A model generated the notes under the pieces. The model worked only from the letters and a program-made list of their open reading frames with translations, was not told where the DNA came from and made no database searches. A program made the position numbers and the translations under genes. From an uncultured Acidobacteriota bacterium (GTDB lineage: Bacteria > Acidobacteriota > Thermoanaerobaculia > Multivoradales > UBA5704): 64,000 nt of DNA. Below, piece by piece: positions 1-64,000 of the stretch. Location: NCBI GenBank assembly GCA_963700145.1, contig OY969474.1, forward strand, positions 864,001 to 928,000, read 5' to 3'. Numbering within the stretch: position 1 is the stretch's first letter; every line of letters starts with the position of its first letter.

Positions 1-87
1 GAAGTCGGAGAGCAGGAGGCGCGGCTCGACCGCGCGCTCGTAGCGGCGGCCGTTGACGGTGACGGCGACCGGGCGAGGCTCGCTCAC
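1..87 (-). CDS. 2Fe-2S small subunit of a xanthine/CO dehydrogenase family enzyme (CoxS/CutS-like), 5' part only; runs off the window
   Basis: Translated by hand as MSEPRPVAVTVNGRRYERAVEPRLLLSDF. The GTG start overlaps the TGA of the upstream FAD subunit (GTGA at 84-87). Confidence 0.8.
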   Translation of the reverse strand, partial: MSEPRPVAVTVNGRRYERAVEPRLLLSDF

Positions 88-968
88 GCTCGCGCCTCCC
101 CGGCCCGCTCGACCGCGCGCTTCAGCGCGCGCACCGTCAGCACCTGCGTCAGGTGCCGCTTGAAGGCGGCGGAGGCGTGGAGGTCGCCGGTCGGGTCGAT
201 CTCCTCGCGCGCCACCGTTTCCGCCGCGGCGGCGATGGCCTCTTCCGTCGGCACCTCGCCGGCGAGCTGCGCCGCGGCGCGCGCCGCCACGACCGGCTTG
301 TCGCCGACGCTCAGGAACGCCAGCCGCGCTTCGCGGCAGCGGCCGCCCTCCTCCAGTGTCACCAGCGCCGCCACCCCGACCTGCGCGTAGTCGCCGTGGC
401 GGCGGGCCACCTCCATGAACGCCCAGCCGGTGCGCGGCGGCAGCGGCGGCAGCTCGACCTCGACCAGCAGCTCTTCGGGCGCCATGTCGGTGGCGAAGAG
501 GCCGCCGAAGAAGCGCTCGGCCTCGACCCAGCGCTCGCCGCCGGCGCGCTGGAGCCGGAAGCGGGCGCGCAGGGCGACAGCGACCGCCGGCAGCTCGGCG
601 GCGGGGTCGGCGTGCGCCAGGCTGCCGCCGACGGTGCCGCGGTTCCGGATCTGCGGGTGGGCGATGTGCGGCACCGCCTCGGCGAGGAGGGGCGCCAGCT
701 CCGCCACCAGCGGCTCGCGCTCCAGCCGCCGCTGCCGGGTCATCGCCCCGATCGCCAGCCCGCCGGCCGCGGTGCGCCGCACGTAATCGAGCCCCGGCAG
801 GCGGTTCAGGTCGATCAGGGTCGCCGGCTGCGCCAGCCGGAAGTTCATCACCGGGATCAGGCTCTGGCCGCCGGCCAGGACCTTGGCGTCGCCGCCGTGG
901 CGCGCCAGCAGGTCGAGCGCGGCGCCCAGGGAGTCCGGGGCCTCGTAGGCGAAGGGGGCCGGCTTCAT
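84..968 (-). CDS. FAD-binding medium subunit, xanthine/CO dehydrogenase family (CoxM/CutM-like)
   Basis: N-terminus MKPAPFAY, plus LAGGQSL, IRNRGTVGGSLAHADPAAE and ARRHGDYA motifs. Confidence 0.92.
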   Translation of the reverse strand: MKPAPFAYEAPDSLGAALDLLARHGGDAKVLAGGQSLIPVMNFRLAQPATLIDLNRLPGLDYVRRTAAGGLAIGAMTRQRRLEREPLVAELAPLLAEAVPHIAHPQIRNRGTVGGSLAHADPAAELPAVAVALRARFRLQRAGGERWVEAERFFGGLFATDMAPEELLVEVELPPLPPRTGWAFMEVARRHGDYAQVGVAALVTLEEGGRCREARLAFLSVGDKPVVAARAAAQLAGEVPTEEAIAAAAETVAREEIDPTGDLHASAAFKRHLTQVLTVRALKRAVERAGEARA

Positions 969-1027
969 CGGGAGCGCGGATTCTACACGTGCAACTTCCC
1001 GCCGCCGCCGCCCGTAGTCCGAAAGAC

Positions 1028-3289
1028 ATGCACACCCTTCGCGTCGCCGCGCGCACCCTCCTCCAGCGCCCCGGCCTCACCATGCTCGTCGTCGTGACGC
1101 TGGCTTTGGGGCTCGGCGCCAACGCGGCGATCTTCGGCATCATCGACGCGCTCGTGCTGCGGCCGTTCCCCGCCGCCGAGACCGAAGGCATCGTGATGCT
1201 CACCGAGACCGCGCCGGGCGAGAACTACCGGCAGGAGTCGGTCGCGCCCGCCGACTTCCTCGACTGGAAGCGCCAGACGGACGTCTTCGCGCACCTCTCC
1301 GCCTTCGAGTGGTGGGATGTCAACCTGGTCGGCCGCGACGCGCCGGAGCGCGTCCAGGGGCACTACGTCTCCGCCGACTTCTTCTCGACGCTCGGCGTGC
1401 AGCCGGCGCTCGGGCGCGCCTTCACCGCCGACGAGGAGACCTTCGGCCGCCACCGCCGCGTCGTGCTCAGCCACGAACTCTGGCGCCGCCGCTTCGGCGG
1501 CGACCCGGCGGTCGTCGGCCGCCCGGTCCTCGTCGACGGCACCCCGCACGAGGTGGTCGGGGTGGCGCCGGAGGGCTTCACCTTCCCCATCGGCTCGCAG
1601 ATCTGGGCGCCCTTGGCCTTCGACCCGGCCGAGCCGCCGTCGCGCACCGCCCGCTACCTCACGGTCGTCGCCCGGCTGGCGCCGGGGCGGACCCTCGAGG
1701 AGGCGCAGGCGCAGATGACGGTCGTCGCCGACCGGCTCGCCCGCGAGTACCCGAAGGAGAACCGCGACCGCGGCGCCCGCGTCTACACCCTGGCGCAGGG
1801 GATGATGGACCAGGGGCTGGGTCCGATCCTCGCGCTCTGGCAGGCCGCGGCCGGCTTCGTCCTCCTCATCGCCTGCGCCAACATCGCCAACCTTCTGCTC
1901 GCCCGCGGCGCCGAGCGGCAGCGCGAGATCGCGCTGCGCCTGGCGCTCGGCGCCGGGCGCTGGCGACTGGTGCGGGGGCTCCTCGCCGAGAGCGCGCTCC
2001 TCGGGCTGGCGGCGGTGCCGCTGGCCCTCGTCGTCGCCGCGATCAGCCTCGACCCGCGCCTGGCCGCGACCCTCAAGGAGGGGGGCCGCGCGGCCACCGT
2101 CGGCCGCGGCCGCCTCCGCCTGCGGCAGGCGCTGGTGGTCGCCGAGATGGGGCTGGCGCTGCCGCTCCTCGTCGCCGCCGGGCTCGGCGTCCTCGGCATC
2201 CACCGCTTCCTCAACGGCCCGCAGGGCTACGACCCCGACAACCTCCTGGTGATGCGCATGGTCCTCTCCGATCCGCGCTACGAGGAGAACGACCCGGCGC
2301 GGCGGCAGCTCGTCGAGCGGGTAATGGCGGGACTCGCGGCGCTGCCGGGAGTCGAGCGCGCCGCCGCCGTCAACGTGCTGCCGGCGGCGGGCGGCAACTC
2401 CTCGCCGGCGTTCGAGATCGAAGGCCAGCCGCCGGCCGACCCGGCGAACCCGCCGACGGTGGACTCGCGCCTGGTCACGCCCGACTACTTCGCGACGCTG
2501 CGCCTGCCGATCGTCGAGGGGCGCGGGCTCACCGCCGCGGACCGCGAGGACGCCGCGCCGGTGGCCCTGGTCAGCCGCGCGCTGGCCGAGCGCTACTTCC
2601 CCGACGGCGGCGCCATCGGGCGGCGTCTGCGCGTCGGCGAGGACCAGCCCTGGGCGACGGTCGTCGGCGTCACCGGCGACCACATCCACGACTGGTTCGG
2701 GCGGCGCAACTACCCCACCGTGTTCCGGCCGTACGCGCAGGCGCCGAGCCGCTCCCTGGCGCTGGCGGTGCGCACGGGGCGCGACCCGGCGGCGCTGGCC
2801 AACGACGTGCGCACGGCGCTGCGCGAGGTCGATCCCGCGCAGCCGGTCTTCGACCTCATGCCGATGCGCGTCCTGCTCAAGGAGCGGACGGTCGGCCTCC
2901 AGTACATCGCGGCGATCATGGGGGTGTTCGCCGGGCTGGCGTTGCTCCTCGCGACGGTCGGCGTCTACGCGGTGATGGCCTACCTCGTCTCCCAGCGCAC
3001 GCACGAGATCGGCGTCCGCATGGCGCTCGGCGCCACCCGCGGCGACGTCGAGCGCCTCGCGGTCTGGCAGGCCGCGCGGCTGACCGCGGTGGGCGCCCTG
3101 GTGGGGCTCGTCCTCTCGGTCGCTCTCGGCCGCCTGATGGAAGCCGGGATGCTCGGCGTCGTCTCCACCGACCTCCGTCTCCTCGCCGGCCTGGCCGCCG
3201 TCCTCGTCGCCGCCTCCCTCGCCGCCGCCTACGTCCCCGCCCGCCGCGCCGCGGCCCTCGACCCGCTCGACGCGCTGCGGGTGGAGTGA
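1028..3289 (+). CDS. ADOP-type duplicated ABC permease (two MacB_PCD + FtsX modules); appears to carry an internal in-frame deletion
   Basis: TLALGLGANAAIF, LLIACANIANLLLARG..R.REIALRLALGAGR and RTHEIGVRMALGA motifs, ending DPLDALRVE. ATG at 1028 was chosen as the start. Confidence 0.9.
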   Translation: MHTLRVAARTLLQRPGLTMLVVVTLALGLGANAAIFGIIDALVLRPFPAAETEGIVMLTETAPGENYRQESVAPADFLDWKRQTDVFAHLSAFEWWDVNLVGRDAPERVQGHYVSADFFSTLGVQPALGRAFTADEETFGRHRRVVLSHELWRRRFGGDPAVVGRPVLVDGTPHEVVGVAPEGFTFPIGSQIWAPLAFDPAEPPSRTARYLTVVARLAPGRTLEEAQAQMTVVADRLAREYPKENRDRGARVYTLAQGMMDQGLGPILALWQAAAGFVLLIACANIANLLLARGAERQREIALRLALGAGRWRLVRGLLAESALLGLAAVPLALVVAAISLDPRLAATLKEGGRAATVGRGRLRLRQALVVAEMGLALPLLVAAGLGVLGIHRFLNGPQGYDPDNLLVMRMVLSDPRYEENDPARRQLVERVMAGLAALPGVERAAAVNVLPAAGGNSSPAFEIEGQPPADPANPPTVDSRLVTPDYFATLRLPIVEGRGLTAADREDAAPVALVSRALAERYFPDGGAIGRRLRVGEDQPWATVVGVTGDHIHDWFGRRNYPTVFRPYAQAPSRSLALAVRTGRDPAALANDVRTALREVDPAQPVFDLMPMRVLLKERTVGLQYIAAIMGVFAGLALLLATVGVYAVMAYLVSQRTHEIGVRMALGATRGDVERLAVWQAARLTAVGALVGLVLSVALGRLMEAGMLGVVSTDLRLLAGLAAVLVAASLAAAYVPARRAAALDPLDALRVE

Positions 3290-3306
3290 GGAGTCGGCGG
3301 CGCTTT

Positions 3307-3795
3307 TCAGCCCGGCTCGCCGGCCAGCGTCAGAACCGCGGCACGCGTTCGCGGCGAAAGCCGGAAGCGCAAGCCCTGCAGCCGATCGAGCAGCGGCGCG
3401 ACCGAGGGGACGAGACCTGCTCGCTTCGCATCCAGGAGAACGCCGATTGTTCCCCTCATCCGCAGGCCGAGCATCTGGGCAACGCGCCGCGCCAGCGCAT
3501 CGTCGAGGAGCACGATCGAGTCAGGCGACTCGATCGCCAACATCAGCACTTCCGATTCGCCGGGCCCCAGGTCTGTGGCCCACGGCGGCACCGTCTCGCT
3601 CGCGGGGCGACGGATCGTGATCCACTCCAGAGCCTTCGGATCGGGTAGGTCAATGCCTGCCCTCCTTCCCACCCCCAGCTCTTCATCCACGGCACGAGGA
3701 ACCACGACGCGCTCGACGAGCGCGGGGAGAAGGTGCAGCAGCTTGATCTGGTAGAGGTACTGAAGCGGCGAAGTGTTGCAGAAGACTTCAGGCAA
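3307..3795 (-). CDS. DUF3368 family PIN-like protein (putative toxin)
   Basis: NTSPL...DLGPGESE...LLDDALARR...GTIGVLL pattern. Overlaps the upstream UPF0175 gene by 8 nt. Confidence 0.85.
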   Translation of the reverse strand: MPEVFCNTSPLQYLYQIKLLHLLPALVERVVVPRAVDEELGVGRRAGIDLPDPKALEWITIRRPASETVPPWATDLGPGESEVLMLAIESPDSIVLLDDALARRVAQMLGLRMRGTIGVLLDAKRAGLVPSVAPLLDRLQGLRFRLSPRTRAAVLTLAGEPG

Positions 3796-4039
3796 GCCGG
3801 GCTTCGCTCTCGAGCTCCTCCGCGGTGAGCCGGAAAGTGTCGACTCCGTAGTCCGCGAGGCGCGAGAGAAAGACTGTCCGCGGCACTCCCGCGAGCCCCG
3901 CCGCGGCGCCCGAGGAGAGCCGGCCGAGTTCGAAGAGCTTCACCGCGGCAGCCATCCGCAGCTCTTGCCCCGCCTCGTCCGGCGCGACCTTGAGCGCCAG
4001 CAGGCTCTCGTCGGGGATCTCCAAGGTGACACGGCTCAT
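3788..4039 (-). CDS. UPF0175 family protein (putative antitoxin)
   Basis: 83 aa with AAVKLFELGRLSSGAAAGLAGV.R..FL..L..YGV, the typical partner of DUF3368. Confidence 0.85.
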   Translation of the reverse strand: MSRVTLEIPDESLLALKVAPDEAGQELRMAAAVKLFELGRLSSGAAAGLAGVPRTVFLSRLADYGVDTFRLTAEELESEARLA

Positions 4040-4054
4040 CGTTGGCCTCGAATT

Positions 4055-5584
4055 CTAGCTCTCTCCGCCCAGCAGGTGCTTGAGGACCTTGCCGAGCGGG
4101 TTGCGCGGTAGGGCTTCGACGGGGCGGAAGGAGCGGGGGACTTTGAAGCCGGCGAGCTCGCGCTTGCAGTGGGCGAGGAGAGCGGGCTCGTCGAGGTCGC
4201 CGTCGGCGACCACGTAGGCCACCGGCACCTCGCCCCACTCCGGGTCGGGGCGGCCGACGACCGCGGCCTCGCGCACCCCCGGGCAGCCCTGGAGCACCTC
4301 CTCCACCTCGCGCGGGTAGACGTTGTAGCCGCCGCAGAGGATCAGCTCCTGGCGGCGGCCGAGGAGGGTGACGTAGCCGGTCTCGGGGTCGCGCCGGGCG
4401 AGGTCGCCGGTGGCGAACCAGCGGCGCCCTTCACCGTCGGTGCGGAAGCTCGCCGCCGTTTTCTCTGGGTCGCGCCAGTAGCCGGCGAAGACGTTGGCGC
4501 CGCGTACCAGCAGCTCCCCTTCCCCGCCGGCCGGCGCGTCGGCCCCCTCGCGGTCCACGATCCGCATCGACACCCCCGGCAGCGGCGTCCCCACCGTCCC
4601 CGGCCGCCGCGGCCCGGCCAGCGGGTTCGAGAGGTTCATGCCGGTCTCGGTCATGCCGTAGCGCTCGAGGATGGCGTGGCCGGTGAGCGCCTCGAACGCC
4701 GCGAAGGTCTCGGCCGCGAGCGGCGCGCTGCCGCTGCAGAAGAGCCGCATGCCGCCGAGCCGCCGGCGCACGTCCGTCTCGCCGCCCAGCGCCTCGACCA
4801 GCCGCACGTACATCGTCGGCACGCCGAAGAAGAGGCTCGGCTCGCCGCCGAGGAGGTCCGCTGCCACGGCCGCCGCCGTGAAGCGGCGCCGCAGCAGCAC
4901 CGTGGCGCCGGCGGCGAGGGCGCAGTGGAGCCCCACGACCAGCCCGTGCGTGTGGAAGAGCGGCAGCGCCAGGAGCAGGCGATCGTCCGCGCGCCACCCC
5001 CAGGCGGCGAGCAGCCCGCTGACCGTGGCGAGGAGGTTGTCGTGGCTGAGCATCGCGCCCTTGCTCCGCCCCGTCGTCCCCGAGGTGTAGAGGAGGAGCG
5101 CCAGGTCGTCGCCGTCGACGGGCGGCTCCCCTTCCGTGCCGCCGCTCGACTCCCCCATCCACCGCTCCAGCTCCTCGGCCAGCAGCACCTCCTCGACGGT
5201 CGCCCGCTCCTCCGGCGCCAGCTCCTCCAGCTTTTCCCGTTCGCTCGCCTCGGTGATCAGGAGCCGCGGCTCGGCGTCGCCCAGGACGTGCGCGATCTCG
5301 CGCCGCCGGTAGGCGAGATTGAGCGGCACGGTGACGGCGCCGAGGCGGAGGGCGGCGAGGTGGGCGACGACCCACTCCGGGCGGTTGCCCATGAGCAGCG
5401 CGATCCGGTCGCCGCGCCCGAGGCCGCGCGCCGCGAGGCCGGCGGCGAGCCGCCCGGCCGCCGCGTGCAGCGCCGCGTAGCTCGTCTCGCACGCGCCGCC
5501 GGCGCCCTCGCCGCCGTCGAAGCTCAGCGCCCCCTTCTCCGGCGCCCGCGCCGCGCCGGCCGCGAACAGGTCGGAGAGGTTCAA
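4055..5584 (-). CDS. Acyl-CoA synthetase / AMP-binding enzyme (malonyl-CoA synthetase MatB-like)
   Basis: YTSGTTGRSKG, LPLFHTHGL, ERYGMTET, TGDL and LPRNPLGKV adenylation motifs. Confidence 0.9.
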   Translation of the reverse strand: MNLSDLFAAGAARAPEKGALSFDGGEGAGGACETSYAALHAAAGRLAAGLAARGLGRGDRIALLMGNRPEWVVAHLAALRLGAVTVPLNLAYRRREIAHVLGDAEPRLLITEASEREKLEELAPEERATVEEVLLAEELERWMGESSGGTEGEPPVDGDDLALLLYTSGTTGRSKGAMLSHDNLLATVSGLLAAWGWRADDRLLLALPLFHTHGLVVGLHCALAAGATVLLRRRFTAAAVAADLLGGEPSLFFGVPTMYVRLVEALGGETDVRRRLGGMRLFCSGSAPLAAETFAAFEALTGHAILERYGMTETGMNLSNPLAGPRRPGTVGTPLPGVSMRIVDREGADAPAGGEGELLVRGANVFAGYWRDPEKTAASFRTDGEGRRWFATGDLARRDPETGYVTLLGRRQELILCGGYNVYPREVEEVLQGCPGVREAAVVGRPDPEWGEVPVAYVVADGDLDEPALLAHCKRELAGFKVPRSFRPVEALPRNPLGKVLKHLLGGES

Positions 5585-5599
5585 GCGGCTGGCCCGCGC

Positions 5600-7069
5600 C
5601 TAGCGCTTCGCTTGCGGGACGTAGTAGACGGTGAAGACGGCGCGCCGCGGCTGCGGCGAGCGGTTCTCGACGGCCGCGGTGAGGACCGTCTCGCCGCCGG
5701 CCGAGCGGCGGAGCACGGGGTCGTACGGCCAGAGCGCCGCGCCGACCGGGCACTCGCGCCCCGCCAGGCAGTCGGCGCTCGACTGTCCGTCCCCCATCTC
5801 GTAGCGGTAGCCGGTGTAGCGGACGCCGGGCGCGAGGCGCACCTCCAGCAGCGGGCAGCTCGGCGGCAGGCCGGAGGCGGTGTCGTCGTCAGTTGCCGCG
5901 GCGCGCACGCGGCCGACCGCTTGGCGGAGGGCGTCGGAGCAGGCGACGCCGGGCTGTGCCGGCTGGACGACGGCCGAGACCGAGAGGGCGGCTTCGCCGG
6001 GACGGCAGTCGGCGCAAGTGCCTTCCTCGTACGAGCGGCCGCGGACGGCGGGCGGAGGCGCAGGTGCGGCGGTGGGCGGCGCGGGCGCGGGTGCCGGCGC
6101 GGCTGCCGGCGGTGGAGCCTCGAGCGGCGGCGCGGGGACGGCTGGGGCGGGGGCCGCTGGCGGTGGCGACGGCACCGGTGCCGGCGGGGCTTGCGGCGGC
6201 GGCTGGGTGGGAGGGACGGTCGGCTCGGGCCGCGGCGTCGGTGCGGTCTGCGGCGGCCGCTCGGCGGGCGGGGCCGCGGGCGGCGCGGGCTCTGGACGTG
6301 GGGTCGGCGCGATCGGCGGTGGCGACTCCACGGGAGGGGCCGCCGGCTCCGGTTGTGGCGGCGGCTCCGGCTCCGGAGCGGCAGCGGGTGGCGCTTGCGC
6401 GGGTGGCGCGGCTGATCCCGGCGGTTCGACTGGCGGCGGCTCGGGGACCGGTGCCGGAGGAGCGGGCGTCGGCTGCGGAGCTGGAGCGGCCGGCGGAGGT
6501 GCCGCGGGCTCGGGCGTCGGTGGCGGCGCGGGTGTCGGCTGCGGAGCCGGCGTGGCGGCCGGCGGCGCCTCTACCGGCCGCGGTGCCACGGGCTCGGGTG
6601 CCGGCGGCGGCTGCACGGGAGCGCGCGGCGTTTCCCTACGCGGCGGTTCTACGCGCGCGATCTCCGGCGGCCGCGGCGCCCCGCCCTTGCCGCGCGCCAC
6701 CCGCACGCTCAGCGTGTGCACCGCCCCCGGCACGTTGTGCTGGCCGGCGGCGACGATGCGCGGCTTCCCCTCCCGCACTTCCACCTCGGCGCGGTAGGTC
6801 ATGAAGCCGCCGCGCGCCACCTCCAGCCGCCAGAGCCCTTCGGCGAGGCCGCCGACCACCGCACGGCCGCGCGCGTCGGCCGCTACCGTCTGCGGCCCGT
6901 CCGGCGGCTCGACGCCAAGATAGACGAGCCGCACCTCGGCGCCGGCCGCCGGCTTCCCCTGATGGTCCTCGACGCGCACCTCCAGCGCCGCCGGGCCGCT
7001 CCAGAGTTGTGCCGCTGCCGCCGCGGCCAGCAGGCCGCCGGTCAACGCCGCGATCGCGAAGGGCTTCAC
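5600..7069 (-). CDS. Secreted protein: carboxypeptidase-regulatory-like beta domain, long Pro/Ala linker, Cys-containing C-terminal domain
   Basis: Signal peptide, V.D..GKP.AGAEV...DARGR....GL..G.W.LEV motif, and an approximately 200-aa Pro-rich stretch. Confidence 0.7.
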   Translation of the reverse strand: MKPFAIAALTGGLLAAAAAAQLWSGPAALEVRVEDHQGKPAAGAEVRLVYLGVEPPDGPQTVAADARGRAVVGGLAEGLWRLEVARGGFMTYRAEVEVREGKPRIVAAGQHNVPGAVHTLSVRVARGKGGAPRPPEIARVEPPRRETPRAPVQPPPAPEPVAPRPVEAPPAATPAPQPTPAPPPTPEPAAPPPAAPAPQPTPAPPAPVPEPPPVEPPGSAAPPAQAPPAAAPEPEPPPQPEPAAPPVESPPPIAPTPRPEPAPPAAPPAERPPQTAPTPRPEPTVPPTQPPPQAPPAPVPSPPPAAPAPAVPAPPLEAPPPAAAPAPAPAPPTAAPAPPPAVRGRSYEEGTCADCRPGEAALSVSAVVQPAQPGVACSDALRQAVGRVRAAATDDDTASGLPPSCPLLEVRLAPGVRYTGYRYEMGDGQSSADCLAGRECPVGAALWPYDPVLRRSAGGETVLTAAVENRSPQPRRAVFTVYYVPQAKR

Positions 7070-7228
7070 GACAGAGAGTTTGCCACAGCCCGGCCCCCGT
7101 AGCGGCTACGGCTGCCTCATAGGGGCGATGAGGCCCGGAACGGCGGGCGGGCCGCCATCGGGCAATCCTTTTGGCGTAAGCCACTGACTGCTAAGACACT
7201 TCGATGGCGCCGCCCGAGCCGATCTCCA

Positions 7229-7243
7229 CGGCACACCCCTTGC
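7229..7243 (+). promoter_or_regulatory. Candidate sigma54 (-24/-12) promoter
   Basis: CGGCAC-ACCCC-TTGC with exact GG-N10-GC spacing, 17 nt upstream of the AGGAGG Shine-Dalgarno at 7261-7266. Confidence 0.6.
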
Positions 7244-7275
7244 GATGGCACGTCGGCAACAGGAGGAATCCATCC

Positions 7276-8355
7276 ATGAAGCGTAGGCTCGCGTTGGCCG
7301 GGTTCGTGGTGCTCGGCGCCCTTTTCGCAGCTCCCAGGCACGCCTGGGCCCAAGGCTGAGTCGCCGCGCGTCTCGACGCGCCCGTGCTCGGCGCGTACGA
7401 GGGGTCCTACACCGGCCCCAACAAGTGGCAGTTCTCCACCACCTGGCGTCACCAGAAATCCGACCGTCACTTCGTCGGCCCCGAGGAGCAGGAGGAGCGG
7501 CAGGAGATCGGCAACGAGGTCGTCAACACACTCAACCTCGTCGAGCTCGGCATCCGCTACAACCTCTCGGACCGGACCAGCCTCTCGGTCGGCATCCCCT
7601 ACCTGATGGCGGAGCGCTCCAACGCGCTCACCGTCCAGGGCACTGTGATCGGCCGCACGATCACCCACGCCAGCGCGCTCGGCGACATCACGCTGATGGG
7701 ACGGCGCCTGTTCTGGAAACCCTCCGAGCACCCCAACGGCAACATGTCGTTCGGGCTCGGGCTCAAGTTCCCCACCGGCCGCGACAACGTCGTCGACGCC
7801 CGGCAGCGCATCGTCAACGGGCAGGAGGTGACGTCGATCGAGACGGTCGACCAGTCCATCCAGCCCGGCGACGGCGGCTTCGGCGCGCTCCTCGACTTCC
7901 AGGCCGTGCAGCGCGTGCTCGACAACAACGGCACGCTCTACCTCGCCACCAGCTATCTGGTGAACCCGGACGAGACCAACGGCGTTCGCACTTTCCGCAA
8001 CAACCGCGGCGAAGAGATCATGTCGGTCGCCGACCAGTACCTGGCGCGCGCCGGCATGGCGTACGCGGCGCCGAGCTGGAAGGGATGGGGCGCGAGCCTG
8101 GGCGGGCGTCTCGAGGGCGTGCCGGTGCACGACCTCGTCGGCGGCAGCCAGGGGTTCCGGCGTCCCGGCTACGCGGTCTCCGTCGAGCCCGCGGTGAGCT
8201 ACACGCGCGGCCCGCACACCTTCTCGCTGGCGGCCCCCTACGCGCTCTACCGCAACCGCACCCGCAGCGTCCCCGACCGCGCGGTGCCCGGCCGCCACGG
8301 CGACGCAGCCTTCGCCGACTACATCTTCATGCTGGGGTACTGGCGCCGCTACTAG
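7276..8355 (+). CDS. Outer-membrane beta-barrel (MetA-pathway/COG4313-like channel) with in-frame TGA at codon 28; putative selenoprotein
   Basis: AGGAGG then ATG at 7276 reads MKRRLALAGFVVLGALFAAPRHAWA-QG-[TGA 7357-7359]-VAARLDAPVLGAYEG, in frame with the 7384..8355 ORF. GDITL/LGLKFPTG/QPGDG motifs and an aromatic C-terminal strand (FMLGYWRRY). Confidence 0.78.
7372..7401 (+). promoter_or_regulatory. Candidate bacterial SECIS hairpin
   Basis: CTCG-ACGCGCC-[CGTGCTC]-GGCGCGT-A-CGAG: an 11-bp stem with one bulge, separated from the TGA by 12 nt, with G-U at loop positions 2-3. Confidence 0.55.
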
Positions 8356-8378
8356 ACCGACCTCCGTTCCCTTTCCCC

Positions 8379-8414
8379 GGGGCCCCTCCTTCGAGGGGCC
8401 CCCACCCCTTTTTT
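8379..8414 (+). terminator. Probable intrinsic terminator between convergent genes
   Basis: GGGGCCCCTC-CTTC-GAGGGGCCCC 10-bp stem, with a T6 run 6 nt downstream. Confidence 0.65.
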
Positions 8415-8924
8415 CTAGACCATGTCGATCTCGCCCACGCCGTAGCGGGCGATCTGCCCCTCGACGAGCGTGCGCAGCGTGCCCTGGAGGTCGTGCGGGC
8501 GGGGGACGGCGTGCAGCGTCACCGTCGGGTTGGTGCGGTCGGTGCTGACGACGACCACGTTGCCGAGGCCGAGGAGACGCAGGAAGAAGGGGCAGCGGAC
8601 CGAGAGGTCGCGCACTCGCCGCAGCTCGATGTCGTCGGTCTCGGTCGAAAAGAGGCCGGTCGTCAGGCGCAGCCGCTCGGTGGTGACGGTGTACTTCGTC
8701 GCCCGCAGCTTGACGTAGGCGACGAGGGCGACCAGGAGGCAGATCGCCCAGGCGGCGACGATCAGCCAGGTCACAACGGGACCCCCGCCGCGCCCTCGCA
8801 GCCAGATCAGGCCGGCGGTGGCGAGGACGGCGCCGAGGACGAGCAGCAGGTAGAGCGGCAGGTTCACCAGCGGCGAGGGTGTCCCCTGCCACACCACCCG
8901 CTCCTCGGGCTTGTTCGGAATCAT
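8415..8924 (-). CDS. Membrane protein with bacterial PH domain (bPH_2 / YdbS-like)
   Basis: Two TM helices, then Y.VTTERL....GLFS...DIEL.RV.D....RLLGLGNV. Start set at ATG 8924 because the longer ORF runs over the tRNA. Confidence 0.82.
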   Translation of the reverse strand: MIPNKPEERVVWQGTPSPLVNLPLYLLLVLGAVLATAGLIWLRGRGGGPVVTWLIVAAWAICLLVALVAYVKLRATKYTVTTERLRLTTGLFSTETDDIELRRVRDLSVRCPFFLRLLGLGNVVVVSTDRTNPTVTLHAVPRPHDLQGTLRTLVEGQIARYGVGEIDMV

Positions 8925-8940
8925 GGTCGAGGAAGGAAAT

Positions 8941-9017
8941 TGGTCGGGACGCCGGGATTTGAACCCGGGACCCCCTGAACCCCATTCAGGTACGCTACCA
9001 GGCTGCGCCACGTCCCG
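8941..9017 (-). tRNA. tRNA-Pro(GGG)
   Basis: CGGGACGTGGCGCAGCCTGGTAGCG...CCTGA-ATGGGGT-TCAGG...GGTTCAAATCC...CGTCCCGACCA; 77 nt with encoded CCA. Confidence 0.96.
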
Positions 9018-9028
9018 ACCGGACGGCC

Positions 9029-9610
9029 CTACTTGGCTGGGGGTTTCGAGTCGAGGAGCGCGAGAATCTCGCGAGCCGCTCGAAGGGCCTGTTCGATCCC
9101 CGCGCGCAGGGTTTCTACTCGCTCGGCGCCCCGAGTGTCAAGCCGCGGTGCCGGCTTCACGACCCGCGCGACGGGCGCCGGCGGCGCCTCGAGCGCGAGT
9201 TGCTCGGCGACCTCGGCGGAGTCGGCGCCGGCGTCGTCTTCGTCGGGCGCCGCCGCCGGCCCTTCCTCCGGCGCCTCGTCCTCACCCTCCTCCCCCACTT
9301 CCGCGCGCTCGACCTCGTCGGCGTCGTCCGGCTCCACCCGCCCCAGCGTCCCCGCCGCCAGCTCGCCTTCGAGCTTCTTCTTGGCGCCGGCGATCGTGTA
9401 GCCCTCGTCGTAGAGCAGCTCCTTGATCCGCCGGATGACCGCCAGCTCCTTCTCGTTGTAGACCCGCTGGCCGGAGCGGCTCTTGGCCGGCGACAGCGCC
9501 GGGAACTCGGTCTCCCAGTAGCGCAGGACGTAGGGCTGGATGTCGAGCATCCGGCAGGCCTCGCCGATCTTGTAGTAGAGGCGCTTCTGCACCCGCAGCC
9601 GCGACGGCAT
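9029..9610 (-). CDS. MerR family transcriptional regulator with acidic low-complexity insert
   Basis: YYKIGE....L....YVLRYWETEFP.L.P.K...GQR.Y...IKELLYDEGYTIAGA, in the usual IHF-merR-tRNA-Pro context. Confidence 0.92.
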   Translation of the reverse strand: MPSRLRVQKRLYYKIGEACRMLDIQPYVLRYWETEFPALSPAKSRSGQRVYNEKELAVIRRIKELLYDEGYTIAGAKKKLEGELAAGTLGRVEPDDADEVERAEVGEEGEDEAPEEGPAAAPDEDDAGADSAEVAEQLALEAPPAPVARVVKPAPRLDTRGAERVETLRAGIEQALRAAREILALLDSKPPAK

Positions 9611-9613
9611 CGG

Positions 9614-9958
9614 CTACGAGCCCCGCGGCGGGCGCGGGAGGCGCGCCGGCGTCATCACGTCGCGCAGCCGGCGGGCCGGGCGGAAAGCGAGGCCGCGGTG
9701 GGCGGGGATGAAGATCTTCTCGCCGCTCACCGGGCTGACACCGGTGCGCCCGGGACGCGAGGTGATCTCGAAGGTCCCGAAGTTCTTGATCCGCACCCGC
9801 CGGCCGCTGCCCAAGTTGGACTTGACGGTCGAGAAGATCGCCTCGACGATCTCCGCCGCCTCGTCCTTGGTGATCCCGCCGTGGCGGTCGTAGACCACCT
9901 CGACGAGGTCCGCCTTGGTCATGCCCGGCCGCGCGCCCGTGCTCTTCCTCGTGGCCAT
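9614..9958 (-). CDS. Integration host factor / HU family DNA-binding protein
   Basis: MTKADLVE...V.I.NFGTFE...R.G..P..GE...IP......FRP motif. Confidence 0.92.
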   Translation of the reverse strand: MATRKSTGARPGMTKADLVEVVYDRHGGITKDEAAEIVEAIFSTVKSNLGSGRRVRIKNFGTFEITSRPGRTGVSPVSGEKIFIPAHRGLAFRPARRLRDVMTPARLPRPPRGS

Positions 9959-9991
9959 CCCCGGTCTCTCGGAACTGAAAGCGTTGCCTCA

Positions 9992-10021
9992 AGTATAGGC
10001 GCCCAACCCGGCACTGGGCAA
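9992..10021 (-). promoter_or_regulatory. Candidate sigma70 promoter for IHF/HU-merR-tRNA-Pro
   Basis: Minus strand TTGCCC-N18-TATACT, about 35 nt upstream of the ATG. Confidence 0.55.
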
Positions 10022-10037
10022 GGCGCGGAACGCCAGC

Positions 10038-13000
10038 CTACGCCCCGGAGGTCTTGGCGATCAACGCTTGGCTCAGAACGACGACTTCGGGGTACTTCGG
10101 CGACAGCTCGACGAGCAAGCCAAGCCAGTCCGTGACCTGGCCGGAGTCGAGCCGGCGGGCCTCGCGCAGGGCCTCAAGAGCGAGCTCGGCCTGCGAGCGG
10201 AGGGCAAGCGTGACCGCGCGATGGAACCACACCACAGCCTGCACCGCGGGCGGTACGTCGACGAACAAGCCGAGGCTGGCCAGCGCCTCGAGCGCGGCGA
10301 TCTCGTCGCGGCGGGCGAGGTTAGCCAGAAGCTCGGGAATGTGAGTCGGGTCGCCTAGGGCCGCGAATGCCGAGTCCTCTTGCCCGGAGCGAGCGAGCGC
10401 CAGCAGCGCCGCGTGCACGCCGAGGTTGGGATCGTCCGGGTGTTGCTCTTGGAGCGTGGCGAGAACGGCGGCGCCATCGCCCAGCAGCTCTTCGCGGCGC
10501 TCCGCCAGCAGGCTCCGCTTGGCCGCGAGGTCCGCGGCCATCCACTGGATCACGAGGTCTCTAGCGAGGAGCGGCCGGTAAGCCTCGTCAACGCCGTCGG
10601 CGCGGGCCTGTGCGAGAAGCTGCCGGAAGCCTTCGATCTCCGAGGGATGCCTGAAGCCGAGCGCGATCTCTTCGAGCGCCAGATCGGTCGACTCCGCCAG
10701 CAGCTCTCCGGCGTGCTCGGCGAAGAACTGCCGTGAGGCCGTGGCCGGGGAGGCCGCGAGCCACTGCTCGACCCGTTTGACATGCTCGCTTTCCAGTGCC
10801 AGCCATGCCGGCAGCGCCTCGCCGGTCGCCTCGCGCCAAGCGGCGTCGAACCAGCTCGCGCCGCGTCCGCGGAGCTGCCGAGCGGTCGCGTGCACGTCCG
10901 CAAGCAGATCGCGGCGGGCCGCCGGAGCGAGCGCGAGGGCGGCCAGCAGGTCGTCGACGGTGCGGCGGTCGTCGGGATCGCGCGTTTGGGCTTGCCGCAG
11001 CCGGAGAAATGCTTGCTGCGCGGAATTGCCCACCACCTCGATCGTGAGCCTCCATGCTTCTTCCGCGGACACCGCATCGCCAACCTCCCGGTATCGGCGA
11101 TCGAGGTTGTGGAGTGCTTTGGCCAGGCCGAGGGGAAACTCCGGGTTGGCGGCGGCGAGGTCGCGGTAGATCGCGACAGCCTCCTCAATCAGAGCAAGGG
11201 CCTCCTGGCGACGATCGCACTCGCTGTAGGTGTTGCCGAGATTGTTCAGCGCGAGGGCGAGGCGCGGCAGCAGTCCGGGGTTGACGGCGGCGAGATCGCG
11301 GTAGATCGCGACGGCCTCCTCGCTGGGAGCGAGTGCTTCCTCGTGGCGACCGAGTACGGCGTGGCCGGTGCCCAGGTTGTTCAGCGCGCGGGCGAGGTCT
11401 GGAAGGAATGCGGGGTTGGTGGCAGCGAGGTCGCGCCAGATCGCGACGGCCTCTTGGGTAGAAGCGAGAGCCTCCTGGCCGAGTTCGTCGTGGTGCCCGG
11501 CCAGATTATTCAGAGCGCTCGCGAGGTCCGGGAGGAACGCGGGATTGGCGGCGGCGAGATTGCGGTAGAGCACGACGGCCTCTTGGGTACAAGCGAAGGC
11601 CTCCTGGCGGCAGCCGAGTTGGTTGTAGCGGCCGCCCAGATTATTCAGAGCGCTCGCTAGGTCTGGAAGGAACGCGGGGTTCGTGGCAGCGAGGTCGCGG
11701 ACGAGCGCGACGGCCTGCTGAGTAGAAGCGAAGGCCTCCTGGCGGCGGCTGAGCTCGCCATAGCGGTTACCCAGGCTGTTGAGCGCGGCGGCTAGATCCG
11801 GGAGGAATGCGGGGTTACTGGCGGAGAGGTCGTGGTAGATCTGGACCGCCTCCGCGCTGGGAGCGAGTGCCTCCTGGCGGCGCCCGAGTTGGCCGTAACT
11901 GGCGCCCAGGTTGGTGAGCGCCATGGCGAAGTGGGGAAGGAACGCGGGCTCGTCGGCGTCGAGATTGGAGTAGATCGCGACAGCCTCTTGGGTAGAAGCG
12001 AGCGCCTCCTGGCGGTGGCCGAGCTCACTGTGGCGGATGCCCAGGTTGTTCAGCGCGCGGGCGAGGTCTAGGAGGAACCCGGGGTTGGTGGCGGCGAGGT
12101 CGCGGTAGATCGCGACGGCCTCCTCGGTGGGAGCGAAGGCCTCCTGGCGGCGGCCGAGTTCGCTGTGGCGGTTGCCCAGGTTGGTGAGCGTGCTGGCGAG
12201 GTCAGGAAGGAACCTGCGGTTCGTCGCGGCGAGCTCGCGGCCGATCACGAGGGCCTCCTCGGTGGGGGCGAAGGCCTCCTCGCGGCGACCAACCTCGCTG
12301 TAGCGGCCGCCCAGATTGTTCAGAGCGCTTGCTAGGTCCGGAAGGAACGCGGGGTTGGTGGTAGCGAGGTCGCGGTAGATCGCGACGGCCTCCTGAGTAG
12401 AAGCGAAGGCCTCCTGGCGGCGGCCGAGCTCGCCGTAGCGGGTGCCCAGGTTGTTGAGCGTGCCGGCGAGGTTTGGAAGGAACGCGGGGTTCGTGGCGGC
12501 GAGGTCGCGGTAGATCGCAGCGGCCTCCTCGGTCAATGGGAAGGCCTCCCATCGGCGGCCGAGCTCGCTGTAACGGCCGCCTAGGTTGTTGAGCGTGCCG
12601 GCGAGGTTTGGGAGGAACGCGGGGTTCGTGGCGGCGAGGCCGCGGTAGATCGCGACAGCCTCTTGGGTCGATGCGAAGGCCTCCTGACGCTTGCCGACCT
12701 CGCCGTAGCGGTTGCCCAGGTTGTTAAGCGCGCCCGCGAGGTTCGGGAGAAAAGCGGGGTTGGCGGCGGAGAGGGCGCGGTAGATCTCGACCGCCTCTTG
12801 GGAGGGAACGAGGGCCTCCTGCCGGTGCCCGACCTCGCTGTAGCTGGCGCCCAAGTAGTCAAGCGCGCGGCCGAGGCCGGGCAGGAAGGCGGGGGCGTCG
12901 CGGTCAGCCAGCCGGCGCACCAACTCAATGCCTGGCGCGCCGCTCTCGGCACCATGGAGCCAGGCATAACGCCAGAGGTAGGTGGTGGCGGTGGGAGGCT

Positions 13001-14981
13001 CACCCGCTTCGAGCAGGACGAGATAGTGATCGATCAGCGCCTTCGCCAGCGTTGTCGCCTTGGTTTCCTTCACAGCGTCTTCGGGTTCGGCGAATCGCGA
13101 CTGCAGATGCTCAGCCAGCCGCTGGTGGGACAGGCGATAGACGCTCCGGCCGCCTTCGCCCGCTTCGACCACGTACCGGCCGGCCAAACCGAGAAGCCAG
13201 TAAATGTCGTCACGCGTGTAGATAGTTGATGCTGGCGAGAGAGCGGTCGCCGCGATCGCCCAGAGATCGTCGGGCAAGCCGGCGCCCTTGCCCCAAGTCA
13301 GCGTCGCGAGAACTTCGAGCGCCGCCTGCGGGAGCTCGACGTCGTGCCGGCGGAGCGGCGGGATACGCGCCAGGTCGCGGTCAAACGCGTCGGCAAGGGT
13401 CCGACTGAGTTGTGTTTCCCACCCGGCGGTCTCCGTGTCGATGGGTTCGGCTCGGAGCTGAGCGGTGATGACCCTGGCGAGCAGGAAGATCCCTTCGTCC
13501 TCTTCGCTCGCCAGGCGAAGGATGGCTCTCGCGATCTCAGCCGGGTCCATGGCGGGCGGTCCGGCGGCAGCGAGGCGTTTCGCCACGTAGCCGTGCAGGT
13601 CTTCGCGAGTAGCCTCGCGGAGAGCCTCCTCGCCGAGGTCTACCACCTCGGTGGGAGCCAGGCGCTGAATCAGCGAGGCCCCTCCGTCCGGGGCCGCCAC
13701 CTCGCGCGTACCGATGAGCACTCTGGAGACGGGCGCGAGCAGACGAAGGATGTCGTCGGCGATCTGCCATGCACCGTGGCCCGCCTCGTCGAGGCCGTCG
13801 ACCACGATGAGCGGGCGGCTTCTGCTCCGCTCGATGTCGCCTAGAAGGTCTCCGCGATTGCGCGGGCCGGATGGGTTCGACGGCAGCAGGCCGATGCGCA
13901 CGAGCTGCTCGTCGATCGCTTGCACAACCTGTTCGCCGGTAAGGCCGCGCGCGTGCACGTGGGCCTGCACCGAGCCTTCGCCGGGGTCCGCGTGTTCGAG
14001 CGGGCCGTGGCTGAGGAGCAGCGCACGCTCGGCGGGGTTCGAGAGGCTTACGATCCTGCCGACCACGGCTGACTTGCCGGAGCCGGCCGGTCCCGTCACC
14101 ACCAGGATGCCGGGTTGACGCGCTTGGAGCCACGCCACGATGCATGCCAGTGGCGTCACGCGCCCCGTGAAGTAGAAACCTTCCTCCTCCGGGTCGATCC
14201 CACGCGCCGCGAGGAGCAGGTGCTCGATAACCTGCGCCAGGGCCTGGGGATCGAAGTGCGGGTTCGGGAGCATCGTCCAGGCGTTGCCCTGCTGCACAAA
14301 GACGGGTTCCTGCTCCGCATCCCACTCCTTGATCAGTGCGTCGACGAGGTCGTCGCCCCGGACGCCGGCGTTGTGGGCGCTCCAACGGAGCATGAGCTCT
14401 GGCGTGCTCGGGCCCTTCTGGAGGAGCTTGCTCAAGCGCTCGGCGAAGATGCCGTCACGGGCTCGCTCGAGCGCCTGAGCGGACGTCACTACGCCGAACC
14501 ACACCCGCTCCGCGTGGGCCGGCCACGCCGCCAGGACCGCCTCGGCGACCTCAAGCGCCGGCAGTGCGCCGCCGCCTGAGTAGCAGGTGTCGAGGATGAG
14601 CAAGATCTGGCTGGCTCCGGTGCGCGCGGCCATCCCCGCCAGCAACTCGGGCGTGAGATCCGGAGCCCCGCTGCGCGGGCTGTTCCTGGCGATCAGGCGG
14701 AGTCTTCCCTCCGGTGTCCGATCGCCGTGACCCGCCCACATGAGGATCAGAGATCCTCCCTGCAGCAGCGAGTCGTTGGGAAGGGCCTCCTCGAGCAGTG
14801 GGATCACGTCCTCTCGGCGCGGATCCGGAATGACCCGCCCTTCGTACGACAGGCTCGTAAGCACCCCGCAGACTGCCTCAACGTCGGGAACTGCACGCGG
14901 CAGCGCCTCGTAGCTGTCGTAGGTGCCGACCGCCACGCCTACGAAGAGCCGAATCGGCCGTGGCTCCGGGGCCGGCGTCAC
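10038..14981 (-). CDS. Caspase-like (C14) protease + STAND/AAA NTPase + TPR array protein
   Basis: WAGHG and LDTCYSG (His/Cys dyad), Walker A GPAGSGKS, Walker B IVVDGLDE, and about 14 TPR-like repeats of 45 aa. Confidence 0.88.
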   Translation of the reverse strand: MTPAPEPRPIRLFVGVAVGTYDSYEALPRAVPDVEAVCGVLTSLSYEGRVIPDPRREDVIPLLEEALPNDSLLQGGSLILMWAGHGDRTPEGRLRLIARNSPRSGAPDLTPELLAGMAARTGASQILLILDTCYSGGGALPALEVAEAVLAAWPAHAERVWFGVVTSAQALERARDGIFAERLSKLLQKGPSTPELMLRWSAHNAGVRGDDLVDALIKEWDAEQEPVFVQQGNAWTMLPNPHFDPQALAQVIEHLLLAARGIDPEEEGFYFTGRVTPLACIVAWLQARQPGILVVTGPAGSGKSAVVGRIVSLSNPAERALLLSHGPLEHADPGEGSVQAHVHARGLTGEQVVQAIDEQLVRIGLLPSNPSGPRNRGDLLGDIERSRSRPLIVVDGLDEAGHGAWQIADDILRLLAPVSRVLIGTREVAAPDGGASLIQRLAPTEVVDLGEEALREATREDLHGYVAKRLAAAGPPAMDPAEIARAILRLASEEDEGIFLLARVITAQLRAEPIDTETAGWETQLSRTLADAFDRDLARIPPLRRHDVELPQAALEVLATLTWGKGAGLPDDLWAIAATALSPASTIYTRDDIYWLLGLAGRYVVEAGEGGRSVYRLSHQRLAEHLQSRFAEPEDAVKETKATTLAKALIDHYLVLLEAGEPPTATTYLWRYAWLHGAESGAPGIELVRRLADRDAPAFLPGLGRALDYLGASYSEVGHRQEALVPSQEAVEIYRALSAANPAFLPNLAGALNNLGNRYGEVGKRQEAFASTQEAVAIYRGLAATNPAFLPNLAGTLNNLGGRYSELGRRWEAFPLTEEAAAIYRDLAATNPAFLPNLAGTLNNLGTRYGELGRRQEAFASTQEAVAIYRDLATTNPAFLPDLASALNNLGGRYSEVGRREEAFAPTEEALVIGRELAATNRRFLPDLASTLTNLGNRHSELGRRQEAFAPTEEAVAIYRDLAATNPGFLLDLARALNNLGIRHSELGHRQEALASTQEAVAIYSNLDADEPAFLPHFAMALTNLGASYGQLGRRQEALAPSAEAVQIYHDLSASNPAFLPDLAAALNSLGNRYGELSRRQEAFASTQQAVALVRDLAATNPAFLPDLASALNNLGGRYNQLGCRQEAFACTQEAVVLYRNLAAANPAFLPDLASALNNLAGHHDELGQEALASTQEAVAIWRDLAATNPAFLPDLARALNNLGTGHAVLGRHEEALAPSEEAVAIYRDLAAVNPGLLPRLALALNNLGNTYSECDRRQEALALIEEAVAIYRDLAAANPEFPLGLAKALHNLDRRYREVGDAVSAEEAWRLTIEVVGNSAQQAFLRLRQAQTRDPDDRRTVDDLLAALALAPAARRDLLADVHATARQLRGRGASWFDAAWREATGEALPAWLALESEHVKRVEQWLAASPATASRQFFAEHAGELLAESTDLALEEIALGFRHPSEIEGFRQLLAQARADGVDEAYRPLLARDLVIQWMAADLAAKRSLLAERREELLGDGAAVLATLQEQHPDDPNLGVHAALLALARSGQEDSAFAALGDPTHIPELLANLARRDEIAALEALASLGLFVDVPPAVQAVVWFHRAVTLALRSQAELALEALREARRLDSGQVTDWLGLLVELSPKYPEVVVLSQALIAKTSGA
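11085..12895 (-). repeat. About 14 tandem 135-bp coding repeats (TPR-like)
   Basis: Unit AFLPDLASALNNLG.RY.ELGRRQEA...QEAVAIYRDLAATNP. Boundaries are approximate. Confidence 0.85.
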
Positions 14982-16390
14982 ACCGCCTCCGGATCCCAGA
15001 CCAGCACGCAGGTGGTGACCGCCTCCACCCAGCCGGCGGCCGCCTCGCCGGCGTCGACGACGATGCGGTAGGCGCCCGGCGCGAGAGGGCCGAGCGTGCC
15101 GCGCCGGACCTCGCGCTCGCGGCGCAGGCTCGCGACCTCGACCGCCCTGCCGCGCTCGTCGATCGCTCTCGCCTGGAGGCTCAGCCGCTCCTCGCGCGCC
15201 GGCAGCGCCGCGACACGCACCACCTCGCCGGCGCCGACCATCTCGTCCACCTCGACGCCCAGCTCGACGCCCGGCTCCGCCCTGCGGACCACGGGGCTCG
15301 CAGTGAGGATGCCTTCGATCTGGTCGAGGACGGCCTGGTTGCTCTGCAAGGCACCGTGCTGGTCGGCGACCCAGTGGATGCCCGGCGCGTCGGGCCGCAA
15401 CCCGCTCGGGGTCGCCGATAGGCAGGGAACGGTGGCGTCGCCGCCTTCGTCGTCGCCGGAGATCGTGCCGACGGGCTCGATCAGCTCGCCGGCGACGCGC
15501 GCGGTCGTCGCCGTCGGCTGCCGGAAACCGACGATCGGGTGCAGGTCGTAGGCGCCCGGCGGTCGCGCGACCGCCGCCTGGTCGAGCTCATCGTGGAAGC
15601 GCATGGCGTCGGCGACCATGGCAGAGTCGAGCTCGGGGAGCTCGACCTCCGTCGTCTTGCGCAGCTCCCCCGCTGACTCGACGCAGGCGTACTCGGGTAA
15701 GAGCTGGTGCAGCGCCGGCAGGCTGCGGCCGAAGGCCGTGAGGTCGAGCCGCAGCGGCCCGATCCCCTTGCGGACGCCATTCACCAACTGGCCGAGCGCG
15801 TTGAGCGCGCCGCGATAGGGCGTGCCGAGGGTGATCACTTTGCGGGTGACCTCGGCCCCGCCCTCCATCTCGATGTACCAGCGGGCGACGAGACCGCCCA
15901 TTGAATGGCAGATGAAGATCAGCTTGGCGTCGGCGAAGCGCCCGCCCTGCGACCGCCAGCGCTCGAGCACCGGTTCGATGATCTTCGTGAGGCGCCGGGC
16001 GTTGTAGCGGTTCGACAGGCGCCAGTCGTAGGGCACGGGTAGGAGGTTAGGGATGCGGTCTGGGTCACTCGGTGACGCCTCGACGAGGTGAAACCGCGAG
16101 CGAAGCCCGTCGAGGAGCTTGCTGTAGCCGAGGTTCCAGCTCCACACGCCGGGTAAGACATGTAGGTCCGGCATGAGCGCCACTGGCTCGACCCCATCGT
16201 CCGGGTGCTCGTCACCGATCCCTGCCGGCAATGCGAGTTGACGGATTGAGCTGCCGAAGGTTGCGATGGCTCGAAGCGCGGCGCCCGCGGACGGCGCCCA
16301 GACAAGCCGGCCGTCCTGAGCCAGGGTGCTGCCCAAGATGCCCGGCAGGACGACGATCACGTCGCGGAGGACGTGAGGCCCGGCAGCCAT
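14978..16390 (-). CDS. Alpha/beta-hydrolase, LCAT/PGAP1-like lipase-acyltransferase with extra C-terminal beta domain
   Basis: LPGILGS, YDWR, CHSMGG nucleophile elbow, GTPYRGA, GDATVP and HGAL. Its stop overlaps the GTG start of the caspase-STAND gene. Confidence 0.88.
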   Translation of the reverse strand: MAAGPHVLRDVIVVLPGILGSTLAQDGRLVWAPSAGAALRAIATFGSSIRQLALPAGIGDEHPDDGVEPVALMPDLHVLPGVWSWNLGYSKLLDGLRSRFHLVEASPSDPDRIPNLLPVPYDWRLSNRYNARRLTKIIEPVLERWRSQGGRFADAKLIFICHSMGGLVARWYIEMEGGAEVTRKVITLGTPYRGALNALGQLVNGVRKGIGPLRLDLTAFGRSLPALHQLLPEYACVESAGELRKTTEVELPELDSAMVADAMRFHDELDQAAVARPPGAYDLHPIVGFRQPTATTARVAGELIEPVGTISGDDEGGDATVPCLSATPSGLRPDAPGIHWVADQHGALQSNQAVLDQIEGILTASPVVRRAEPGVELGVEVDEMVGAGEVVRVAALPAREERLSLQARAIDERGRAVEVASLRREREVRRGTLGPLAPGAYRIVVDAGEAAAGWVEAVTTCVLVWDPEAV

Positions 16391-16482
16391 CCTCTCCTCC
16401 GATGCGGCGTCGAGGCGATCCCGCTGCGCGCAGGTGTCAGTGCGATTTTACCGCTCGGCGCAGGCTTGCCCGCCCGCCCGCC

Positions 16483-19400
16483 TTAGAGCGGCAGGTGGTC
16501 CGCGTAGCAGATCCGGCTTTCGACCTGGAACCCGCCGGTCGGGGACGGGTCGGCGGGGAGCCGCTCCCACTCCTCGACGACCACCCGCCAGTCCGCGTTT
16601 TCGCCCGGGCGACGCGGCGCCAGGGCCTGGGGCAGCTCGATCTGGCCGGCCCAGGAGACGACGGTGCCGTCGATGCCGAGGATCGGCAGGTCGACCTGCG
16701 CCACCGCCTGCCAGCCGAGGTCCGTGCCCACCGCCGCAACGCGCCGCTCGAGGCGGGCGCGGACGGTGCGCGAGGCTTGCACGTGGGCGACGAACGGCGG
16801 CGAGAAGATGAGCGAGGGCAGGAAGGTCTTCGGCACCCCGACCGGCCCGGTGACGACGACCCGGACGTGGCGGTCGTCGGGCCGCGTCAGCGTCGCCGTG
16901 CGCTCCGGCGTCAGCTGCGCGAAGTCGCACACCGTGACCGCCGAGAGGTGCATCCCGGGGTTGGAGTCGGGCTGGTAGCGGGCGACCGCGAGCCGGACGA
17001 AGGGCCAGAAGGCGGTGCGCGGGTCGAAGGCGACGTCGACGAACCAGAGCCCGCGCGCCGGCGAGAACTCCGGCTCGTAGCCGAGGACCCACACCGGGGG
17101 TGAGCCGGGGATGTCGACCAGGGAGCGCGCCGCCGGCGGGCCGACGGGACGGCCCGGGACGCGGCGGTCGTCGAGCCCGGTCAAGTGCAGGACGTCGGAC
17201 AGCGGCAGCGCCGCGCGGGCGGCCGGACCCTGCTGGGCCCACACCGGATCGGACGCCCACTGGCTGGTCGACTTCACCACCTCGGCGTCGTCGCTGGAGG
17301 CCAGGAGCACGCCGAGCAGCTCGCCGTCGCCGGTCGCGTACCACGGCCGGTCGAGGTAGATCCGCACGCCGCTGCGGCGGGTGCGGCGCAGCCCGAACGG
17401 CTGCGCGGGCTCGGTCCGCTCGTCCCACAGGAACAGCGGCAGCACGTCGCGCACCGCGGCCTTGGGCGGCCGCGCGCTGCTCAGGACGTTGAGCCGGCGC
17501 ACCGGGCCGACGAGCGACAGGTCGTCCACCGACGGCGTGACCAGCGGCGAGAAGTACTCCCGGTAGCGGGTCGTCGCCCGCACCCGGTAGTCCACCGTGC
17601 GGTGCTTGGTGTCGCCCATCTGGTGCACCGCCTTGTGGAGGCGCAGCGCGCCGCCGTCGGGGAGCGGCACACTGGAGTCCGTGCCGGCGAGCACGACGAG
17701 GTCCTCGTCGTAGCCGATCTCGGTGCCGCAGGCCGCGGCCACCACGTCCACCCGCTCCGGCGCCGGCTTGGCGACGTCGTCCACCCACTCGCTCCAGGCC
17801 CCTTCGACGTCGATCCGCTCGGTGCTCGGGCCGTGGACGTCGACGCCGCCGAACAGCGTCACCGCGGTGTCGAGGTTGGCGCGGATGGGCACCAGGATGG
17901 TCGGCCGCGGCACCTCGACCGGCTTGGGCACCGCGTGCACCAGGGTCATCTCGACCGACGGCGTCAGCCACCAGAACCAGCCGTCCGCGGCCGCCTCGGC
18001 GAGGATGTTGAGCGCGCGCAGCACCGGCGGCAGCGAGCGCCACAGCCCGAGGAGATCGAGCGAGGCGCGGTCCAGGCAGGACGACAGGCGCATCCGGAGC
18101 TGCTCGCCGGGCGGCACGGTGATGCGCAGCTCGGTGCCGTCCACCACCGCCCCCAGCTCGTCGCCGGCGGCGAGGACGAGCCGGTACGGCCGCGGCTCCG
18201 GCCAGGCGCCGGGGTAGCGCAGCGTGGTGCCTTCGACGGCCAGCAGGCCGGTCAGCCGGTGGTCCTTGCCGGCGTCCGGGAAGGTCAGCGAAATGCCGGC
18301 GGCCAGCGGGTCGGGCAGGTAGGGCACCACCAGCTCGTCGACGTCGTGGGCGACGTACTGCCCCGGGGTCGGCGGCTCGCCGCGCGGCAGCTCCTCGGGC
18401 GTCGCGTGCACCGGCTCCTCCGCCGTCGGCGAGAGGTGGAGCGTGACGCCGGGCTGCGGCAGGCGCTGCCCGGGGTTCGCCAGGTCGGCCACCGTGGTGT
18501 CGAAGAACGTGCCGGCCTCGCGCAGCGCCACCGCCAGCGCGGCGCGCACCGCGGCGGCCGAGCCGGAGCCGATGGCGGCGTCGAACATGCCGTGCAGCTC
18601 CGCCTCGAGCTGGCTGGTCTTGGGCGGTGCCAGGTGCCGCTGGCTGTCCTCGCCCCAGGCGAGGTCGACGGTCGGGTGCGCGGCGATCGTCGCCGGGACG
18701 TAGACCTCCGGCGGCACGATCGTGACCTCCAGGCCGCCCTCCTCCGCCGGCCCTGCCACGCCGGAGCGGATGACCAGCCGCTGCAGCGACTCGCCCTCGC
18801 TGAAGGCGTGCCGGGGCACGATGGCCGGCTCGATCACCGGGTCCCAGCGCAGGAACGGCCGCGGCGTCGTCACCGTCTGGCCGCTCTGGGCCACGGCCTC
18901 GGCGAGCGCCAGGCCGACGAAGCCGCGCTGCGTGCGCAGGTCGGTCGCCAGCGCGCGGCCGAAGACGGGCGCGGGTGTCTGGGCGTCGGTGCGGACCAGC
19001 AGGTGCGGCGCCTCGGCCGCCGCCACGTCGAAGGCGTTCTCGATCCGCTCCCGCCGCGCCGGGCCGGCGGCGCGCACGCGGGCGGCGCGGGCCGCCACCC
19101 GCGACACCACGAGCCGGTCGACGTCGGCGACGCCGGTGGGCTCGACCTCCGCCAGGCTCAGGCCCGGCACGCCGCGCCCCTCGATGGGGCCGGCGGCGCG
19201 CGGCGGGCGCAGCGCGCGCACCTCCTGCCGCACGACGTCCAGGCCGACCCGCGCCGACTCCAAGGCGGCCGGCACCGTCGCCTCGAGCGGCTTCGCCGCC
19301 AGCGTCGTGGCGGCGAAGGCGGTGACCGATTCCTCGATCGCGGGCCCGCCGCCGCTGTCGCCGTCCGGCGCGCCGGCGACGACGTGCGGCCGACTGTTGC

Positions 19401-21060
19401 CGGCCAGGTCGACGGCGTAGGCGCGGAAGGCGTAGCTCCGGCCGTAGCGGAGCCGCGGCAGCGTCCCGGGCTCGATCGCGGTGCGGCTGACCACCGGATT
19501 GACGGGGTCGGGGTCGGGCGGCGCCTCGTCGACCACTCGCTCCTCGCCGTCGACGTGGACGACGGTGCGTCCCGGCCGCGGCGCCGACAGCGACCAGCCG
19601 TCCCAGCCGGCCAGCACCTCGTGGGCGTTCTTGGGCGCCGCCGGCTGCTCGTCCGCCTGGGTCAGCGAGGCGCCCTGCAGGAACCCTTCGTCCGGGGCGT
19701 CGTCGAGGACCGCCGCGCCCTCCACCTCGACGTGCAGCCGCCGCAGGTGCAGCGAGTGCCAGTCGTCGCTGACGTCGTCCCAGACCTCGAGGCGCAGGCC
19801 GCGGCTGATCTGCTCCTGCAGCAGCTGGGCCGCGGTGCCGGAGAGGAGCGCGGCGTCCTTCGCCGCGGCGCCCTGGAGCCGGTCGTGGAGGACCTGCGCC
19901 CGGTCCTGGCGGGCAATGGCGAGGCCGGTGGCGCGCAGGCTGGGCGGCGCCGAGTTGACCCGGTCGCCGTTGTTCTCGATCGCCAAGAGGCGCGGCAGGT
20001 TGCGGACGTGCATCTCGAGCTTGAGGCCGGCGGCGTCGGGATCGAGGTCGAGCACCGTGAAGGTCTTCTCGTCGCCCAGGCGGAGCATGCCGTGCGTCCA
20101 CTCCGCCGAGGCGGCCTTGGCGGTGAAGGTCTGGCCGGAGACCTCGCAGGCGGTGCGCGGCTGCACGTTGATCGAGTTGGCGAGGTCGGGCACCACCAGG
20201 CCGGCCTGGATCCACACCAGGTCGGCGAGCTGCGCCACGTCGTCGACCCGCAGGTCGATCACCAGCCCGAGCCGCCGCAGCAGCGGCGAGAGGTCGCCGA
20301 GCATGCCGGCGCGCTCGTGGAAGTCGGGCTCCGGCTTGCGCACGGGAGGCGGGACCGTGCCGGGCGTCGGCCGCTCCTGGTAGGGGCGCTGCTCCTCGTC
20401 GCGCTGGTAGTAGCGGCGGGCGCGGTGCAGGTCGGCGACGAGCTGGAGCAGCGGCTGCCCCGTCGTCGACGTCGCGTCGGGGCCCAGGAAGCCGCCGTTG
20501 GTCAGGGCGTCGAGCCGCTTGGTGAGGTGCGCTTCGAAGGAATGCTTGTCGACGGGATGCTCGACGAGCTGGGCGACCGACAGCCGGTGCCCGATGTCGA
20601 CGCCCAGGGTGTTCAGCAGCGGCCGGGTGAGGGCGTTGCCGGCGACGGTGGGCGCGGCCACGGGGGAGGAGTACATCGACACCCCGTGGACGAAGAGGGC
20701 GTGCTGCTGCATCCGGTGGGCCGGGAAGGTGCGCCAGGGCACCGCCGTGTGGTCGGGCGTCTGCCAGGGCCGCACCGCCAGCTCCGGCGGGAAGACCCGC
20801 GGCCAGAGCTCGGGCTCCAGCTCGTCGAGGAGCGGCGTCACCGCGATCGTGACGTTCGTGTTGTTGCTCTTCCGGCCGCGCAGGGTGAGCTGCGCGCCCG
20901 CCAGCCGCGCCGTCCAGTCGACGATGCGGAGGAAGTCCGCCACCACCCCCTCGGCGCCGTCCGGGGTGAGCCGGTGGGTGACGAAGAGCGAGACGTGGAA
21001 CGGCTCGCCGGGGTCCGCCGAGTACGGCAGCGCGGTGACGAGGAAGGACTCGGTCGCCAT
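16483..21060 (-). CDS. Giant hypothetical protein (1525 aa) with beta-sandwich/FN3-like segments
   Basis: Normal amino-acid composition and GC3-rich codons, unlike the overlapping shadow ORFs. LPRLRYGRSYAFRAYAVDLAGN is an FN3-like strand. Starts 3 nt after the upstream gene. Confidence 0.85.
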   Translation of the reverse strand: MATESFLVTALPYSADPGEPFHVSLFVTHRLTPDGAEGVVADFLRIVDWTARLAGAQLTLRGRKSNNTNVTIAVTPLLDELEPELWPRVFPPELAVRPWQTPDHTAVPWRTFPAHRMQQHALFVHGVSMYSSPVAAPTVAGNALTRPLLNTLGVDIGHRLSVAQLVEHPVDKHSFEAHLTKRLDALTNGGFLGPDATSTTGQPLLQLVADLHRARRYYQRDEEQRPYQERPTPGTVPPPVRKPEPDFHERAGMLGDLSPLLRRLGLVIDLRVDDVAQLADLVWIQAGLVVPDLANSINVQPRTACEVSGQTFTAKAASAEWTHGMLRLGDEKTFTVLDLDPDAAGLKLEMHVRNLPRLLAIENNGDRVNSAPPSLRATGLAIARQDRAQVLHDRLQGAAAKDAALLSGTAAQLLQEQISRGLRLEVWDDVSDDWHSLHLRRLHVEVEGAAVLDDAPDEGFLQGASLTQADEQPAAPKNAHEVLAGWDGWSLSAPRPGRTVVHVDGEERVVDEAPPDPDPVNPVVSRTAIEPGTLPRLRYGRSYAFRAYAVDLAGNSRPHVVAGAPDGDSGGGPAIEESVTAFAATTLAAKPLEATVPAALESARVGLDVVRQEVRALRPPRAAGPIEGRGVPGLSLAEVEPTGVADVDRLVVSRVAARAARVRAAGPARRERIENAFDVAAAEAPHLLVRTDAQTPAPVFGRALATDLRTQRGFVGLALAEAVAQSGQTVTTPRPFLRWDPVIEPAIVPRHAFSEGESLQRLVIRSGVAGPAEEGGLEVTIVPPEVYVPATIAAHPTVDLAWGEDSQRHLAPPKTSQLEAELHGMFDAAIGSGSAAAVRAALAVALREAGTFFDTTVADLANPGQRLPQPGVTLHLSPTAEEPVHATPEELPRGEPPTPGQYVAHDVDELVVPYLPDPLAAGISLTFPDAGKDHRLTGLLAVEGTTLRYPGAWPEPRPYRLVLAAGDELGAVVDGTELRITVPPGEQLRMRLSSCLDRASLDLLGLWRSLPPVLRALNILAEAAADGWFWWLTPSVEMTLVHAVPKPVEVPRPTILVPIRANLDTAVTLFGGVDVHGPSTERIDVEGAWSEWVDDVAKPAPERVDVVAAACGTEIGYDEDLVVLAGTDSSVPLPDGGALRLHKAVHQMGDTKHRTVDYRVRATTRYREYFSPLVTPSVDDLSLVGPVRRLNVLSSARPPKAAVRDVLPLFLWDERTEPAQPFGLRRTRRSGVRIYLDRPWYATGDGELLGVLLASSDDAEVVKSTSQWASDPVWAQQGPAARAALPLSDVLHLTGLDDRRVPGRPVGPPAARSLVDIPGSPPVWVLGYEPEFSPARGLWFVDVAFDPRTAFWPFVRLAVARYQPDSNPGMHLSAVTVCDFAQLTPERTATLTRPDDRHVRVVVTGPVGVPKTFLPSLIFSPPFVAHVQASRTVRARLERRVAAVGTDLGWQAVAQVDLPILGIDGTVVSWAGQIELPQALAPRRPGENADWRVVVEEWERLPADPSPTGGFQVESRICYADHLPL

Positions 21061-21063
21061 GGC

Positions 21064-24000
21064 TCAGGCCGCCGCGAAGGCGGCGCAGTAGGCGTCCCAC
21101 GCCGGTGCGCTGCCGTCAGGTTGGACGTCGAGGATCTCGGCAAACGTCGGGTCGCCGTTGGAGCCGGCGAGCCGGCGCTCGCAGGAGACGCTGACCGAGA
21201 AGGAGAAGAAGAAGATCTCGACCTCGATCTCGATCGAGGCGCGGCCGACCAGCTTGCCGGTGTCGAACTCGTAGGTCAGCGACAGCTCGAGCGTGATGGA
21301 GGCGGAGATCAGCCCCAAGACGTCGACCTCGCCGCGGATGCGGAAGTAGCCGGTGAGCGACCCCTTGTCGACCTCCAGGCGCAGGTAGATGCCGACCATG
21401 ATCGAGACGGAGCCGGAAGCGACGCCCAGGTTGATGGAGAGCGAGGCGCCGGCTTCGAGGGCCATCTCGAGGAGCACCAGCCCCTTGGGGGAGAGCCGGA
21501 TGCCGACGAAGCCGCCGCCGCCGATCATCATCACGGTCAGGCGGAACGGCTTCTCGCGGGTGCAGAAGAAGAAGCCGACGGTCACCGCCTCGCCCAGGAA
21601 CGGCACCCGCGCGTCGGCCCCCAGGCTGATGTTCTCCAGGCTGAAGACCCCGACCGAGACGTTGGGCAGCGCGATGTCGAAGCCGGCCGTCACGCCCTCC
21701 GGGCCGACGTCGACGTACGGCGGGTCGGCGAAGCCGTCGAAGGGGATCAGGTCCTTGAGGGTCTCGATGAAGGAGAGGACGCCGACGAACTCGATGCCGC
21801 GGAAGACGACGTCCACCTCGGGCTTGCGGCCGCTGGCGGCGCGGAAGGCCAGCCGGTCGAAGGCCAGCCGCAGCAGCGGCGCGCCGGGGAAGAGGTTGAG
21901 GGAGAACTCGCGCAGCTCGGCGAGGACGTCGGCGCCGACGCCGCCCGAGCCCGAGGCGCGCGCCTCGACCGACAGCAGCAGGCCGTCCGGGCGCACGACG
22001 AACAGCGCGTTGGCGTCCGGGCCCTTGGGGAAGTTGGTGAGCGCCGGCCGCCAGTCGAAGCGGGCGCGCACGCTCAGGCCCTCGGGGTCGAGGCCGTTGA
22101 CGAACGCCGTGATCGTCTCGATGGTCTCGGCGATGGCGGCCGCGTCGCGGATCGGCCCGAGGCCGTTGACCAGCCGCTCCAGCTCCGCCTTGACCGGCGG
22201 CGGCAGCGGCTGCTCGCGGACCACGGCGCCCAGCTCGTTCACCAGGTCGGCCAGGTCGTCCAGCACGCCGGAGACGGCGGCGGTGACGTCGGCCGGCGTG
22301 CTCGGCGTGTCGAGGGCGAGCAGGTCCCCCACCGCATCCACCAGCGCGGCGACGCGGGTCTGCAGCTGGCCGCGCACCGCCTCCAGCCGCGCCCGCGCCG
22401 CCTCTGCCTGGTCGCGCAAGGCGGTGGTGGCCGCCGCGGCGGCGTCCTCCGCCAGCCGCGCAGCGCTGCGCTGGACGGCGGCCTGCAGCGCCTCGAGGTC
22501 GGCGAGCAGGCCGGCGACGACGTCGAGCTGCTCGGTCAGGAACGCCGGCGCGCGGTCCAGCCCGAGCACGGCGAGGATGTCGGTGAGGTCGAAGAGCCCG
22601 AAGAGCTTCGGCAGCACCCCGGCGAGGAACTTCGTCGGATTGAACCGCTCCGCCGGCGGCTTGTTGACCAGGTCGTCGAGGTCGCCGACGGCGCCGAGCG
22701 CCCGGGAGAGGCCGCGCACCGGCAGGTCCGGCTGGATGAAGCCGCCGGAGCGGTCGGTGCCGCCGCCGAACGAGATCGTCGCCGCAGTCTTGAGGGCGAG
22801 GAAGACCTGCGGCTCGGCGTTCTTGCCGGTGAAGCCCAAGTCGAGGTAGGGCTGGGCGTAGCGAACGGTCGTCGTCGGCGACGCCGGGGCCAGGTGGCGC
22901 ATCGCGGGCACCACGACGTCGGCCTCGTCGAGCTCCGGCGTCGAGGTCAGCTCGCCCGGCTTGCCCGCCGTGCCGGTGAAGCGCAAGGCCACCGTCTCCA
23001 GGGCGGCGTCGCCCGGCTTGGCGCTCAGGGCGTAGGCGACGGACTGGCCGTTGCCGGAGATGGGGCGGTCGGGATCGTTGACGTACGCCAGGCGGACCTT
23101 GTTCCGCTCCGCGGCGTTCTTGCCGAGATGGGCGGCCACGAAGAGGAGCGGGGCCTGCAGGCGCACCCGCCGGCCGTCGTGATCGATGCAGTCGAGGGTG
23201 AAGCGGAATTTGGCCGACCCCTCGACGACGGGCCAGAAGATCTCGTCCCCCTGCACCACCTGCGGCGTCCCCGGCGCCAGGGGGTCGCGGATGTCCGGCG
23301 TCACCAGCGGCCGGATGCGGATCTCGCGGAACGGCATGCGGCGGTCCTCGAACGTCTTGACCGGCTCGCTGACGACCAGGAACTTGCGCTGGTAGAGGTA
23401 GGCCTTCGGGCCTGCCGGCTCCTTGATCTTGCGCTCGGTCACCTTGACCAGCGCGCAGCGGTGGCCGAAGCAGAAGAAGTAGCCCGGGTAGACCACGCGG
23501 ACGAACTGGTCGCGCCCCATCGGGGCTTCGTGGTCCCAGGAGATGATGCTCGGCAGCGCTTCGGTCGCGTAGGGCTCGATGTCCCAACTGCCGTGCAGGT
23601 CGAGCCAGGCGCCGAGGGCCGAGAGGTACAGCCGCTCCGCCTCGACCGGCAGCGGCACCGCGATCTCCGGGTCGGCGCTCTGGCGCACCAGGATGACGCG
23701 GTCGAGGCCGTCGAGGGACATGCGGAACGGCAGCAGGTTGTGCGCGGCCGGCTCGACGCCTTCCTTGTCCCGCGCCCAGATCGCGCGCACCGCCCGCTGC
23801 GGGTCGGCGCGCTCGTCGACGGTGACCTCGTCGTCCTTGACCCGCCGGACGCCCAGCCGGCTGTGCCACAGCTCGACCCGCTCGACGTCCGCCGGCGCGG
23901 CCTGCGGCGTCGTGGCGTGCGCGAACCCGCCCCGCGCGCTCGGCGAGAGGATCAGCCGGTACGGCGCCTCGATGGCGGTCTCGTCGGCGCGCGGCACGCG

Positions 24001-24924
24001 GGGGCGTAGGAGCCGCGGCCGGAGGCGGTCGGCCGGCCCCACCAGCAGGTCGCCCAGGCCGCCGGCGATGTCGCTGCGGCTGAGGTTGACGGCGCTCTCG
24101 CGGGCGAGGAGCTGCCGCGCGGCGCGCAGGGCGGACGCGGCGGCCAGCACGGTCCCGACCGACGCTTCCCCCTGGCGCGCGCGTCGGCCCCGCACGTCGC
24201 GCAGCACCAGGCCCGCGGCCGACCGCGCCAGCTCCAGGCCGCCGGGCAGCGTGACGATGACCAGGTCGCCTCCCCCGCCGAACGGGCCGCGGGACGCCGG
24301 GCGCGGCGTGGCGAGCGGGGCGACGAGCAGCGGCAGCCGCGACATGGCGGCGAGCACGCCCGCGCTGCTGAAGCCGATCCGCTCCCTCGCCGGCACCGCG
24401 TACACCAGCCGGGAGCCGCGGGCGGCCAGGACGTCGATCGGCGGCGGCTCCGGGGGCTCGTTGCCGGCATCGTCCGGGACCGCGCTCGGCGGCGGCGACG
24501 CCCCCGGCGCCGGCGCACTCGGCGGCAAGGTGGTCGGAGGAACCTTCTGGTTGTTCTCGAGGGCGTAGAAGGCTTCCTCGCCCAGGTGCTGGAACGGCAG
24601 CCGCACCTCCAGCCGGGCGTTGCTGCCCTGCGGCACCAGCTCGGGGCCGTCCGCGCCGTCGGCCATCTCCAGGCCCCACCCGAGGACGTCGAGGACGACG
24701 AGGTCGAGCGGGCGCAACACCCGGAACGCGTGCGAGGGACGGGGACCGCTCGGGGCGGCGAGGTCGCCGAACCCCGGCGCGAGGCCGGCGACGCCGGCAA
24801 GGCTCAGGTGGGGCGCGACCGCGAGGCGGAGGGGGTCGCCGTCGAACCGGACGAGCGCGACGTTCGCCTGCCGGCGGCTGCGGCGGCGGGGACTGCCACG
24901 GCGGGGAGGGTGTCTTGCGCTCAC
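21064..24924 (-). CDS. Giant hypothetical protein (1286 aa) with central helical bundle and hydrophobic beta-rich C-terminus
   Basis: Coding-like composition. Ala/Leu-rich amphipathic helices near residues 780-940, then about 300 aa of alternating hydrophobic beta strands. Exact start uncertain. Confidence 0.85.
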   Translation of the reverse strand: MSARHPPRRGSPRRRSRRQANVALVRFDGDPLRLAVAPHLSLAGVAGLAPGFGDLAAPSGPRPSHAFRVLRPLDLVVLDVLGWGLEMADGADGPELVPQGSNARLEVRLPFQHLGEEAFYALENNQKVPPTTLPPSAPAPGASPPPSAVPDDAGNEPPEPPPIDVLAARGSRLVYAVPARERIGFSSAGVLAAMSRLPLLVAPLATPRPASRGPFGGGGDLVIVTLPGGLELARSAAGLVLRDVRGRRARQGEASVGTVLAAASALRAARQLLARESAVNLSRSDIAGGLGDLLVGPADRLRPRLLRPRVPRADETAIEAPYRLILSPSARGGFAHATTPQAAPADVERVELWHSRLGVRRVKDDEVTVDERADPQRAVRAIWARDKEGVEPAAHNLLPFRMSLDGLDRVILVRQSADPEIAVPLPVEAERLYLSALGAWLDLHGSWDIEPYATEALPSIISWDHEAPMGRDQFVRVVYPGYFFCFGHRCALVKVTERKIKEPAGPKAYLYQRKFLVVSEPVKTFEDRRMPFREIRIRPLVTPDIRDPLAPGTPQVVQGDEIFWPVVEGSAKFRFTLDCIDHDGRRVRLQAPLLFVAAHLGKNAAERNKVRLAYVNDPDRPISGNGQSVAYALSAKPGDAALETVALRFTGTAGKPGELTSTPELDEADVVVPAMRHLAPASPTTTVRYAQPYLDLGFTGKNAEPQVFLALKTAATISFGGGTDRSGGFIQPDLPVRGLSRALGAVGDLDDLVNKPPAERFNPTKFLAGVLPKLFGLFDLTDILAVLGLDRAPAFLTEQLDVVAGLLADLEALQAAVQRSAARLAEDAAAAATTALRDQAEAARARLEAVRGQLQTRVAALVDAVGDLLALDTPSTPADVTAAVSGVLDDLADLVNELGAVVREQPLPPPVKAELERLVNGLGPIRDAAAIAETIETITAFVNGLDPEGLSVRARFDWRPALTNFPKGPDANALFVVRPDGLLLSVEARASGSGGVGADVLAELREFSLNLFPGAPLLRLAFDRLAFRAASGRKPEVDVVFRGIEFVGVLSFIETLKDLIPFDGFADPPYVDVGPEGVTAGFDIALPNVSVGVFSLENISLGADARVPFLGEAVTVGFFFCTREKPFRLTVMMIGGGGFVGIRLSPKGLVLLEMALEAGASLSINLGVASGSVSIMVGIYLRLEVDKGSLTGYFRIRGEVDVLGLISASITLELSLTYEFDTGKLVGRASIEIEVEIFFFSFSVSVSCERRLAGSNGDPTFAEILDVQPDGSAPAWDAYCAAFAAA

Positions 24925-24954
24925 GGCCTCGGACCGTGCGGCGGCTACGAGCCG

Positions 24955-24984
24955 ACGCTACTGCCGTACTGGCGCCAGGGTCAA
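24955..24984 (-). promoter_or_regulatory. Candidate sigma70 promoter for the giant-protein pair
   Basis: Minus strand TTGACC-N18-TAGCGT, 30 nt upstream of the GTG start. Confidence 0.45.
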
Positions 24985-25059
24985 GACTTCGTTACGAGGG
25001 TGCTGCAGGAGTGGGCCGCCCGCTCGCGCCGGCGGCCCACTCGACAGCGTGCACGTTGC

Positions 25060-28000
25060 CTACCGGAGGACGAACCTCGCGCTCACCTCCCGGCCGTCCG
25101 GAAGCTCGAGCGTGACGACCCAGTCACCGGCCGACAGGGCGCTCGTGTCCAGGTTGTAGATCCACTGCCCCGCGGATGCGCGGAAGGCGAGGCCGCCGCC
25201 GTTCGAGCTCCCGGCGTCGAGGTCGAGCCCCTCGAGACCGATCGGCGCGCCGTTGACCGCCAGACCGGCGATGACCGGCGCCGCGACGTCCTCGCCGCCG
25301 AGCGGCGTGCCGCCGCACGAGAGCTGGAGCTTGAGCGGGATGGTGCTGCCCTGCCGGAAGTCGTGCCCCGGCAGCGGCGGCACCTGCCCCGCCGGCACCA
25401 GCGCGGCCAACGGCGGCAGCAGACCCGCGAGCCCCACCGCGACGGTGACCTCCACGGTGTCCGGATCGGACTCGAGCTCCCCGTCGCTCACCACCAGCGC
25501 GATGCTGGAGCTGCCCAGGGGGAGGGACACGGCCGGAGCCACGCCCGTCGCCGTGCCGCCGCCCTCGGGGAACGGCCCGGTCCAGGCGTAGGTGAGGGGC
25601 TGGCCTTCGGGATCGAACGAGCCGGAGCCGTCGAGGGTGACCGGCGTGAGCCCGGCGCCGGCGCAGGCGACGGTCTGGTCGGCGCCGGCATCGGCCACCG
25701 GCGGCAAATTGCTGATCGCGCAGGGGCTGTCGATGAAGAACCGGTCGTCGTGCACGTCCGCCTGGCCGGCGGCGTCGAAGATCCGGGCGACGAGGTGGAA
25801 GAACCCGGAGCCCGGGACCATGAACTTGAACGGCAGCCGGTCGAGGGCGACCGGGGTCCAGGTGGCGGCGCCGTCCAGGCTGTACTCGACGCGCTCGAGC
25901 CCGGCCAGGTCGGAACCCGCCTGGGCGTCGATCGTCACCTGGACGCAGGTGGTGGGCAGCTCGTCGAGCTTGCGCACGGTGAGCTGGAGGGACGGCGGCG
26001 CCTCGGCGACGACGATCGCGACCGAGCTGGCGCCGGCGTTGCCCTGGCCGTCGGCGGCCTCGACCGTCAAGGTGTGCCGGCCCGTCGAGAGCGAGGTGAG
26101 CGGCAGGCTCGCTCCGCTGCCCAACGCGCCGTCGAGGCTGGAGGTCCAGCGGACCGCGTCGCCGTCGAGGATGCCGTCGTCGACGTCGTAGGCGTGGACG
26201 CGCATCCAGACGAGGTCGCCGCGGCGGAAGATCTCGCCGGCGGACGGGCCGATGATCTGCACCGTGGGGAGCTTGCGCGAGACGCCGAAGGCCGGGGACA
26301 CGGCGCTGCCGCTGTTGGCGCCGTCGGAGGCGGTCACTCGCACGAGCGCGCCCGCGCCGCCGGGGACCTGGTCGAAGTCGACGACCAGGAACGGCTCACC
26401 CTCGGTCTCGCCCAGGCGCGACCAGGTCTCGCCGCCGTCCGTGGAGTAGTCGACCGCGCTCCAGTGGCGGCTGCTGTCCGGGTCGGCGATCGTCCAGGTC
26501 AGCTCCTGAATCCCGGCGAGGCTGGCGCCGGCGGTCGGGAAGGTGATCGCCACCTGCGGCGACGCGCCCGCGAGGGCGACCGAGCCGAGCTCGGCGCCGC
26601 TCGGGCCCAGGACGACGAGCGCGGCGGCGCCGGCCTGCACCGGCACCAGCTCGAAGAACACCGGGTCGCCCTCCGCCTCGCCGGCGACGCTCTCGGATGA
26701 CGGCACGGTCGGGACGAAGCGGCGGGTGAAGAGCACCTGGCCGCCGAGCCCGCGCACCTCGATCCGGTGCTCGCCCTCCCCCTCGTCCGTCGAGCCCAGG
26801 GCCTCGACGCGGTAGACCGGGCCGAGGAGGAGCCCGAGCTGCGCGTCGAGCGCGCCGCCGACGGTCCAGAAGTCGCCCTCGACCGCCGACACTGCGGCCG
26901 CGAACCCGAAGTCGGCGTCGAGGTTGGGCATGGCGCGGGTGTAGGTATGGCCGGAGACCCACCGCGGCGTGCAGTAGCTCATCCAGTCATAGCGGTCGTC
27001 GCCGAGGACGATGCTGCGGTTCGCGACGTCGAAGCCCACCTCGATGCCGTTGGCGGAGCGCAGACGGTTGTCGGCGAACGGCCAGTCGGTGCCGCCGTCG
27101 ACGGCGATGTTGTAGCAGCCGGGCGCCGCCGCGGTCCGTGGGACGTCGGTGTTGGTGTGCTGCCGGCCGAGCATGTGCCCGGTCTCGTGGGCGACGGTCT
27201 CGAAGTTGACCTCGTTGCCGTGGCGGACGGTGCTGGTGCGGCTCATCGCGCCGCGGCTCGGAATGCCGTCGGCGATGCCGCCGATGCCGCCGGGCGCCTG
27301 GTCGCGGACCATCCCGTAGTAGTGCCGCTTGGTCCCGAAGAGGTCGCGGAAGCGGTCGAAGAGACCGAAGAGGTCGCCGATGCGGGCCACCGTGTCCACC
27401 CACCAGTCCGTGGCTTCGTTGGCGTCGAAGGCGCCGTTGCCGTCGCGGTCGTAGGGCGCCTGGTCGCGGCGCACGAAGCTGTTGGAGACCGACACCGACA
27501 CGTCGTCGGTCGGCGCGGTGCGGCGCAGGAAGTCGATCATGCCGCCCAGTGCCGCCGCCGGCGCGCACTGCCACACCCGGCGGTTCGGCGCCACCTGGAG
27601 GCGCTCGTTGCAGACCGAGACCGCGCGCAAGGAGAGCGCGTCGGCGTCGCGGCTGCGCAGCGGCAGCTCGTGCTTCTGCAGCTCCTGGTCCTGGTCGGTG
27701 AGCAGGCGGATCGTGGCGTCCCAGTTGCCGCCGCCGGGCCGGAAGTAGAAGTCGAGCGACTGGCAGCCGTTCTCGAGCCGGCGCTGCTGCACCGGCGTGC
27801 AGTTCGGCTGCAGCCGGATCTGGCGGGTCTGCTGGTTGCCGTCCAGGGTGGCTTCGACTTTCACCGTGATCGCGCTCTGGACCTCGTCGAAGTAGACGCG
27901 CAGCACCGCGGGCTTGTCCTCGATGAGCGGGACCGGCGGCTCGCGGTCGCCCTGCAGGTCGGCCTTGAGGTCGTCGATCTTCTGGAAGTCCTGGATGGCC

Positions 28001-28683
28001 TGGCTGAGCTCGACGGCGTGGATCGTGATCTTGCGGCAGACCTTGAGGTCGTCGATCCCGGTCTGGTTGACGTTGCCGCTGACCCGGACCCGCCGGATCA
28101 CGTTCTGGTCCGTGCGGACGAACAGCGGGTCCCACTTGTTGAAGGTGCCGTTCGGATCGCCGCCCGGCCCCTGGTTGAAGTTCGGCGCGCCGGTGGCCGA
28201 GGCGACCTGGTTGTTGCCGGTGTCGAACGCCTGCATCGTGACGGTGACGAACGAGGAGTAGCGGAACTCGACGCGCGAAGTCGCGTCGGCGATCACGATG
28301 TCGCGCGCGCCGGGGGCGCCGCCCAGCCAGAAGGCGATGGTCTGAGGAGACGGCTCGAAGGCGAAGTTCCCCGTGCCGCCGGCGTCGGCGTCGATGATGC
28401 CGAGCCAGCCGGGCGAGGTGATGCCGTCGAACGCCGGGATGGCGGCGAGGTCGCCCACGCCCTCGAAGTCGATCGTCGTGCAGACCTGACCGTCCTCGAC
28501 GGTCTGCTGCTGGCTGTGGACCGAGCGCAGGCCGGGGGCGCGACTGGACGGCGCCGTCTGGCTCTGCACCGTCGCGGTGCCCGAGTAGAGCAAGGTCGCG
28601 GGATCGGTCTGGGCGAAAGCGGCGTCCATCGGGAGGGAAACGACGAAGAGACAGAGCAACGACCTCTTCAGGTGCATACGCAC
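25060..28683 (-). CDS. Secreted multidomain zinc metalloprotease (metzincin, M66-like) with Ig/PKD domains and PxKF-like C-terminal domain
   Basis: Signal peptide, HETGHMLGRQH (HExxHxxGxxH), downstream DWMSYC Met-turn, NLPPVADAGADQTV...LDGSGSFDPEG PKD-like module, and GSTIPLKLQL...GQWIYNLDT tail. Confidence 0.85.
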   Translation of the reverse strand: MRMHLKRSLLCLFVVSLPMDAAFAQTDPATLLYSGTATVQSQTAPSSRAPGLRSVHSQQQTVEDGQVCTTIDFEGVGDLAAIPAFDGITSPGWLGIIDADAGGTGNFAFEPSPQTIAFWLGGAPGARDIVIADATSRVEFRYSSFVTVTMQAFDTGNNQVASATGAPNFNQGPGGDPNGTFNKWDPLFVRTDQNVIRRVRVSGNVNQTGIDDLKVCRKITIHAVELSQAIQDFQKIDDLKADLQGDREPPVPLIEDKPAVLRVYFDEVQSAITVKVEATLDGNQQTRQIRLQPNCTPVQQRRLENGCQSLDFYFRPGGGNWDATIRLLTDQDQELQKHELPLRSRDADALSLRAVSVCNERLQVAPNRRVWQCAPAAALGGMIDFLRRTAPTDDVSVSVSNSFVRRDQAPYDRDGNGAFDANEATDWWVDTVARIGDLFGLFDRFRDLFGTKRHYYGMVRDQAPGGIGGIADGIPSRGAMSRTSTVRHGNEVNFETVAHETGHMLGRQHTNTDVPRTAAAPGCYNIAVDGGTDWPFADNRLRSANGIEVGFDVANRSIVLGDDRYDWMSYCTPRWVSGHTYTRAMPNLDADFGFAAAVSAVEGDFWTVGGALDAQLGLLLGPVYRVEALGSTDEGEGEHRIEVRGLGGQVLFTRRFVPTVPSSESVAGEAEGDPVFFELVPVQAGAAALVVLGPSGAELGSVALAGASPQVAITFPTAGASLAGIQELTWTIADPDSSRHWSAVDYSTDGGETWSRLGETEGEPFLVVDFDQVPGGAGALVRVTASDGANSGSAVSPAFGVSRKLPTVQIIGPSAGEIFRRGDLVWMRVHAYDVDDGILDGDAVRWTSSLDGALGSGASLPLTSLSTGRHTLTVEAADGQGNAGASSVAIVVAEAPPSLQLTVRKLDELPTTCVQVTIDAQAGSDLAGLERVEYSLDGAATWTPVALDRLPFKFMVPGSGFFHLVARIFDAAGQADVHDDRFFIDSPCAISNLPPVADAGADQTVACAGAGLTPVTLDGSGSFDPEGQPLTYAWTGPFPEGGGTATGVAPAVSLPLGSSSIALVVSDGELESDPDTVEVTVAVGLAGLLPPLAALVPAGQVPPLPGHDFRQGSTIPLKLQLSCGGTPLGGEDVAAPVIAGLAVNGAPIGLEGLDLDAGSSNGGGLAFRASAGQWIYNLDTSALSAGDWVVTLELPDGREVSARFVLR

Positions 28684-28726
28684 TCCTGCCTTGGAGAGAA
28701 ACGGCGATTTGTTTGACTGCAGTTTA

Positions 28727-28756
28727 AGCGTACTGCCAAACGGCCGGATGGGTCAA
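28727..28756 (-). promoter_or_regulatory. Candidate sigma70 promoter for the metalloprotease gene
   Basis: Minus strand TTGACC-N18-TACGCT. Confidence 0.45.
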
Positions 28757-28788
28757 CGGCTGCTGAACTACGGTAAGGTTACAGGACC

Positions 28789-29178
28789 GTGAAAACGCCG
28801 AGATGGTTGGCCGGCTGGATGGCGCTGGCGCTCGCCGGGATGGCGTGCGGCCCGGGCGCCGCCGCGCGAGGCGAGGCCGGCGTCCTGGAGATCAACGCGG
28901 ACGGAACGGCGCGGGCCGTGGGCGTCGTGATCGAGAACGATCGCGGCTGTGAGGTGGATGCGGTCTGCCGTCTGGTCGTCGACGCCGGCGGGCGCCGGAT
29001 CGCGGTCGTCTATCACGAAGGCGAGGCGGTCCCTTGCGTCAACCGCGAGGCCGTGCGCCGGGGCTTGGCTCTGAGCTCGGGAGACCGCGTGGAAGCCTAC
29101 GGCGCGTACGCGGGAGGCGGACCGACGATCTCGACCTGCCCTTCCGAGAGCTATTACCTCCGCCTGGTCGCCGAGTAA
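28789..29178 (+). CDS. Small exported protein / putative lipoprotein with four further Cys, possibly OB-fold-like
   Basis: AGGA SD, hydrophobic N-terminus ending LAGMAC, then GCEVDAVC...PC...STC. Confidence 0.65.
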   Translation: MKTPRWLAGWMALALAGMACGPGAAARGEAGVLEINADGTARAVGVVIENDRGCEVDAVCRLVVDAGGRRIAVVYHEGEAVPCVNREAVRRGLALSSGDRVEAYGAYAGGGPTISTCPSESYYLRLVAE

Positions 29179-29191
29179 CCGCTTCCGGCTG

Positions 29192-30283
29192 TCAGTCCTT
29201 GTTCCCCCAGACGCCGTCGCCCTCGCAGGCGGCGGCGGTGCGCAGGAAGCGGAACGTGCCGCTGCCGCGCAGGGGCTTGCCGCGTGCGACCTTTTCGAGC
29301 CGGCCTTCCCAGGTCACGCTCTCCGCGCCGTCGCCCGCCGTGCCGCGGACCTCGCCCGAGGCGTCGAGCTTCCCGGTCAGGGGCAGCGCGCCGAAGAAGC
29401 CGGACAGGCTGCCGTCGGCGTGCCGGAAGAGCTGCACGCGTCCCGAGACGGTCATCGGCTCGAAGGCCTCCGGCGAGCTCGACTGGCAGTGCATCTGCCA
29501 GATGCCCAGCAGGCGGTCGGGGGGCGCCTCGAGACGCGTCCAGCGCACCAGCTCGCCGCCGCCGGCGAGGGCCACCCGCACGAGCAGGTGCTGATCGACC
29601 TGCCATTGACCGATGTCGTGCGCGAAGAGGTCGAGGACCACCGGCCCGGCGAAGCGGCCGAGCAGCGGCGCGGCCGCCGCGTTGAGCCGGCGCCCGTCCT
29701 GCTTCGCGGCGAGGAACGGGTCGGCGCCGAAGCGCGTGCTCCAGACCAGGTCGTCGGCCGGGATCCCCTGCTCGTCGCTCATCTGCAGGGTGACCGCGAC
29801 GACGTCCTGCGCGGTCTTCGGGTGCAGGGACAGCCGCAAGCGATGATCGGGCGCGCCGTCCGGACCTCCACCCTGCCGCCCCACCTCGTCCGCGTCCCAG
29901 CCCAGCCACTGCAAGGAGAACGACGGCACCGCCGGTTGCTTCGGCTTGCCGCCCTTGACGGCGGAGATGCAGCACGTCCTCTCCACCGGCGCCGGCACCG
30001 CGCTCTTGAGCCGGCACTGAGCCTTCGCGCCCTCGACCCCCGGCTTCACGTAGGTATAAGCCCGGCAGCGCGGCTGGCTCTCGCAAGCGTCGCGGCAGAG
30101 CTCGTGCGACTGGAAGTCGCCAGTCTGCTCGAACGTCTCGTAGTCCGCACCCGGCCGGTCGAAACCGTCCTCCTGGGTGTAGCGGTTGGGAGAGGCGGCC
30201 GCAGGCGAGGCCAGCCACGAGAAGGCCAGCGCCACGGCGATGCGAGCGATGGCAGACGGGCGTTGCTGCCCTCTCTTCGGCAT
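29192..30283 (-). CDS. Secreted PAN/apple-domain protein
   Basis: Signal peptide, then DRPGADY...C..AC.....C.AYTY........C.LK PAN motif. GAGG SD. Confidence 0.82.
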   Translation of the reverse strand: MPKRGQQRPSAIARIAVALAFSWLASPAAASPNRYTQEDGFDRPGADYETFEQTGDFQSHELCRDACESQPRCRAYTYVKPGVEGAKAQCRLKSAVPAPVERTCCISAVKGGKPKQPAVPSFSLQWLGWDADEVGRQGGGPDGAPDHRLRLSLHPKTAQDVVAVTLQMSDEQGIPADDLVWSTRFGADPFLAAKQDGRRLNAAAAPLLGRFAGPVVLDLFAHDIGQWQVDQHLLVRVALAGGGELVRWTRLEAPPDRLLGIWQMHCQSSSPEAFEPMTVSGRVQLFRHADGSLSGFFGALPLTGKLDASGEVRGTAGDGAESVTWEGRLEKVARGKPLRGSGTFRFLRTAAACEGDGVWGNKD

Positions 30284-30800
30284 GCACAGCCTCCTCGCGC
30301 TGCCCGCGCCGTTCGTACTTGGATAGCGGCGGCACGTTGGGCGGGCTTACCGGCCTCCGGGACAGGCCGCCTCGACGTCACGGCGGTTTCCCCCGGTGCG
30401 GATTTCGCATTACGCGAAGTCAAGCAGTTAGATCGTACACCCAGGCAGGACATGCACCATATTTCACGCCGGGCCCTCGGCCAGGCGAGCCCGCTAGTCT
30501 CGAGGTCTTCCCTTCCCGCCAAGGCCGCCGGTGTGTTCGTGCGCATCGCCACCGAAACCGCCATGTTACGCTCGGCGCCGTGGACCGGGCCCGGCTTTGC
30601 GCTCGCGGCAGCGGGCCGAGCGGCCTGGCTGGCATGTTCGCCCAGCATCAACCGGTTGAACGCGCACGGACCCGCTCTGGTGGCGGAAGCGCGACCGGGT
30701 GGGGTGGGCAGCCGTCTCCTGGCTGCATCGTTGACAAGCTTCCCGACTTAGACGACGCTTTCAGCAACGACGTCCAAGGCGGAAGAAGGAGGAACGGATC

Positions 30801-31358
30801 ATGCCCGAGGCCAGACGGACAGTGCGGACGCGGACAGTATCGAGCCGCTACTACGGTGCGCCTTACGGAAACTACGGATACGAATCCGCGGTCGGCGGGT
30901 TCTTCCGCGCGGCCGCGTACGCGGTGGCAGAGATCCTTGTCGGCAAGTCACGTGTGGCTGGCAAACTGCTCGTCGACGCCTCCGATTCGCTCTTCGGAAG
31001 GCGGTATATCGGGGTCGATTACGAGTATGACGAGGAGTTCGCTGAGCCCGACGTCGAGGGCGCGCCTAGAGAGTCTGCCGAATCGATCGACGATGAGGAA
31101 GAAGACGTGCGGGTCGTGGATGGCAGCCTCTGCGACAGCTTCGACCGAGCGTTCGTTGAGGGCTCCCGCGTGTTCAGCCGATCTGCGCAGCGGTTTGCCG
31201 ATGAGCTGGACGCGGAGCGGGCCGACCGCCGACGACGTCGCCGAGTCCGCGTCGTTCGTGAGGGCGTGCAGCGCACGCGCGTGCAGCGCGAAGAAACGGT
31301 GAAGACGGAGTCGAAGACAACGCCTAGGCAGAGCGGAACGCCCGAGCAGCCGAAGTAG
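30801..31358 (+). CDS. Hypothetical protein (Tyr-rich N-terminus, amphipathic helices, acidic middle, Arg-rich tail)
   Basis: Strong SD (AAGGAGGA) before the ATG. No recognisable family. Confidence 0.65.
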   Translation: MPEARRTVRTRTVSSRYYGAPYGNYGYESAVGGFFRAAAYAVAEILVGKSRVAGKLLVDASDSLFGRRYIGVDYEYDEEFAEPDVEGAPRESAESIDDEEEDVRVVDGSLCDSFDRAFVEGSRVFSRSAQRFADELDAERADRRRRRRVRVVREGVQRTRVQREETVKTESKTTPRQSGTPEQPK

Positions 31359-31457
31359 CGCCCTCTGCGCGCGAGCGACAGCTCGTCGATCCCACCGTCG
31401 AGCCTGCCCGCTTCTTCGTGCGGATCGGCTTTGTGCGGGTTGGTCAAGGGGTAATCG

Positions 31458-32171
31458 GTGAAACTGTTGGTTCTTGGAGCAACCGGTTTGATGGGCCAGC
31501 ACGTCATACGAATGGCCCGGAGTGAACACGCAGTTTCGGCCTTCCTCCGAGATCCAGCGAGGGCGAACTTCTCGTCCGACGTCCAAATCATCCAAGGTGA
31601 TGCGTTTCGACCCGACACCATCCTGGCTGCGGTGCCCGGCCACGACGCGGTGATCTCCTGCCTGGGCGGCAAGCCCTTCAGGAGTTTTGGCCCGAAGGGA
31701 AAGCCAGGGGCGGCCGCTGCGCCGCCGCTAGTGGAGACGATGATGGTGGCGGGCATATGCCGTCTGATCGTTGTATCCGCGATGGGCGCCGTCGATCGCA
31801 GCGCGGTGACGCCCGTATTCCGGCTGGCCATCACCACAATCCTCCGCGGTATCTACGCTGACAAGGACGCAATGGAGCCGATCATCACGGCTTCGGCCCT
31901 GGACTGGACCATCGTTCGCGCGGCGAACTTAAATAACAAACCCGAGGGGCCGGTGGACGACGCTCCACGGCTCCCTCTTGGCATGAGATCTTTCGTGCCT
32001 CGCAGCTCTGTCGCTTCCTACATGCTGCGGATCATCAATCAGCCGTCCACGTTCCGCCGCATCGTGTTCCTCACGAGCCGACGATGCGCGCGCGACATCC
32101 TACGAGCACGCGCCGCAGGAACGCACGAGGAAGGCGGTAGCTCCGCGCGGACATCGAGAGTCGGCCGTTGA
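31458..32171 (+). CDS. NAD(P)H-binding oxidoreductase (flavin reductase / atypical SDR)
   Basis: LVLGATGLMG Rossmann motif, GHDAVISCLG, YADK..ME and LDWTIVR. Confidence 0.85.
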   Translation: MKLLVLGATGLMGQHVIRMARSEHAVSAFLRDPARANFSSDVQIIQGDAFRPDTILAAVPGHDAVISCLGGKPFRSFGPKGKPGAAAAPPLVETMMVAGICRLIVVSAMGAVDRSAVTPVFRLAITTILRGIYADKDAMEPIITASALDWTIVRAANLNNKPEGPVDDAPRLPLGMRSFVPRSSVASYMLRIINQPSTFRRIVFLTSRRCARDILRARAAGTHEEGGSSARTSRVGR

Positions 32172-32985
32172 GAGTGAGGACTGCCACCGCGAGAGGTGTC
32201 TGATCCGTCGGTGGAGCGACGACGCACCAACTATCGAATGCGAGCTCCCGCACCTCCCAAACCCCGAGATTCGAAAACAATCCCAAGAACCCGAACGAAG
32301 AGGCGGATATGCAGCTCATGCTATGGCTCAGGAAAAATGGGCCAACCGCGGCGATGCGCGATAGGTTCGCGGCTTGAGCCCAGTGCTCACCGCGGGCGAG
32401 CCGGTCGGATAGGTCGAGGTGGAGAACTTCGGGCGATCGTCCACCCGGCATGCCCACGATGAAGGACGCGTAGTTCCCGCGGAAACGAGTCGGTTGCGGG
32501 TTCCGTCGCATGTTCACAGCTAACATCCAGGCTCCTTGGCGCGGAGCCGGGATACCTGCCTTGCGCGCCTCGGTGAGGAGCGTGCGATGTGTGGCCCACA
32601 GGAGGAGCGAGCCGATCGTCGCGTGCCGCGCGTGGGCCGCCTCTCGGAGCGCTTCTAGCTCGCCGGCGCTCCACCACAACACCTCGGGTGCTCCGGAATA
32701 TCGGCGATCCGTCGGCGGCCAACCTGATCTGAGGGTCAGGAGCTCCAGCCACGGCGCCAGGGCGCAAATGAAGCCGCCCGGATCGTCCGACGGGAGAGTC
32801 GGCAGCGCGATCCTCGTCTCAGCAAAGCGAGAGAGTAGCAGGCCAAGCCCACCGACGCCGTCAAAGTCGACGTGGGACAGCAGGTGCCATTCTATGGCTC
32901 CAGGTTCGACCGAGCGCCCGACGAGGAAGTCGCTGCTCTCTCCCCGCGCCTCGAGTGCCGCGAACCATGCGCCGAGACCGTTCAT
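32071..32985 (-). CDS. CoA-dependent acyltransferase / condensation-like protein
   Basis: HVDFDG (HxxxDG) motif, AVNMR...GN and SNLG. Start set at ATG 32985 after a GAGGAG SD. Its 3' end overlaps the convergent gene. Confidence 0.6.
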   Translation of the reverse strand: MNGLGAWFAALEARGESSDFLVGRSVEPGAIEWHLLSHVDFDGVGGLGLLLSRFAETRIALPTLPSDDPGGFICALAPWLELLTLRSGWPPTDRRYSGAPEVLWWSAGELEALREAAHARHATIGSLLLWATHRTLLTEARKAGIPAPRQGAWMLAVNMRRNPQPTRFRGNYASFIVGMPGGRSPEVLHLDLSDRLARGEHWAQAANLSRIAAVGPFFLSHSMSCISASSFGFLGLFSNLGVWEVRELAFDSWCVVAPPTDQTPLAVAVLTLNGRLSMSARSYRLPRAFLRRVLVGCRARIVGS

Positions 32986-32993
32986 CGTTCTCC

Positions 32994-34769
32994 TCAAGCC
33001 TCGATCCGGTTCATCTGGCGTCGGATCCGGCCGAGCGAGAGGCGCAGGTAAAGGAGCACGATCAAGCAGACAAGGAACGCGGCCACCGAGAGCCTCGGGA
33101 AGCGATCGAGGAGTGCCGTGAGCTCGAGCGACGCTATGGCCCCGCGGAAGAATCCACGCTGATAGGAGAATAGAAGCGGCAGACCGAACAGGATGAGCGT
33201 TACCAGCCGCATGCCCAGGCCTACCACCGCTGAGATCGCGAAGGCGAACCTCGTCGTGCTGTAGCCCCGTAATATCGCGCGTTCCCGCACCCACTCGGCT
33301 TCGAAATAGGCCCGCTCGCTTGCGTAATCGAGAGTCTCTCCCGCCTGGAGCACGCGAGTCGCCCAATGTCTCATATTCTCGGAACTGAAGGCGCGATCGA
33401 GCTCGCGCCGCCGCGCTTGCCTCTCATAGGAGCGGATCATTTTGAAATAGTCGATTTCCGGGAAAAGATAGGCAAGCGACGAATCCATCGTCACCTCGGC
33501 GCGGTTGACTCGCATGAACTCCCAGGTGGCAGGGATGCGGTGTCGTTGGAGCGCGAGCGCCATCCCGGCCATCAGCGTGGTGAGTGACTTTTCGTGGTAG
33601 GGCAGCGACTTGATCCGCGACCGCTCCTGCCAAATCTTGAGCTGTCTGATGAGCTCGCTTTTGGTCGCCTCCCTACCCGCCCCCGGCGGCTCCGGACTCA
33701 GGAGCAGAAGCATGTCAGCAGCCTTTTCGAATGCCCCTCCCGCAATGGCCTGAAAGAGCATGTAATATTTTTTCAGCCGATTCGTGTCGATCGACCCCAC
33801 CGAGCCGAAGTCGATTAGCGCGATTCGACTCCCTCTGAGGAGGACGATGTTTCCAGGGTGTAGGTCGCCATGAAACAGGTTGTCCTCGAATACCTGCCGC
33901 GTATGGGTGTCATAGAGATAATATCCGACTCGCCGCGGCTCGATGTCGTTTTCAGCGAGCCACTCCATGAGGCGCGGCCGGTCGCGCTCGTACGCTTCGA
34001 TAAATTCGCTCATGAGCACGCCCGAGATGAACTCCATCACCAGGACGCGCTTGGAGGTAAGTTTCCAAAAGACCTTCGGCACATAGACATTGTGTTGACG
34101 GAGGCGCGTCCGCATGAGGCTCTGGGACGCGGCTTCGGAACGGTAGTCCAGCTCGTTGGCGAACATTTGCTCGAGCTCCCAGGCGAACTCGTGCCAACGC
34201 GCCTCGGGCATGATCCGCAAGAGCCTCAGCAATCGGACCATCCGCTTTACGCACCGCATATCCGCGGCGAACGCAGCTTCGACCCCCGGCCGCTGAATTT
34301 TCACGGCTACCTCTGGACCTTCGATTAGGCGGGCGCGGTGGATTTGCCCAACTGAGCCGGCGGCGATCGGCTCCTCCAGGAACTCGGAGAACACTTGGTA
34401 GCGGGTCAAACACAACTCCTCCTCGAGGACGCGCAGTGCTTCGTCCCCAGGGAACCCGACGGCGCGATCTTGAAGTGCGGCGAGCGCGTCGCACAAGTCT
34501 GCCGGGAAGAGATCGCGCCGCATCGCAATCAACTGCCCCGCCTTCACCCATGCGCCTCCGTAGCGCTCCATCAAGGAGCGGATGCGCGCGGCGATAGCGG
34601 GCAAACGTGCCGATGCTAGGCGCGCAGCACACCAGCGTACGGCGAGCCAGAAGAGGAAAGACAGGACACCCAGGAGCCGCCATCGGACCCGGAGGATCTC
34701 GGACGTGGTGGGTACTCTTTGTTCCCGCTCTGGGTATAGCGGAGTCGGGGTTGCACACGAGTCGAGCAT
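32994..34769 (-). CDS. ABC1/AarF/UbiB family atypical kinase with C-terminal TM helices
   Basis: KAGQLIAMRRD, PIAAGSVGQIHRA, VAVKIQRPG, ELDY..EA, FHGDLHPGN and IDFG. Start set 7 nt after the radical SAM stop. Confidence 0.9.
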   Translation of the reverse strand: MLDSCATPTPLYPEREQRVPTTSEILRVRWRLLGVLSFLFWLAVRWCAARLASARLPAIAARIRSLMERYGGAWVKAGQLIAMRRDLFPADLCDALAALQDRAVGFPGDEALRVLEEELCLTRYQVFSEFLEEPIAAGSVGQIHRARLIEGPEVAVKIQRPGVEAAFAADMRCVKRMVRLLRLLRIMPEARWHEFAWELEQMFANELDYRSEAASQSLMRTRLRQHNVYVPKVFWKLTSKRVLVMEFISGVLMSEFIEAYERDRPRLMEWLAENDIEPRRVGYYLYDTHTRQVFEDNLFHGDLHPGNIVLLRGSRIALIDFGSVGSIDTNRLKKYYMLFQAIAGGAFEKAADMLLLLSPEPPGAGREATKSELIRQLKIWQERSRIKSLPYHEKSLTTLMAGMALALQRHRIPATWEFMRVNRAEVTMDSSLAYLFPEIDYFKMIRSYERQARRRELDRAFSSENMRHWATRVLQAGETLDYASERAYFEAEWVRERAILRGYSTTRFAFAISAVVGLGMRLVTLILFGLPLLFSYQRGFFRGAIASLELTALLDRFPRLSVAAFLVCLIVLLYLRLSLGRIRRQMNRIEA

Positions 34770-34776
34770 CGAAGCG

Positions 34777-36360
34777 TCATGCGCTCGCTTTGTCCCTGCG
34801 CTTCTTCGGCACTCGGCCAGCAAAGTTGTAGGCGTCATCCTGAAAGATCGGAAAACGCTTGAGGCGAAGATAGCTCTTGTAGGCTGCCATTCGCACGTCG
34901 CCACTGAAGCCGTCGCCGTTCCGGACTGCGAGCTCGAACTCGTGCATCAAATCGTTCCGTCCGCAATCCTCCTGCGAGAGCGCACGGAGCTGATCGGCCG
35001 CTGTCCCCAGCATACTGGACATTCCCAGGCGCTCGAGGAGCGGGACGATCTCGAGCTGCATTTGATTGAACCAGACCGCCCCCCAGTCGGTGAGGTCGTA
35101 AGAGTCCCGCTTTTCTTCCACTAGCCCGAGCCGAACCCAGCGCGCGACCAGCTTCTGCCACGCACTCTTTTGTTCGACGATGATGCGCGGAATGGTCAGC
35201 CGCTGGATTCCCATGAGCATCGCGCGCCGGAGCGCTGTGTCGAAATCTAGCGTCTCCCTGCATTGGAAGGGAAGAATATTGCGATCGACCAGCGCGAGAT
35301 ACTCGGCGAGATCGGGGATGTCCCGGTGGAGGGTGCCGTTGACGAATCCAAACGCGGACGGACCGAAGGCCAGCGACGTGGAGAGCGCATTGCCGCCGCC
35401 CCCGAAGGTGCTCTTCATGAAGTTGTTGATGTCCGTCCGCACGTAGGCTTCGGTCGCGACCGGTCGAAAGCCCAGTTCTCTCATTATGAGCTTCGCCGCG
35501 GTTCGAAACTGGAGGAGGCGCGTGCCCCAAGACGGCCCTTCTACTCTTCGTTCGCGGGCGACGCCATCGAACATGCGCGTCCCCGGCACCATCCAGAACG
35601 TGTAGACATCGAGGCTGCCGATACCCCAAGACACGACGCGCCGCACGTCGTCCGTGAAGCTCTCGACCGTTTGGCTCGGGAGGCCCACCATCAGGTCGAC
35701 GTTAAAAGGCACCCCTGGCCTTTTCTCCAGTAATTCGACGAGACGTTCGTAGTCCTCGATTGTCTCGCCGCGCCCGATCATTCGCCGAACGGCGGGATCC
35801 AAGCTCTGCACGCCGAAGGAGAGTCGATTGAACCCCTGCGCGAAGTAGTCGTCGAAGCGCTCGCACAGCGCTCGGTTTGCGACGGACTCGAGCGTGATCT
35901 CGGCGTCGTCGGCGATCGGGAACGCGCTGCGCAGCGCCTTGAGCACCCGCCCCAGCTGGGACGGGCCGAGTTCTGTCGGAGTTCCTCCGCCGAAGTACAC
36001 CGTGGTGAAGGGCGCTCCGTCATGCCTGTAGCCTCGGGCCACCATCGCGATGTGCCGAAGGAGCGCGTCGACGAACTGCTCCCGCCGCTCGGGAGTCCGA
36101 TCGGATGTCTTCCTGGTCTTGTAGAGGAAGCAGAAATGGCAGATAAATGGACAGAACGGGACGTGGATGTAGATCAAGTTCCCGCCTTCCGGCAAATGCG
36201 AGGTTGTCTCCTTCCATGCCGCCACCTTCGAGTCGATCCGCGGTGGCCAATTGTCGGGCGAGATCGGCCCTCGGTTCCGCATCAAGTGAGCGATGGGATA
36301 ATCGAACACTTGAAACGGCAGAAGGGTCGGGTACGGCAGCTCTCTGGCATGCTCAATCAT
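34777..36360 (-). CDS. HemN-like (class C) radical SAM protein
   Basis: IYIHVPFCPFICHFC (CxxxCxxC), YFGGGTP, NRLSFGVQS and DLMVGLPSQ. ATGA overlap with the upstream gene. Confidence 0.9.
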   Translation of the reverse strand: MIEHARELPYPTLLPFQVFDYPIAHLMRNRGPISPDNWPPRIDSKVAAWKETTSHLPEGGNLIYIHVPFCPFICHFCFLYKTRKTSDRTPERREQFVDALLRHIAMVARGYRHDGAPFTTVYFGGGTPTELGPSQLGRVLKALRSAFPIADDAEITLESVANRALCERFDDYFAQGFNRLSFGVQSLDPAVRRMIGRGETIEDYERLVELLEKRPGVPFNVDLMVGLPSQTVESFTDDVRRVVSWGIGSLDVYTFWMVPGTRMFDGVARERRVEGPSWGTRLLQFRTAAKLIMRELGFRPVATEAYVRTDINNFMKSTFGGGGNALSTSLAFGPSAFGFVNGTLHRDIPDLAEYLALVDRNILPFQCRETLDFDTALRRAMLMGIQRLTIPRIIVEQKSAWQKLVARWVRLGLVEEKRDSYDLTDWGAVWFNQMQLEIVPLLERLGMSSMLGTAADQLRALSQEDCGRNDLMHEFELAVRNGDGFSGDVRMAAYKSYLRLKRFPIFQDDAYNFAGRVPKKRRDKASA

Positions 36361-37397
36361 GATGTCTTCCTCATCGCAGCCTGCTTCTCGCAGCGCTCCT
36401 TGACGATCCGGAGGATGTACTCCTGGAGGTGATGCATGATGCTGTCGGTCCAAAGTCCCGCGTACCAGTTGAAACGGGTGCCGAGCCGCTCGGCGCTGTC
36501 GAGATGCAGCCGTACGCTTCCGTGTGGCAAAGGCTCTATGGCATAGCGGCCTTCCAGCACCCGGAAATAGACGCCCTCGATCGCGCCGATGAGGGGCGGC
36601 AGCGACTTCGAGTGATCGACCTCGATTGTGAAACGCAGCTCCTGCTGGTCCTGCCAGTGGGTAACGGTCTCGACAAAATTGAGACCTTGCTCAAACATCG
36701 CGTCGCGGACACCGCCGACGCCGTCCCGAGAGAGGACCGCCTCCCGCGGCCGCGGGAGGCCCAGGGTATGAAAGACGCTGAAGCGGTGCTCCTTGGGCTG
36801 TATTTCCGCAACTCGCGTGATGTTTTGCCAAATGATGCTCTTGTCAGCCTTGATGTCGATCTCGGTATGCACCTTACGCATCGAATCGCTGGGAGGCGCG
36901 AAGCTCTCCGCGTACGCAACGAAGTACGGCGCCAGCATCGCGGCGACCACTGTGGACACTTGCAGAAACCCCCCGTTCATGCGCAGGCGGGAGAAGAAAT
37001 ATGGCCCGATGCTCCCCAGGCTAGCCATAGCCAGAACGACAGGAAGAGCCATTACGATGCATAAGAGCGGCTCGTGCGCGAACACAGCGCCCGCGCCGAC
37101 CACCGCCAAGCAGGCGAGCCACGGCATATAGAGGACGTAGCGCCAATCGAAGCGGGTGCGCCGGCGCGTTCGAGGCGCTGCTATCAAACCGATCGCGAAA
37201 GGCGCGAGAAAGAGAAAACCCGCGGACATCACGTTCAATCGCCCGTAGAGCAATTCAGAGCGAAAAGCCGCGTGGGTCAGGACTCCGTAGCCGGCGGCCA
37301 GCGCGACGTGAAGCAACGCGGTACGACTCGAGCTCTGCATACATTCGGTCTCTCGAGCCCGGCTGGAAGTATGAGTGACACTTTGGCTAACCGACAT
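36357..37397 (-). CDS. Membrane protein with C-terminal SRPBCC/START-like domain
   Basis: About five TM helices including LLCIVMALP, then V.TEI.I.A....IW...GLPRP......GVGGVR...F. Start uncertain (37397 or 37340). Confidence 0.75.
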   Translation of the reverse strand: MSVSQSVTHTSSRARETECMQSSSRTALLHVALAAGYGVLTHAAFRSELLYGRLNVMSAGFLFLAPFAIGLIAAPRTRRRTRFDWRYVLYMPWLACLAVVGAGAVFAHEPLLCIVMALPVVLAMASLGSIGPYFFSRLRMNGGFLQVSTVVAAMLAPYFVAYAESFAPPSDSMRKVHTEIDIKADKSIIWQNITRVAEIQPKEHRFSVFHTLGLPRPREAVLSRDGVGGVRDAMFEQGLNFVETVTHWQDQQELRFTIEVDHSKSLPPLIGAIEGVYFRVLEGRYAIEPLPHGSVRLHLDSAERLGTRFNWYAGLWTDSIMHHLQEYILRIVKERCEKQAAMRKTS

Positions 37398-38083
37398 CGC
37401 ATACCCTCTACCGCGATGGAAACGCCGTGGGAGCAGTCCGCCGCGACGGATCAGGTACAGCCAATACGTCTCGTCCCAAGGGAACTTGGTGGACCGTATC
37501 AATTTGAGAGAAGCGGCGCAACTGCGCGCACGCGAGCCTTCGCGGTGTGGGAGTCGCTTTGGGGCCCCGACGAGTGCGAAGCGCCCCATCGTGCGATCAG
37601 ACCGTGCTAGAGCCACAGCGAGAGTCGATCCGAGGCTTGGGCGCCCGCGCTCGCCGTCCCTGCACTGGTGACGAGCTACCTCTGGGTGTCACTGCGCCCT
37701 AGAGTACCAGAGGGGGAGGGCCTTAAGCGGGCACCCCTACCTTGGATGTCGTGTGGCCTCGGCCGGGCCGGGCCTCGATCAGCCAGGAGCGTTCACGAGC
37801 CCGACCCCGCGGGCGGTGGGTGACGAGAGGCTCGTGCGGGCAGTCGCCGCCGAGAGTGCTAGAGGATGCGACGGAGGCAGGAGCGCTCGACGCTGAATGC
37901 GACGACGCGCATCGTGGTACTGCAGAAGGTACATGCTCTCGCAACCCGCGAGCTCAATGCCCGGCACCGCCATTCGTCGCCGAACGCGGGCTAGCAGTCT
38001 TGGTCTGTCTGTTGCGGGATTTGCGGCCGGCAGGGCGGGCTCGCTGGCTCGGCGCTAGATGGTCGACGGCCGGGGCACCAGGC

Positions 38084-38665
38084 TCACAGCGGCAGCGCCG
38101 GGAAGTCGGCGATACGCAGCGCGCCGGCGCGCTGGGCGAGGGTGCGGAAGCCGGCCAGGCTCTCCTCGACCGTCGCGCGCGGGCGGGCGGTGGCGCTCGC
38201 CAGGGCCTGCACCGTGCACTCCTCCTCGGCGCAGACGTGCGCCGCCGTGAGCGCCAGCTCGTAGAGCTGCCGGAAGCGGCTCTCCTCTTCGGTCGTCACG
38301 AAACCCGAGCCGTCGAGGTCGGCGAGTGGCCGCAGGCGGCGCAGCTCGCGCTCGGTTGCGTCGAGGAGCTCCTTCTTCTTCGCCGCGATCAGCGCCGGGT
38401 CGGCGCCCGGGACGTCGCAGGTCGAGGAGTCGTAGGAGCGCATGTAGAACCCGGTCTCCGGGTCCTTCTCGAGGGTCAGCGTCGACCAGCCGGTGCGCAG
38501 AGACGCCACCATCATCAGCGACCCGTAGGCCGACTCCGTCATCCCGTCGGCGCGGATCTTCCGGAGGTAAGACTCCAGGTCGTCGCCGGCCGGCCGCGAC
38601 GCGCAGGCTGCGACGAGCGGCAGGAGCAGCAGAGGGAGCAGGGCGCGGGAGGCGAGCTTCGTCAT
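38084..38665 (-). CDS. Putative lipoprotein with EF-hand-like loop
   Basis: Lipobox LVAAC and DLDGSGFVTTEE loop. Starts 1 nt after the der stop. Confidence 0.7.
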   Translation of the reverse strand: MTKLASRALLPLLLLPLVAACASRPAGDDLESYLRKIRADGMTESAYGSLMMVASLRTGWSTLTLEKDPETGFYMRSYDSSTCDVPGADPALIAAKKKELLDATERELRRLRPLADLDGSGFVTTEEESRFRQLYELALTAAHVCAEEECTVQALASATARPRATVEESLAGFRTLAQRAGALRIADFPALPL

Positions 38666-38666
38666 C

Positions 38667-39974
38667 TCAAGTCTCTCCTCGTTTACGGATCACCAGCCGT
38701 ATCGGCACGCCGGGCAGGTCGAGGGCCTCGCGGACGCGGTTCTCGAGGTAGCGGCGGTAGGTGTCGGCGCGGTGCAGGGTGCGGTTGGCGAAGAGCATGA
38801 AGGTCGGCGGGCCGGTCGAGACCTGGGTCGCGTAGTAGAGCTTCCACGGGTGCCCGTGAACAGCCGGCGGGTGCCGCCGTGCCAGGGCCTTCTCGAAAAG
38901 ACGGTTCACCTCGCCGGTGCCGAGCTCCGTGTTGTAGGCGGCGAGGGCGCGATCGATCGCCGGGAAGAGGCGCTCGACGCCGCGGCCGGTCAAGGCCGAG
39001 ACGTTGACCCGCGGCGGCGTCGCCAGGAGCTGGTCGAGCCGCTCCCAGGAGAGCTCGAGCGCCTCGCGCCGCTCGGCATCGAGCAGGTCCCACTTGTTGA
39101 GGGCCACGACCGCCGCCCGGCCGAGCTCCCAGATCGTGCCGGCGATCGCCAGGTCGCCGCTCGTCACCCCCTGCGCGGCGTCGACGACCAGCACCGCCAC
39201 ATGGGCCCGCTCGATCTGCCGCCGCGCCATCATCACCGCCAGCTCCTCGGCCGCGCCGGTGACCTGGCTGCGGCGGCGGATGCCGGCGGTGTCGATCAGC
39301 AGGTAGCGCTTGTCGCCGCGCTCGATCAGGGTGTCGACCGGGTCGCGCGTGGTACCGGCGACGGGCGAGACGAGCGCGCGCTCGAGCCCGGCGATCTGGT
39401 TCAAGAGCGACGACTTGCCGACGTTGGGGCGGCCGACGATGGCGACGGGGGGCGCCTCGGGCTGCGGCTCTACCGTCACCTCGGGGAGCGCGAGGGCGAG
39501 CGCCTCGCGCAGGTCGGCGACCCCGCCGCCGTGCTCGGCCGAGACCAGAAGGAGGCGGTCGATTCCCAGGCGGTAGAACTCCGAGAAGCGCTCGCGCGCC
39601 TCGCGCGTGTCGCCCTTGTTGACGACGAGGATCGCCGGCTTGCCGTAGGCGCGGAAGCGGCTCCAGACCTCCTCGTCGGCGGCCACCAGGCCCTGCTTGC
39701 CGTCCACCACGAAGAGCAGGAGGTCGCTCTCCTCCACCGCCAGCAGGACCTGGCGGTTCAGGCCCAGCGGGTCGTCGCCGGGGACCAGGCCGCCGGTGTC
39801 GACGATCTGCACCGGGCGGTCGCCGCCGAGGTCGGTCAGGGCGACGATGCGGTCGCGGGTGACGCCGGGGAGGTCGTGGACGATCGCCTGCCGCCGGCCG
39901 ACGAGGCGGTTGAAGAGCGTCGACTTGCCGACGTTCGGGCGGCCGACGATGGCGACGTTCGGGGTCAGCGGCAC
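38667..39974 (-). CDS. der: Ribosome biogenesis GTPase Der (EngA)
   Basis: Two GRPNVGKS G-domains, GVTRD/GTTRD, DTGG/DTAG, NKxD and a KH-like tail. Start could also be 39986 or 40001. Confidence 0.96.
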   Translation of the reverse strand: MPLTPNVAIVGRPNVGKSTLFNRLVGRRQAIVHDLPGVTRDRIVALTDLGGDRPVQIVDTGGLVPGDDPLGLNRQVLLAVEESDLLLFVVDGKQGLVAADEEVWSRFRAYGKPAILVVNKGDTREARERFSEFYRLGIDRLLLVSAEHGGGVADLREALALALPEVTVEPQPEAPPVAIVGRPNVGKSSLLNQIAGLERALVSPVAGTTRDPVDTLIERGDKRYLLIDTAGIRRRSQVTGAAEELAVMMARRQIERAHVAVLVVDAAQGVTSGDLAIAGTIWELGRAAVVALNKWDLLDAERREALELSWERLDQLLATPPRVNVSALTGRGVERLFPAIDRALAAYNTELGTGEVNRLFEKALARRHPPAVHGHPWKLYYATQVSTGPPTFMLFANRTLHRADTYRRYLENRVREALDLPGVPIRLVIRKRGET

Positions 39975-40036
39975 GCCGCGAAGCATATGCGGCGCTTGCA
40001 CTTTCGCCTGGGTGGCCTCACACTTTCCGTCGAGAT

Positions 40037-40435
40037 ATGCGCGAGAGCAGCGAGAAGACCCTGCGCCAGGTGCTGCGCGAGGCGGTGGCCGCCTCCGGCT
40101 GGACGAAGCGCGCCCTGGAGCAGCGGCTGGTCCTCGGCAGCGGCAACCTCGACAAGCTGCTCGACGGGCGGCTGGAGATCAAGGTGCGCCACCTGCGGGC
40201 CTTCGCCGAGCTGCTCGACGTGCCGCTGGCGGACTTCGTGACGCTCGGCTACCCCGAGCAGGCGGCCGCGGCGACGCGCCGGCTCACGGATTGGATCGCG
40301 CCGTCGCACCGCAGCCACGACCTGGCGGCGGTGGTGCGCGCCGCCGTCGAGGAGGAGCTCGCCCGTCGCGAGCGCGCCGCTTCGGCGGGCGAAACGGCGG
40401 CCGGGGATGCCGAAGTGGAGCTTCCGGTCTCCTAG
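40037..40435 (+). CDS. XRE-like helix-turn-helix protein
   Basis: SGWTKRALEQRL.LGSGNL.KLL.GR.EIK..HL....ELLDV pattern. Confidence 0.7.
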   Translation: MRESSEKTLRQVLREAVAASGWTKRALEQRLVLGSGNLDKLLDGRLEIKVRHLRAFAELLDVPLADFVTLGYPEQAAAATRRLTDWIAPSHRSHDLAAVVRAAVEEELARRERAASAGETAAGDAEVELPVS

Positions 40436-40790
40436 TTACGAACTACTGTCCTCCAATTACGAACTCCGGTCCGCGGTTTACGCGGTTCGCCACGCGAATG
40501 GAGGGCTTCTGTCCCCGATCTACGCGGTTCGTCCGGCGTTTGGGCTGGGTCGGCCGGCGAATGGGGCGCCGCGGTCCGCGATCTACTCAGTTCGTCCGGC
40601 GAACCGAGTGGGTTCGGTCCGCGGATTACGAACCGCCGTCCTCTGTTTACTAACTTCGGTCCCCGACCCACTCCAAACGGCGGCCGCGAAGCGGGTTCCT
40701 GTCCTCAACCTACGCAGTTCGCCGGCTGGCAGGCTCATTCGCCGGGCGGAACGATCCCCGCGGCCCTCGATCTACTCGGTTCGACCGCTC
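40427..40790. repeat. Degenerate tandem repeat tract with 21-bp periodicity
   Basis: GTCC/GTCT-initiated units at 40427, 40448, 40469, 40511, 40574, 40617, 40638, 40659 and 40701, plus a GCCC variant at 40763. Consensus is approximately GTCCNCGATCTACNCGGTTCG. Confidence 0.7.
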
Positions 40791-40808
40791 CATCCTAGGA
40801 TCGGCTGT

Positions 40809-41195
40809 ATGAAACCCAAGCATGGTTTCCCGCCGGACGTTCTCGCAGCCATCGCCGCCGGGAAGATCCTCGGCATAAAGGCCGGCCGGGAGCCGCACCG
40901 ATTCATCGGGATCTGGGTGGTGGTCGTGGAGCGGCGGGTGTTTGTGCGGTCGTGGAGCCGCAAGCCGCGGAGCTGGTGGCGGACGTTTCTCGAGGAGCCC
41001 TACGGAGCGATCACCGTCGGCAGCCGCGAGATCCCCGTGCGCGCTATCCAGACGCGGAGCGAGCGCTTGAAAGACGCCGTGACCCAGGCCTACCGGGAGA
41101 AGTACAACACGCCGGGGTCGCTCCAATACGTCCGCGACTTCGCCCGCCCCGAGCGCCGGGCCACGACGACGGAGCTGGTGCCGCTCAACCGCTGA
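40809..41195 (+). CDS. DUF2255 family protein
   Basis: IGIWVVVV..RVFVRSW......W and AY..KY motifs. Start set at ATG 40809 after AGGA. Confidence 0.75.
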   Translation: MKPKHGFPPDVLAAIAAGKILGIKAGREPHRFIGIWVVVVERRVFVRSWSRKPRSWWRTFLEEPYGAITVGSREIPVRAIQTRSERLKDAVTQAYREKYNTPGSLQYVRDFARPERRATTTELVPLNR

Positions 41196-41598
41196 ACGGG
41201 TTCAGGAGCTCCACGCCCGTCCGCTCGACGTGCCGGACGTTGCGGGTGACCAGCGTCAGGCCGTGTACGCTGGCGGTGGCGGCGAGGAGGCCGTCGATGG
41301 GCGGGAGCGGGTCCGGAACGTTGAAGCGCCCCCAACGATCGGCGATGGCCTCATCGACGGGGAGGATCCGCTCCCCCTGCGTCGCGATCACCTCGGCCAA
41401 CCAGACCTCCAGCGCCTGAGCCGACCGCGGGTCCCGCCGCCGGACGCTCTCGATCCCCTGGCGCACCTCGCCAATCGTGAGGACGCTCAAGAAGACCTCC
41501 TCTCGCGGGACCTCGGAGTACCATGCGGCCAGCGCGGCATCGCAGCGCCGGCCCTTGCGCAGCTCGGAGACGACGTTCGTGTCGACGAGGTAGCTCAA
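41185..41598 (-). CDS. vapC: VapC/FitB family PIN-domain toxin
   Basis: YLVDTNVVSELRK, LSVLTIGE, DGLLAATA and LVTRNV.H. Confidence 0.92.
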   Translation of the reverse strand: MSYLVDTNVVSELRKGRRCDAALAAWYSEVPREEVFLSVLTIGEVRQGIESVRRRDPRSAQALEVWLAEVIATQGERILPVDEAIADRWGRFNVPDPLPPIDGLLAATASVHGLTLVTRNVRHVERTGVELLNPFSG

Positions 41599-41840
41599 AG
41601 GTCCACGTCGCGCATGCTGCCTTCGATCCGCTCGAAGTCGGCGTCCTCGCCCACATCCGGCATCTCGAGGAGAAGGTCTTTGAGCGACTTTTTCCTGCTG
41701 GGAAGCAAAGCTTCCCGGAGGATCTCCCGATGCTCCGCCTCGGCCGAGCGGCCATGCCGTGCCGCGCGCAGCTTGAGCTCCCGGACGACCTCCTCGTCGA
41801 GGTTCCGTACGATCAACTGGCTGCTGGCCCTCTTCTTCAT
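41595..41840 (-). CDS. FitA-like ribbon-helix-helix antitoxin
   Basis: QLIVRNLDEEVV..LK.RAARHGRSAEAEHREIL; 4-nt overlap with the toxin gene. Confidence 0.88.
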   Translation of the reverse strand: MKKRASSQLIVRNLDEEVVRELKLRAARHGRSAEAEHREILREALLPSRKKSLKDLLLEMPDVGEDADFERIEGSMRDVDL

Positions 41841-41883
41841 GCTATCAATGCTAGCGCACTGAAGAGGGCGCGACAACAGGGCC

Positions 41884-42141
41884 TCAGCAAACCTCCGCAG
41901 CATCGCAAGCGCAACCTCGGCCCTTGCGGCAGGTGTACCGCCGGCTGATACAGGAGTCGCCGCAAGCCTTCCCGGTCGAGCAGACCTTGCAGCACTTCGA
42001 CGCCGGAATGCAGGTCTTCGCGGCCGGCCGAGCGCGGGCCATCACGACCGACTCGGCCGGCTCCACCGCCGGCGCCGCGAGCCAGAGCGCGATCACCACG
42101 CCGAGGAGGAAACTGGAGGCCCTCACCGTTGGTATGGACAC
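41884..42141 (-). CDS. Small secreted cysteine-rich protein (10 Cys in the last 42 aa)
   Basis: Signal-like FLLGVVIALWLAAPA, then CIPASKCCKVCSTGKACGDSCISRRYTCRKGRGCACDAAEVC. Start is GTG 42141 or 42126. Confidence 0.7.
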   Translation of the reverse strand: MSIPTVRASSFLLGVVIALWLAAPAVEPAESVVMARARPAAKTCIPASKCCKVCSTGKACGDSCISRRYTCRKGRGCACDAAEVC

Positions 42142-42162
42142 GCTTCCGCCCGGGAAGTTTCG

Positions 42163-42191
42163 TTGACGTCCGGGGGTTGTCCCTCTAGAAT
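42163..42191 (+). promoter_or_regulatory. Sigma70 promoter of tRNA-Leu
   Basis: TTGACG-N17-TAGAAT followed by a GC-rich discriminator. Confidence 0.75.
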
Positions 42192-42223
42192 CCGCTGCCT
42201 GCCGCCGGTCAGGCGGCCTCCGT

Positions 42224-42310
42224 GCGAAAGTGGCGGAATTGGTAGACGCGCAAGATTCAGGATCTTGTGGTCGCAAGGCCGTGGGGGTTCGAGTCCCCCC
42301 TTTCGCACCA
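42224..42310 (+). tRNA. tRNA-Leu(CAG)
   Basis: GCGAAAGTGGCGGAATTGGTAGACGCG-CAAGA-TTCAGGA-TCTTG, long variable arm, GGTTCGAGTCC and CCA end; 87 nt. Confidence 0.96.
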
Positions 42311-42745
42311 ATCTCCCGCTTCTAGCTGACCTTCGTACCGGGACCGAGCACAGGCAGGGCGCACCTCCTCCTCCTGCGGCCGTCTCAGCCTGTCCCTGAC
42401 CCAGTGCTCGGGAGGGCGTCGCCGCCGAGCGGGCTCTCGGGCGCAGCGCAGAAGCGGTGCCGACTCACCCCCTGTTATACTGACTTAACTGATCACTATT
42501 GGATCGCAGAGACACCAGTCGACCGGTCGTGGTCTCAATAGGCCGCGGCGACGAACCGCAAATTGCGCGAAGACCGCAACGGCTGTGCGCCCCGAGGGCA
42601 AGCTTTAGGGCGCGCAGTTGATCAGCTCCGAGGCGCTCGGAGAGACCCATTTGCCTCTCATGCTGCGCGGGAAAAACCCGATCTCCGCAAAAGCCGGCAG
42701 GTGCCCCGCACCCCTCGGGCCGCAAGGCCCTAACTGGGCAGATTG

Positions 42746-45700
42746 ATGCGGACGTTGCGAGCGGTGACGAGGTCGCGGACCAGCCGCTGGCTTGCCGTAG
42801 CCATCGTTGTGGCCACTCTCGGTGCAACCGCCGTTGTGCTTCGTGTTCGTACGCGCGAGGTCGAGCCGTTGGCCGTGTTGACGAGAGCCGCAAGCGCCCT
42901 GGACTATCGCCTGGCTGAGGGACGGCTCTCCAGCGCATTCGAGCATCGCGAGCTGCGTGTGAGGCGGAACGGCACCCAGGCCTTCAATTTCGTCGCTGTC
43001 CGCCGCGCAGCTGCCGAGTTGCGGTCGCAATGGGAAGAGGAAGGCACACCAGAAGCGGGGCAGTGGGCAGGAATGGCGCTGCTCGTCGCCGGAGACACCG
43101 AGCGTGCGGCGACCACGCTCATCGCGGCGCTCCAGCGTACGGCTGGAGAGCGCGATCCGGTGCGTGCAATCGCCAAGTGCGACGACCCCAACCTCCTCAC
43201 CGTTTTCAGCGCCGCCGCATTGCAGCGGGCGGCCGCTTCCGGGCGCGCCCACGATCTGCTGCTGGCCTTCGAGTCGGCGGATCGAGCGTGGCGCCTGGAC
43301 CGCGATGCGAACGCGGCGTGGAATCGCGCGCTCGCGGCGGAGCGGCTGGGAGCGCTCGTGGCGGCCGCGCACGCATGGGAGGAGGTAGTCGTCCTGGATC
43401 GGCTTTCGAGCTGGTCGCAGGAAGGTAGAGCGCGCCACGCCGCCGCGGTCCGGCTGGCCGAGGCTGTGTTGCCCGAATCAATCGAAGCATTTTTCCATCG
43501 ACAGTTGACCGTCCGCGCGATCTCGCTCCTGGAGGGCGGGGCGAGCCCTGCGCCGTCGGATACCCTCCATCCCTCGCGGCTCGACCCGATTCCGGGCGAC
43601 CATCTGGCTTCCGACACCACGGCGGCCGTCCTTCGCATCCGCCGGCAAGGGAGCGCCGCCGATCGTGCCCGGCTCAGCTCCGCGCTGGCGGCGTATACGC
43701 GCGCACGCGACGCGTTCGAGGACGATTCGCTCGAGGATGCGCGCCAGCAGTTTGAGCGCGTGGAGAACGAACTCCGTGCGCTCGACGTTCCATTCGCCTT
43801 GCTCGCCCGCGATCAACGGATCCGCAGTGGGTGCTCGCAGGCTGCAAGGCCGGGCTGCCTCGCTGACCTGCGGTCGCTTCGCGCGGAGCTCCTCGCATCG
43901 GGGCGCTATCCATGGCTCGCGGCGCGCGCGGCCTGCGCTCGAGGACAAGCCCTTTTCCGCCGTGGCCTGATCTATGACGCGGCGGCGTGGCTCCAGAAGG
44001 GGCAGGATGAGCTCCGCAGGCTGAACGATCCCGCGCTCGAGAGCCTGACAGCTTCGATGCTCGCAAACGCCTATGCCGCCGCCGGCGAAAAAGAAGCCGC
44101 CCTCGAGCAGTACCTCGCGGCGATTCGCCGCCGCTCGGCGCAGAGCGGTGACCGCCGACGCCGGCAGCTCGAAGACGTCATCGTGTTCGCCCTGCGCCAC
44201 GGATTCGTCGGCACCGCCGACCTACTGCTCGACGAGCTTCACCCGCTGCCGTCGACCGCGGCCGGCCTCGTGCTCGAGTCGACTCTGCGCGGCGTCATGG
44301 CCGGCCGTCGCGGCGATCCCGCGGCGGCGACGAAGCACTTCGAAAGGTCCCACGAGCTGCTCACCGCCGTTCGCGACCCCGACGCGCGCGCCGACGTACG
44401 GCGATCCCTCGCGATCGCGGAGAGCGAGCTGCAGCTCCTGTTCCCCGATTCGAATATCGCTCAGCTCAACGCCGCCGTAGCGGAGCACGAGAACGAACAG
44501 TTCTCGATATGGCTGCCGATCCTGCTCAGCAAGCGGGGAGCGGTTTTCGAGGAGCGCAATGAGCTGGTCCTCGCCGAGGACGACTACCGACGTGCCGTCG
44601 AGATCGTCGAGCAGCGTGAGCCGCGAATCGACCAGAGTGTCCTGAGCCTTGGCTTGGCGATCGAGCAGGACTCGCCGTTCGACCGCCTGATCCGGCTGTT
44701 GATGAGGCAACAGAGGATTACTGCTGCCTTGTCGATTGCCCAACGCGCCAGCGCGCTTCGCATCTCTTCACTCCACGCGAGGAGCGAGGGAGTGCGCGAT
44801 GTCTTTGATGCGGCGCGCGGGGCAGCGAACGACGACGGCATCGCGGGTACGCAGCGATTGCTGGATGGCGGTGAAGTCGCCGTGGTGCAGTACCTCCTTC
44901 GTGATGAGCTGACCACCTGGATCGTCACACCGCGTGCGATTCGCGCCATCCACCAGCCTGTTCGCGCCCAGGACCTCGTCGCCTTGGTCAACGACCTTCG
45001 TACCTGCGCACAGCGAACGGGTTGCCACGGTGACACGACCCTGGAGCTGGCGTCCGATCTCCTGCTCCGCGGCTGGATAGCGACGGTCCCGCGCGGCGCG
45101 ACGCTGCTGGTCCAGCCCCCGCACGAGCTGCAAGCCATCCCTCTGGCGCTCTTGAAGACGCTCGAGGGCGAGACGCTGCTCGCGCGCAACGCCCTCACGA
45201 CGACACCCAGCCTTCACGCGTTTGTGCGTGCCGCCGCCCTGGATGCTCAGCGGGCGGGTGGTGTGAGCGCGTTCTTCGCCGCCGCATCGCGCCCGGGGGC
45301 CGGCCACACCGCGCTTCCGCTGGCGGAGAGCGAAGTGACGCAGTCGTCTCGCTTCTACGAGCACGCCGAGGTCGACGCTCACGCCACTCGCACGTCGTTC
45401 CTGCAACGGTCGCCGTCGTTCTCCGTTCTCCACTTCGCTGGCCATGCTTTCGTCAACGACGAGCAGCCGCTACGTTCGGCGCTCGTCTTCGAACCAAGTG
45501 GTGAGGAGGGCGGCTCGACGTTGCTGCCGATGCACGAGCTCGATGAACAATCCTTCGCCAAAGCACGGCTGGTCGTCCTCTCGGGCTGCGAGACGGGACG
45601 CGCGCCGCGCCCGACCATGAGCCTCGCCGGCGCCCTGCTCAGCCAGGGCGTGCCGTCGGTGGTCTACGCCTCATGGCCGATCGAGGACGAGGCCGCGGAG

Positions 45701-45886
45701 GAGTTCGCCGTCGCGCTTCATCGGGCAGTCGCCGCCGGGCGCGGCCGTGCCGAAGCAGTTCGCGAGGCCCAGCTATCGATGTTGGAAAGTTACCCCAACC
45801 GGCCCAGCTGGTGGGCAGCATTCGCGCTCGCCGGCGCGCCCGGCCCAATCACCGAGGCGAGACAGGAGGAACGTGATGGCAAATGA
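42746..45886 (+). CDS. N-terminally anchored TPR-like + CHAT (caspase-related) protease
   Basis: N-terminal hydrophobic helix, helical repeats, LHFAGHA and VVLSGCETG dyad, and C-terminal P.WWAAF. Confidence 0.88.
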   Translation: MRTLRAVTRSRTSRWLAVAIVVATLGATAVVLRVRTREVEPLAVLTRAASALDYRLAEGRLSSAFEHRELRVRRNGTQAFNFVAVRRAAAELRSQWEEEGTPEAGQWAGMALLVAGDTERAATTLIAALQRTAGERDPVRAIAKCDDPNLLTVFSAAALQRAAASGRAHDLLLAFESADRAWRLDRDANAAWNRALAAERLGALVAAAHAWEEVVVLDRLSSWSQEGRARHAAAVRLAEAVLPESIEAFFHRQLTVRAISLLEGGASPAPSDTLHPSRLDPIPGDHLASDTTAAVLRIRRQGSAADRARLSSALAAYTRARDAFEDDSLEDARQQFERVENELRALDVPFALLARDQRIRSGCSQAARPGCLADLRSLRAELLASGRYPWLAARAACARGQALFRRGLIYDAAAWLQKGQDELRRLNDPALESLTASMLANAYAAAGEKEAALEQYLAAIRRRSAQSGDRRRRQLEDVIVFALRHGFVGTADLLLDELHPLPSTAAGLVLESTLRGVMAGRRGDPAAATKHFERSHELLTAVRDPDARADVRRSLAIAESELQLLFPDSNIAQLNAAVAEHENEQFSIWLPILLSKRGAVFEERNELVLAEDDYRRAVEIVEQREPRIDQSVLSLGLAIEQDSPFDRLIRLLMRQQRITAALSIAQRASALRISSLHARSEGVRDVFDAARGAANDDGIAGTQRLLDGGEVAVVQYLLRDELTTWIVTPRAIRAIHQPVRAQDLVALVNDLRTCAQRTGCHGDTTLELASDLLLRGWIATVPRGATLLVQPPHELQAIPLALLKTLEGETLLARNALTTTPSLHAFVRAAALDAQRAGGVSAFFAAASRPGAGHTALPLAESEVTQSSRFYEHAEVDAHATRTSFLQRSPSFSVLHFAGHAFVNDEQPLRSALVFEPSGEEGGSTLLPMHELDEQSFAKARLVVLSGCETGRAPRPTMSLAGALLSQGVPSVVYASWPIEDEAAEEFAVALHRAVAAGRGRAEAVREAQLSMLESYPNRPSWWAAFALAGAPGPITEARQEERDGK

Positions 45887-46850
45887 GCTGCGCATCATCA
45901 TCGAAGGGATCGTGGTACTAGTACCGGGCCCTCCCAGCGATGGGTCGGACCACACTCCGGGACCGCTCTACGGCGTCATGCCGCGACTGACACGGCACGA
46001 GTCGCGCTATTCGAAGCTCAGCGCACACCGACCCGTGTACATTCCCGCGCACCTTCCGGCGGTCTTCACGAAGCTGAAGCCGGTGGAGGATTCGCGTCCC
46101 GCCGACGACAAGCATGGCAAGTTCTCCATCTGGTATCCCATGCGCGAGCGGATGGAGCTGCACTTCAGTGCCTTTGCAGAGCCGAGCGATCTCCGCTGGG
46201 TCCGTACAGGCGGCCCACCCTCGCCGCTGCCGGATCCGGATCCAGATCCGCTCCTGGACATCGCCTTCATCGCGGACTTTCGTGAGACCTGGCCAGTGCG
46301 CGGGCAGGTAGGCAAAGGGATGTTGGAGAAGGCGCACCCCGTATCGGAGGCCGTTGCCTGTCAACTGCTCGTTCCCTCGGGCTGGGTAGGTAGTCACGGC
46401 GAGTTCAAGAAGGTGGATCCTGCCGAGGCCATCTTCCTGCCCAAGCGGACTCCCAAACCGGTCACCAAGAAGCTCTTGCCACAGGTGGTGGTGAGCGTCA
46501 GGACGGATCGCGTGGAGTTCCGAATGTACTCGCTGGACACCGGCGAGGAGCTCGACTCGCTGGCCTTCCTGGTGGAGGATCTAAAACAGCCGAGCGTGAT
46601 CCGCATCGCGAACGGCGATCCGAAGAACATTCGCTACGTCATCGAGCATCTCGAGACCCCTGACAAGGCAAGCGAGCCGGTCGGCATCAAGCCCAGCCAC
46701 GACGGGAACTTCGGCGACATCGACTTCGAAGGGGGGTACAGCGTTCTCGCTGGCAAGGATGACGGCGGGTACCTCCCCATTCCGTGGGTCCCCAGTGTAT
46801 TTGGAGAGCGCAACTGCAATACCGGGTTTGCGAATCCACCAGAGGAGTAG
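45876..46850 (+). CDS. Hypothetical protein translationally coupled to the CHAT protease
   Basis: AGGAGGA SD and ATG 45876 (MANELRIIIEGIVVLVP), overlapping the CHAT gene by 11 nt. Confidence 0.78.
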   Translation: MANELRIIIEGIVVLVPGPPSDGSDHTPGPLYGVMPRLTRHESRYSKLSAHRPVYIPAHLPAVFTKLKPVEDSRPADDKHGKFSIWYPMRERMELHFSAFAEPSDLRWVRTGGPPSPLPDPDPDPLLDIAFIADFRETWPVRGQVGKGMLEKAHPVSEAVACQLLVPSGWVGSHGEFKKVDPAEAIFLPKRTPKPVTKKLLPQVVVSVRTDRVEFRMYSLDTGEELDSLAFLVEDLKQPSVIRIANGDPKNIRYVIEHLETPDKASEPVGIKPSHDGNFGDIDFEGGYSVLAGKDDGGYLPIPWVPSVFGERNCNTGFANPPEE

Positions 46851-46888
46851 GTGCCGGGAACCTTGCTCGCCCCAACTGAGGAGGGTGT

Positions 46889-48451
46889 ATGAGCGTGAGG
46901 TGGAGCAAGGTTTCCCTGCTCCTTCCGGTCTGTGTCCTGGCGGCGACCGCCCTCCAGGCTGACGCCCCGCAGGCAACCCGCGCCAAGGTCGAAGCCGCAC
47001 TGTCGGGGCTCGACCAACTCGCGCGACAGGTCATCGAGCGGCAGGACGTTCCCGGAATGGCGATCGCGGTCATCTACCGCGACGAGGTCGTGTACCTCAA
47101 AGGGTTCGGCCGGCGCGAGGCCGGCAAGCCCGAGCTCGTCGACGCCGACACGGTGTTCCAGCTCGCTTCCATGTCCAAGCCGATCTCCTCGACGGTCGTC
47201 GCGGCGCTGGTCGGCGAAGAGGAAGAGAAGGTCGGCTGGGACACGCGGATCGCCGAGATCGATCCGGGGTTCAGGCTCCACGACGCCTATCCGACCGCCG
47301 AGGTGACGATCCGCGACCTCTTCGCGCATCGCAGCGGGCTCTGGGGAGACGTGGGCAACGACATCGAATGGCTCGGCTATTCACGGGACGAGATCCTCGG
47401 CCGGCTGAAGCTGCTAGAGCCCGGCGGGAGCTTTCGCGCCCGGTACTCCTACAGCAACTTCGGCCTGACCGAAGGGGGCGTGGCCGCGGCGAGGGCGGCG
47501 GGCGTGAGCTGGGAAGACCTGGCCGACGCCAAGCTCTTCCGGCCCCTCGGCATGCGCACGGCGAGCTTTCGTCACCGCGACTTCCTGGCTCGGGCCAACC
47601 GCGCCTCGCTCCACGTCCCCGTCGACGGCGCATGGAGCCCGAAGGTGAAGCGCAATCCGGATGCGCAGGCGCCGGGCGGCGGCGCGAGCGGCAGCGCTCG
47701 CGACCTGACGCAATGGGTGCGCCTGCAGCTTGCCGGCGGCAAGCTCGGAGGCACGCCCGTGATCGGCTCCGCCGCGCTCGCCGAGACGCATCTTCCCCAC
47801 ATCCTGCGCGGCAAGAACCCCTTCTCGGGAGAGGCCTCGTTCTACGGCCTCGGCTGGGGGATCGATTCGGGCCGGCGCGGAACCCACTGGAGCCACGCCG
47901 GCGCCTTCAGCGCCGGCGCCCGCACGGGCGTCGACCTCCTGCCCGCGGAGCAGCTCGGCATCGTCGTCCTGTGCAATGCCTTCCCGAGCGGCGTGCCGGA
48001 AGGGATCGCCGCCTCCTTCTACGACCTGGTGTTCGAAGGGAAGCCCTCGCAGGACTGGGTCGGGAAGTGGAACGAGCTGTTCAACAATGCCTACGGCGCC
48101 CCGGCGAACGAGGCCGCGGCCGCACCCTTCGCCAAGCCGCCGGCCTCGCCGTCACCGGCCCTGCCGCTCGCGGCGTACGTCGGGACCTACGAGAACGCCT
48201 ACGTCGGCCCGGCCGTCGTGTCGCAGCGCAGCGGCGCGCTCCACCTCACGCTCGGGCCGGGCGAGGGGATCACGTTCCCGTTGCAGCACTACGACCGCGA
48301 CCTGTTCCTCTTCTTCCCCGCTGAGGAAACTCCGAATCTCCCCTTCGGCGTCCGGTTCGCGATCGGGCCCGATCAGGTAGCGAGCGCGGTGACGATCGAC
48401 GCCTTCCACGAGAACGGCCAAGGCGTGCTCGTGAGGCGGGCGGCCGACTGA
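46889..48451 (+). CDS. Secreted serine hydrolase (beta-lactamase/PBP-like superfamily) with DUF3471-like C-terminal domain
   Basis: Signal peptide, FQLASMSK (SxxK), YSN, HAGA and C-terminal LAAYVGTYENAYVG. Confidence 0.9.
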   Translation: MSVRWSKVSLLLPVCVLAATALQADAPQATRAKVEAALSGLDQLARQVIERQDVPGMAIAVIYRDEVVYLKGFGRREAGKPELVDADTVFQLASMSKPISSTVVAALVGEEEEKVGWDTRIAEIDPGFRLHDAYPTAEVTIRDLFAHRSGLWGDVGNDIEWLGYSRDEILGRLKLLEPGGSFRARYSYSNFGLTEGGVAAARAAGVSWEDLADAKLFRPLGMRTASFRHRDFLARANRASLHVPVDGAWSPKVKRNPDAQAPGGGASGSARDLTQWVRLQLAGGKLGGTPVIGSAALAETHLPHILRGKNPFSGEASFYGLGWGIDSGRRGTHWSHAGAFSAGARTGVDLLPAEQLGIVVLCNAFPSGVPEGIAASFYDLVFEGKPSQDWVGKWNELFNNAYGAPANEAAAAPFAKPPASPSPALPLAAYVGTYENAYVGPAVVSQRSGALHLTLGPGEGITFPLQHYDRDLFLFFPAEETPNLPFGVRFAIGPDQVASAVTIDAFHENGQGVLVRRAAD

Positions 48452-49302
48452 ATCGAGCCCCAGTCGCAGGCCGCCAGAAGCTGGCGGAAGCGGCCGTCGA
48501 AGCCGTCGCGGCCGGTCTCGTGGACGAACCACGCGAGGCCGGTCAACCGCCCCGGCGTCGGTCTGCCGGAGACCTCCCAGGGGTGGACCACCGCCACCGG
48601 CAGCCCGCCCTTCGCGCCGTGCTCGCGCACCGCCTTGAGCAGCCGCTCGGGGTTGGCGAGCCGGCCGGTCCAGCTCCCCGCCGGCAGGCGGAAGACGCCA
48701 CCGTAGGTGAGCGGCGGGAACTCCAGGAGGCGCGCGCCGTTGCCCCAGGTGAGGAGCGAGGCGAAGCGCGGGTTGTCGTAGCTGCCGGAGAGGGGGTTGG
48801 GGGCGAGCGAGCTGTCGTAGAGGTAGCCAGCCGCCTCGACGAGCGGCAGGCGCTGGTTCGAGAGGCGGCGGAGCGACCACTCCGGGGCGCGGAAGCCCCA
48901 GATCGGCCCGCCGACCAGGTCTTCGAGGACTGAGCGCGAGCGCTCGAGGTCGCGGCGGAAGGCCGCCGGCGTGCGGTCGGCGGCGCGCAGGTGGAGGTAA
49001 CCGTGGCTCGCCACCTCGTGGCCGGCGGCGGCGATCTCGCGCACCCGCCCGGGCAGCCGCTCGGCCACCTCGCCCAAGACGAAGAAGGTGCCGCGCCGCC
49101 CGGCCTCGGCGAAGCGCAGCAGCAGCTCCGGCAGCAGGCGGTCCAGCTCCTCATTGAGCTCCGGCCGCCGCTCCGGCCGCACGTACCGCGGCGCCAGGCA
49201 GGTGTGGTACCACTCCTCGACATCCACCGTCATCGCGCAGCCGAAACGCCCGCGCATCGCCTGCACCCGCGGCTGCGGTCCCACCAGCGGCTCAAGCAGC
49301 AT
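48373..49302 (-). CDS. Polysaccharide deacetylase family protein (DUF3473-associated type)
   Basis: MTVDVEEWY, GTFFVLG, GHEVASHG, GFRAPEWS, YDSS and HPWE. Start uncertain. Confidence 0.88.
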   Translation of the reverse strand: MLLEPLVGPQPRVQAMRGRFGCAMTVDVEEWYHTCLAPRYVRPERRPELNEELDRLLPELLLRFAEAGRRGTFFVLGEVAERLPGRVREIAAAGHEVASHGYLHLRAADRTPAAFRRDLERSRSVLEDLVGGPIWGFRAPEWSLRRLSNQRLPLVEAAGYLYDSSLAPNPLSGSYDNPRFASLLTWGNGARLLEFPPLTYGGVFRLPAGSWTGRLANPERLLKAVREHGAKGGLPVAVVHPWEVSGRPTPGRLTGLAWFVHETGRDGFDGRFRQLLAACDWGSIQSAARLTSTPWPFSWKASIVTALAT

Positions 49303-49335
49303 TCGTCCCCCGTGCGTCTTGTCTCCCGGCACTGC

Positions 49336-49353
49336 TTGTGACAACCTTCACGA
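49336..49353. promoter_or_regulatory. Rex operator upstream of nuoA
   Basis: TTGTGACAACCTTCACGA versus consensus TTGTGAA-N4-TTCACAA (2 mismatches). rex closes the same operon. Confidence 0.78.
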
Positions 49354-49388
49354 GCCCGGAAGGCGCTGCGGGCGCAGGAGGAAAGCCT

Positions 49389-49793
49389 CTGCCGGAGCAG
49401 TACTTCCCCGTGCTCTTGGCCCTGGGGTTCGCGATCGTTCTCGGGGTCGGCATCCTCAGTGTCTCGTACCTGCTGGGCCCCCAAACCGGCGGCCGGGTCA
49501 AAGGCACGACCGTCGAGTCGGGCATGCCGCTGCTCGACCGCTCCCACAAGCGGATCTCGGTCGCCTTCTTCCTGATCGCGCTGGACTTTATCGTGTTCGA
49601 CCTCGAAGCGGCATTCCTCTACCCCTGGGCCCTGGTCCTGCGGGAAGGCGGGTGGCCGCTCTTCCAGGCGGTGATGGTCTTCGTCGCGCTGATCCTCGTC
49701 GGCTACGTCTATGTCTGGAAGAAGGGCGGGCTGGACATCCGACCGCGCGGCAGCAAGACGCGGACGGCGGGGGCGCTGGAGGCCGGGCAGTGA
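49389..49793 (+). CDS. nuoA: NADH-quinone oxidoreductase subunit A
   Basis: ESG..., FFLIALDFIVFDLE..FLYPWA and YVWKKG.L. Start is probably CTG 49389 (AGGAGG 7 nt upstream); the alternative is GTG 49338. Confidence 0.92.
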   Translation: MPEQYFPVLLALGFAIVLGVGILSVSYLLGPQTGGRVKGTTVESGMPLLDRSHKRISVAFFLIALDFIVFDLEAAFLYPWALVLREGGWPLFQAVMVFVALILVGYVYVWKKGGLDIRPRGSKTRTAGALEAGQ

Positions 49794-50289
49794 GCGAGCC
49801 GCAGGCCAAGCCGGCGCCGCCGCGCCTCTCCGACGCCGGCCGCGCCGAGCTCGACACCCTGCGCTCCCGCTACCCGACGACCGAGGCGGTGCTCATTCCC
49901 GCCCTCCACATCGCGCAGCGCGAGTGGGGCGGCTGGCTCCCCGACGAGGCGATCGAGGCGGTCGCCGCCGAGCTCGACCTGCCGCCGGCCAGGGTCTACG
50001 GCGTGGTCACGTTCTACGACCTCTTCCACCAGCACCCGGTGGGGCGCCACCGCATCCGCGTCTGCACCAACCTCTCCTGCCAGCTCCGCGGCGCCGACGA
50101 GATCGTCGAGCTGCTGCACCAGGAGCTCGGCGTCGGCGAGGACGAGGTCACCCCGGACGGCCGCTGCTCCTACGTCCACTTCGAGTGCCTCGGCTCCTGC
50201 GACACGGCGCCGATGATGATGGTCGACGACGACTACCACGAGAACCTGACGCCGCAGCGGGTGCGGCGGGTCTTGAAAGAGCTCAAGTG

Positions 50290-50290
<1 letters not shown>
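49790..50290 (+). CDS. nuoE: NADH-quinone oxidoreductase subunit E
   Basis: VTFY, CTNLSC...CLGSC 2Fe-2S ligands, and GTGA overlap with nuoA. Confidence 0.95.
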
Positions 50291-51600
<1,310 letters not shown>

Positions 51601-51621
51601 GCCGGGCGCTACGGAATCGCG

Positions 51622-53280
51622 ATGCCCAAAGTCACCATCAACGACCGCACGGTGGACGTGGAGCCGGGCACCAACCTCGTGCAGGCGGCGCTCAAGACCG
51701 GCATCCAGATCCCCCACTACTGCTACCACCCGCGGCTGTCGATCGTCGGCCAGTGCCGCATGTGCCTGGTCAAGGTCGAGGGGATGCCGAAGCTCCAGGC
51801 CGGCTGCTCGACGCTGGTCGTGAAGGACGGCATGGTCGTGCGCACCGACGTCCCCGAGGTGCGCGAGGCGCAGGCGGGGATGATGGAGTTCCTGCTCATC
51901 AACCACCCGCTCGACTGCCCGATCTGCGACCAGGCGGGCGAGTGCGGCCTGCAGGACTACGCCTTCAAGCACGGTGTCGCCTTCTCGCGCTTCCAGTTCG
52001 AGGACAAGCGGACCTACCCGGGGCGCGAGCGCATCCCGCTGGGCCCCAACGTCGTCCTCAACATGAACCGCTGCATCCAGTGCACGCGCTGCGTGCGCTT
52101 CACCGAGGAGGTGTCGCAGACCGGCTCCCTCGGCTTCTTCAACCGCGGCGCGCGCACCGAGATCGGCACCTTCCCGGGCAAGCCGCTGGACGACGACCTG
52201 GCCTCGAACGTCGTCGACATCTGCCCGGTCGGCGCGCTCACCTCGACCCGCTTCCGCTTCGCCGAGCGGGTCTTCTACCTCGACAGGAAGCCCTCGCTGT
52301 GCACCGGCTGCGAGGTGGGGTGCAACATCACGATCGAGCACCGGCGCGGCCAGATCAAGCGCTACAAGCCGCGCTTCAACCCCGACGTCAACGACTACTG
52401 GATGTGCGACTACGGGCGCGCCACCTTCGAGCGCTACCGGCAGCTGCCGCGCCTGGCGACACCGCGGGCGCCTTCTACACACAGCGGCAACGGTTCCCAA
52501 CCCACCGGCTGGCGCGAGGCGCTCGACGCCCTGGCGCGCGGCCTGCGGCAGCGCGGCCGCGAGGGGCCGGTGGCGTTCCTCGGCTCCGGCTTCCTGACCA
52601 ACGAGGAGGCCTATCTCTTCGCCGCCCTCGCCGACCTCCTGGGCACGCCGCACCGCTCGGTGCCGGTCGACCTCGGGCGGCCGCGCACGATCCCCAACCT
52701 GAAGGGCGGGATCACCGGCCGCGAGGTCGCGCCCAACCGGCGCGGCGCCGAGCTGGCGGGGCTGGCAACGGGCGACGGGGGCTTGGGCGCGAGCGACCTC
52801 CTCGACGGCGATGCCGCCGCGCGCTGCGCCGCGCTCGTCGTCTGCGACAGCGACTTCGGCGCCGCGGCGCACCGGCCGGAGGTCGTCGCGCGGCTGCGGC
52901 GCGCGCCCTTCCTCGCCGTCTTCGGCTGGGCCGACACGCCGCTGGCCAAGGCGGCGGACGTGGCGCTGCCGGTGGCGCACCACGCCGAGAAGGACGGGAC
53001 GTTCGTCAACGTCGAGTGGCGGGTGCAGCGCTTCGCGCGCGCCTTCCCGCCGCCGGCACAGGTGCGGACCGGCGTCGAGGCCCTCGCCGACCTGCTGTCG
53101 CGCTTCGACGCCCGCTGGGGCGGGCACGAAGCCGCCCGCGTCTTCGACCGCTTGGCGCGCGAGAACCCCGTCTTCGCCGCCCTCTCGTGGGACGACCTGC
53201 CGGCGACCGGCGCGCCGCTCAACGTGCCGGAGGCGGCGGCGCCGGCGGCGGTGGGGATCGCCGCGGAGGAGGACCTGTGA
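51622..53280 (+). CDS. nuoG: NADH-quinone oxidoreductase subunit G (short form, 552 aa)
   Basis: IPHYCYH...CRMCLV, NHPLDCPICDQAGEC, CIQCTRCVRF and EKDGTFVN. Confidence 0.95.
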   Translation: MPKVTINDRTVDVEPGTNLVQAALKTGIQIPHYCYHPRLSIVGQCRMCLVKVEGMPKLQAGCSTLVVKDGMVVRTDVPEVREAQAGMMEFLLINHPLDCPICDQAGECGLQDYAFKHGVAFSRFQFEDKRTYPGRERIPLGPNVVLNMNRCIQCTRCVRFTEEVSQTGSLGFFNRGARTEIGTFPGKPLDDDLASNVVDICPVGALTSTRFRFAERVFYLDRKPSLCTGCEVGCNITIEHRRGQIKRYKPRFNPDVNDYWMCDYGRATFERYRQLPRLATPRAPSTHSGNGSQPTGWREALDALARGLRQRGREGPVAFLGSGFLTNEEAYLFAALADLLGTPHRSVPVDLGRPRTIPNLKGGITGREVAPNRRGAELAGLATGDGGLGASDLLDGDAAARCAALVVCDSDFGAAAHRPEVVARLRRAPFLAVFGWADTPLAKAADVALPVAHHAEKDGTFVNVEWRVQRFARAFPPPAQVRTGVEALADLLSRFDARWGGHEAARVFDRLARENPVFAALSWDDLPATGAPLNVPEAAAPAAVGIAAEEDL

Positions 53281-54293
53281 GCGACGATCTCGCGATCACC
53301 GTCGCCAAGATGGCGGTGATGCTCGGGATCATGTTCAACGTCGCGCCGATCATGAACTGGGTCGAGCGGCGGGCGGCGGCGCTGATCCAGGACCGCCCGG
53401 GCCCCAACCGCGTCGGCCCGCTCGGCCTCTTCCAGCCGCTCGCCGACGCCGTCAAGTTCCTCTTCAAAGAGGACCTGACGCCCAACAACGTCGACAAGCC
53501 GCTCTACCTGATGGCGCCGGTCCTGGCGCTCCTCCCCGCCTTCTCGACCTACACGGTGATCCCCTTCGGCCCGGATCTGACGATCGACGGCCGCACCGTC
53601 CGGCTGGTGGTGGCCGACGTCGACGCCGGCGTCCTCCTCTTCCTCGCCCTCTCGAGCCTCGGCGTCTACTCGATGGTCATCGCCGGGTACGCCTCGAACA
53701 ACAAGTTTTCGCTCATCGCCGGCATCCGCGCCTCGGCGCAGATGGTGAGCTACGAGCTGGCGCTGACGGTCGCCGTGGTGGCGACGATCATGCCGGTCGG
53801 CTCGTTCCACCTCGGCGACGTCGTCGCCTACCAGCGCGAGCACGTGTGGATGGCCTTGACCCAGCCGATCGGCTTCCTGGTCTTCATCGTCTGCGCCTTC
53901 GCCGAGACCAACCGCCTCCCCTTCGACCTGGCGGAAGCGGAGTCGGAGCTCATCGCCGGCTTCCACACCGAGTACAGCGCCATGCGCTTCGCGGCCTTCT
54001 TCATGGCCGAGTACACCTCGATGGCGGCGCTCTCGGCGCTCGGCGTCACCCTCTACCTGGGCGGCTGGAGCCTGCCGGGGGTGGACCTCCAGGGGTGGCC
54101 GGGGGCGGCGCTCGGCGTCGCCGTCCTGGTCGGCAAGATCGCGCTCTGCATGATGGTCTTCGTCTGGGTGCGCTGGAGCGTGCCGCGCTTCCGCTACGAC
54201 CAGCTCATGCGGCTGGGGTGGAAGGTGCTGCTGCCGCTGGCGCTGCTCAACGCCGTCGCGGTGGCGGCGATGGTCCTGGCGGGGTGGCTCTAG
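53277..54293 (+). CDS. nuoH: NADH-quinone oxidoreductase subunit H
   Basis: QDRPGPNRVGP.GL.Q..ADAVK, AETNRLPFDL.EAESEL and PRFRYDQLM. Confidence 0.97.
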   Translation: MSDDLAITVAKMAVMLGIMFNVAPIMNWVERRAAALIQDRPGPNRVGPLGLFQPLADAVKFLFKEDLTPNNVDKPLYLMAPVLALLPAFSTYTVIPFGPDLTIDGRTVRLVVADVDAGVLLFLALSSLGVYSMVIAGYASNNKFSLIAGIRASAQMVSYELALTVAVVATIMPVGSFHLGDVVAYQREHVWMALTQPIGFLVFIVCAFAETNRLPFDLAEAESELIAGFHTEYSAMRFAAFFMAEYTSMAALSALGVTLYLGGWSLPGVDLQGWPGAALGVAVLVGKIALCMMVFVWVRWSVPRFRYDQLMRLGWKVLLPLALLNAVAVAAMVLAGWL

Positions 54294-54301
54294 GCGGCGC
54301 G

Positions 54302-54799
54302 ATGGAGACCGCGGTCTTCGCGCTCTTCGCCTTCCTGGCGCTCGGCTCGGCGCTGGTCGTCGTCGTCCACCGCAACCCGATCTACTCGCTGATGAGCCTG
54401 GTGCTGACGCTGTTCTCGGTGGCGGTGCTCTTCGTGCTGCTGGGGGCGCCGTTCATCGCCGCGCTCCAGGTGCTGATCTACGCCGGCGCCATCCTGGTGC
54501 TCTTCCTCTTCGTCGTCATGCTGCTCAACCTGCAGCGCGAGGAGAGCCCGGGCGGGCAGGCGGCGCAGCGCTGGGCGGCGGTGCTCGGCGCGGGCCTCTT
54601 CGGCGGCATGCTCGCCACCCTCTTCTGGCGCACCTACCGCGAGGTGGACGCGCCGCCGCTCTCCGAGCGCTTGGTCTCGCTCCACGCCCTGGCGCGCGCG
54701 CTGTTCGAAGAGATGCTGCTGCCGTTCGAGATCGTCGGGCTCCTGTTGCTGGTCGCGGTGGTGGCCGCGACGGTCCTGGCGCGGAGGGTGGAGCCGTGA
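54302..54799 (+). CDS. nuoJ: NADH-quinone oxidoreductase subunit J
   Basis: NPIYS, QVLIYAGAILVLFLFVVMLL and PFE. Confidence 0.95.
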   Translation: METAVFALFAFLALGSALVVVVHRNPIYSLMSLVLTLFSVAVLFVLLGAPFIAALQVLIYAGAILVLFLFVVMLLNLQREESPGGQAAQRWAAVLGAGLFGGMLATLFWRTYREVDAPPLSERLVSLHALARALFEEMLLPFEIVGLLLLVAVVAATVLARRVEP

Positions 54800-55104
54800 C
54801 CGCGGTCCCCATCTCCTGGTACCTGCTGCTGGCCGCCGTCCTCTTCGCCATCGGCACGGCCGGCGCGCTGACCCGGCGCAACGGCATCGCCATCTTCCTC
54901 TCGATCGAGCTGATGCTCAACGCCGCCAACCTGGCGCTCGTCTCCTACTCCCGCCTCTGGGACGACCACACCGGCCAGCTCGTCGTCTTCTTCGTCATGG
55001 CGGTGGCCGCCGCGGAGGCGGCGGTGGGGCTGGCGCTCTTCATCGCCATCTACCGCCAGCGGCGGACCATCGATCTCAACCGCATCAACCTGATGCGCTG
55101 GTAA
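54796..55104 (+). CDS. nuoK: NADH-quinone oxidoreductase subunit K
   Basis: SIELMLNA and VAAAEAAVGLAL. Confidence 0.96.
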   Translation: MTAVPISWYLLLAAVLFAIGTAGALTRRNGIAIFLSIELMLNAANLALVSYSRLWDDHTGQLVVFFVMAVAAAEAAVGLALFIAIYRQRRTIDLNRINLMRW

Positions 55105-57044
55105 TGAGCGCCATCGACCTCATCTGGCTGATTCCGCTGCTGCCCTTCGCCGGGGCGGCGGTGAACGGTCTCGCGGTGCGCGCGCCGAAATGGCTGGTCA
55201 CCGCCGTCGGGGTCGGCTTCCCGCTCGCCACGCTGGCGCTGTCGCTCGTCTGCCTGCTCGAGTACGCGATGCTCTGGCCGCGGGCGCTCGACCGGGTCCT
55301 CTATCAGTGGACCGCCGGCGAGCTGGCGATCGACGTCGCCTTCCTCCTCGACCCGCTCTCGGCGGTGATGCTCTTCGTCGTCACCTTCGTCGGCTTCTGG
55401 ATCCACCTCTACTCCGTCGGCTACATGGCGCACGAGCCGGGGTACCGGCGCTACTTCGCGTACCTCAACCTCTTCCTCGGCGCGATGCTCCTGCTCGTCC
55501 TGGGCAACAACTTCCTGGTCCTCTTCGTCGGCTGGGAGGGTGTCGGGCTCTGCTCGTACCTCCTGATCGGCTTCTACTACGACCAGAAGTTCCCGCCCTA
55601 CGCCGGCAAGAAGGCGTTCATCGTCAACCGCATCGGCGACTTCGCCTTCCTCGTCGGGCTCTTCGCGCTGTTCGCCGAGTTCGGCACCCTGGACTTCCGC
55701 CTCCTCTTCCCCCAGATCGCCGCGAGCGCGGCCGCCACGGCGCCCTACGCCCTCGGCCTGTCCTTCGCCGGCTTCGTCGCGCTCTGCCTCTTCGTCGGCG
55801 CGGTCGGCAAGAGCGCGCAGATCCCGCTCTACGTCTGGCTGCCCGACGCGATGGCCGGGCCGACGCCGGTCTCGGCGCTGATTCATGCCGCGACGATGGT
55901 CACCGCCGGCGTCTACGTCGTGGCGCGCAGCAACGTCCTCTACCAGCTCGCGCCGGAGGTGTCGCTAACCGTCGCCGTCATCGGCGCGGCGACGGCGCTC
56001 TTCGCCGCCACGATCGGCATGGCGCAGAACGACATCAAGAAGGTCCTCGCCTACTCGACCGTCTCGCAGCTCGGCTACATGTTCCTGGCGCTCGGCGTCG
56101 GGGCCTACACCGCGGCGATCTTCCACCTCGTGACCCACGCCTTCTTCAAGGCCCTCCTCTTCCTGGGCTCCGGGTCGGTGATCCACGCCATGGGCGGCGA
56201 GCAGGACATGCGGCGGATGGGCGGGTTGAAGAAGCACCTGCCCATCACCTACTGGACCTTCGTCATCGGCGCGCTGGCGATCGCCGGCGTCCCCGGCTTC
56301 GCCGGCTTCTTCTCGAAGGACGAGATCCTTCACGCCGCGGCGGCAGGAGGCCACTGGTGGCTCTGGGCGGTGGGTCTCCTGACCGCCGGGCTGACCGCCT
56401 TCTACATGTTCCGCGCCGTGCACCTGACCTTCCACGGGGAGTTCCGCGGCACCGAGGAGCAGAAGCACCACCTCCACGAGTCGCCCTGGGTGATGACCCT
56501 GCCGCTCGGCGTGCTGGCGGTGGGCGCCGTCGTCGCCGGCTACGTCGGCCTGCCGCCGCTCCTCACCGGCGGCCGCGACTTGAACTGGTTCCACCACGTC
56601 CTCCACCCCGTCGTGGCGGAGCTGCCGGGCGGCCATGCGGCGCACGAGCTGGGAACGCTCGCCGAGTGGGGGCTGGTGCTGATCGCGGTGGCGGCGGCGG
56701 CCGCCGGCATCGCCCTCGCCTGGCGCCTCTACGGCAGCGGCCGCGGCCCCGACGGCGACCGCGCGCTGGCGCAGCGCGCGCCGCGCCTCCACGGCCTGCT
56801 CGAGAACAAGTACTACGTGGACGAGGTCTACGACCGGCTGATCGTGCGGCCGCTGCACTTCCTGGCCAAGGTCTTCTGGAAGGGTGTGGACGCGCTGCTC
56901 ATCGACGGCACGATCAACCTGGGCGCCGCGCTCACCGAGCTGACCGGCGACGTCGCCCGCTTCTCCACCACCGGCAACGTCCGCAACTACGCCCTCTACT
57001 TCTTCCTCGGCGTCCTGGCGCTCTTCTGGTGGGTGCTGCTCTAG
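55104..57044 (+). CDS. nuoL: NADH-quinone oxidoreductase subunit L
   Basis: GWEGVGLCSYLLIGF, GKSAQIPL..WLPDAMAGPTPVSALIHAATMV and HAFFKALLFL. Confidence 0.97.
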   Translation: MSAIDLIWLIPLLPFAGAAVNGLAVRAPKWLVTAVGVGFPLATLALSLVCLLEYAMLWPRALDRVLYQWTAGELAIDVAFLLDPLSAVMLFVVTFVGFWIHLYSVGYMAHEPGYRRYFAYLNLFLGAMLLLVLGNNFLVLFVGWEGVGLCSYLLIGFYYDQKFPPYAGKKAFIVNRIGDFAFLVGLFALFAEFGTLDFRLLFPQIAASAAATAPYALGLSFAGFVALCLFVGAVGKSAQIPLYVWLPDAMAGPTPVSALIHAATMVTAGVYVVARSNVLYQLAPEVSLTVAVIGAATALFAATIGMAQNDIKKVLAYSTVSQLGYMFLALGVGAYTAAIFHLVTHAFFKALLFLGSGSVIHAMGGEQDMRRMGGLKKHLPITYWTFVIGALAIAGVPGFAGFFSKDEILHAAAAGGHWWLWAVGLLTAGLTAFYMFRAVHLTFHGEFRGTEEQKHHLHESPWVMTLPLGVLAVGAVVAGYVGLPPLLTGGRDLNWFHHVLHPVVAELPGGHAAHELGTLAEWGLVLIAVAAAAAGIALAWRLYGSGRGPDGDRALAQRAPRLHGLLENKYYVDEVYDRLIVRPLHFLAKVFWKGVDALLIDGTINLGAALTELTGDVARFSTTGNVRNYALYFFLGVLALFWWVLL

Positions 57045-57073
57045 TGAAGCGGCATGCGCAAATCGGCACCCCT

Positions 57074-57190
57074 TGTCATCCCGAGCGTGAGCGAGGGATC
57101 TGGGCGGGGGGCGGTGCGACAGACGCCACGAGCCCGAGAGGTCTTCACGCCACCCTTCCCCCAGATCCCTCGCTCACGCTCGGGATGACA
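57074..57190. repeat. REP/MITE-like palindromic element
   Basis: Perfect 31-bp inverted repeat TGTCATCCCGAGCGTGAGCGAGGGATCTGGG (57074-57104 / 57160-57190) around a 55-bp spacer. Confidence 0.85.
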
Positions 57191-57207
57191 GGACGAGAGT
57201 GGTAGCC

Positions 57208-58785
57208 ATGCTGGATCTCCTTCTCGGCTCCACTTTGACCCGCTTGGTCTTCTTCCCGGCCGCCGCCTGTCTGCCGCTCCTCTTCATCCCCCGCGGGTCG
57301 CAGAAGGCGGTCAAGTGGTACACACTGGTCGTCTCGCTCGTCGAGCTGGCCTTCGCGATCGACCTCGCGGCGCGCGCCGACTGGGGGGCGCGCGTGCTGC
57401 GCGACCTCGGGGCCGGCGGCGAGCCGATCGCCTGGGTGCCGCGCTTCGGCATCGCCTACGACCTGCGCATGGACGGCATCTCGACGCCGCTGGCGCTCCT
57501 CGGCGTGGCGCTCCTGCCCGCCGTCGTGCTCGGCTCCTGGCGCGGCATCGAGCGGCACTGGCGGCTCTTCGCGGCGGCGCTTTTCCTGCTCACCACCGGC
57601 GTCCTCGGCACCCTCTTCGCCTGGGACATGTTCCTCTTCTACGTCTTCTGGGAAGTGATGCTGGTGCCGATGTACCTGCTGATCGGTATCTGGGGGGGCG
57701 AGCGGCGGATCTACGCCGCGGTCAAGTTCTTTCTCTTCACCATGGCCGGCAGCCTCTTGATGCTGGTGGCGATCCTGTGGATGGCCTGGACCTACCACGG
57801 CCTGAGCGGCACCTGGAGCTTCGCCTACGCCGACTGGCTGCGCCTCGACCTGCCGCTGCCGGCGCAGCTCTGGCTCTTCGGCGCCTTCGGCCTCGCCTTC
57901 GCCATCAAGGTGCCGATGTTCCCGCTCCACACCTGGCTGCCGGACGCGCACGTCGAGGCGCCGACCGGCGGCTCGGTGCTGCTCGCCGGCATCCTCTTGA
58001 AGCTCGGCACCTACGGCTTCCTCCGCTTCGCGCTGCCGCTCTTCCCCGCCGCCAGCACAGAGCTCCAGCCGCTGATCGTCGGGCTGGCGCTGGTCGGCAT
58101 CCTCTACGGTGCGCTGGTGGCCTGGGTGCAGGTGGACATGAAGAAGCTGGTCGCCTACTCCTCGATCGCGCATTTGGGCTTCGTCATGCTCGGGCTCGCG
58201 GCGGCCGACCTCCTGGCCTGGCAGGGCGCGCTCCTGCAGATGGTCAACCACGGCCTCTCGACCGGGGCCCTCTTCCTCCTCGTCGGCATGCTCTACGACC
58301 GCCGGCACACCAAGCAGTTCGCGGACTTTGGCGGCCTCGCCAAGGTGATGCCGCTCTTCGCCTTCTTCCTGGTCTTCTCCGCGCTCGCCTCGGTGGGGCT
58401 GCCGGCGCTCAACGGCTTCGTCGGCGAGTTCCTGATCTTGGCCGGCAGCTACCGGGCGCTGGGCTGGCCGGCGGTGGCGGCGGCGTTCGGCGTCGTGCTG
58501 GCGGCCGTCTACCTCTTCAAGATGCTCGACCGCACTCTCTGGGGGCCGCTCGAGCGCGAGGAGAACCGCGGCCTGCGCGACCTCACGCCGCGCGAGGTGG
58601 CGGCGCTCCTGCCGCTCTGTGTGCTGATGCTCTGGATCGGCGTCGCGCCGCGCTTCTTCCTCGACCCCAGCAAGCCGGCGCTCGAGGAGACCTTGGCGGC
58701 CTACCAGGCGCGCGCCGCGGCGCCGGCGCCCGACGAGCCGGCGCTGCGCGAGCCGGTGCAGACGGTGCAGGAGGCCGCGCGGTGA
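57208..58785 (+). CDS. nuoM: NADH-quinone oxidoreductase subunit M
   Basis: DGIS, FYVFWE...PMY, KVPMFPLHTWLPDAHVEAPT and QMVNHG. Start is ATG 57208 or GTG 57199. Confidence 0.97.
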   Translation: MLDLLLGSTLTRLVFFPAAACLPLLFIPRGSQKAVKWYTLVVSLVELAFAIDLAARADWGARVLRDLGAGGEPIAWVPRFGIAYDLRMDGISTPLALLGVALLPAVVLGSWRGIERHWRLFAAALFLLTTGVLGTLFAWDMFLFYVFWEVMLVPMYLLIGIWGGERRIYAAVKFFLFTMAGSLLMLVAILWMAWTYHGLSGTWSFAYADWLRLDLPLPAQLWLFGAFGLAFAIKVPMFPLHTWLPDAHVEAPTGGSVLLAGILLKLGTYGFLRFALPLFPAASTELQPLIVGLALVGILYGALVAWVQVDMKKLVAYSSIAHLGFVMLGLAAADLLAWQGALLQMVNHGLSTGALFLLVGMLYDRRHTKQFADFGGLAKVMPLFAFFLVFSALASVGLPALNGFVGEFLILAGSYRALGWPAVAAAFGVVLAAVYLFKMLDRTLWGPLEREENRGLRDLTPREVAALLPLCVLMLWIGVAPRFFLDPSKPALEETLAAYQARAAAPAPDEPALREPVQTVQEAAR

Positions 58786-60215
58786 CGGCGCAGCAGTGGT
58801 CGGCGCTGGTCCCCGAGCTGGTGCTCTGCGCCGGCGGCATCGTGATCCTGCTGCTCGACGCCTTCCTCCCCGGCCTGCGCCGCGCCTGGACCCCGGCCGC
58901 CCTCGCCACGACCGGCGCCGCCGGCTGGGCGGCTTGGGCGCGGCTCCCCTACGGCGCGAGCTTCGACGGGCTCCTGGAGGCGAGCCCGATCACCCTCGGC
59001 TTCTCGCTCGTCGTGCTGGTGGCGACGGCGCTCGCGCTCCTCGCCTCCGACGGCTACCTGCGGCGCGAGCGCATCCTCGCCGGCGAGTACCACGCCCTGC
59101 TCCTCTGGTGCGCCGCGGGGCTGCTGCTCATGCTGCGTGCCACCGAGCTCTTGACCCTCTTCCTGGCGCTCGAGACCCTCTCGCTCTGCCTCTACGCCCT
59201 CGCCGCCTACCACCGGCGGCTGGAGATCGGCACCGAGGGGGCGATCAAGTACTTCCTGATGGGGGCCTTCGTCAGCGCCTTCGTGCTCTTCGGGCTGGCG
59301 CTGCTCTACGGCGAGACCGGCACGACGCGCCTCGAAGGGATCGGCGCGGCGGTGCAGGCGGCGCAGGGGCCGTCGCTGGTGGCGAGCCTCGGGTTCCTCC
59401 TGCTCCTCGCCGGCTTCGGCTTCAAAATGAGCGTCGTCCCCTTCCATGCCTGGTCGCCCGACACCTATCAGGGCGCGCCGTCGCCTTTCGTCGGCTTCCT
59501 CTCAGTGGCGCCGAAGGTGGCGAGCGCGCTGGTCCTCTTCCGCATCCTGCAGGCGGCGGTGGCCGGCGGCGACGACGCCAAGTGGGCGGAGCTGGTGGGC
59601 ATCCTGGCGGTGCTCTCGATGGTGGCCGGGAATCTCCTCGCCCTGGTGCAGCGCGACATCAAGCGCATGCTCGCCTACTCCGGGATCGCCCACATGGGCT
59701 ACCTGCTGCTGGCGCTGGTGACACTGGACCGCGCCTCGCTGGCGCCGGTCCTGGTTTATCTCCTGGCCTACGCGCTGATGAACGCCGGCGCCTTCACCGT
59801 CGTTTCCCTCCTCTACTCGCGGCCCGGCGAGCAGCACCTGATCGCCGAGCTCTCGGGCTGGGGCTACCGCTTCCCGCTCCTCGGCGCCTGCCTGACCGTC
59901 TCGATGCTCTCGCTCGCCGGCCTGCCGCCGACCGTCGGCTTCCTCGGCAAGTACCTGGTCTTCCTCAACGCCGTCGGCGACGGCTTCGTGGGGCTGGCGG
60001 TGGTCGGCGTCCTCGCCAGCCTGGTGGGCGTCGTCTACTACCTGCGCGTCGTCTACGTCCTCTACATGAAGCCCGAGACCCGCCAGCCGGAGGGGCTGCT
60101 GCTCGACGGCTGGGGGCGGGCGGCGGCGGTGCTCGCCGCGATCGCCACGCTGGTGCTCGGGCTCTGGCCCTCCGGGCTCATCGAGTGGACGCTCCAGGCG
60201 ACGCTGCCGCGCTGA
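58782..60215 (+). CDS. nuoN: NADH-quinone oxidoreductase subunit N
   Basis: E...KYFLMG, FK...VPFH.W.PD.YQGAP, KRMLAYS and SLAGLPP..GF.GK. Confidence 0.96.
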   Translation: MTAQQWSALVPELVLCAGGIVILLLDAFLPGLRRAWTPAALATTGAAGWAAWARLPYGASFDGLLEASPITLGFSLVVLVATALALLASDGYLRRERILAGEYHALLLWCAAGLLLMLRATELLTLFLALETLSLCLYALAAYHRRLEIGTEGAIKYFLMGAFVSAFVLFGLALLYGETGTTRLEGIGAAVQAAQGPSLVASLGFLLLLAGFGFKMSVVPFHAWSPDTYQGAPSPFVGFLSVAPKVASALVLFRILQAAVAGGDDAKWAELVGILAVLSMVAGNLLALVQRDIKRMLAYSGIAHMGYLLLALVTLDRASLAPVLVYLLAYALMNAGAFTVVSLLYSRPGEQHLIAELSGWGYRFPLLGACLTVSMLSLAGLPPTVGFLGKYLVFLNAVGDGFVGLAVVGVLASLVGVVYYLRVVYVLYMKPETRQPEGLLLDGWGRAAAVLAAIATLVLGLWPSGLIEWTLQATLPR

Positions 60216-60242
60216 GGGCCGGCCGATAGGCGGCAGACGCTG

Positions 60243-60866
60243 ATGAGCGTGCCGGAAGAGGTCTCGCCGCTCACCCTCAACCGGCTCTCGGTCTACCTCC
60301 GCTGCCTCAGCCACCTGCAGGAGCTGGGGACCCGGCGGATCTCCTCGCAGGAGCTGGCGCGCCGCTACCACCTCTCGGCGGCGCAGATCCGCAAGGACCT
60401 GGCGCAGTTCGGCGAGTTCGGCATCCGCGGCGTCGGCTATGAGGTGGACACGCTGGCGGCGCACCTCAACGCGCTGCTCGGATTGGACCGCCGGCATCCG
60501 ATCGTGATCGTCGGCATGGGCAACCTGGGGAGTGCCCTGGCGCGCTCCCTCGGCTTCAACTCCGGGGCGTTCGAGGTGGTTGCAGGGGTGGACACCGACC
60601 CCAAGGTCGTCGGCCGCCGTCTCAGCGGCCTCGTCGTGCGCCCCGTCGGCGAGCTGCGCGAGATCGTCCGCGAGACCCGCGCCGAGATCGGCGTCCTCGC
60701 CGTGCCAGCCGGCGCCGCGCAGGAGAACTACGACGCCCTGGCCGACGCCGGCGTCCGCGCCGTCCTCAACTTCGCCCCCGAGCGCGTGAAGCCGCGGGCG
60801 GGGGTGCAGCTCAAGGACGTTGATCTGCGGATCGATCTGGAGGAGCTGGCGTTTTTCCTGCGGTGA
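60243..60866 (+). CDS. rex: Redox-sensing transcriptional repressor Rex
   Basis: RL..Y.R.L, ISSQELA, QIRKDL..FG..G.RG.GY, G.GNLG.AL and LNFAP. Confidence 0.95.
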   Translation: MSVPEEVSPLTLNRLSVYLRCLSHLQELGTRRISSQELARRYHLSAAQIRKDLAQFGEFGIRGVGYEVDTLAAHLNALLGLDRRHPIVIVGMGNLGSALARSLGFNSGAFEVVAGVDTDPKVVGRRLSGLVVRPVGELREIVRETRAEIGVLAVPAGAAQENYDALADAGVRAVLNFAPERVKPRAGVQLKDVDLRIDLEELAFFLR

Positions 60867-60882
60867 GAAGCGTCGAGCTTCC

Positions 60883-62726
60883 TCAAGCGTTCTCGAGTCG
60901 GAGGAAGTGAACTCGGCCGAGACCGTCGCCCGCAACGATGGTGAGCCCGTCGGGCGCGACAGCGCAGGCAAGGGCAGCACCCTCTGCCGTAAAGGTGGCA
61001 ACCACCACGCCAGTCGCAAGGTCCCAGACCTTAACTGTCTTGTCCCGAGAGGCCGACACCGCCCGCTCACCGTCCGGTGTCACGGCGACGCCCGTGACCG
61101 AATCCTCGTGGCCTGCGAGAGTGTGCAGCACCGCACCGGTCGTGAGGTCCCAGACCTTCAGAGTCTTGTCCCAAGAGGCTGACACCGCCCGCTTGCCATC
61201 CAGCGTGATGGCAACGCCGTCCACCGGGCCTGCATGGCCTGTGAGAGTGTGCAGCACCGCACCGGTCGTGAGGTCGCAGACCTTGAGAGTCCTGTCCCAA
61301 GAGGCTGACACCGCCCGCTTGCCATCCAGCGTGACGGCAACGCCGTCCACCGGGCCTGCATGGCCTGCGAAGGTGTGTAGCACCGCACCAGTCACGAGGT
61401 TCCAAACCTTGAGGGTCTTGCCCGCCGAGACCGACACCGCCCGCTTGCCGTCCGGCGTCACAGCAACGCTGTTGACCGAACTCCTATGGCCTTCGAGAGT
61501 GGCCAGTACCGCGCCGGTCGCGAGGTTCCAAACCTTAAGGGTGTTGTCCTGAGAGGCTGACACCGCCCGCTTGCCGTCCGGCGTCACAGCAACGCTGTTG
61601 ACCCAACTCCCATGGCCTTCGAGAGTGGCCAGTACCGCACCGGTCGCGAGGTTCCAAACCTTAAGGGTGTTGTCCTGAGAGGCCGACACCGCCCGCTTGC
61701 CGTCCGGCGTCACGGCAACGCAGGCCACCCAGCGCTCATGGCCTTCGAGAGTTTGCAACACCGCACCGGTCGCGAGATCCCAGACCTTGAGGGCGTTGTC
61801 TCGGGACGCCGACACCGCCCGCTTGCCGTCCGGCGTCACGGTAATGCCGGTGACCGAGCCCGCATGGCCTGTAAAGGCGTATGGCAACGCACCGGTCGCC
61901 AAGTCCCAGACCTTGAGCGTGCTGTCCTCCGAAGCTGACACCGCCTGCTTGCCGTCCGGCGTTACGGCAACGCCGTTGACCCAATTCGCATGCCCTTCGA
62001 GAGTTTGCAACACCGCGCCGGTAGCGAGGTCCCAAACTTTGAGGGTCTTGTCCCGAGAGGTCGACACTGCCTGCCTGCCGTCTGGCGTCACGGCAACGCT
62101 TTGGACCGAACCTGTATGGCCTTTCAAAGTCTGCACGACTGTGCCGGTCGCGAGATCCCAGACTTTGAGGGTTCTGTCCCGAGAGGCTGACACCGCCCGC
62201 TTGCCATCCGGAGCCAAGGCAACGCCGTTGACTGCGCGCACATGGCCTACGAGAGTCTGCGGCACCGCACTGCTCCAGACCATGAGCGTCATGTCCGAGG
62301 AGGCCGACACCGCCCCCTTACCATCCGGCGTCACGGCAACGCCGGTAACCGAGTCCGTATGGCCTGCGAGGGTGTGCACCACCGTGCCAGCCGCCAGGTT
62401 CCAGATCTTGAGGGTCTTGTCCCGAGAGGCCGATACTGCGCGTTTGCCGTCCGGCGTGATGGCAACACCGTTAACCCATTTCGTATGAGCGTTGAGGGTG
62501 TGCAACACGGCGCCGGTTGCGAAATCCCAAACCTTGAGGGTGTCGTCCCCCGAGGCAGACACCAGCCGCTTGCCGTCAGGCGTCACCGCAACGCCAACAA
62601 CAGTCTCCGCATGGCCTGCTAGGGTATGTAGCACCACGCCGGTCCCCAAGTCCCAAACCTTGAGGGTCTTGTCCCCCGAGGCCGAAACCGCCCGTTTGCC
62701 GTCAGGCATCACAGCAACATCGTTGA
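60883..62726 (-). pseudogene. C-terminal WD40-repeat portion (14 near-identical repeats + 1 degenerate) of a probable STAND/NB-ARC-WD40 gene, truncated by IS insertion
   Basis: The 42-aa unit GH...V..VAVTPDGKRAVSAS.D.TLKVWDL breaks off mid-unit at about 62726. No native start or N-terminal domain is in the window. Confidence 0.8.
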
Positions 62727-64000
62727 GGGGTTGTCCCTCCCGCTGTTGAAAGAGCAATGAGGTGAAGGCGGCTCCTCGGCCCACCTGATCGAGAATCGGG
62801 TTGGTCGAATAACCGGCCCCGCCAGGGGGCCAAGGAGCCGTGATGAAGACGAGAGCAGAAAGGCGGGTGGTGTGGCAAGGGGGCCGTGCGGCGCGCATCA
62901 GCCACGGGCTACAAGCGCTGCTGCGGCCGATGGTCGAGGGCATCGAGGCCAGCCGCCAGGGGCTGCTGGAGCTGTTTCACGCCGCGGGCGTCGAGGCCCT
63001 GGGGCGGCAGCTCGCGGACGAGGTCGAGGCCGTCGTCGGTCCGAAGCGTCGGCGCAATCCGACCCGCGAGGCGTACCGCTGGGGCTCGACGGCGAGCGAG
63101 TTCGTGCTGGGTGGCCGCCAGGTGGCGCTGCCGCGACCGCGCGTCCGGCGACGCGACGGTGGCGAGATGAGCTTGCCTTCGGTGCGCGCCTTTCAGGACG
63201 AAGATCCCTTCACGGAGCGGGTGATCGAGCAGGCGCTGGTCGGCGTCTCGCAGCGCCGCTACGGTCGGAGCTTGGAGCCGCTCGCAGAGTCGGTGCCGGA
63301 GCGCGCGACGAGCAAGAGTGCGGTCCAGCGCCGGCTGGTGGCGGGGACGCGTCGTCTGCTGGGCGCGTGGCTGCGCCGAGACCTGTCGGACTTCCAGCCC
63401 CTGATCCTGATGATCGACGGGCTGGAGGTGGCCGGCCACACCCTGGTGGTGGCACTCGGCATCGCGCGCGACGGGACCAAGCGGGTGCTCGGCCTGCGTG
63501 AAGGCGCGACGGAGAACGCGGCGCTCTGTACCGGCCTGCTCCAGGAGCTGTTGGAGCGAGGCCTCGCGATGCCGCCGCGCTTCTTGGCGGTGCTCGACGG
63601 CGGCAAGGGGCTGCGCAAGGCCGTGCGCGCCGTCTTCGGGGACGCAACCCACGTCCAGCGCTGCCAGCTCCACAAGCGCCGCAACGTCCGCGACCACCTG
63701 CCCAAGCAGCTCCAAGCCCGGGTCGACCGCCTGATGGTCGAGGCCTACCAGAGCGCTCGCTTCGACCTCGCCAAGCGTCGCCTCGAGCAGCTTGCCCGCT
63801 GGCTCGAGCACGCAGGCCACGCGGGCGCCGCGGGCAGCCTGCGCGAGGGCCTCGACGAGACCCTCACCGCCTTGCGGCTGAAGCTGCCCGACGCTCTGCG
63901 CCGGTTGCTCGCCTCGACCAACGCGATCGAGAACACGATCGGCTCGATCCGTACGACGACGCGCAACGTCAAGCGCTGGCGCGGCGGCGACATGGTGCTG
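62727..64000 (+). mobile_element. IS256-family insertion sequence (left end and most of transposase; runs off the window)
   Basis: Abrupt end of the WD40 periodicity at GGGGTTGTCCCTCCCGCTGTTGAA, followed by the transposase ORF. Left boundary is uncertain by about 2 nt. Confidence 0.85.
62843..64000 (+). CDS. IS256-family (mutator-type DDE) transposase, partial
   Basis: Translated by hand; absent from the ORF track because there is no stop in the window. AAGGAG SD, GVSQRRY, LMIDG, VLDGGKGLRKAV, QRCQLHKRRNV, STNAIE and RNVKRW. Confidence 0.92.
   Translation, partial: MKTRAERRVVWQGGRAARISHGLQALLRPMVEGIEASRQGLLELFHAAGVEALGRQLADEVEAVVGPKRRRNPTREAYRWGSTASEFVLGGRQVALPRPRVRRRDGGEMSLPSVRAFQDEDPFTERVIEQALVGVSQRRYGRSLEPLAESVPERATSKSAVQRRLVAGTRRLLGAWLRRDLSDFQPLILMIDGLEVAGHTLVVALGIARDGTKRVLGLREGATENAALCTGLLQELLERGLAMPPRFLAVLDGGKGLRKAVRAVFGDATHVQRCQLHKRRNVRDHLPKQLQARVDRLMVEAYQSARFDLAKRRLEQLARWLEHAGHAGAAGSLREGLDETLTALRLKLPDALRRLLASTNAIENTIGSIRTTTRNVKRWRGGDMVL

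Follow-up and report, generated by a model that had tools for sequence, protein, structure and literature searches.

A horizontally mobile pair of giant genes that belongs to no described family and may encode an envelope-acting heterodimer

Two adjacent genes, here called A and B, form a self-contained, horizontally mobile two-gene module that belongs to no described family (Table 1). They lie in the window, the whole 64,000-nucleotide stretch of Acidobacteriota DNA that was analysed. We regard it as possible, though short of probable, that their products make up an envelope-acting heterodimer in which a C-terminal barrel of A is held by its partner B. The pair is independent of its neighbours, which encode a lipase, a caspase and a protease.

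Table 1. Coordinates of the gene pair and of the parts of its products in the window
Feature	Coordinates	Strand	Description and basis
Gene A	21064-24924	minus	first of the two genes, 1286 aa, starts with GTG; ORF and translation
A, residues 1-300	24025-24924	minus	variable head; lowest conservation and occupancy in the family
A, residues ~324-800	22525-23955	minus	conserved beta-rich domain; model residues 24-500, mostly pLDDT 85-97
A, residues 802-942	22099-22521	minus	long-helix bundle; model residues 502-642
A, residues 951-1255	21160-22074	minus	long-stranded antiparallel beta domain; ~1060-1255 barrel-like
A/B junction	21058-21066	minus	A stop TGA, gcc (3-nt gap), B start ATG; read directly
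Gene B	16483-21060	minus	1525 aa, ATG start; second gene of the pair; ORF and translation
B, residues 1-560	19381-21060	minus	half predicted to clasp the C-terminal barrel of A; complex prediction
B, residues 561-730	18871-19380	minus	variable, partly disordered helical linker; low conservation and occupancy
B, residues 1043-1525	16486-17934	minus	three Ig/FN3-like beta-sandwich domains

A and B are real genes under purifying selection. Both open reading frames described in the original prediction are present and intact at the positions it gave, and the 3-nt spacing that it claimed is what the junction reads. GC3 is 0.97 for A and 0.98 for B, dN/dS against the closest relative (locus L001) is 0.284 and 0.282, respectively, and full-length homologues were found for both. 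The tight junction is compatible with putative translational coupling of the two genes. The candidate promoter assigned to the pair was not recovered, with no sigma-70-type site in 14500-25500 (0.1 expected); promoters of other types may operate in the source organism.

No Pfam, NCBIfam, PADLOC or PHROG family rose above noise for A or B, neither protein has a sequence match in the PDB, and at E ≤ 0.01 Pfam gave no family for A. The only match of A in PADLOC-DB 2.0 was to JetC and of the coiled-coil type (E 0.006), and PHROGs gave one coiled-coil-type match (E 0.0013); B matched nothing in either collection.

The pairing of A with B is strict and its genomic context is variable. Scoring of 8000 candidates gave 733 homologues of A at E ≤ 1e-3, and among representative clusters 4302 match A at E ≤ 1e-3 and 1986 at E ≤ 1e-30. 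In 68 of 72 genome loci the next gene downstream of A is a homologue of B, an arrangement that supports the tight unit originally claimed. Two of the four exceptions have no room for B on the contig; L069 holds a B fragment by ORF clustering and L072 an A fragment only. Profile HMMs confirmed both proteins in all seven plasmid loci tested (three from Bacillus and one each from Diaphorobacter, Streptomyces, Sinorhizobium and Agrobacterium). The loci have no genes in common other than A and B, and the next gene cluster is found in 12 loci of one genus.

Within its own phylum A occurs in at least 7 of 301 genomes; it was found in 0 of 1 from the same family and in 0 of 10 from the same order, and all these counts are to be read as floors. 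Copies from Acidobacteriota and Actinomycetota share 62-66% identity in A, an A match is present in 23 plasmid records, and locus L065 is flanked on both sides by IS integrase genes. Most hosts of the pair are monoderm Actinomycetota or Bacillus, without an outer membrane or BAM machinery for a barrel, an observation that speaks against envelope action. No match was found in 50,697 phage records, and a gp19-like tube gene adjoins A in only one of the 72 loci; a component of a phage tail or contractile injection system was rejected on this phage search and on the lack of a structural family match. No toxin, enzyme or immunity gene accompanying the pair was found in the locus neighbourhoods, and the 80 nearest neighbours in 40 loci are mostly housekeeping genes.

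It is extremely unlikely that A and B join the lipase and the caspase-NACHT-TPR protein in one membrane-attack or defence machine, as originally proposed. In its favour are the shared strand, the spacing (the stop of B is indeed 92 nt from the lipase start at 16390) and the fact that no terminator-like site was found between B and the lipase. Against it, homologues of the lipase, the caspase-NLR and the metalloprotease were found in 0 of 72 related loci. The relative L001 (92% nucleotide identity), which is collinear with the window over A/B and the outer flanks, lacks both the 6.4-kb block of lipase and caspase (window 10046-16476) and the 4.2-kb metalloprotease block (window 24997-29206). 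The 6.4-kb cassette begins 6 nt past the stop of B, and in L001 a MerR gene comes directly after B instead. GC3 of the caspase gene is 0.82, compared with 0.97-0.98 for A and B. As judged by sequence comparison, the joint machine is already contradicted.

The AlphaFold model of A spans residues 301-1286 (pLDDT 79.8) and is compact, as is the model of B (pTM 0.62 and 0.69, respectively). The head of A starts with a basic stretch that contains RR and also includes an (L/V)xF(D/N)PDP-like motif and an FRvLRPxDLV block; in Mycobacteriales-type homologues three LysM domains take the place of the head. For residues ~324-800 there was no fold match confined to that range among the matches listed, which are filled by barrel matches. 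The helical bundle resembles generic helical bundles (Z 9-10); it is missing in Bacillus forms and much longer in forms of 2300-3100 aa. The long helices followed by a beta meander that had been read from the sequence appear in the model (residues 802-942, then 951-1252), and the W..YC.AFA end is present in the translation.

The C-terminal beta domain is the most conserved part of A, with about 80% consensus identity. In VIA-align comparisons this barrel matched CymA (4d5b; Z 14.4, 195 aligned, rmsd 6.8), OmpG (2iwv; Z 13.4, 179 aligned, rmsd 4.0) and PgaA (4y25; Z 12.0, 177 aligned, rmsd 3.9), and 12-16-stranded outer-membrane barrels resemble it at Z 12-14.4. Other barrel fold matches were EspP, FhaC and TamA. 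Its strands are up to 18 residues long and its faces alternate between hydrophobic and small/polar; across eleven consecutive strands one face has Kyte-Doolittle values of +2.2 to +3.6 and the opposite face -0.5 to -2.4. The barrel would be closed, judging from alignment coverage only. The membrane-type character proposed for the beta-rich tail of A is supported by the hydrophobic face and the likeness to outer-membrane barrels; the proposed kinship with AsmA, TamB or DUF6603 was not found. The barrel may insert into a membrane.

The linker of B includes segments with pLDDT <50 and is absent from Bacillus forms. The FN3-like segments foreseen in B are borne out by the sandwiches in its last ~480 residues; residues 718-870, ~895-1060 and 1062-1200 of the B model resemble FN3/Ig-like domains (Z 7-8.4), and Foldseek matched the C-terminal part to FN3 arrays with probability 1.0.

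A is predicted to bind B. Complex predictions of B 1-560 with the A barrel gave ipSAE values of 0.70, 0.67 and 0.68 with 412-440 contacts, and the best of three controls gave 0.00. A value of 0.68 is reached by 116 of 157 solved complexes and by 2 of 215 mismatched pairs, counts that hold only roughly here because custom alignments were used. At least 87% of contacts are common to the runs, with a partner pLDDT of at least 59. The score may in part be model memory of solved autotransporter barrels with a lumen helix. In the predicted complex a helix of B (~340-376) rests on the small/polar face of the barrel. B 1-560 contacts 47 of 66 residues on that face versus 27 of 66 on the hydrophobic face in the predicted sub-complex, where it makes no contact with the hydrophobic face on the first five A strands. 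The hydrophobic face may simply be buried inside the full complex. The idea that the partner is a scaffold is upheld to the extent that beta-sandwiches make up part of B and that B and the tail of A are predicted to bind each other (ipSAE 0.68 versus 0.00).

No stretch of 19 residues in the window's A or B reaches a Kyte-Doolittle value of 1.6, and thus neither has a signal peptide or transmembrane helix, in agreement with the earlier statement that signal peptides are lacking. The window's A has an RR stretch but not the hydrophobic h-region that follows the S/T-R-R-x-F-L motif of Tat substrates, and no LysM; no export signal was seen in 141 close family members. Because the window's copy lacks a signal peptide, Tat h-region, LysM and transmembrane helix, its putative export is an extrapolation from other branches. 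Of 68 homologues of A, 12 begin with three LysM domains; in four of these the LysM domains start at residue 5, which leaves no signal peptide. Twin-arginine signal peptides were read by eye in 10 of 13 A-like proteins of 2348-3052 aa, among which an automatic filter marked three as Tat-like and two more as merely hydrophobic. Such signals are also present on A in all five rhizobial plasmid copies, on a Streptomyces plasmid copy of A and inside a Coriobacteriia ORF. None of the four rhizobial B-like proteins examined has a Tat signal. On S. meliloti plasmid pC, tatA directly follows B in the operon; tatA adjoins the pair in only one of five rhizobial plasmid records. To our knowledge, a Tat cargo of the size of A plus B would far exceed known Tat substrates, being several-fold larger than any of them.

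In the reading that we tentatively prefer, A and B would together form a large heterodimer (about 300 kDa) that acts on the cell envelope and not in the cytoplasm. A would run from a head through a conserved beta-rich domain and a helical spacer, whose length varies, to a C-terminal barrel as large as a 12-16-stranded outer-membrane barrel and with a strongly hydrophobic face, and the head, which differs by lineage, would serve export or targeting. The N-terminal half of B would wrap the barrel and place a helix on its small/polar face while the C-terminal half displays the Ig/FN3-like sandwiches. B might keep the barrel soluble until the head docks, with peptidoglycan as the docking site in the LysM forms, and after docking the barrel would engage the lipid bilayer. 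The result could be a weapon, antibacterial or for competition, or else a surface structure anchored in the envelope. Such a biological role is an inference on our part.

Read as one chain, A plus B has the same order of parts as the inverse autotransporters (type Ve: intimin, invasin, YeeJ), that is, a LysM head (in the 12 A homologues that carry it), a barrel, a polar-face segment and an Ig-like array. For YeeJ this domain order is described in PMC5595812. Autotransporter barrels (EspP, AIDA-I, Hbp and BrkA) match A at Z 10.8-12.4. By contrast with type Ve, the parts are here split over two genes, the barrel ending A and the sandwiches lying in B, and a B region is absent from all 13 longer A-like proteins. 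In A the barrel is also preceded by a beta-rich domain of ~480 aa and a helical bundle, an outer membrane or BAM is lacking in most hosts, and the window's A lacks LysM. Type Ve membership was rejected, as A and B have no Sec signal peptide, no PF11924 and no Big_1 match.

In the outer-membrane tethers OmpM (Negativicutes) and SlpA (Deinococcus) one chain joins a head that binds the cell wall, a helical stalk and a beta barrel at the C-terminus, and A resembles them in this respect. OmpM1 (8bym) matches A at Z 9.6, and the SlpA assembly (8agd) is a weak Foldseek match (E 2.3e-2). Unlike these proteins, A has LysM or an unknown domain instead of SLH as its head and no signal peptide, and the pair includes a large obligatory partner and occurs in monoderms. 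The pair resembles two-partner secretion (TpsB/FhaC with TpsA) and Omp85/TamA in the adjacency of genes for a barrel and a large beta-rich protein; FhaC (Z 11.1-11.3) and TamA (Z 10.5) match A at the fold level only. Gene order and sizes differ, B consists of sandwiches and not a beta-helix, and there are no Sec signals. An Omp85 or two-partner transporter was rejected for lack of a POTRA, Bac_surface_Ag or ShlB Pfam match in A or B. The rhizobial and Streptomyces-plasmid branches, where only A carries a twin-arginine signal, recall the Tat hitchhikers PaoABC and hydrogenase 2; export of a heterodimer with the signal on one partner is described in two sources (PMC4273604, PMC10924467). The pair differs in having no cofactor enzyme, the window's A has no Tat signal, and co-export here is putative.

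AsmA/TamB bridges and DUF6603 (PF20248) resemble A in their long amphipathic beta structure, and a DUF6603 cluster came up at 0.78 in a protein-atlas feature search, no more than a lead. The proposed kinship with the tail of A failed on both searches, since Pfam gave no match to PF05170, PF04357 or PF20248 and hhalign of the A profile with a Nocardia DUF6603 protein gave a probability of 0.04. PF20248 was not found in the source genome, DUF6603 genes are located elsewhere in three of five genomes that also hold the pair, and no open beta-taco groove chain is among the best 50 fold-search matches. B resembles the bacterial alpha-2-macroglobulins (ECAM/YfhM, MagD) as a string of beta-sandwiches, and ECAM is its top Foldseek match (5a42, E 1.1e-6, probability 0.75; 4rtd, probability 0.87). 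The VIA Z of B against ECAM fragments and TEP1 is 6.8, no better than for generic FN3 arrays. An alpha-2-macroglobulin was rejected, as there is no A2M-family Pfam match and the CxEQ thioester is absent from B and from all 37 aligned homologues.

Other explanations were weighed against the envelope-acting heterodimer. Somewhat unlikely, in our judgement, is a large cytoplasmic complex with some unrelated function, in which the barrel-like domain would be a buried core bound by B, no part would enter a membrane and the LysM and Tat heads would be later add-ons of a few branches. The absence of export signals from the window's copy and its 141 close relatives, the compact models and the prevalence of hosts without an outer membrane all favour it, and a large protein-protein interface would be in keeping with so highly conserved a barrel. 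However, soluble cores do not usually contain an 11-strand sheet with a face at Kyte-Doolittle about +3, and LysM and Tat heads on the same scaffold in separate branches are hard to reconcile with it. Those heads point outward, not inward, which also argues against an anti-phage or abortive infection system, a reading that we consider unlikely; here the arrays of B would sense an invader and release A, and the barrel would breach the membrane of the producer from inside. PADLOC models match neither protein, A and B contain no NTPase, nuclease or other usual defence domain, and housekeeping genes predominate among the nearest neighbours. On the other side are the patchy distribution, horizontal transfer and plasmid copies of the pair, and defence-like genes at several loci: TIR-WD40 proteins on both sides in L028, a NERD-UvrD helicase in L034, Schlafen-like helicase and HNH genes on a B. 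tropicus plasmid, dpdE/F in A. vitis, restriction-modification and nuclease-helicase genes in S. meliloti, and the caspase-NACHT-TPR cassette in the window.

The earlier idea of a lipid-handling device, in which the amphipathic sheet of A would line a lipid cavity or groove and B would be a scaffold, seems to us very doubtful. The sheet does have a hydrophobic face, and Foldseek gives its first three places for A to microsomal triglyceride transfer protein and lipovitellin (E 3.3e-5 to 6e-4), which share the beta-alpha-beta order with A. However, these matches have probabilities of 0.13-0.28 and TM-scores of 0.07-0.08, and none of them is among the best 50 VIA matches, all at Z ≥ 9. AsmA, TamB and DUF6603 gave no match, there is no N-terminal membrane anchor, and most hosts have a single membrane.

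A further reading, which we consider quite unlikely, makes the pair a self-contained counterpart of type V secretion that needs neither Sec nor BAM, including Tat hitchhiker export in rhizobia. If this were true, A would be a pre-folded membrane barrel and B a passenger with a plug helix and an Ig-like display. In rhizobia the two would be pre-assembled in the cytoplasm and leave by Tat hitchhiker export at roughly half a megadalton, with the operon-encoded TatA helping export. Such a counterpart of type V secretion would work even in single-membrane bacteria.

It is firmly established that the two giant minus-strand genes, A and B, form a module belonging to no described family. Searches of A and B against Pfam, NCBIfam, PADLOC and PHROGs returned nothing beyond coiled-coil-type noise (the Pfam scan of the B alignment was made on a subset of sequences). 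No PDB chain matched either protein by sequence or profile, and the PDB profile searches yielded coiled-coil noise only. Full-text literature searches found no paper on the family in the library that they covered. As originally predicted, these are two very large ORFs with a tight junction, which is borne out by their coordinates and by the junction sequence TGA-gcc-ATG. GC3 was 0.97 for A and 0.98 for B in a window with a GC content of 62-77%, and dN/dS relative to the closest relative (L001, a Thermoanaerobaculia MAG) was 0.284 and 0.282, respectively. These data indicate that A and B are both genuine genes, maintained by purifying selection. Hydrophobic segments fit for a signal peptide or transmembrane helix are absent from both proteins, in agreement with the earlier statement that signal peptides are absent. 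The candidate promoter ascribed to the pair is unconfirmed because a simple sigma-70 scan of 14500-25500 gave 0 promoter-like sites.

Genes, protein regions and outer-membrane barrels structurally similar to A
Feature	Position	Strand or setting	Detail
Gene A	21064-24924	minus	GTG start, 1286 aa
Gene B	16483-21060	minus	ATG start, 1525 aa
LCAT-type lipase	14978-16390	downstream of B	PF02450, E 1.1e-10
Caspase-NACHT/AAA-TPR protein	10038-14981	downstream of B	
Metalloprotease with PKD/Ig-like domains	25060-28683	upstream of A	1207 aa
Beta-rich domain	A ~324-800		mostly pLDDT 85-97
Long-helix bundle	A 802-942		AlphaFold model
Meander of long antiparallel strands	A 951-1252		AlphaFold model
Variable, partly disordered helical linker	B ~561-730		AlphaFold model
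CymA 4d5b			Z 14.4, 195 aligned, rmsd 6.8 Å
OmpG 2iwv			Z 13.4, 179 aligned, rmsd 4.0 Å
OmpG 4ctd			Z 13.6, 173 aligned of a 234-residue chain, rmsd 4.9 Å
EspP barrel 8qn4_F			Z 12.4, 177 aligned, rmsd 5.2 Å
PgaA 4y25			Z 12.0, 177 aligned, rmsd 3.9 Å

Among 8000 candidates scored, 733 relatives of A were found at E<=1e-3, all annotated 'hypothetical'. An exhaustive search with the single A protein as query gave 4302 representative clusters (defined at 50% identity) at E<=1e-3, of which 1986 reached E<=1e-30. Hosts belong to Actinomycetota, Acidobacteriota, Bacillota, Pseudomonadota, Chloroflexota and Gemmatimonadota. Within its own phylum, A was detected in 7 of 301 genomes and in 0 of 11 from the same family or order, counts that are a floor given the stricter first look used. 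The original prediction had asked whether homologues pair, and 68 of 72 genome loci have a B homologue starting directly behind A in the same orientation. The four exceptions are two loci that end with A (L022, L055), one where ORF clustering shows a B fragment (L069) and one with only an A fragment (L072). A match was present in 23 plasmid records, including those of the Bacillus cereus group, Rhizobium, Sinorhizobium, Streptomyces and Cupriavidus, and profile HMMs detected both A and B in all seven plasmid loci tested; the phage genome records searched gave 0 matches. When flanking ORFs were clustered, only A and B were common, and the next cluster, present in 12 loci, reflects synteny inside one genus. 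The 80 nearest neighbours in 40 loci are mostly housekeeping genes, with a few proteases or lipases (Nocardia group) or defence-type genes. The module is firmly shown to consist of two genes, to be mobile and to be independent of its neighbours.

Individual loci vary in their surroundings. Two A+B pairs lie in tandem in Nocardia abscessus (L049, 3435-17096). In a Micromonosporaceae MAG (L065, 6215-20303), the start of A is overlapped by a gene whose 339-aa product carries a T4 gp19 tail-tube domain (E 5e-8), and two genes with rve_3 integrase domains flank the block on both sides. This tube-like protein was dropped as kin, being unrelated to A or B and having no counterpart in the other 71 loci.

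For the window itself, we regard a nucleotide comparison with L001 as decisive. Positions 8937-10045 and 16477-24996 are collinear with adjoining L001 segments (96% and 92% identity) and collinearity resumes across 29207-30250, whereas 10046-16476, with the caspase and lipase, and 24997-29206, with the metalloprotease, have no L001 counterpart. L001 has a PAN-domain gene immediately before A and a MerR gene immediately after B, and both genes recur at 29195-30283 and 9032-9610 in the window. The lipase-caspase cassette is therefore a separate indel, starting 6 nt past the B stop. Homologues of the lipase, caspase and metalloprotease were found in none of the 72 related loci (tblastn, E<=1e-5).

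The caspase and lipase genes overlap by 4 nt and together make up a 6.4-kb cassette, the caspase gene having a lower GC3 of 0.82. The metalloprotease begins with a signal-like N-terminus, carries M12/reprolysin-type motifs and PKD/Big domains, and has a PxKF-type domain at its C-terminus; a GC-rich inverted repeat lies just past its stop, at about 25006-25040. The 30300-38000 region, for which L001 has no counterpart at the matching place, drops to 62-65% GC compared with 70-77% on either side. Its genes encode an ABC1-type kinase (32997-34904) and a radical SAM protein (34780-36453), alongside ORFs without a family. Further conflict-type genes at 42743-45883 and 60886-64000 encode a 1047-aa TPR-CHAT protease-like protein, a WD40 protein of 686 aa and, at the end of the window, a Mutator-family transposase.

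An AlphaFold model of A 301-1286, built from a 53-row alignment (pLDDT 79.8, pTM 0.62), reproduced the helical bundle followed by beta strands that had been predicted for this protein. The first ~300 residues are the variable part and the barrel domain is the best conserved. In structural alignment, the final ~200 residues match outer-membrane barrels; FhaC, TamA and BcsC likewise match this region (Z 10.5-11.3), and the match lists are dominated by the barrel, with the beta-rich domain hardly sampled. A run of eleven consecutive strands is two-sided throughout the alignment, with Kyte-Doolittle values of +2.2 to +3.6 on one face and -0.5 to -2.4 on the other. From alignment coverage only, we infer that the modelled barrel is closed. 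A search of a viral structure library gave no match at E<=1e-3. A reading of A as a Vip3 toxin was set aside, with only low-probability helical matches, as was kinship between A and B, which hhalign finds unrelated.

The model of B covers residues 326-1525 (pLDDT 81.4, pTM 0.69) and runs from mixed alpha/beta domains through the helical linker and a mixed region to three C-terminal sandwiches. The sandwiches resemble FN3/Ig-like domains (Z 7-8.4), as foreseen from the sequence, and we read them in this model as a generic sandwich array. The top Foldseek matches of B were bacterial alpha-2-macroglobulin and FN3 arrays. An alpha-2-macroglobulin identity was rejected since 0 of 996 re-aligned chains reached Z 8 and there is no thioester motif.

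Co-folding B 1-560 with A 951-1286 gave a score of 0.68 (runs 0.70, 0.67 and 0.68) compared with 0.00 for the best of three controls. Of 157 solved complexes, 116 attained this score mark, as did 2 of 215 mismatched pairs, counts that are only rough here because our own alignments were used. The runs had 412-440 contacts, at least 87% of them shared, with a partner pLDDT of at least 59. In the model, a B helix (~340-376) rests against the small/polar face of A strands 1143-1185, and B contacts 47 of 66 polar-face and 27 of 66 hydrophobic-face residues, leaving the hydrophobic face of the first five A strands free of contact. The model supports, but does not demonstrate, binding of A and B; it predicts a tight heterodimer in which the N-terminal half of B holds the A barrel. 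The pass may also stem from solved barrels with an internal helix that the predictor has memorised.

Other branches carry different heads on A. LysM domains stand in for the head in 12 of 68 homologues, each of them of Nocardia, Mycobacterium or Mycolicibacterium type. Eleven of the 12 have three such domains, and in four the LysM part begins at residue 5, so that there is no signal peptide there. LysM-headed Nocardia and Mycobacterium copies often adjoin genes for probably secreted hydrolases (L027, L030, L031, L033, L035, L038, L040), namely four subtilases, a trypsin-like protease with a LIP lipase, an astacin-hemopexin protein and a cutinase. Thirteen longer relatives (2348-3052 aa) keep the whole layout of A, extended at the N-terminus and with a far longer helical middle. 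No Pfam domain or B region was found in them, and they are expanded A proteins, not A-B fusions. Judged by eye, 10 of the 13 start with a canonical twin-arginine signal peptide; an automatic filter gave three as Tat-like and two more as hydrophobic. Such a signal occurs in all five rhizobial plasmid copies of A and one Streptomyces plasmid copy, at an internal position in a Coriobacteriia ORF, and in 0 of 4 rhizobial B-like partners examined. On S. meliloti plasmid pC (L083, 10167-24858), an operon encodes an A-like protein (3052 aa), a B-like protein (1766 aa; E 1.9e-43 to the B profile) and then, on the same strand, tatA (55 aa). The block lies between plasmid virB/T4CP and traA/mobC conjugation genes, and tatA adjoins the pair in only one of five rhizobial plasmid records. 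In the window's own branch (the core family, P0009-P0146), A N-termini are basic, with a twin arginine followed within ~10 residues by (L/V)xF(D/N)PDP. They have no hydrophobic region and so are not canonical Tat signals; the motif may be a recognition motif of some kind.

The LysM and Tat heads indicate that the pair works beyond the cytoplasm in at least some branches, where A alone bears the address. A signal on A alone fits co-export of a pre-assembled pair, and such hitchhiker export is described in PMC4273604 and PMC10924467. Inverse autotransporters, as outlined in PMC5595812, share LysM, a barrel, a helix on the polar face of the barrel and an Ig-like array in the same order; by contrast, A and B spread these parts over two genes, without a Sec signal or a family match. 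We tentatively favor a complex in which B would keep the A barrel soluble until it meets a bilayer, where the complex would act on the envelope. However, the copy in the window lacks an export signal, most hosts are bounded by a single membrane, and insertion of the barrel into a membrane is hypothetical. A purely cytoplasmic complex would suit the first two of these points, sits poorly with the LysM and Tat heads, and seems to us rather unlikely.

The other readings are less probable still. An abortive-infection module would suit the few defence-type neighbours but not the lack of a PADLOC match, and is unlikely. A lipid-handling device is quite improbable; it recalls the original likening of the beta tail to AsmA, TamB or DUF6603. 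Large lipid transfer proteins (MTP, lipovitellin) did top the Foldseek results of A, but with probabilities of 0.13-0.28 and TM of 0.07-0.08, and they are not among the VIA structural alignments listed. DUF6603, on which full-text searches found no paper, was an atlas lead (0.78) that failed, with none in the same genome, an hhalign probability of 0.04 and no BLASTP match. A joint machine with the lipase and caspase, proposed from their proximity, is very hard to credit with homologues in 0 of 72 loci and the cassette absent from L001.

The comparative data remove a false association of A and B with NLR-like caspases and lipases. What emerges is an A family of 4302 clusters at 50% identity in six phyla, yet without a Pfam or NCBIfam model. 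If the barrel is a true membrane barrel, its occurrence in monoderms, its lack of a signal peptide and its dedicated partner would run against present ideas on the distribution and biogenesis of such barrels. If export of the Tat-signal forms together with B is real, it would redefine how large a folded protein can be exported. Should neither be true, these data still cleanly delimit a large two-gene module that lacks annotation.
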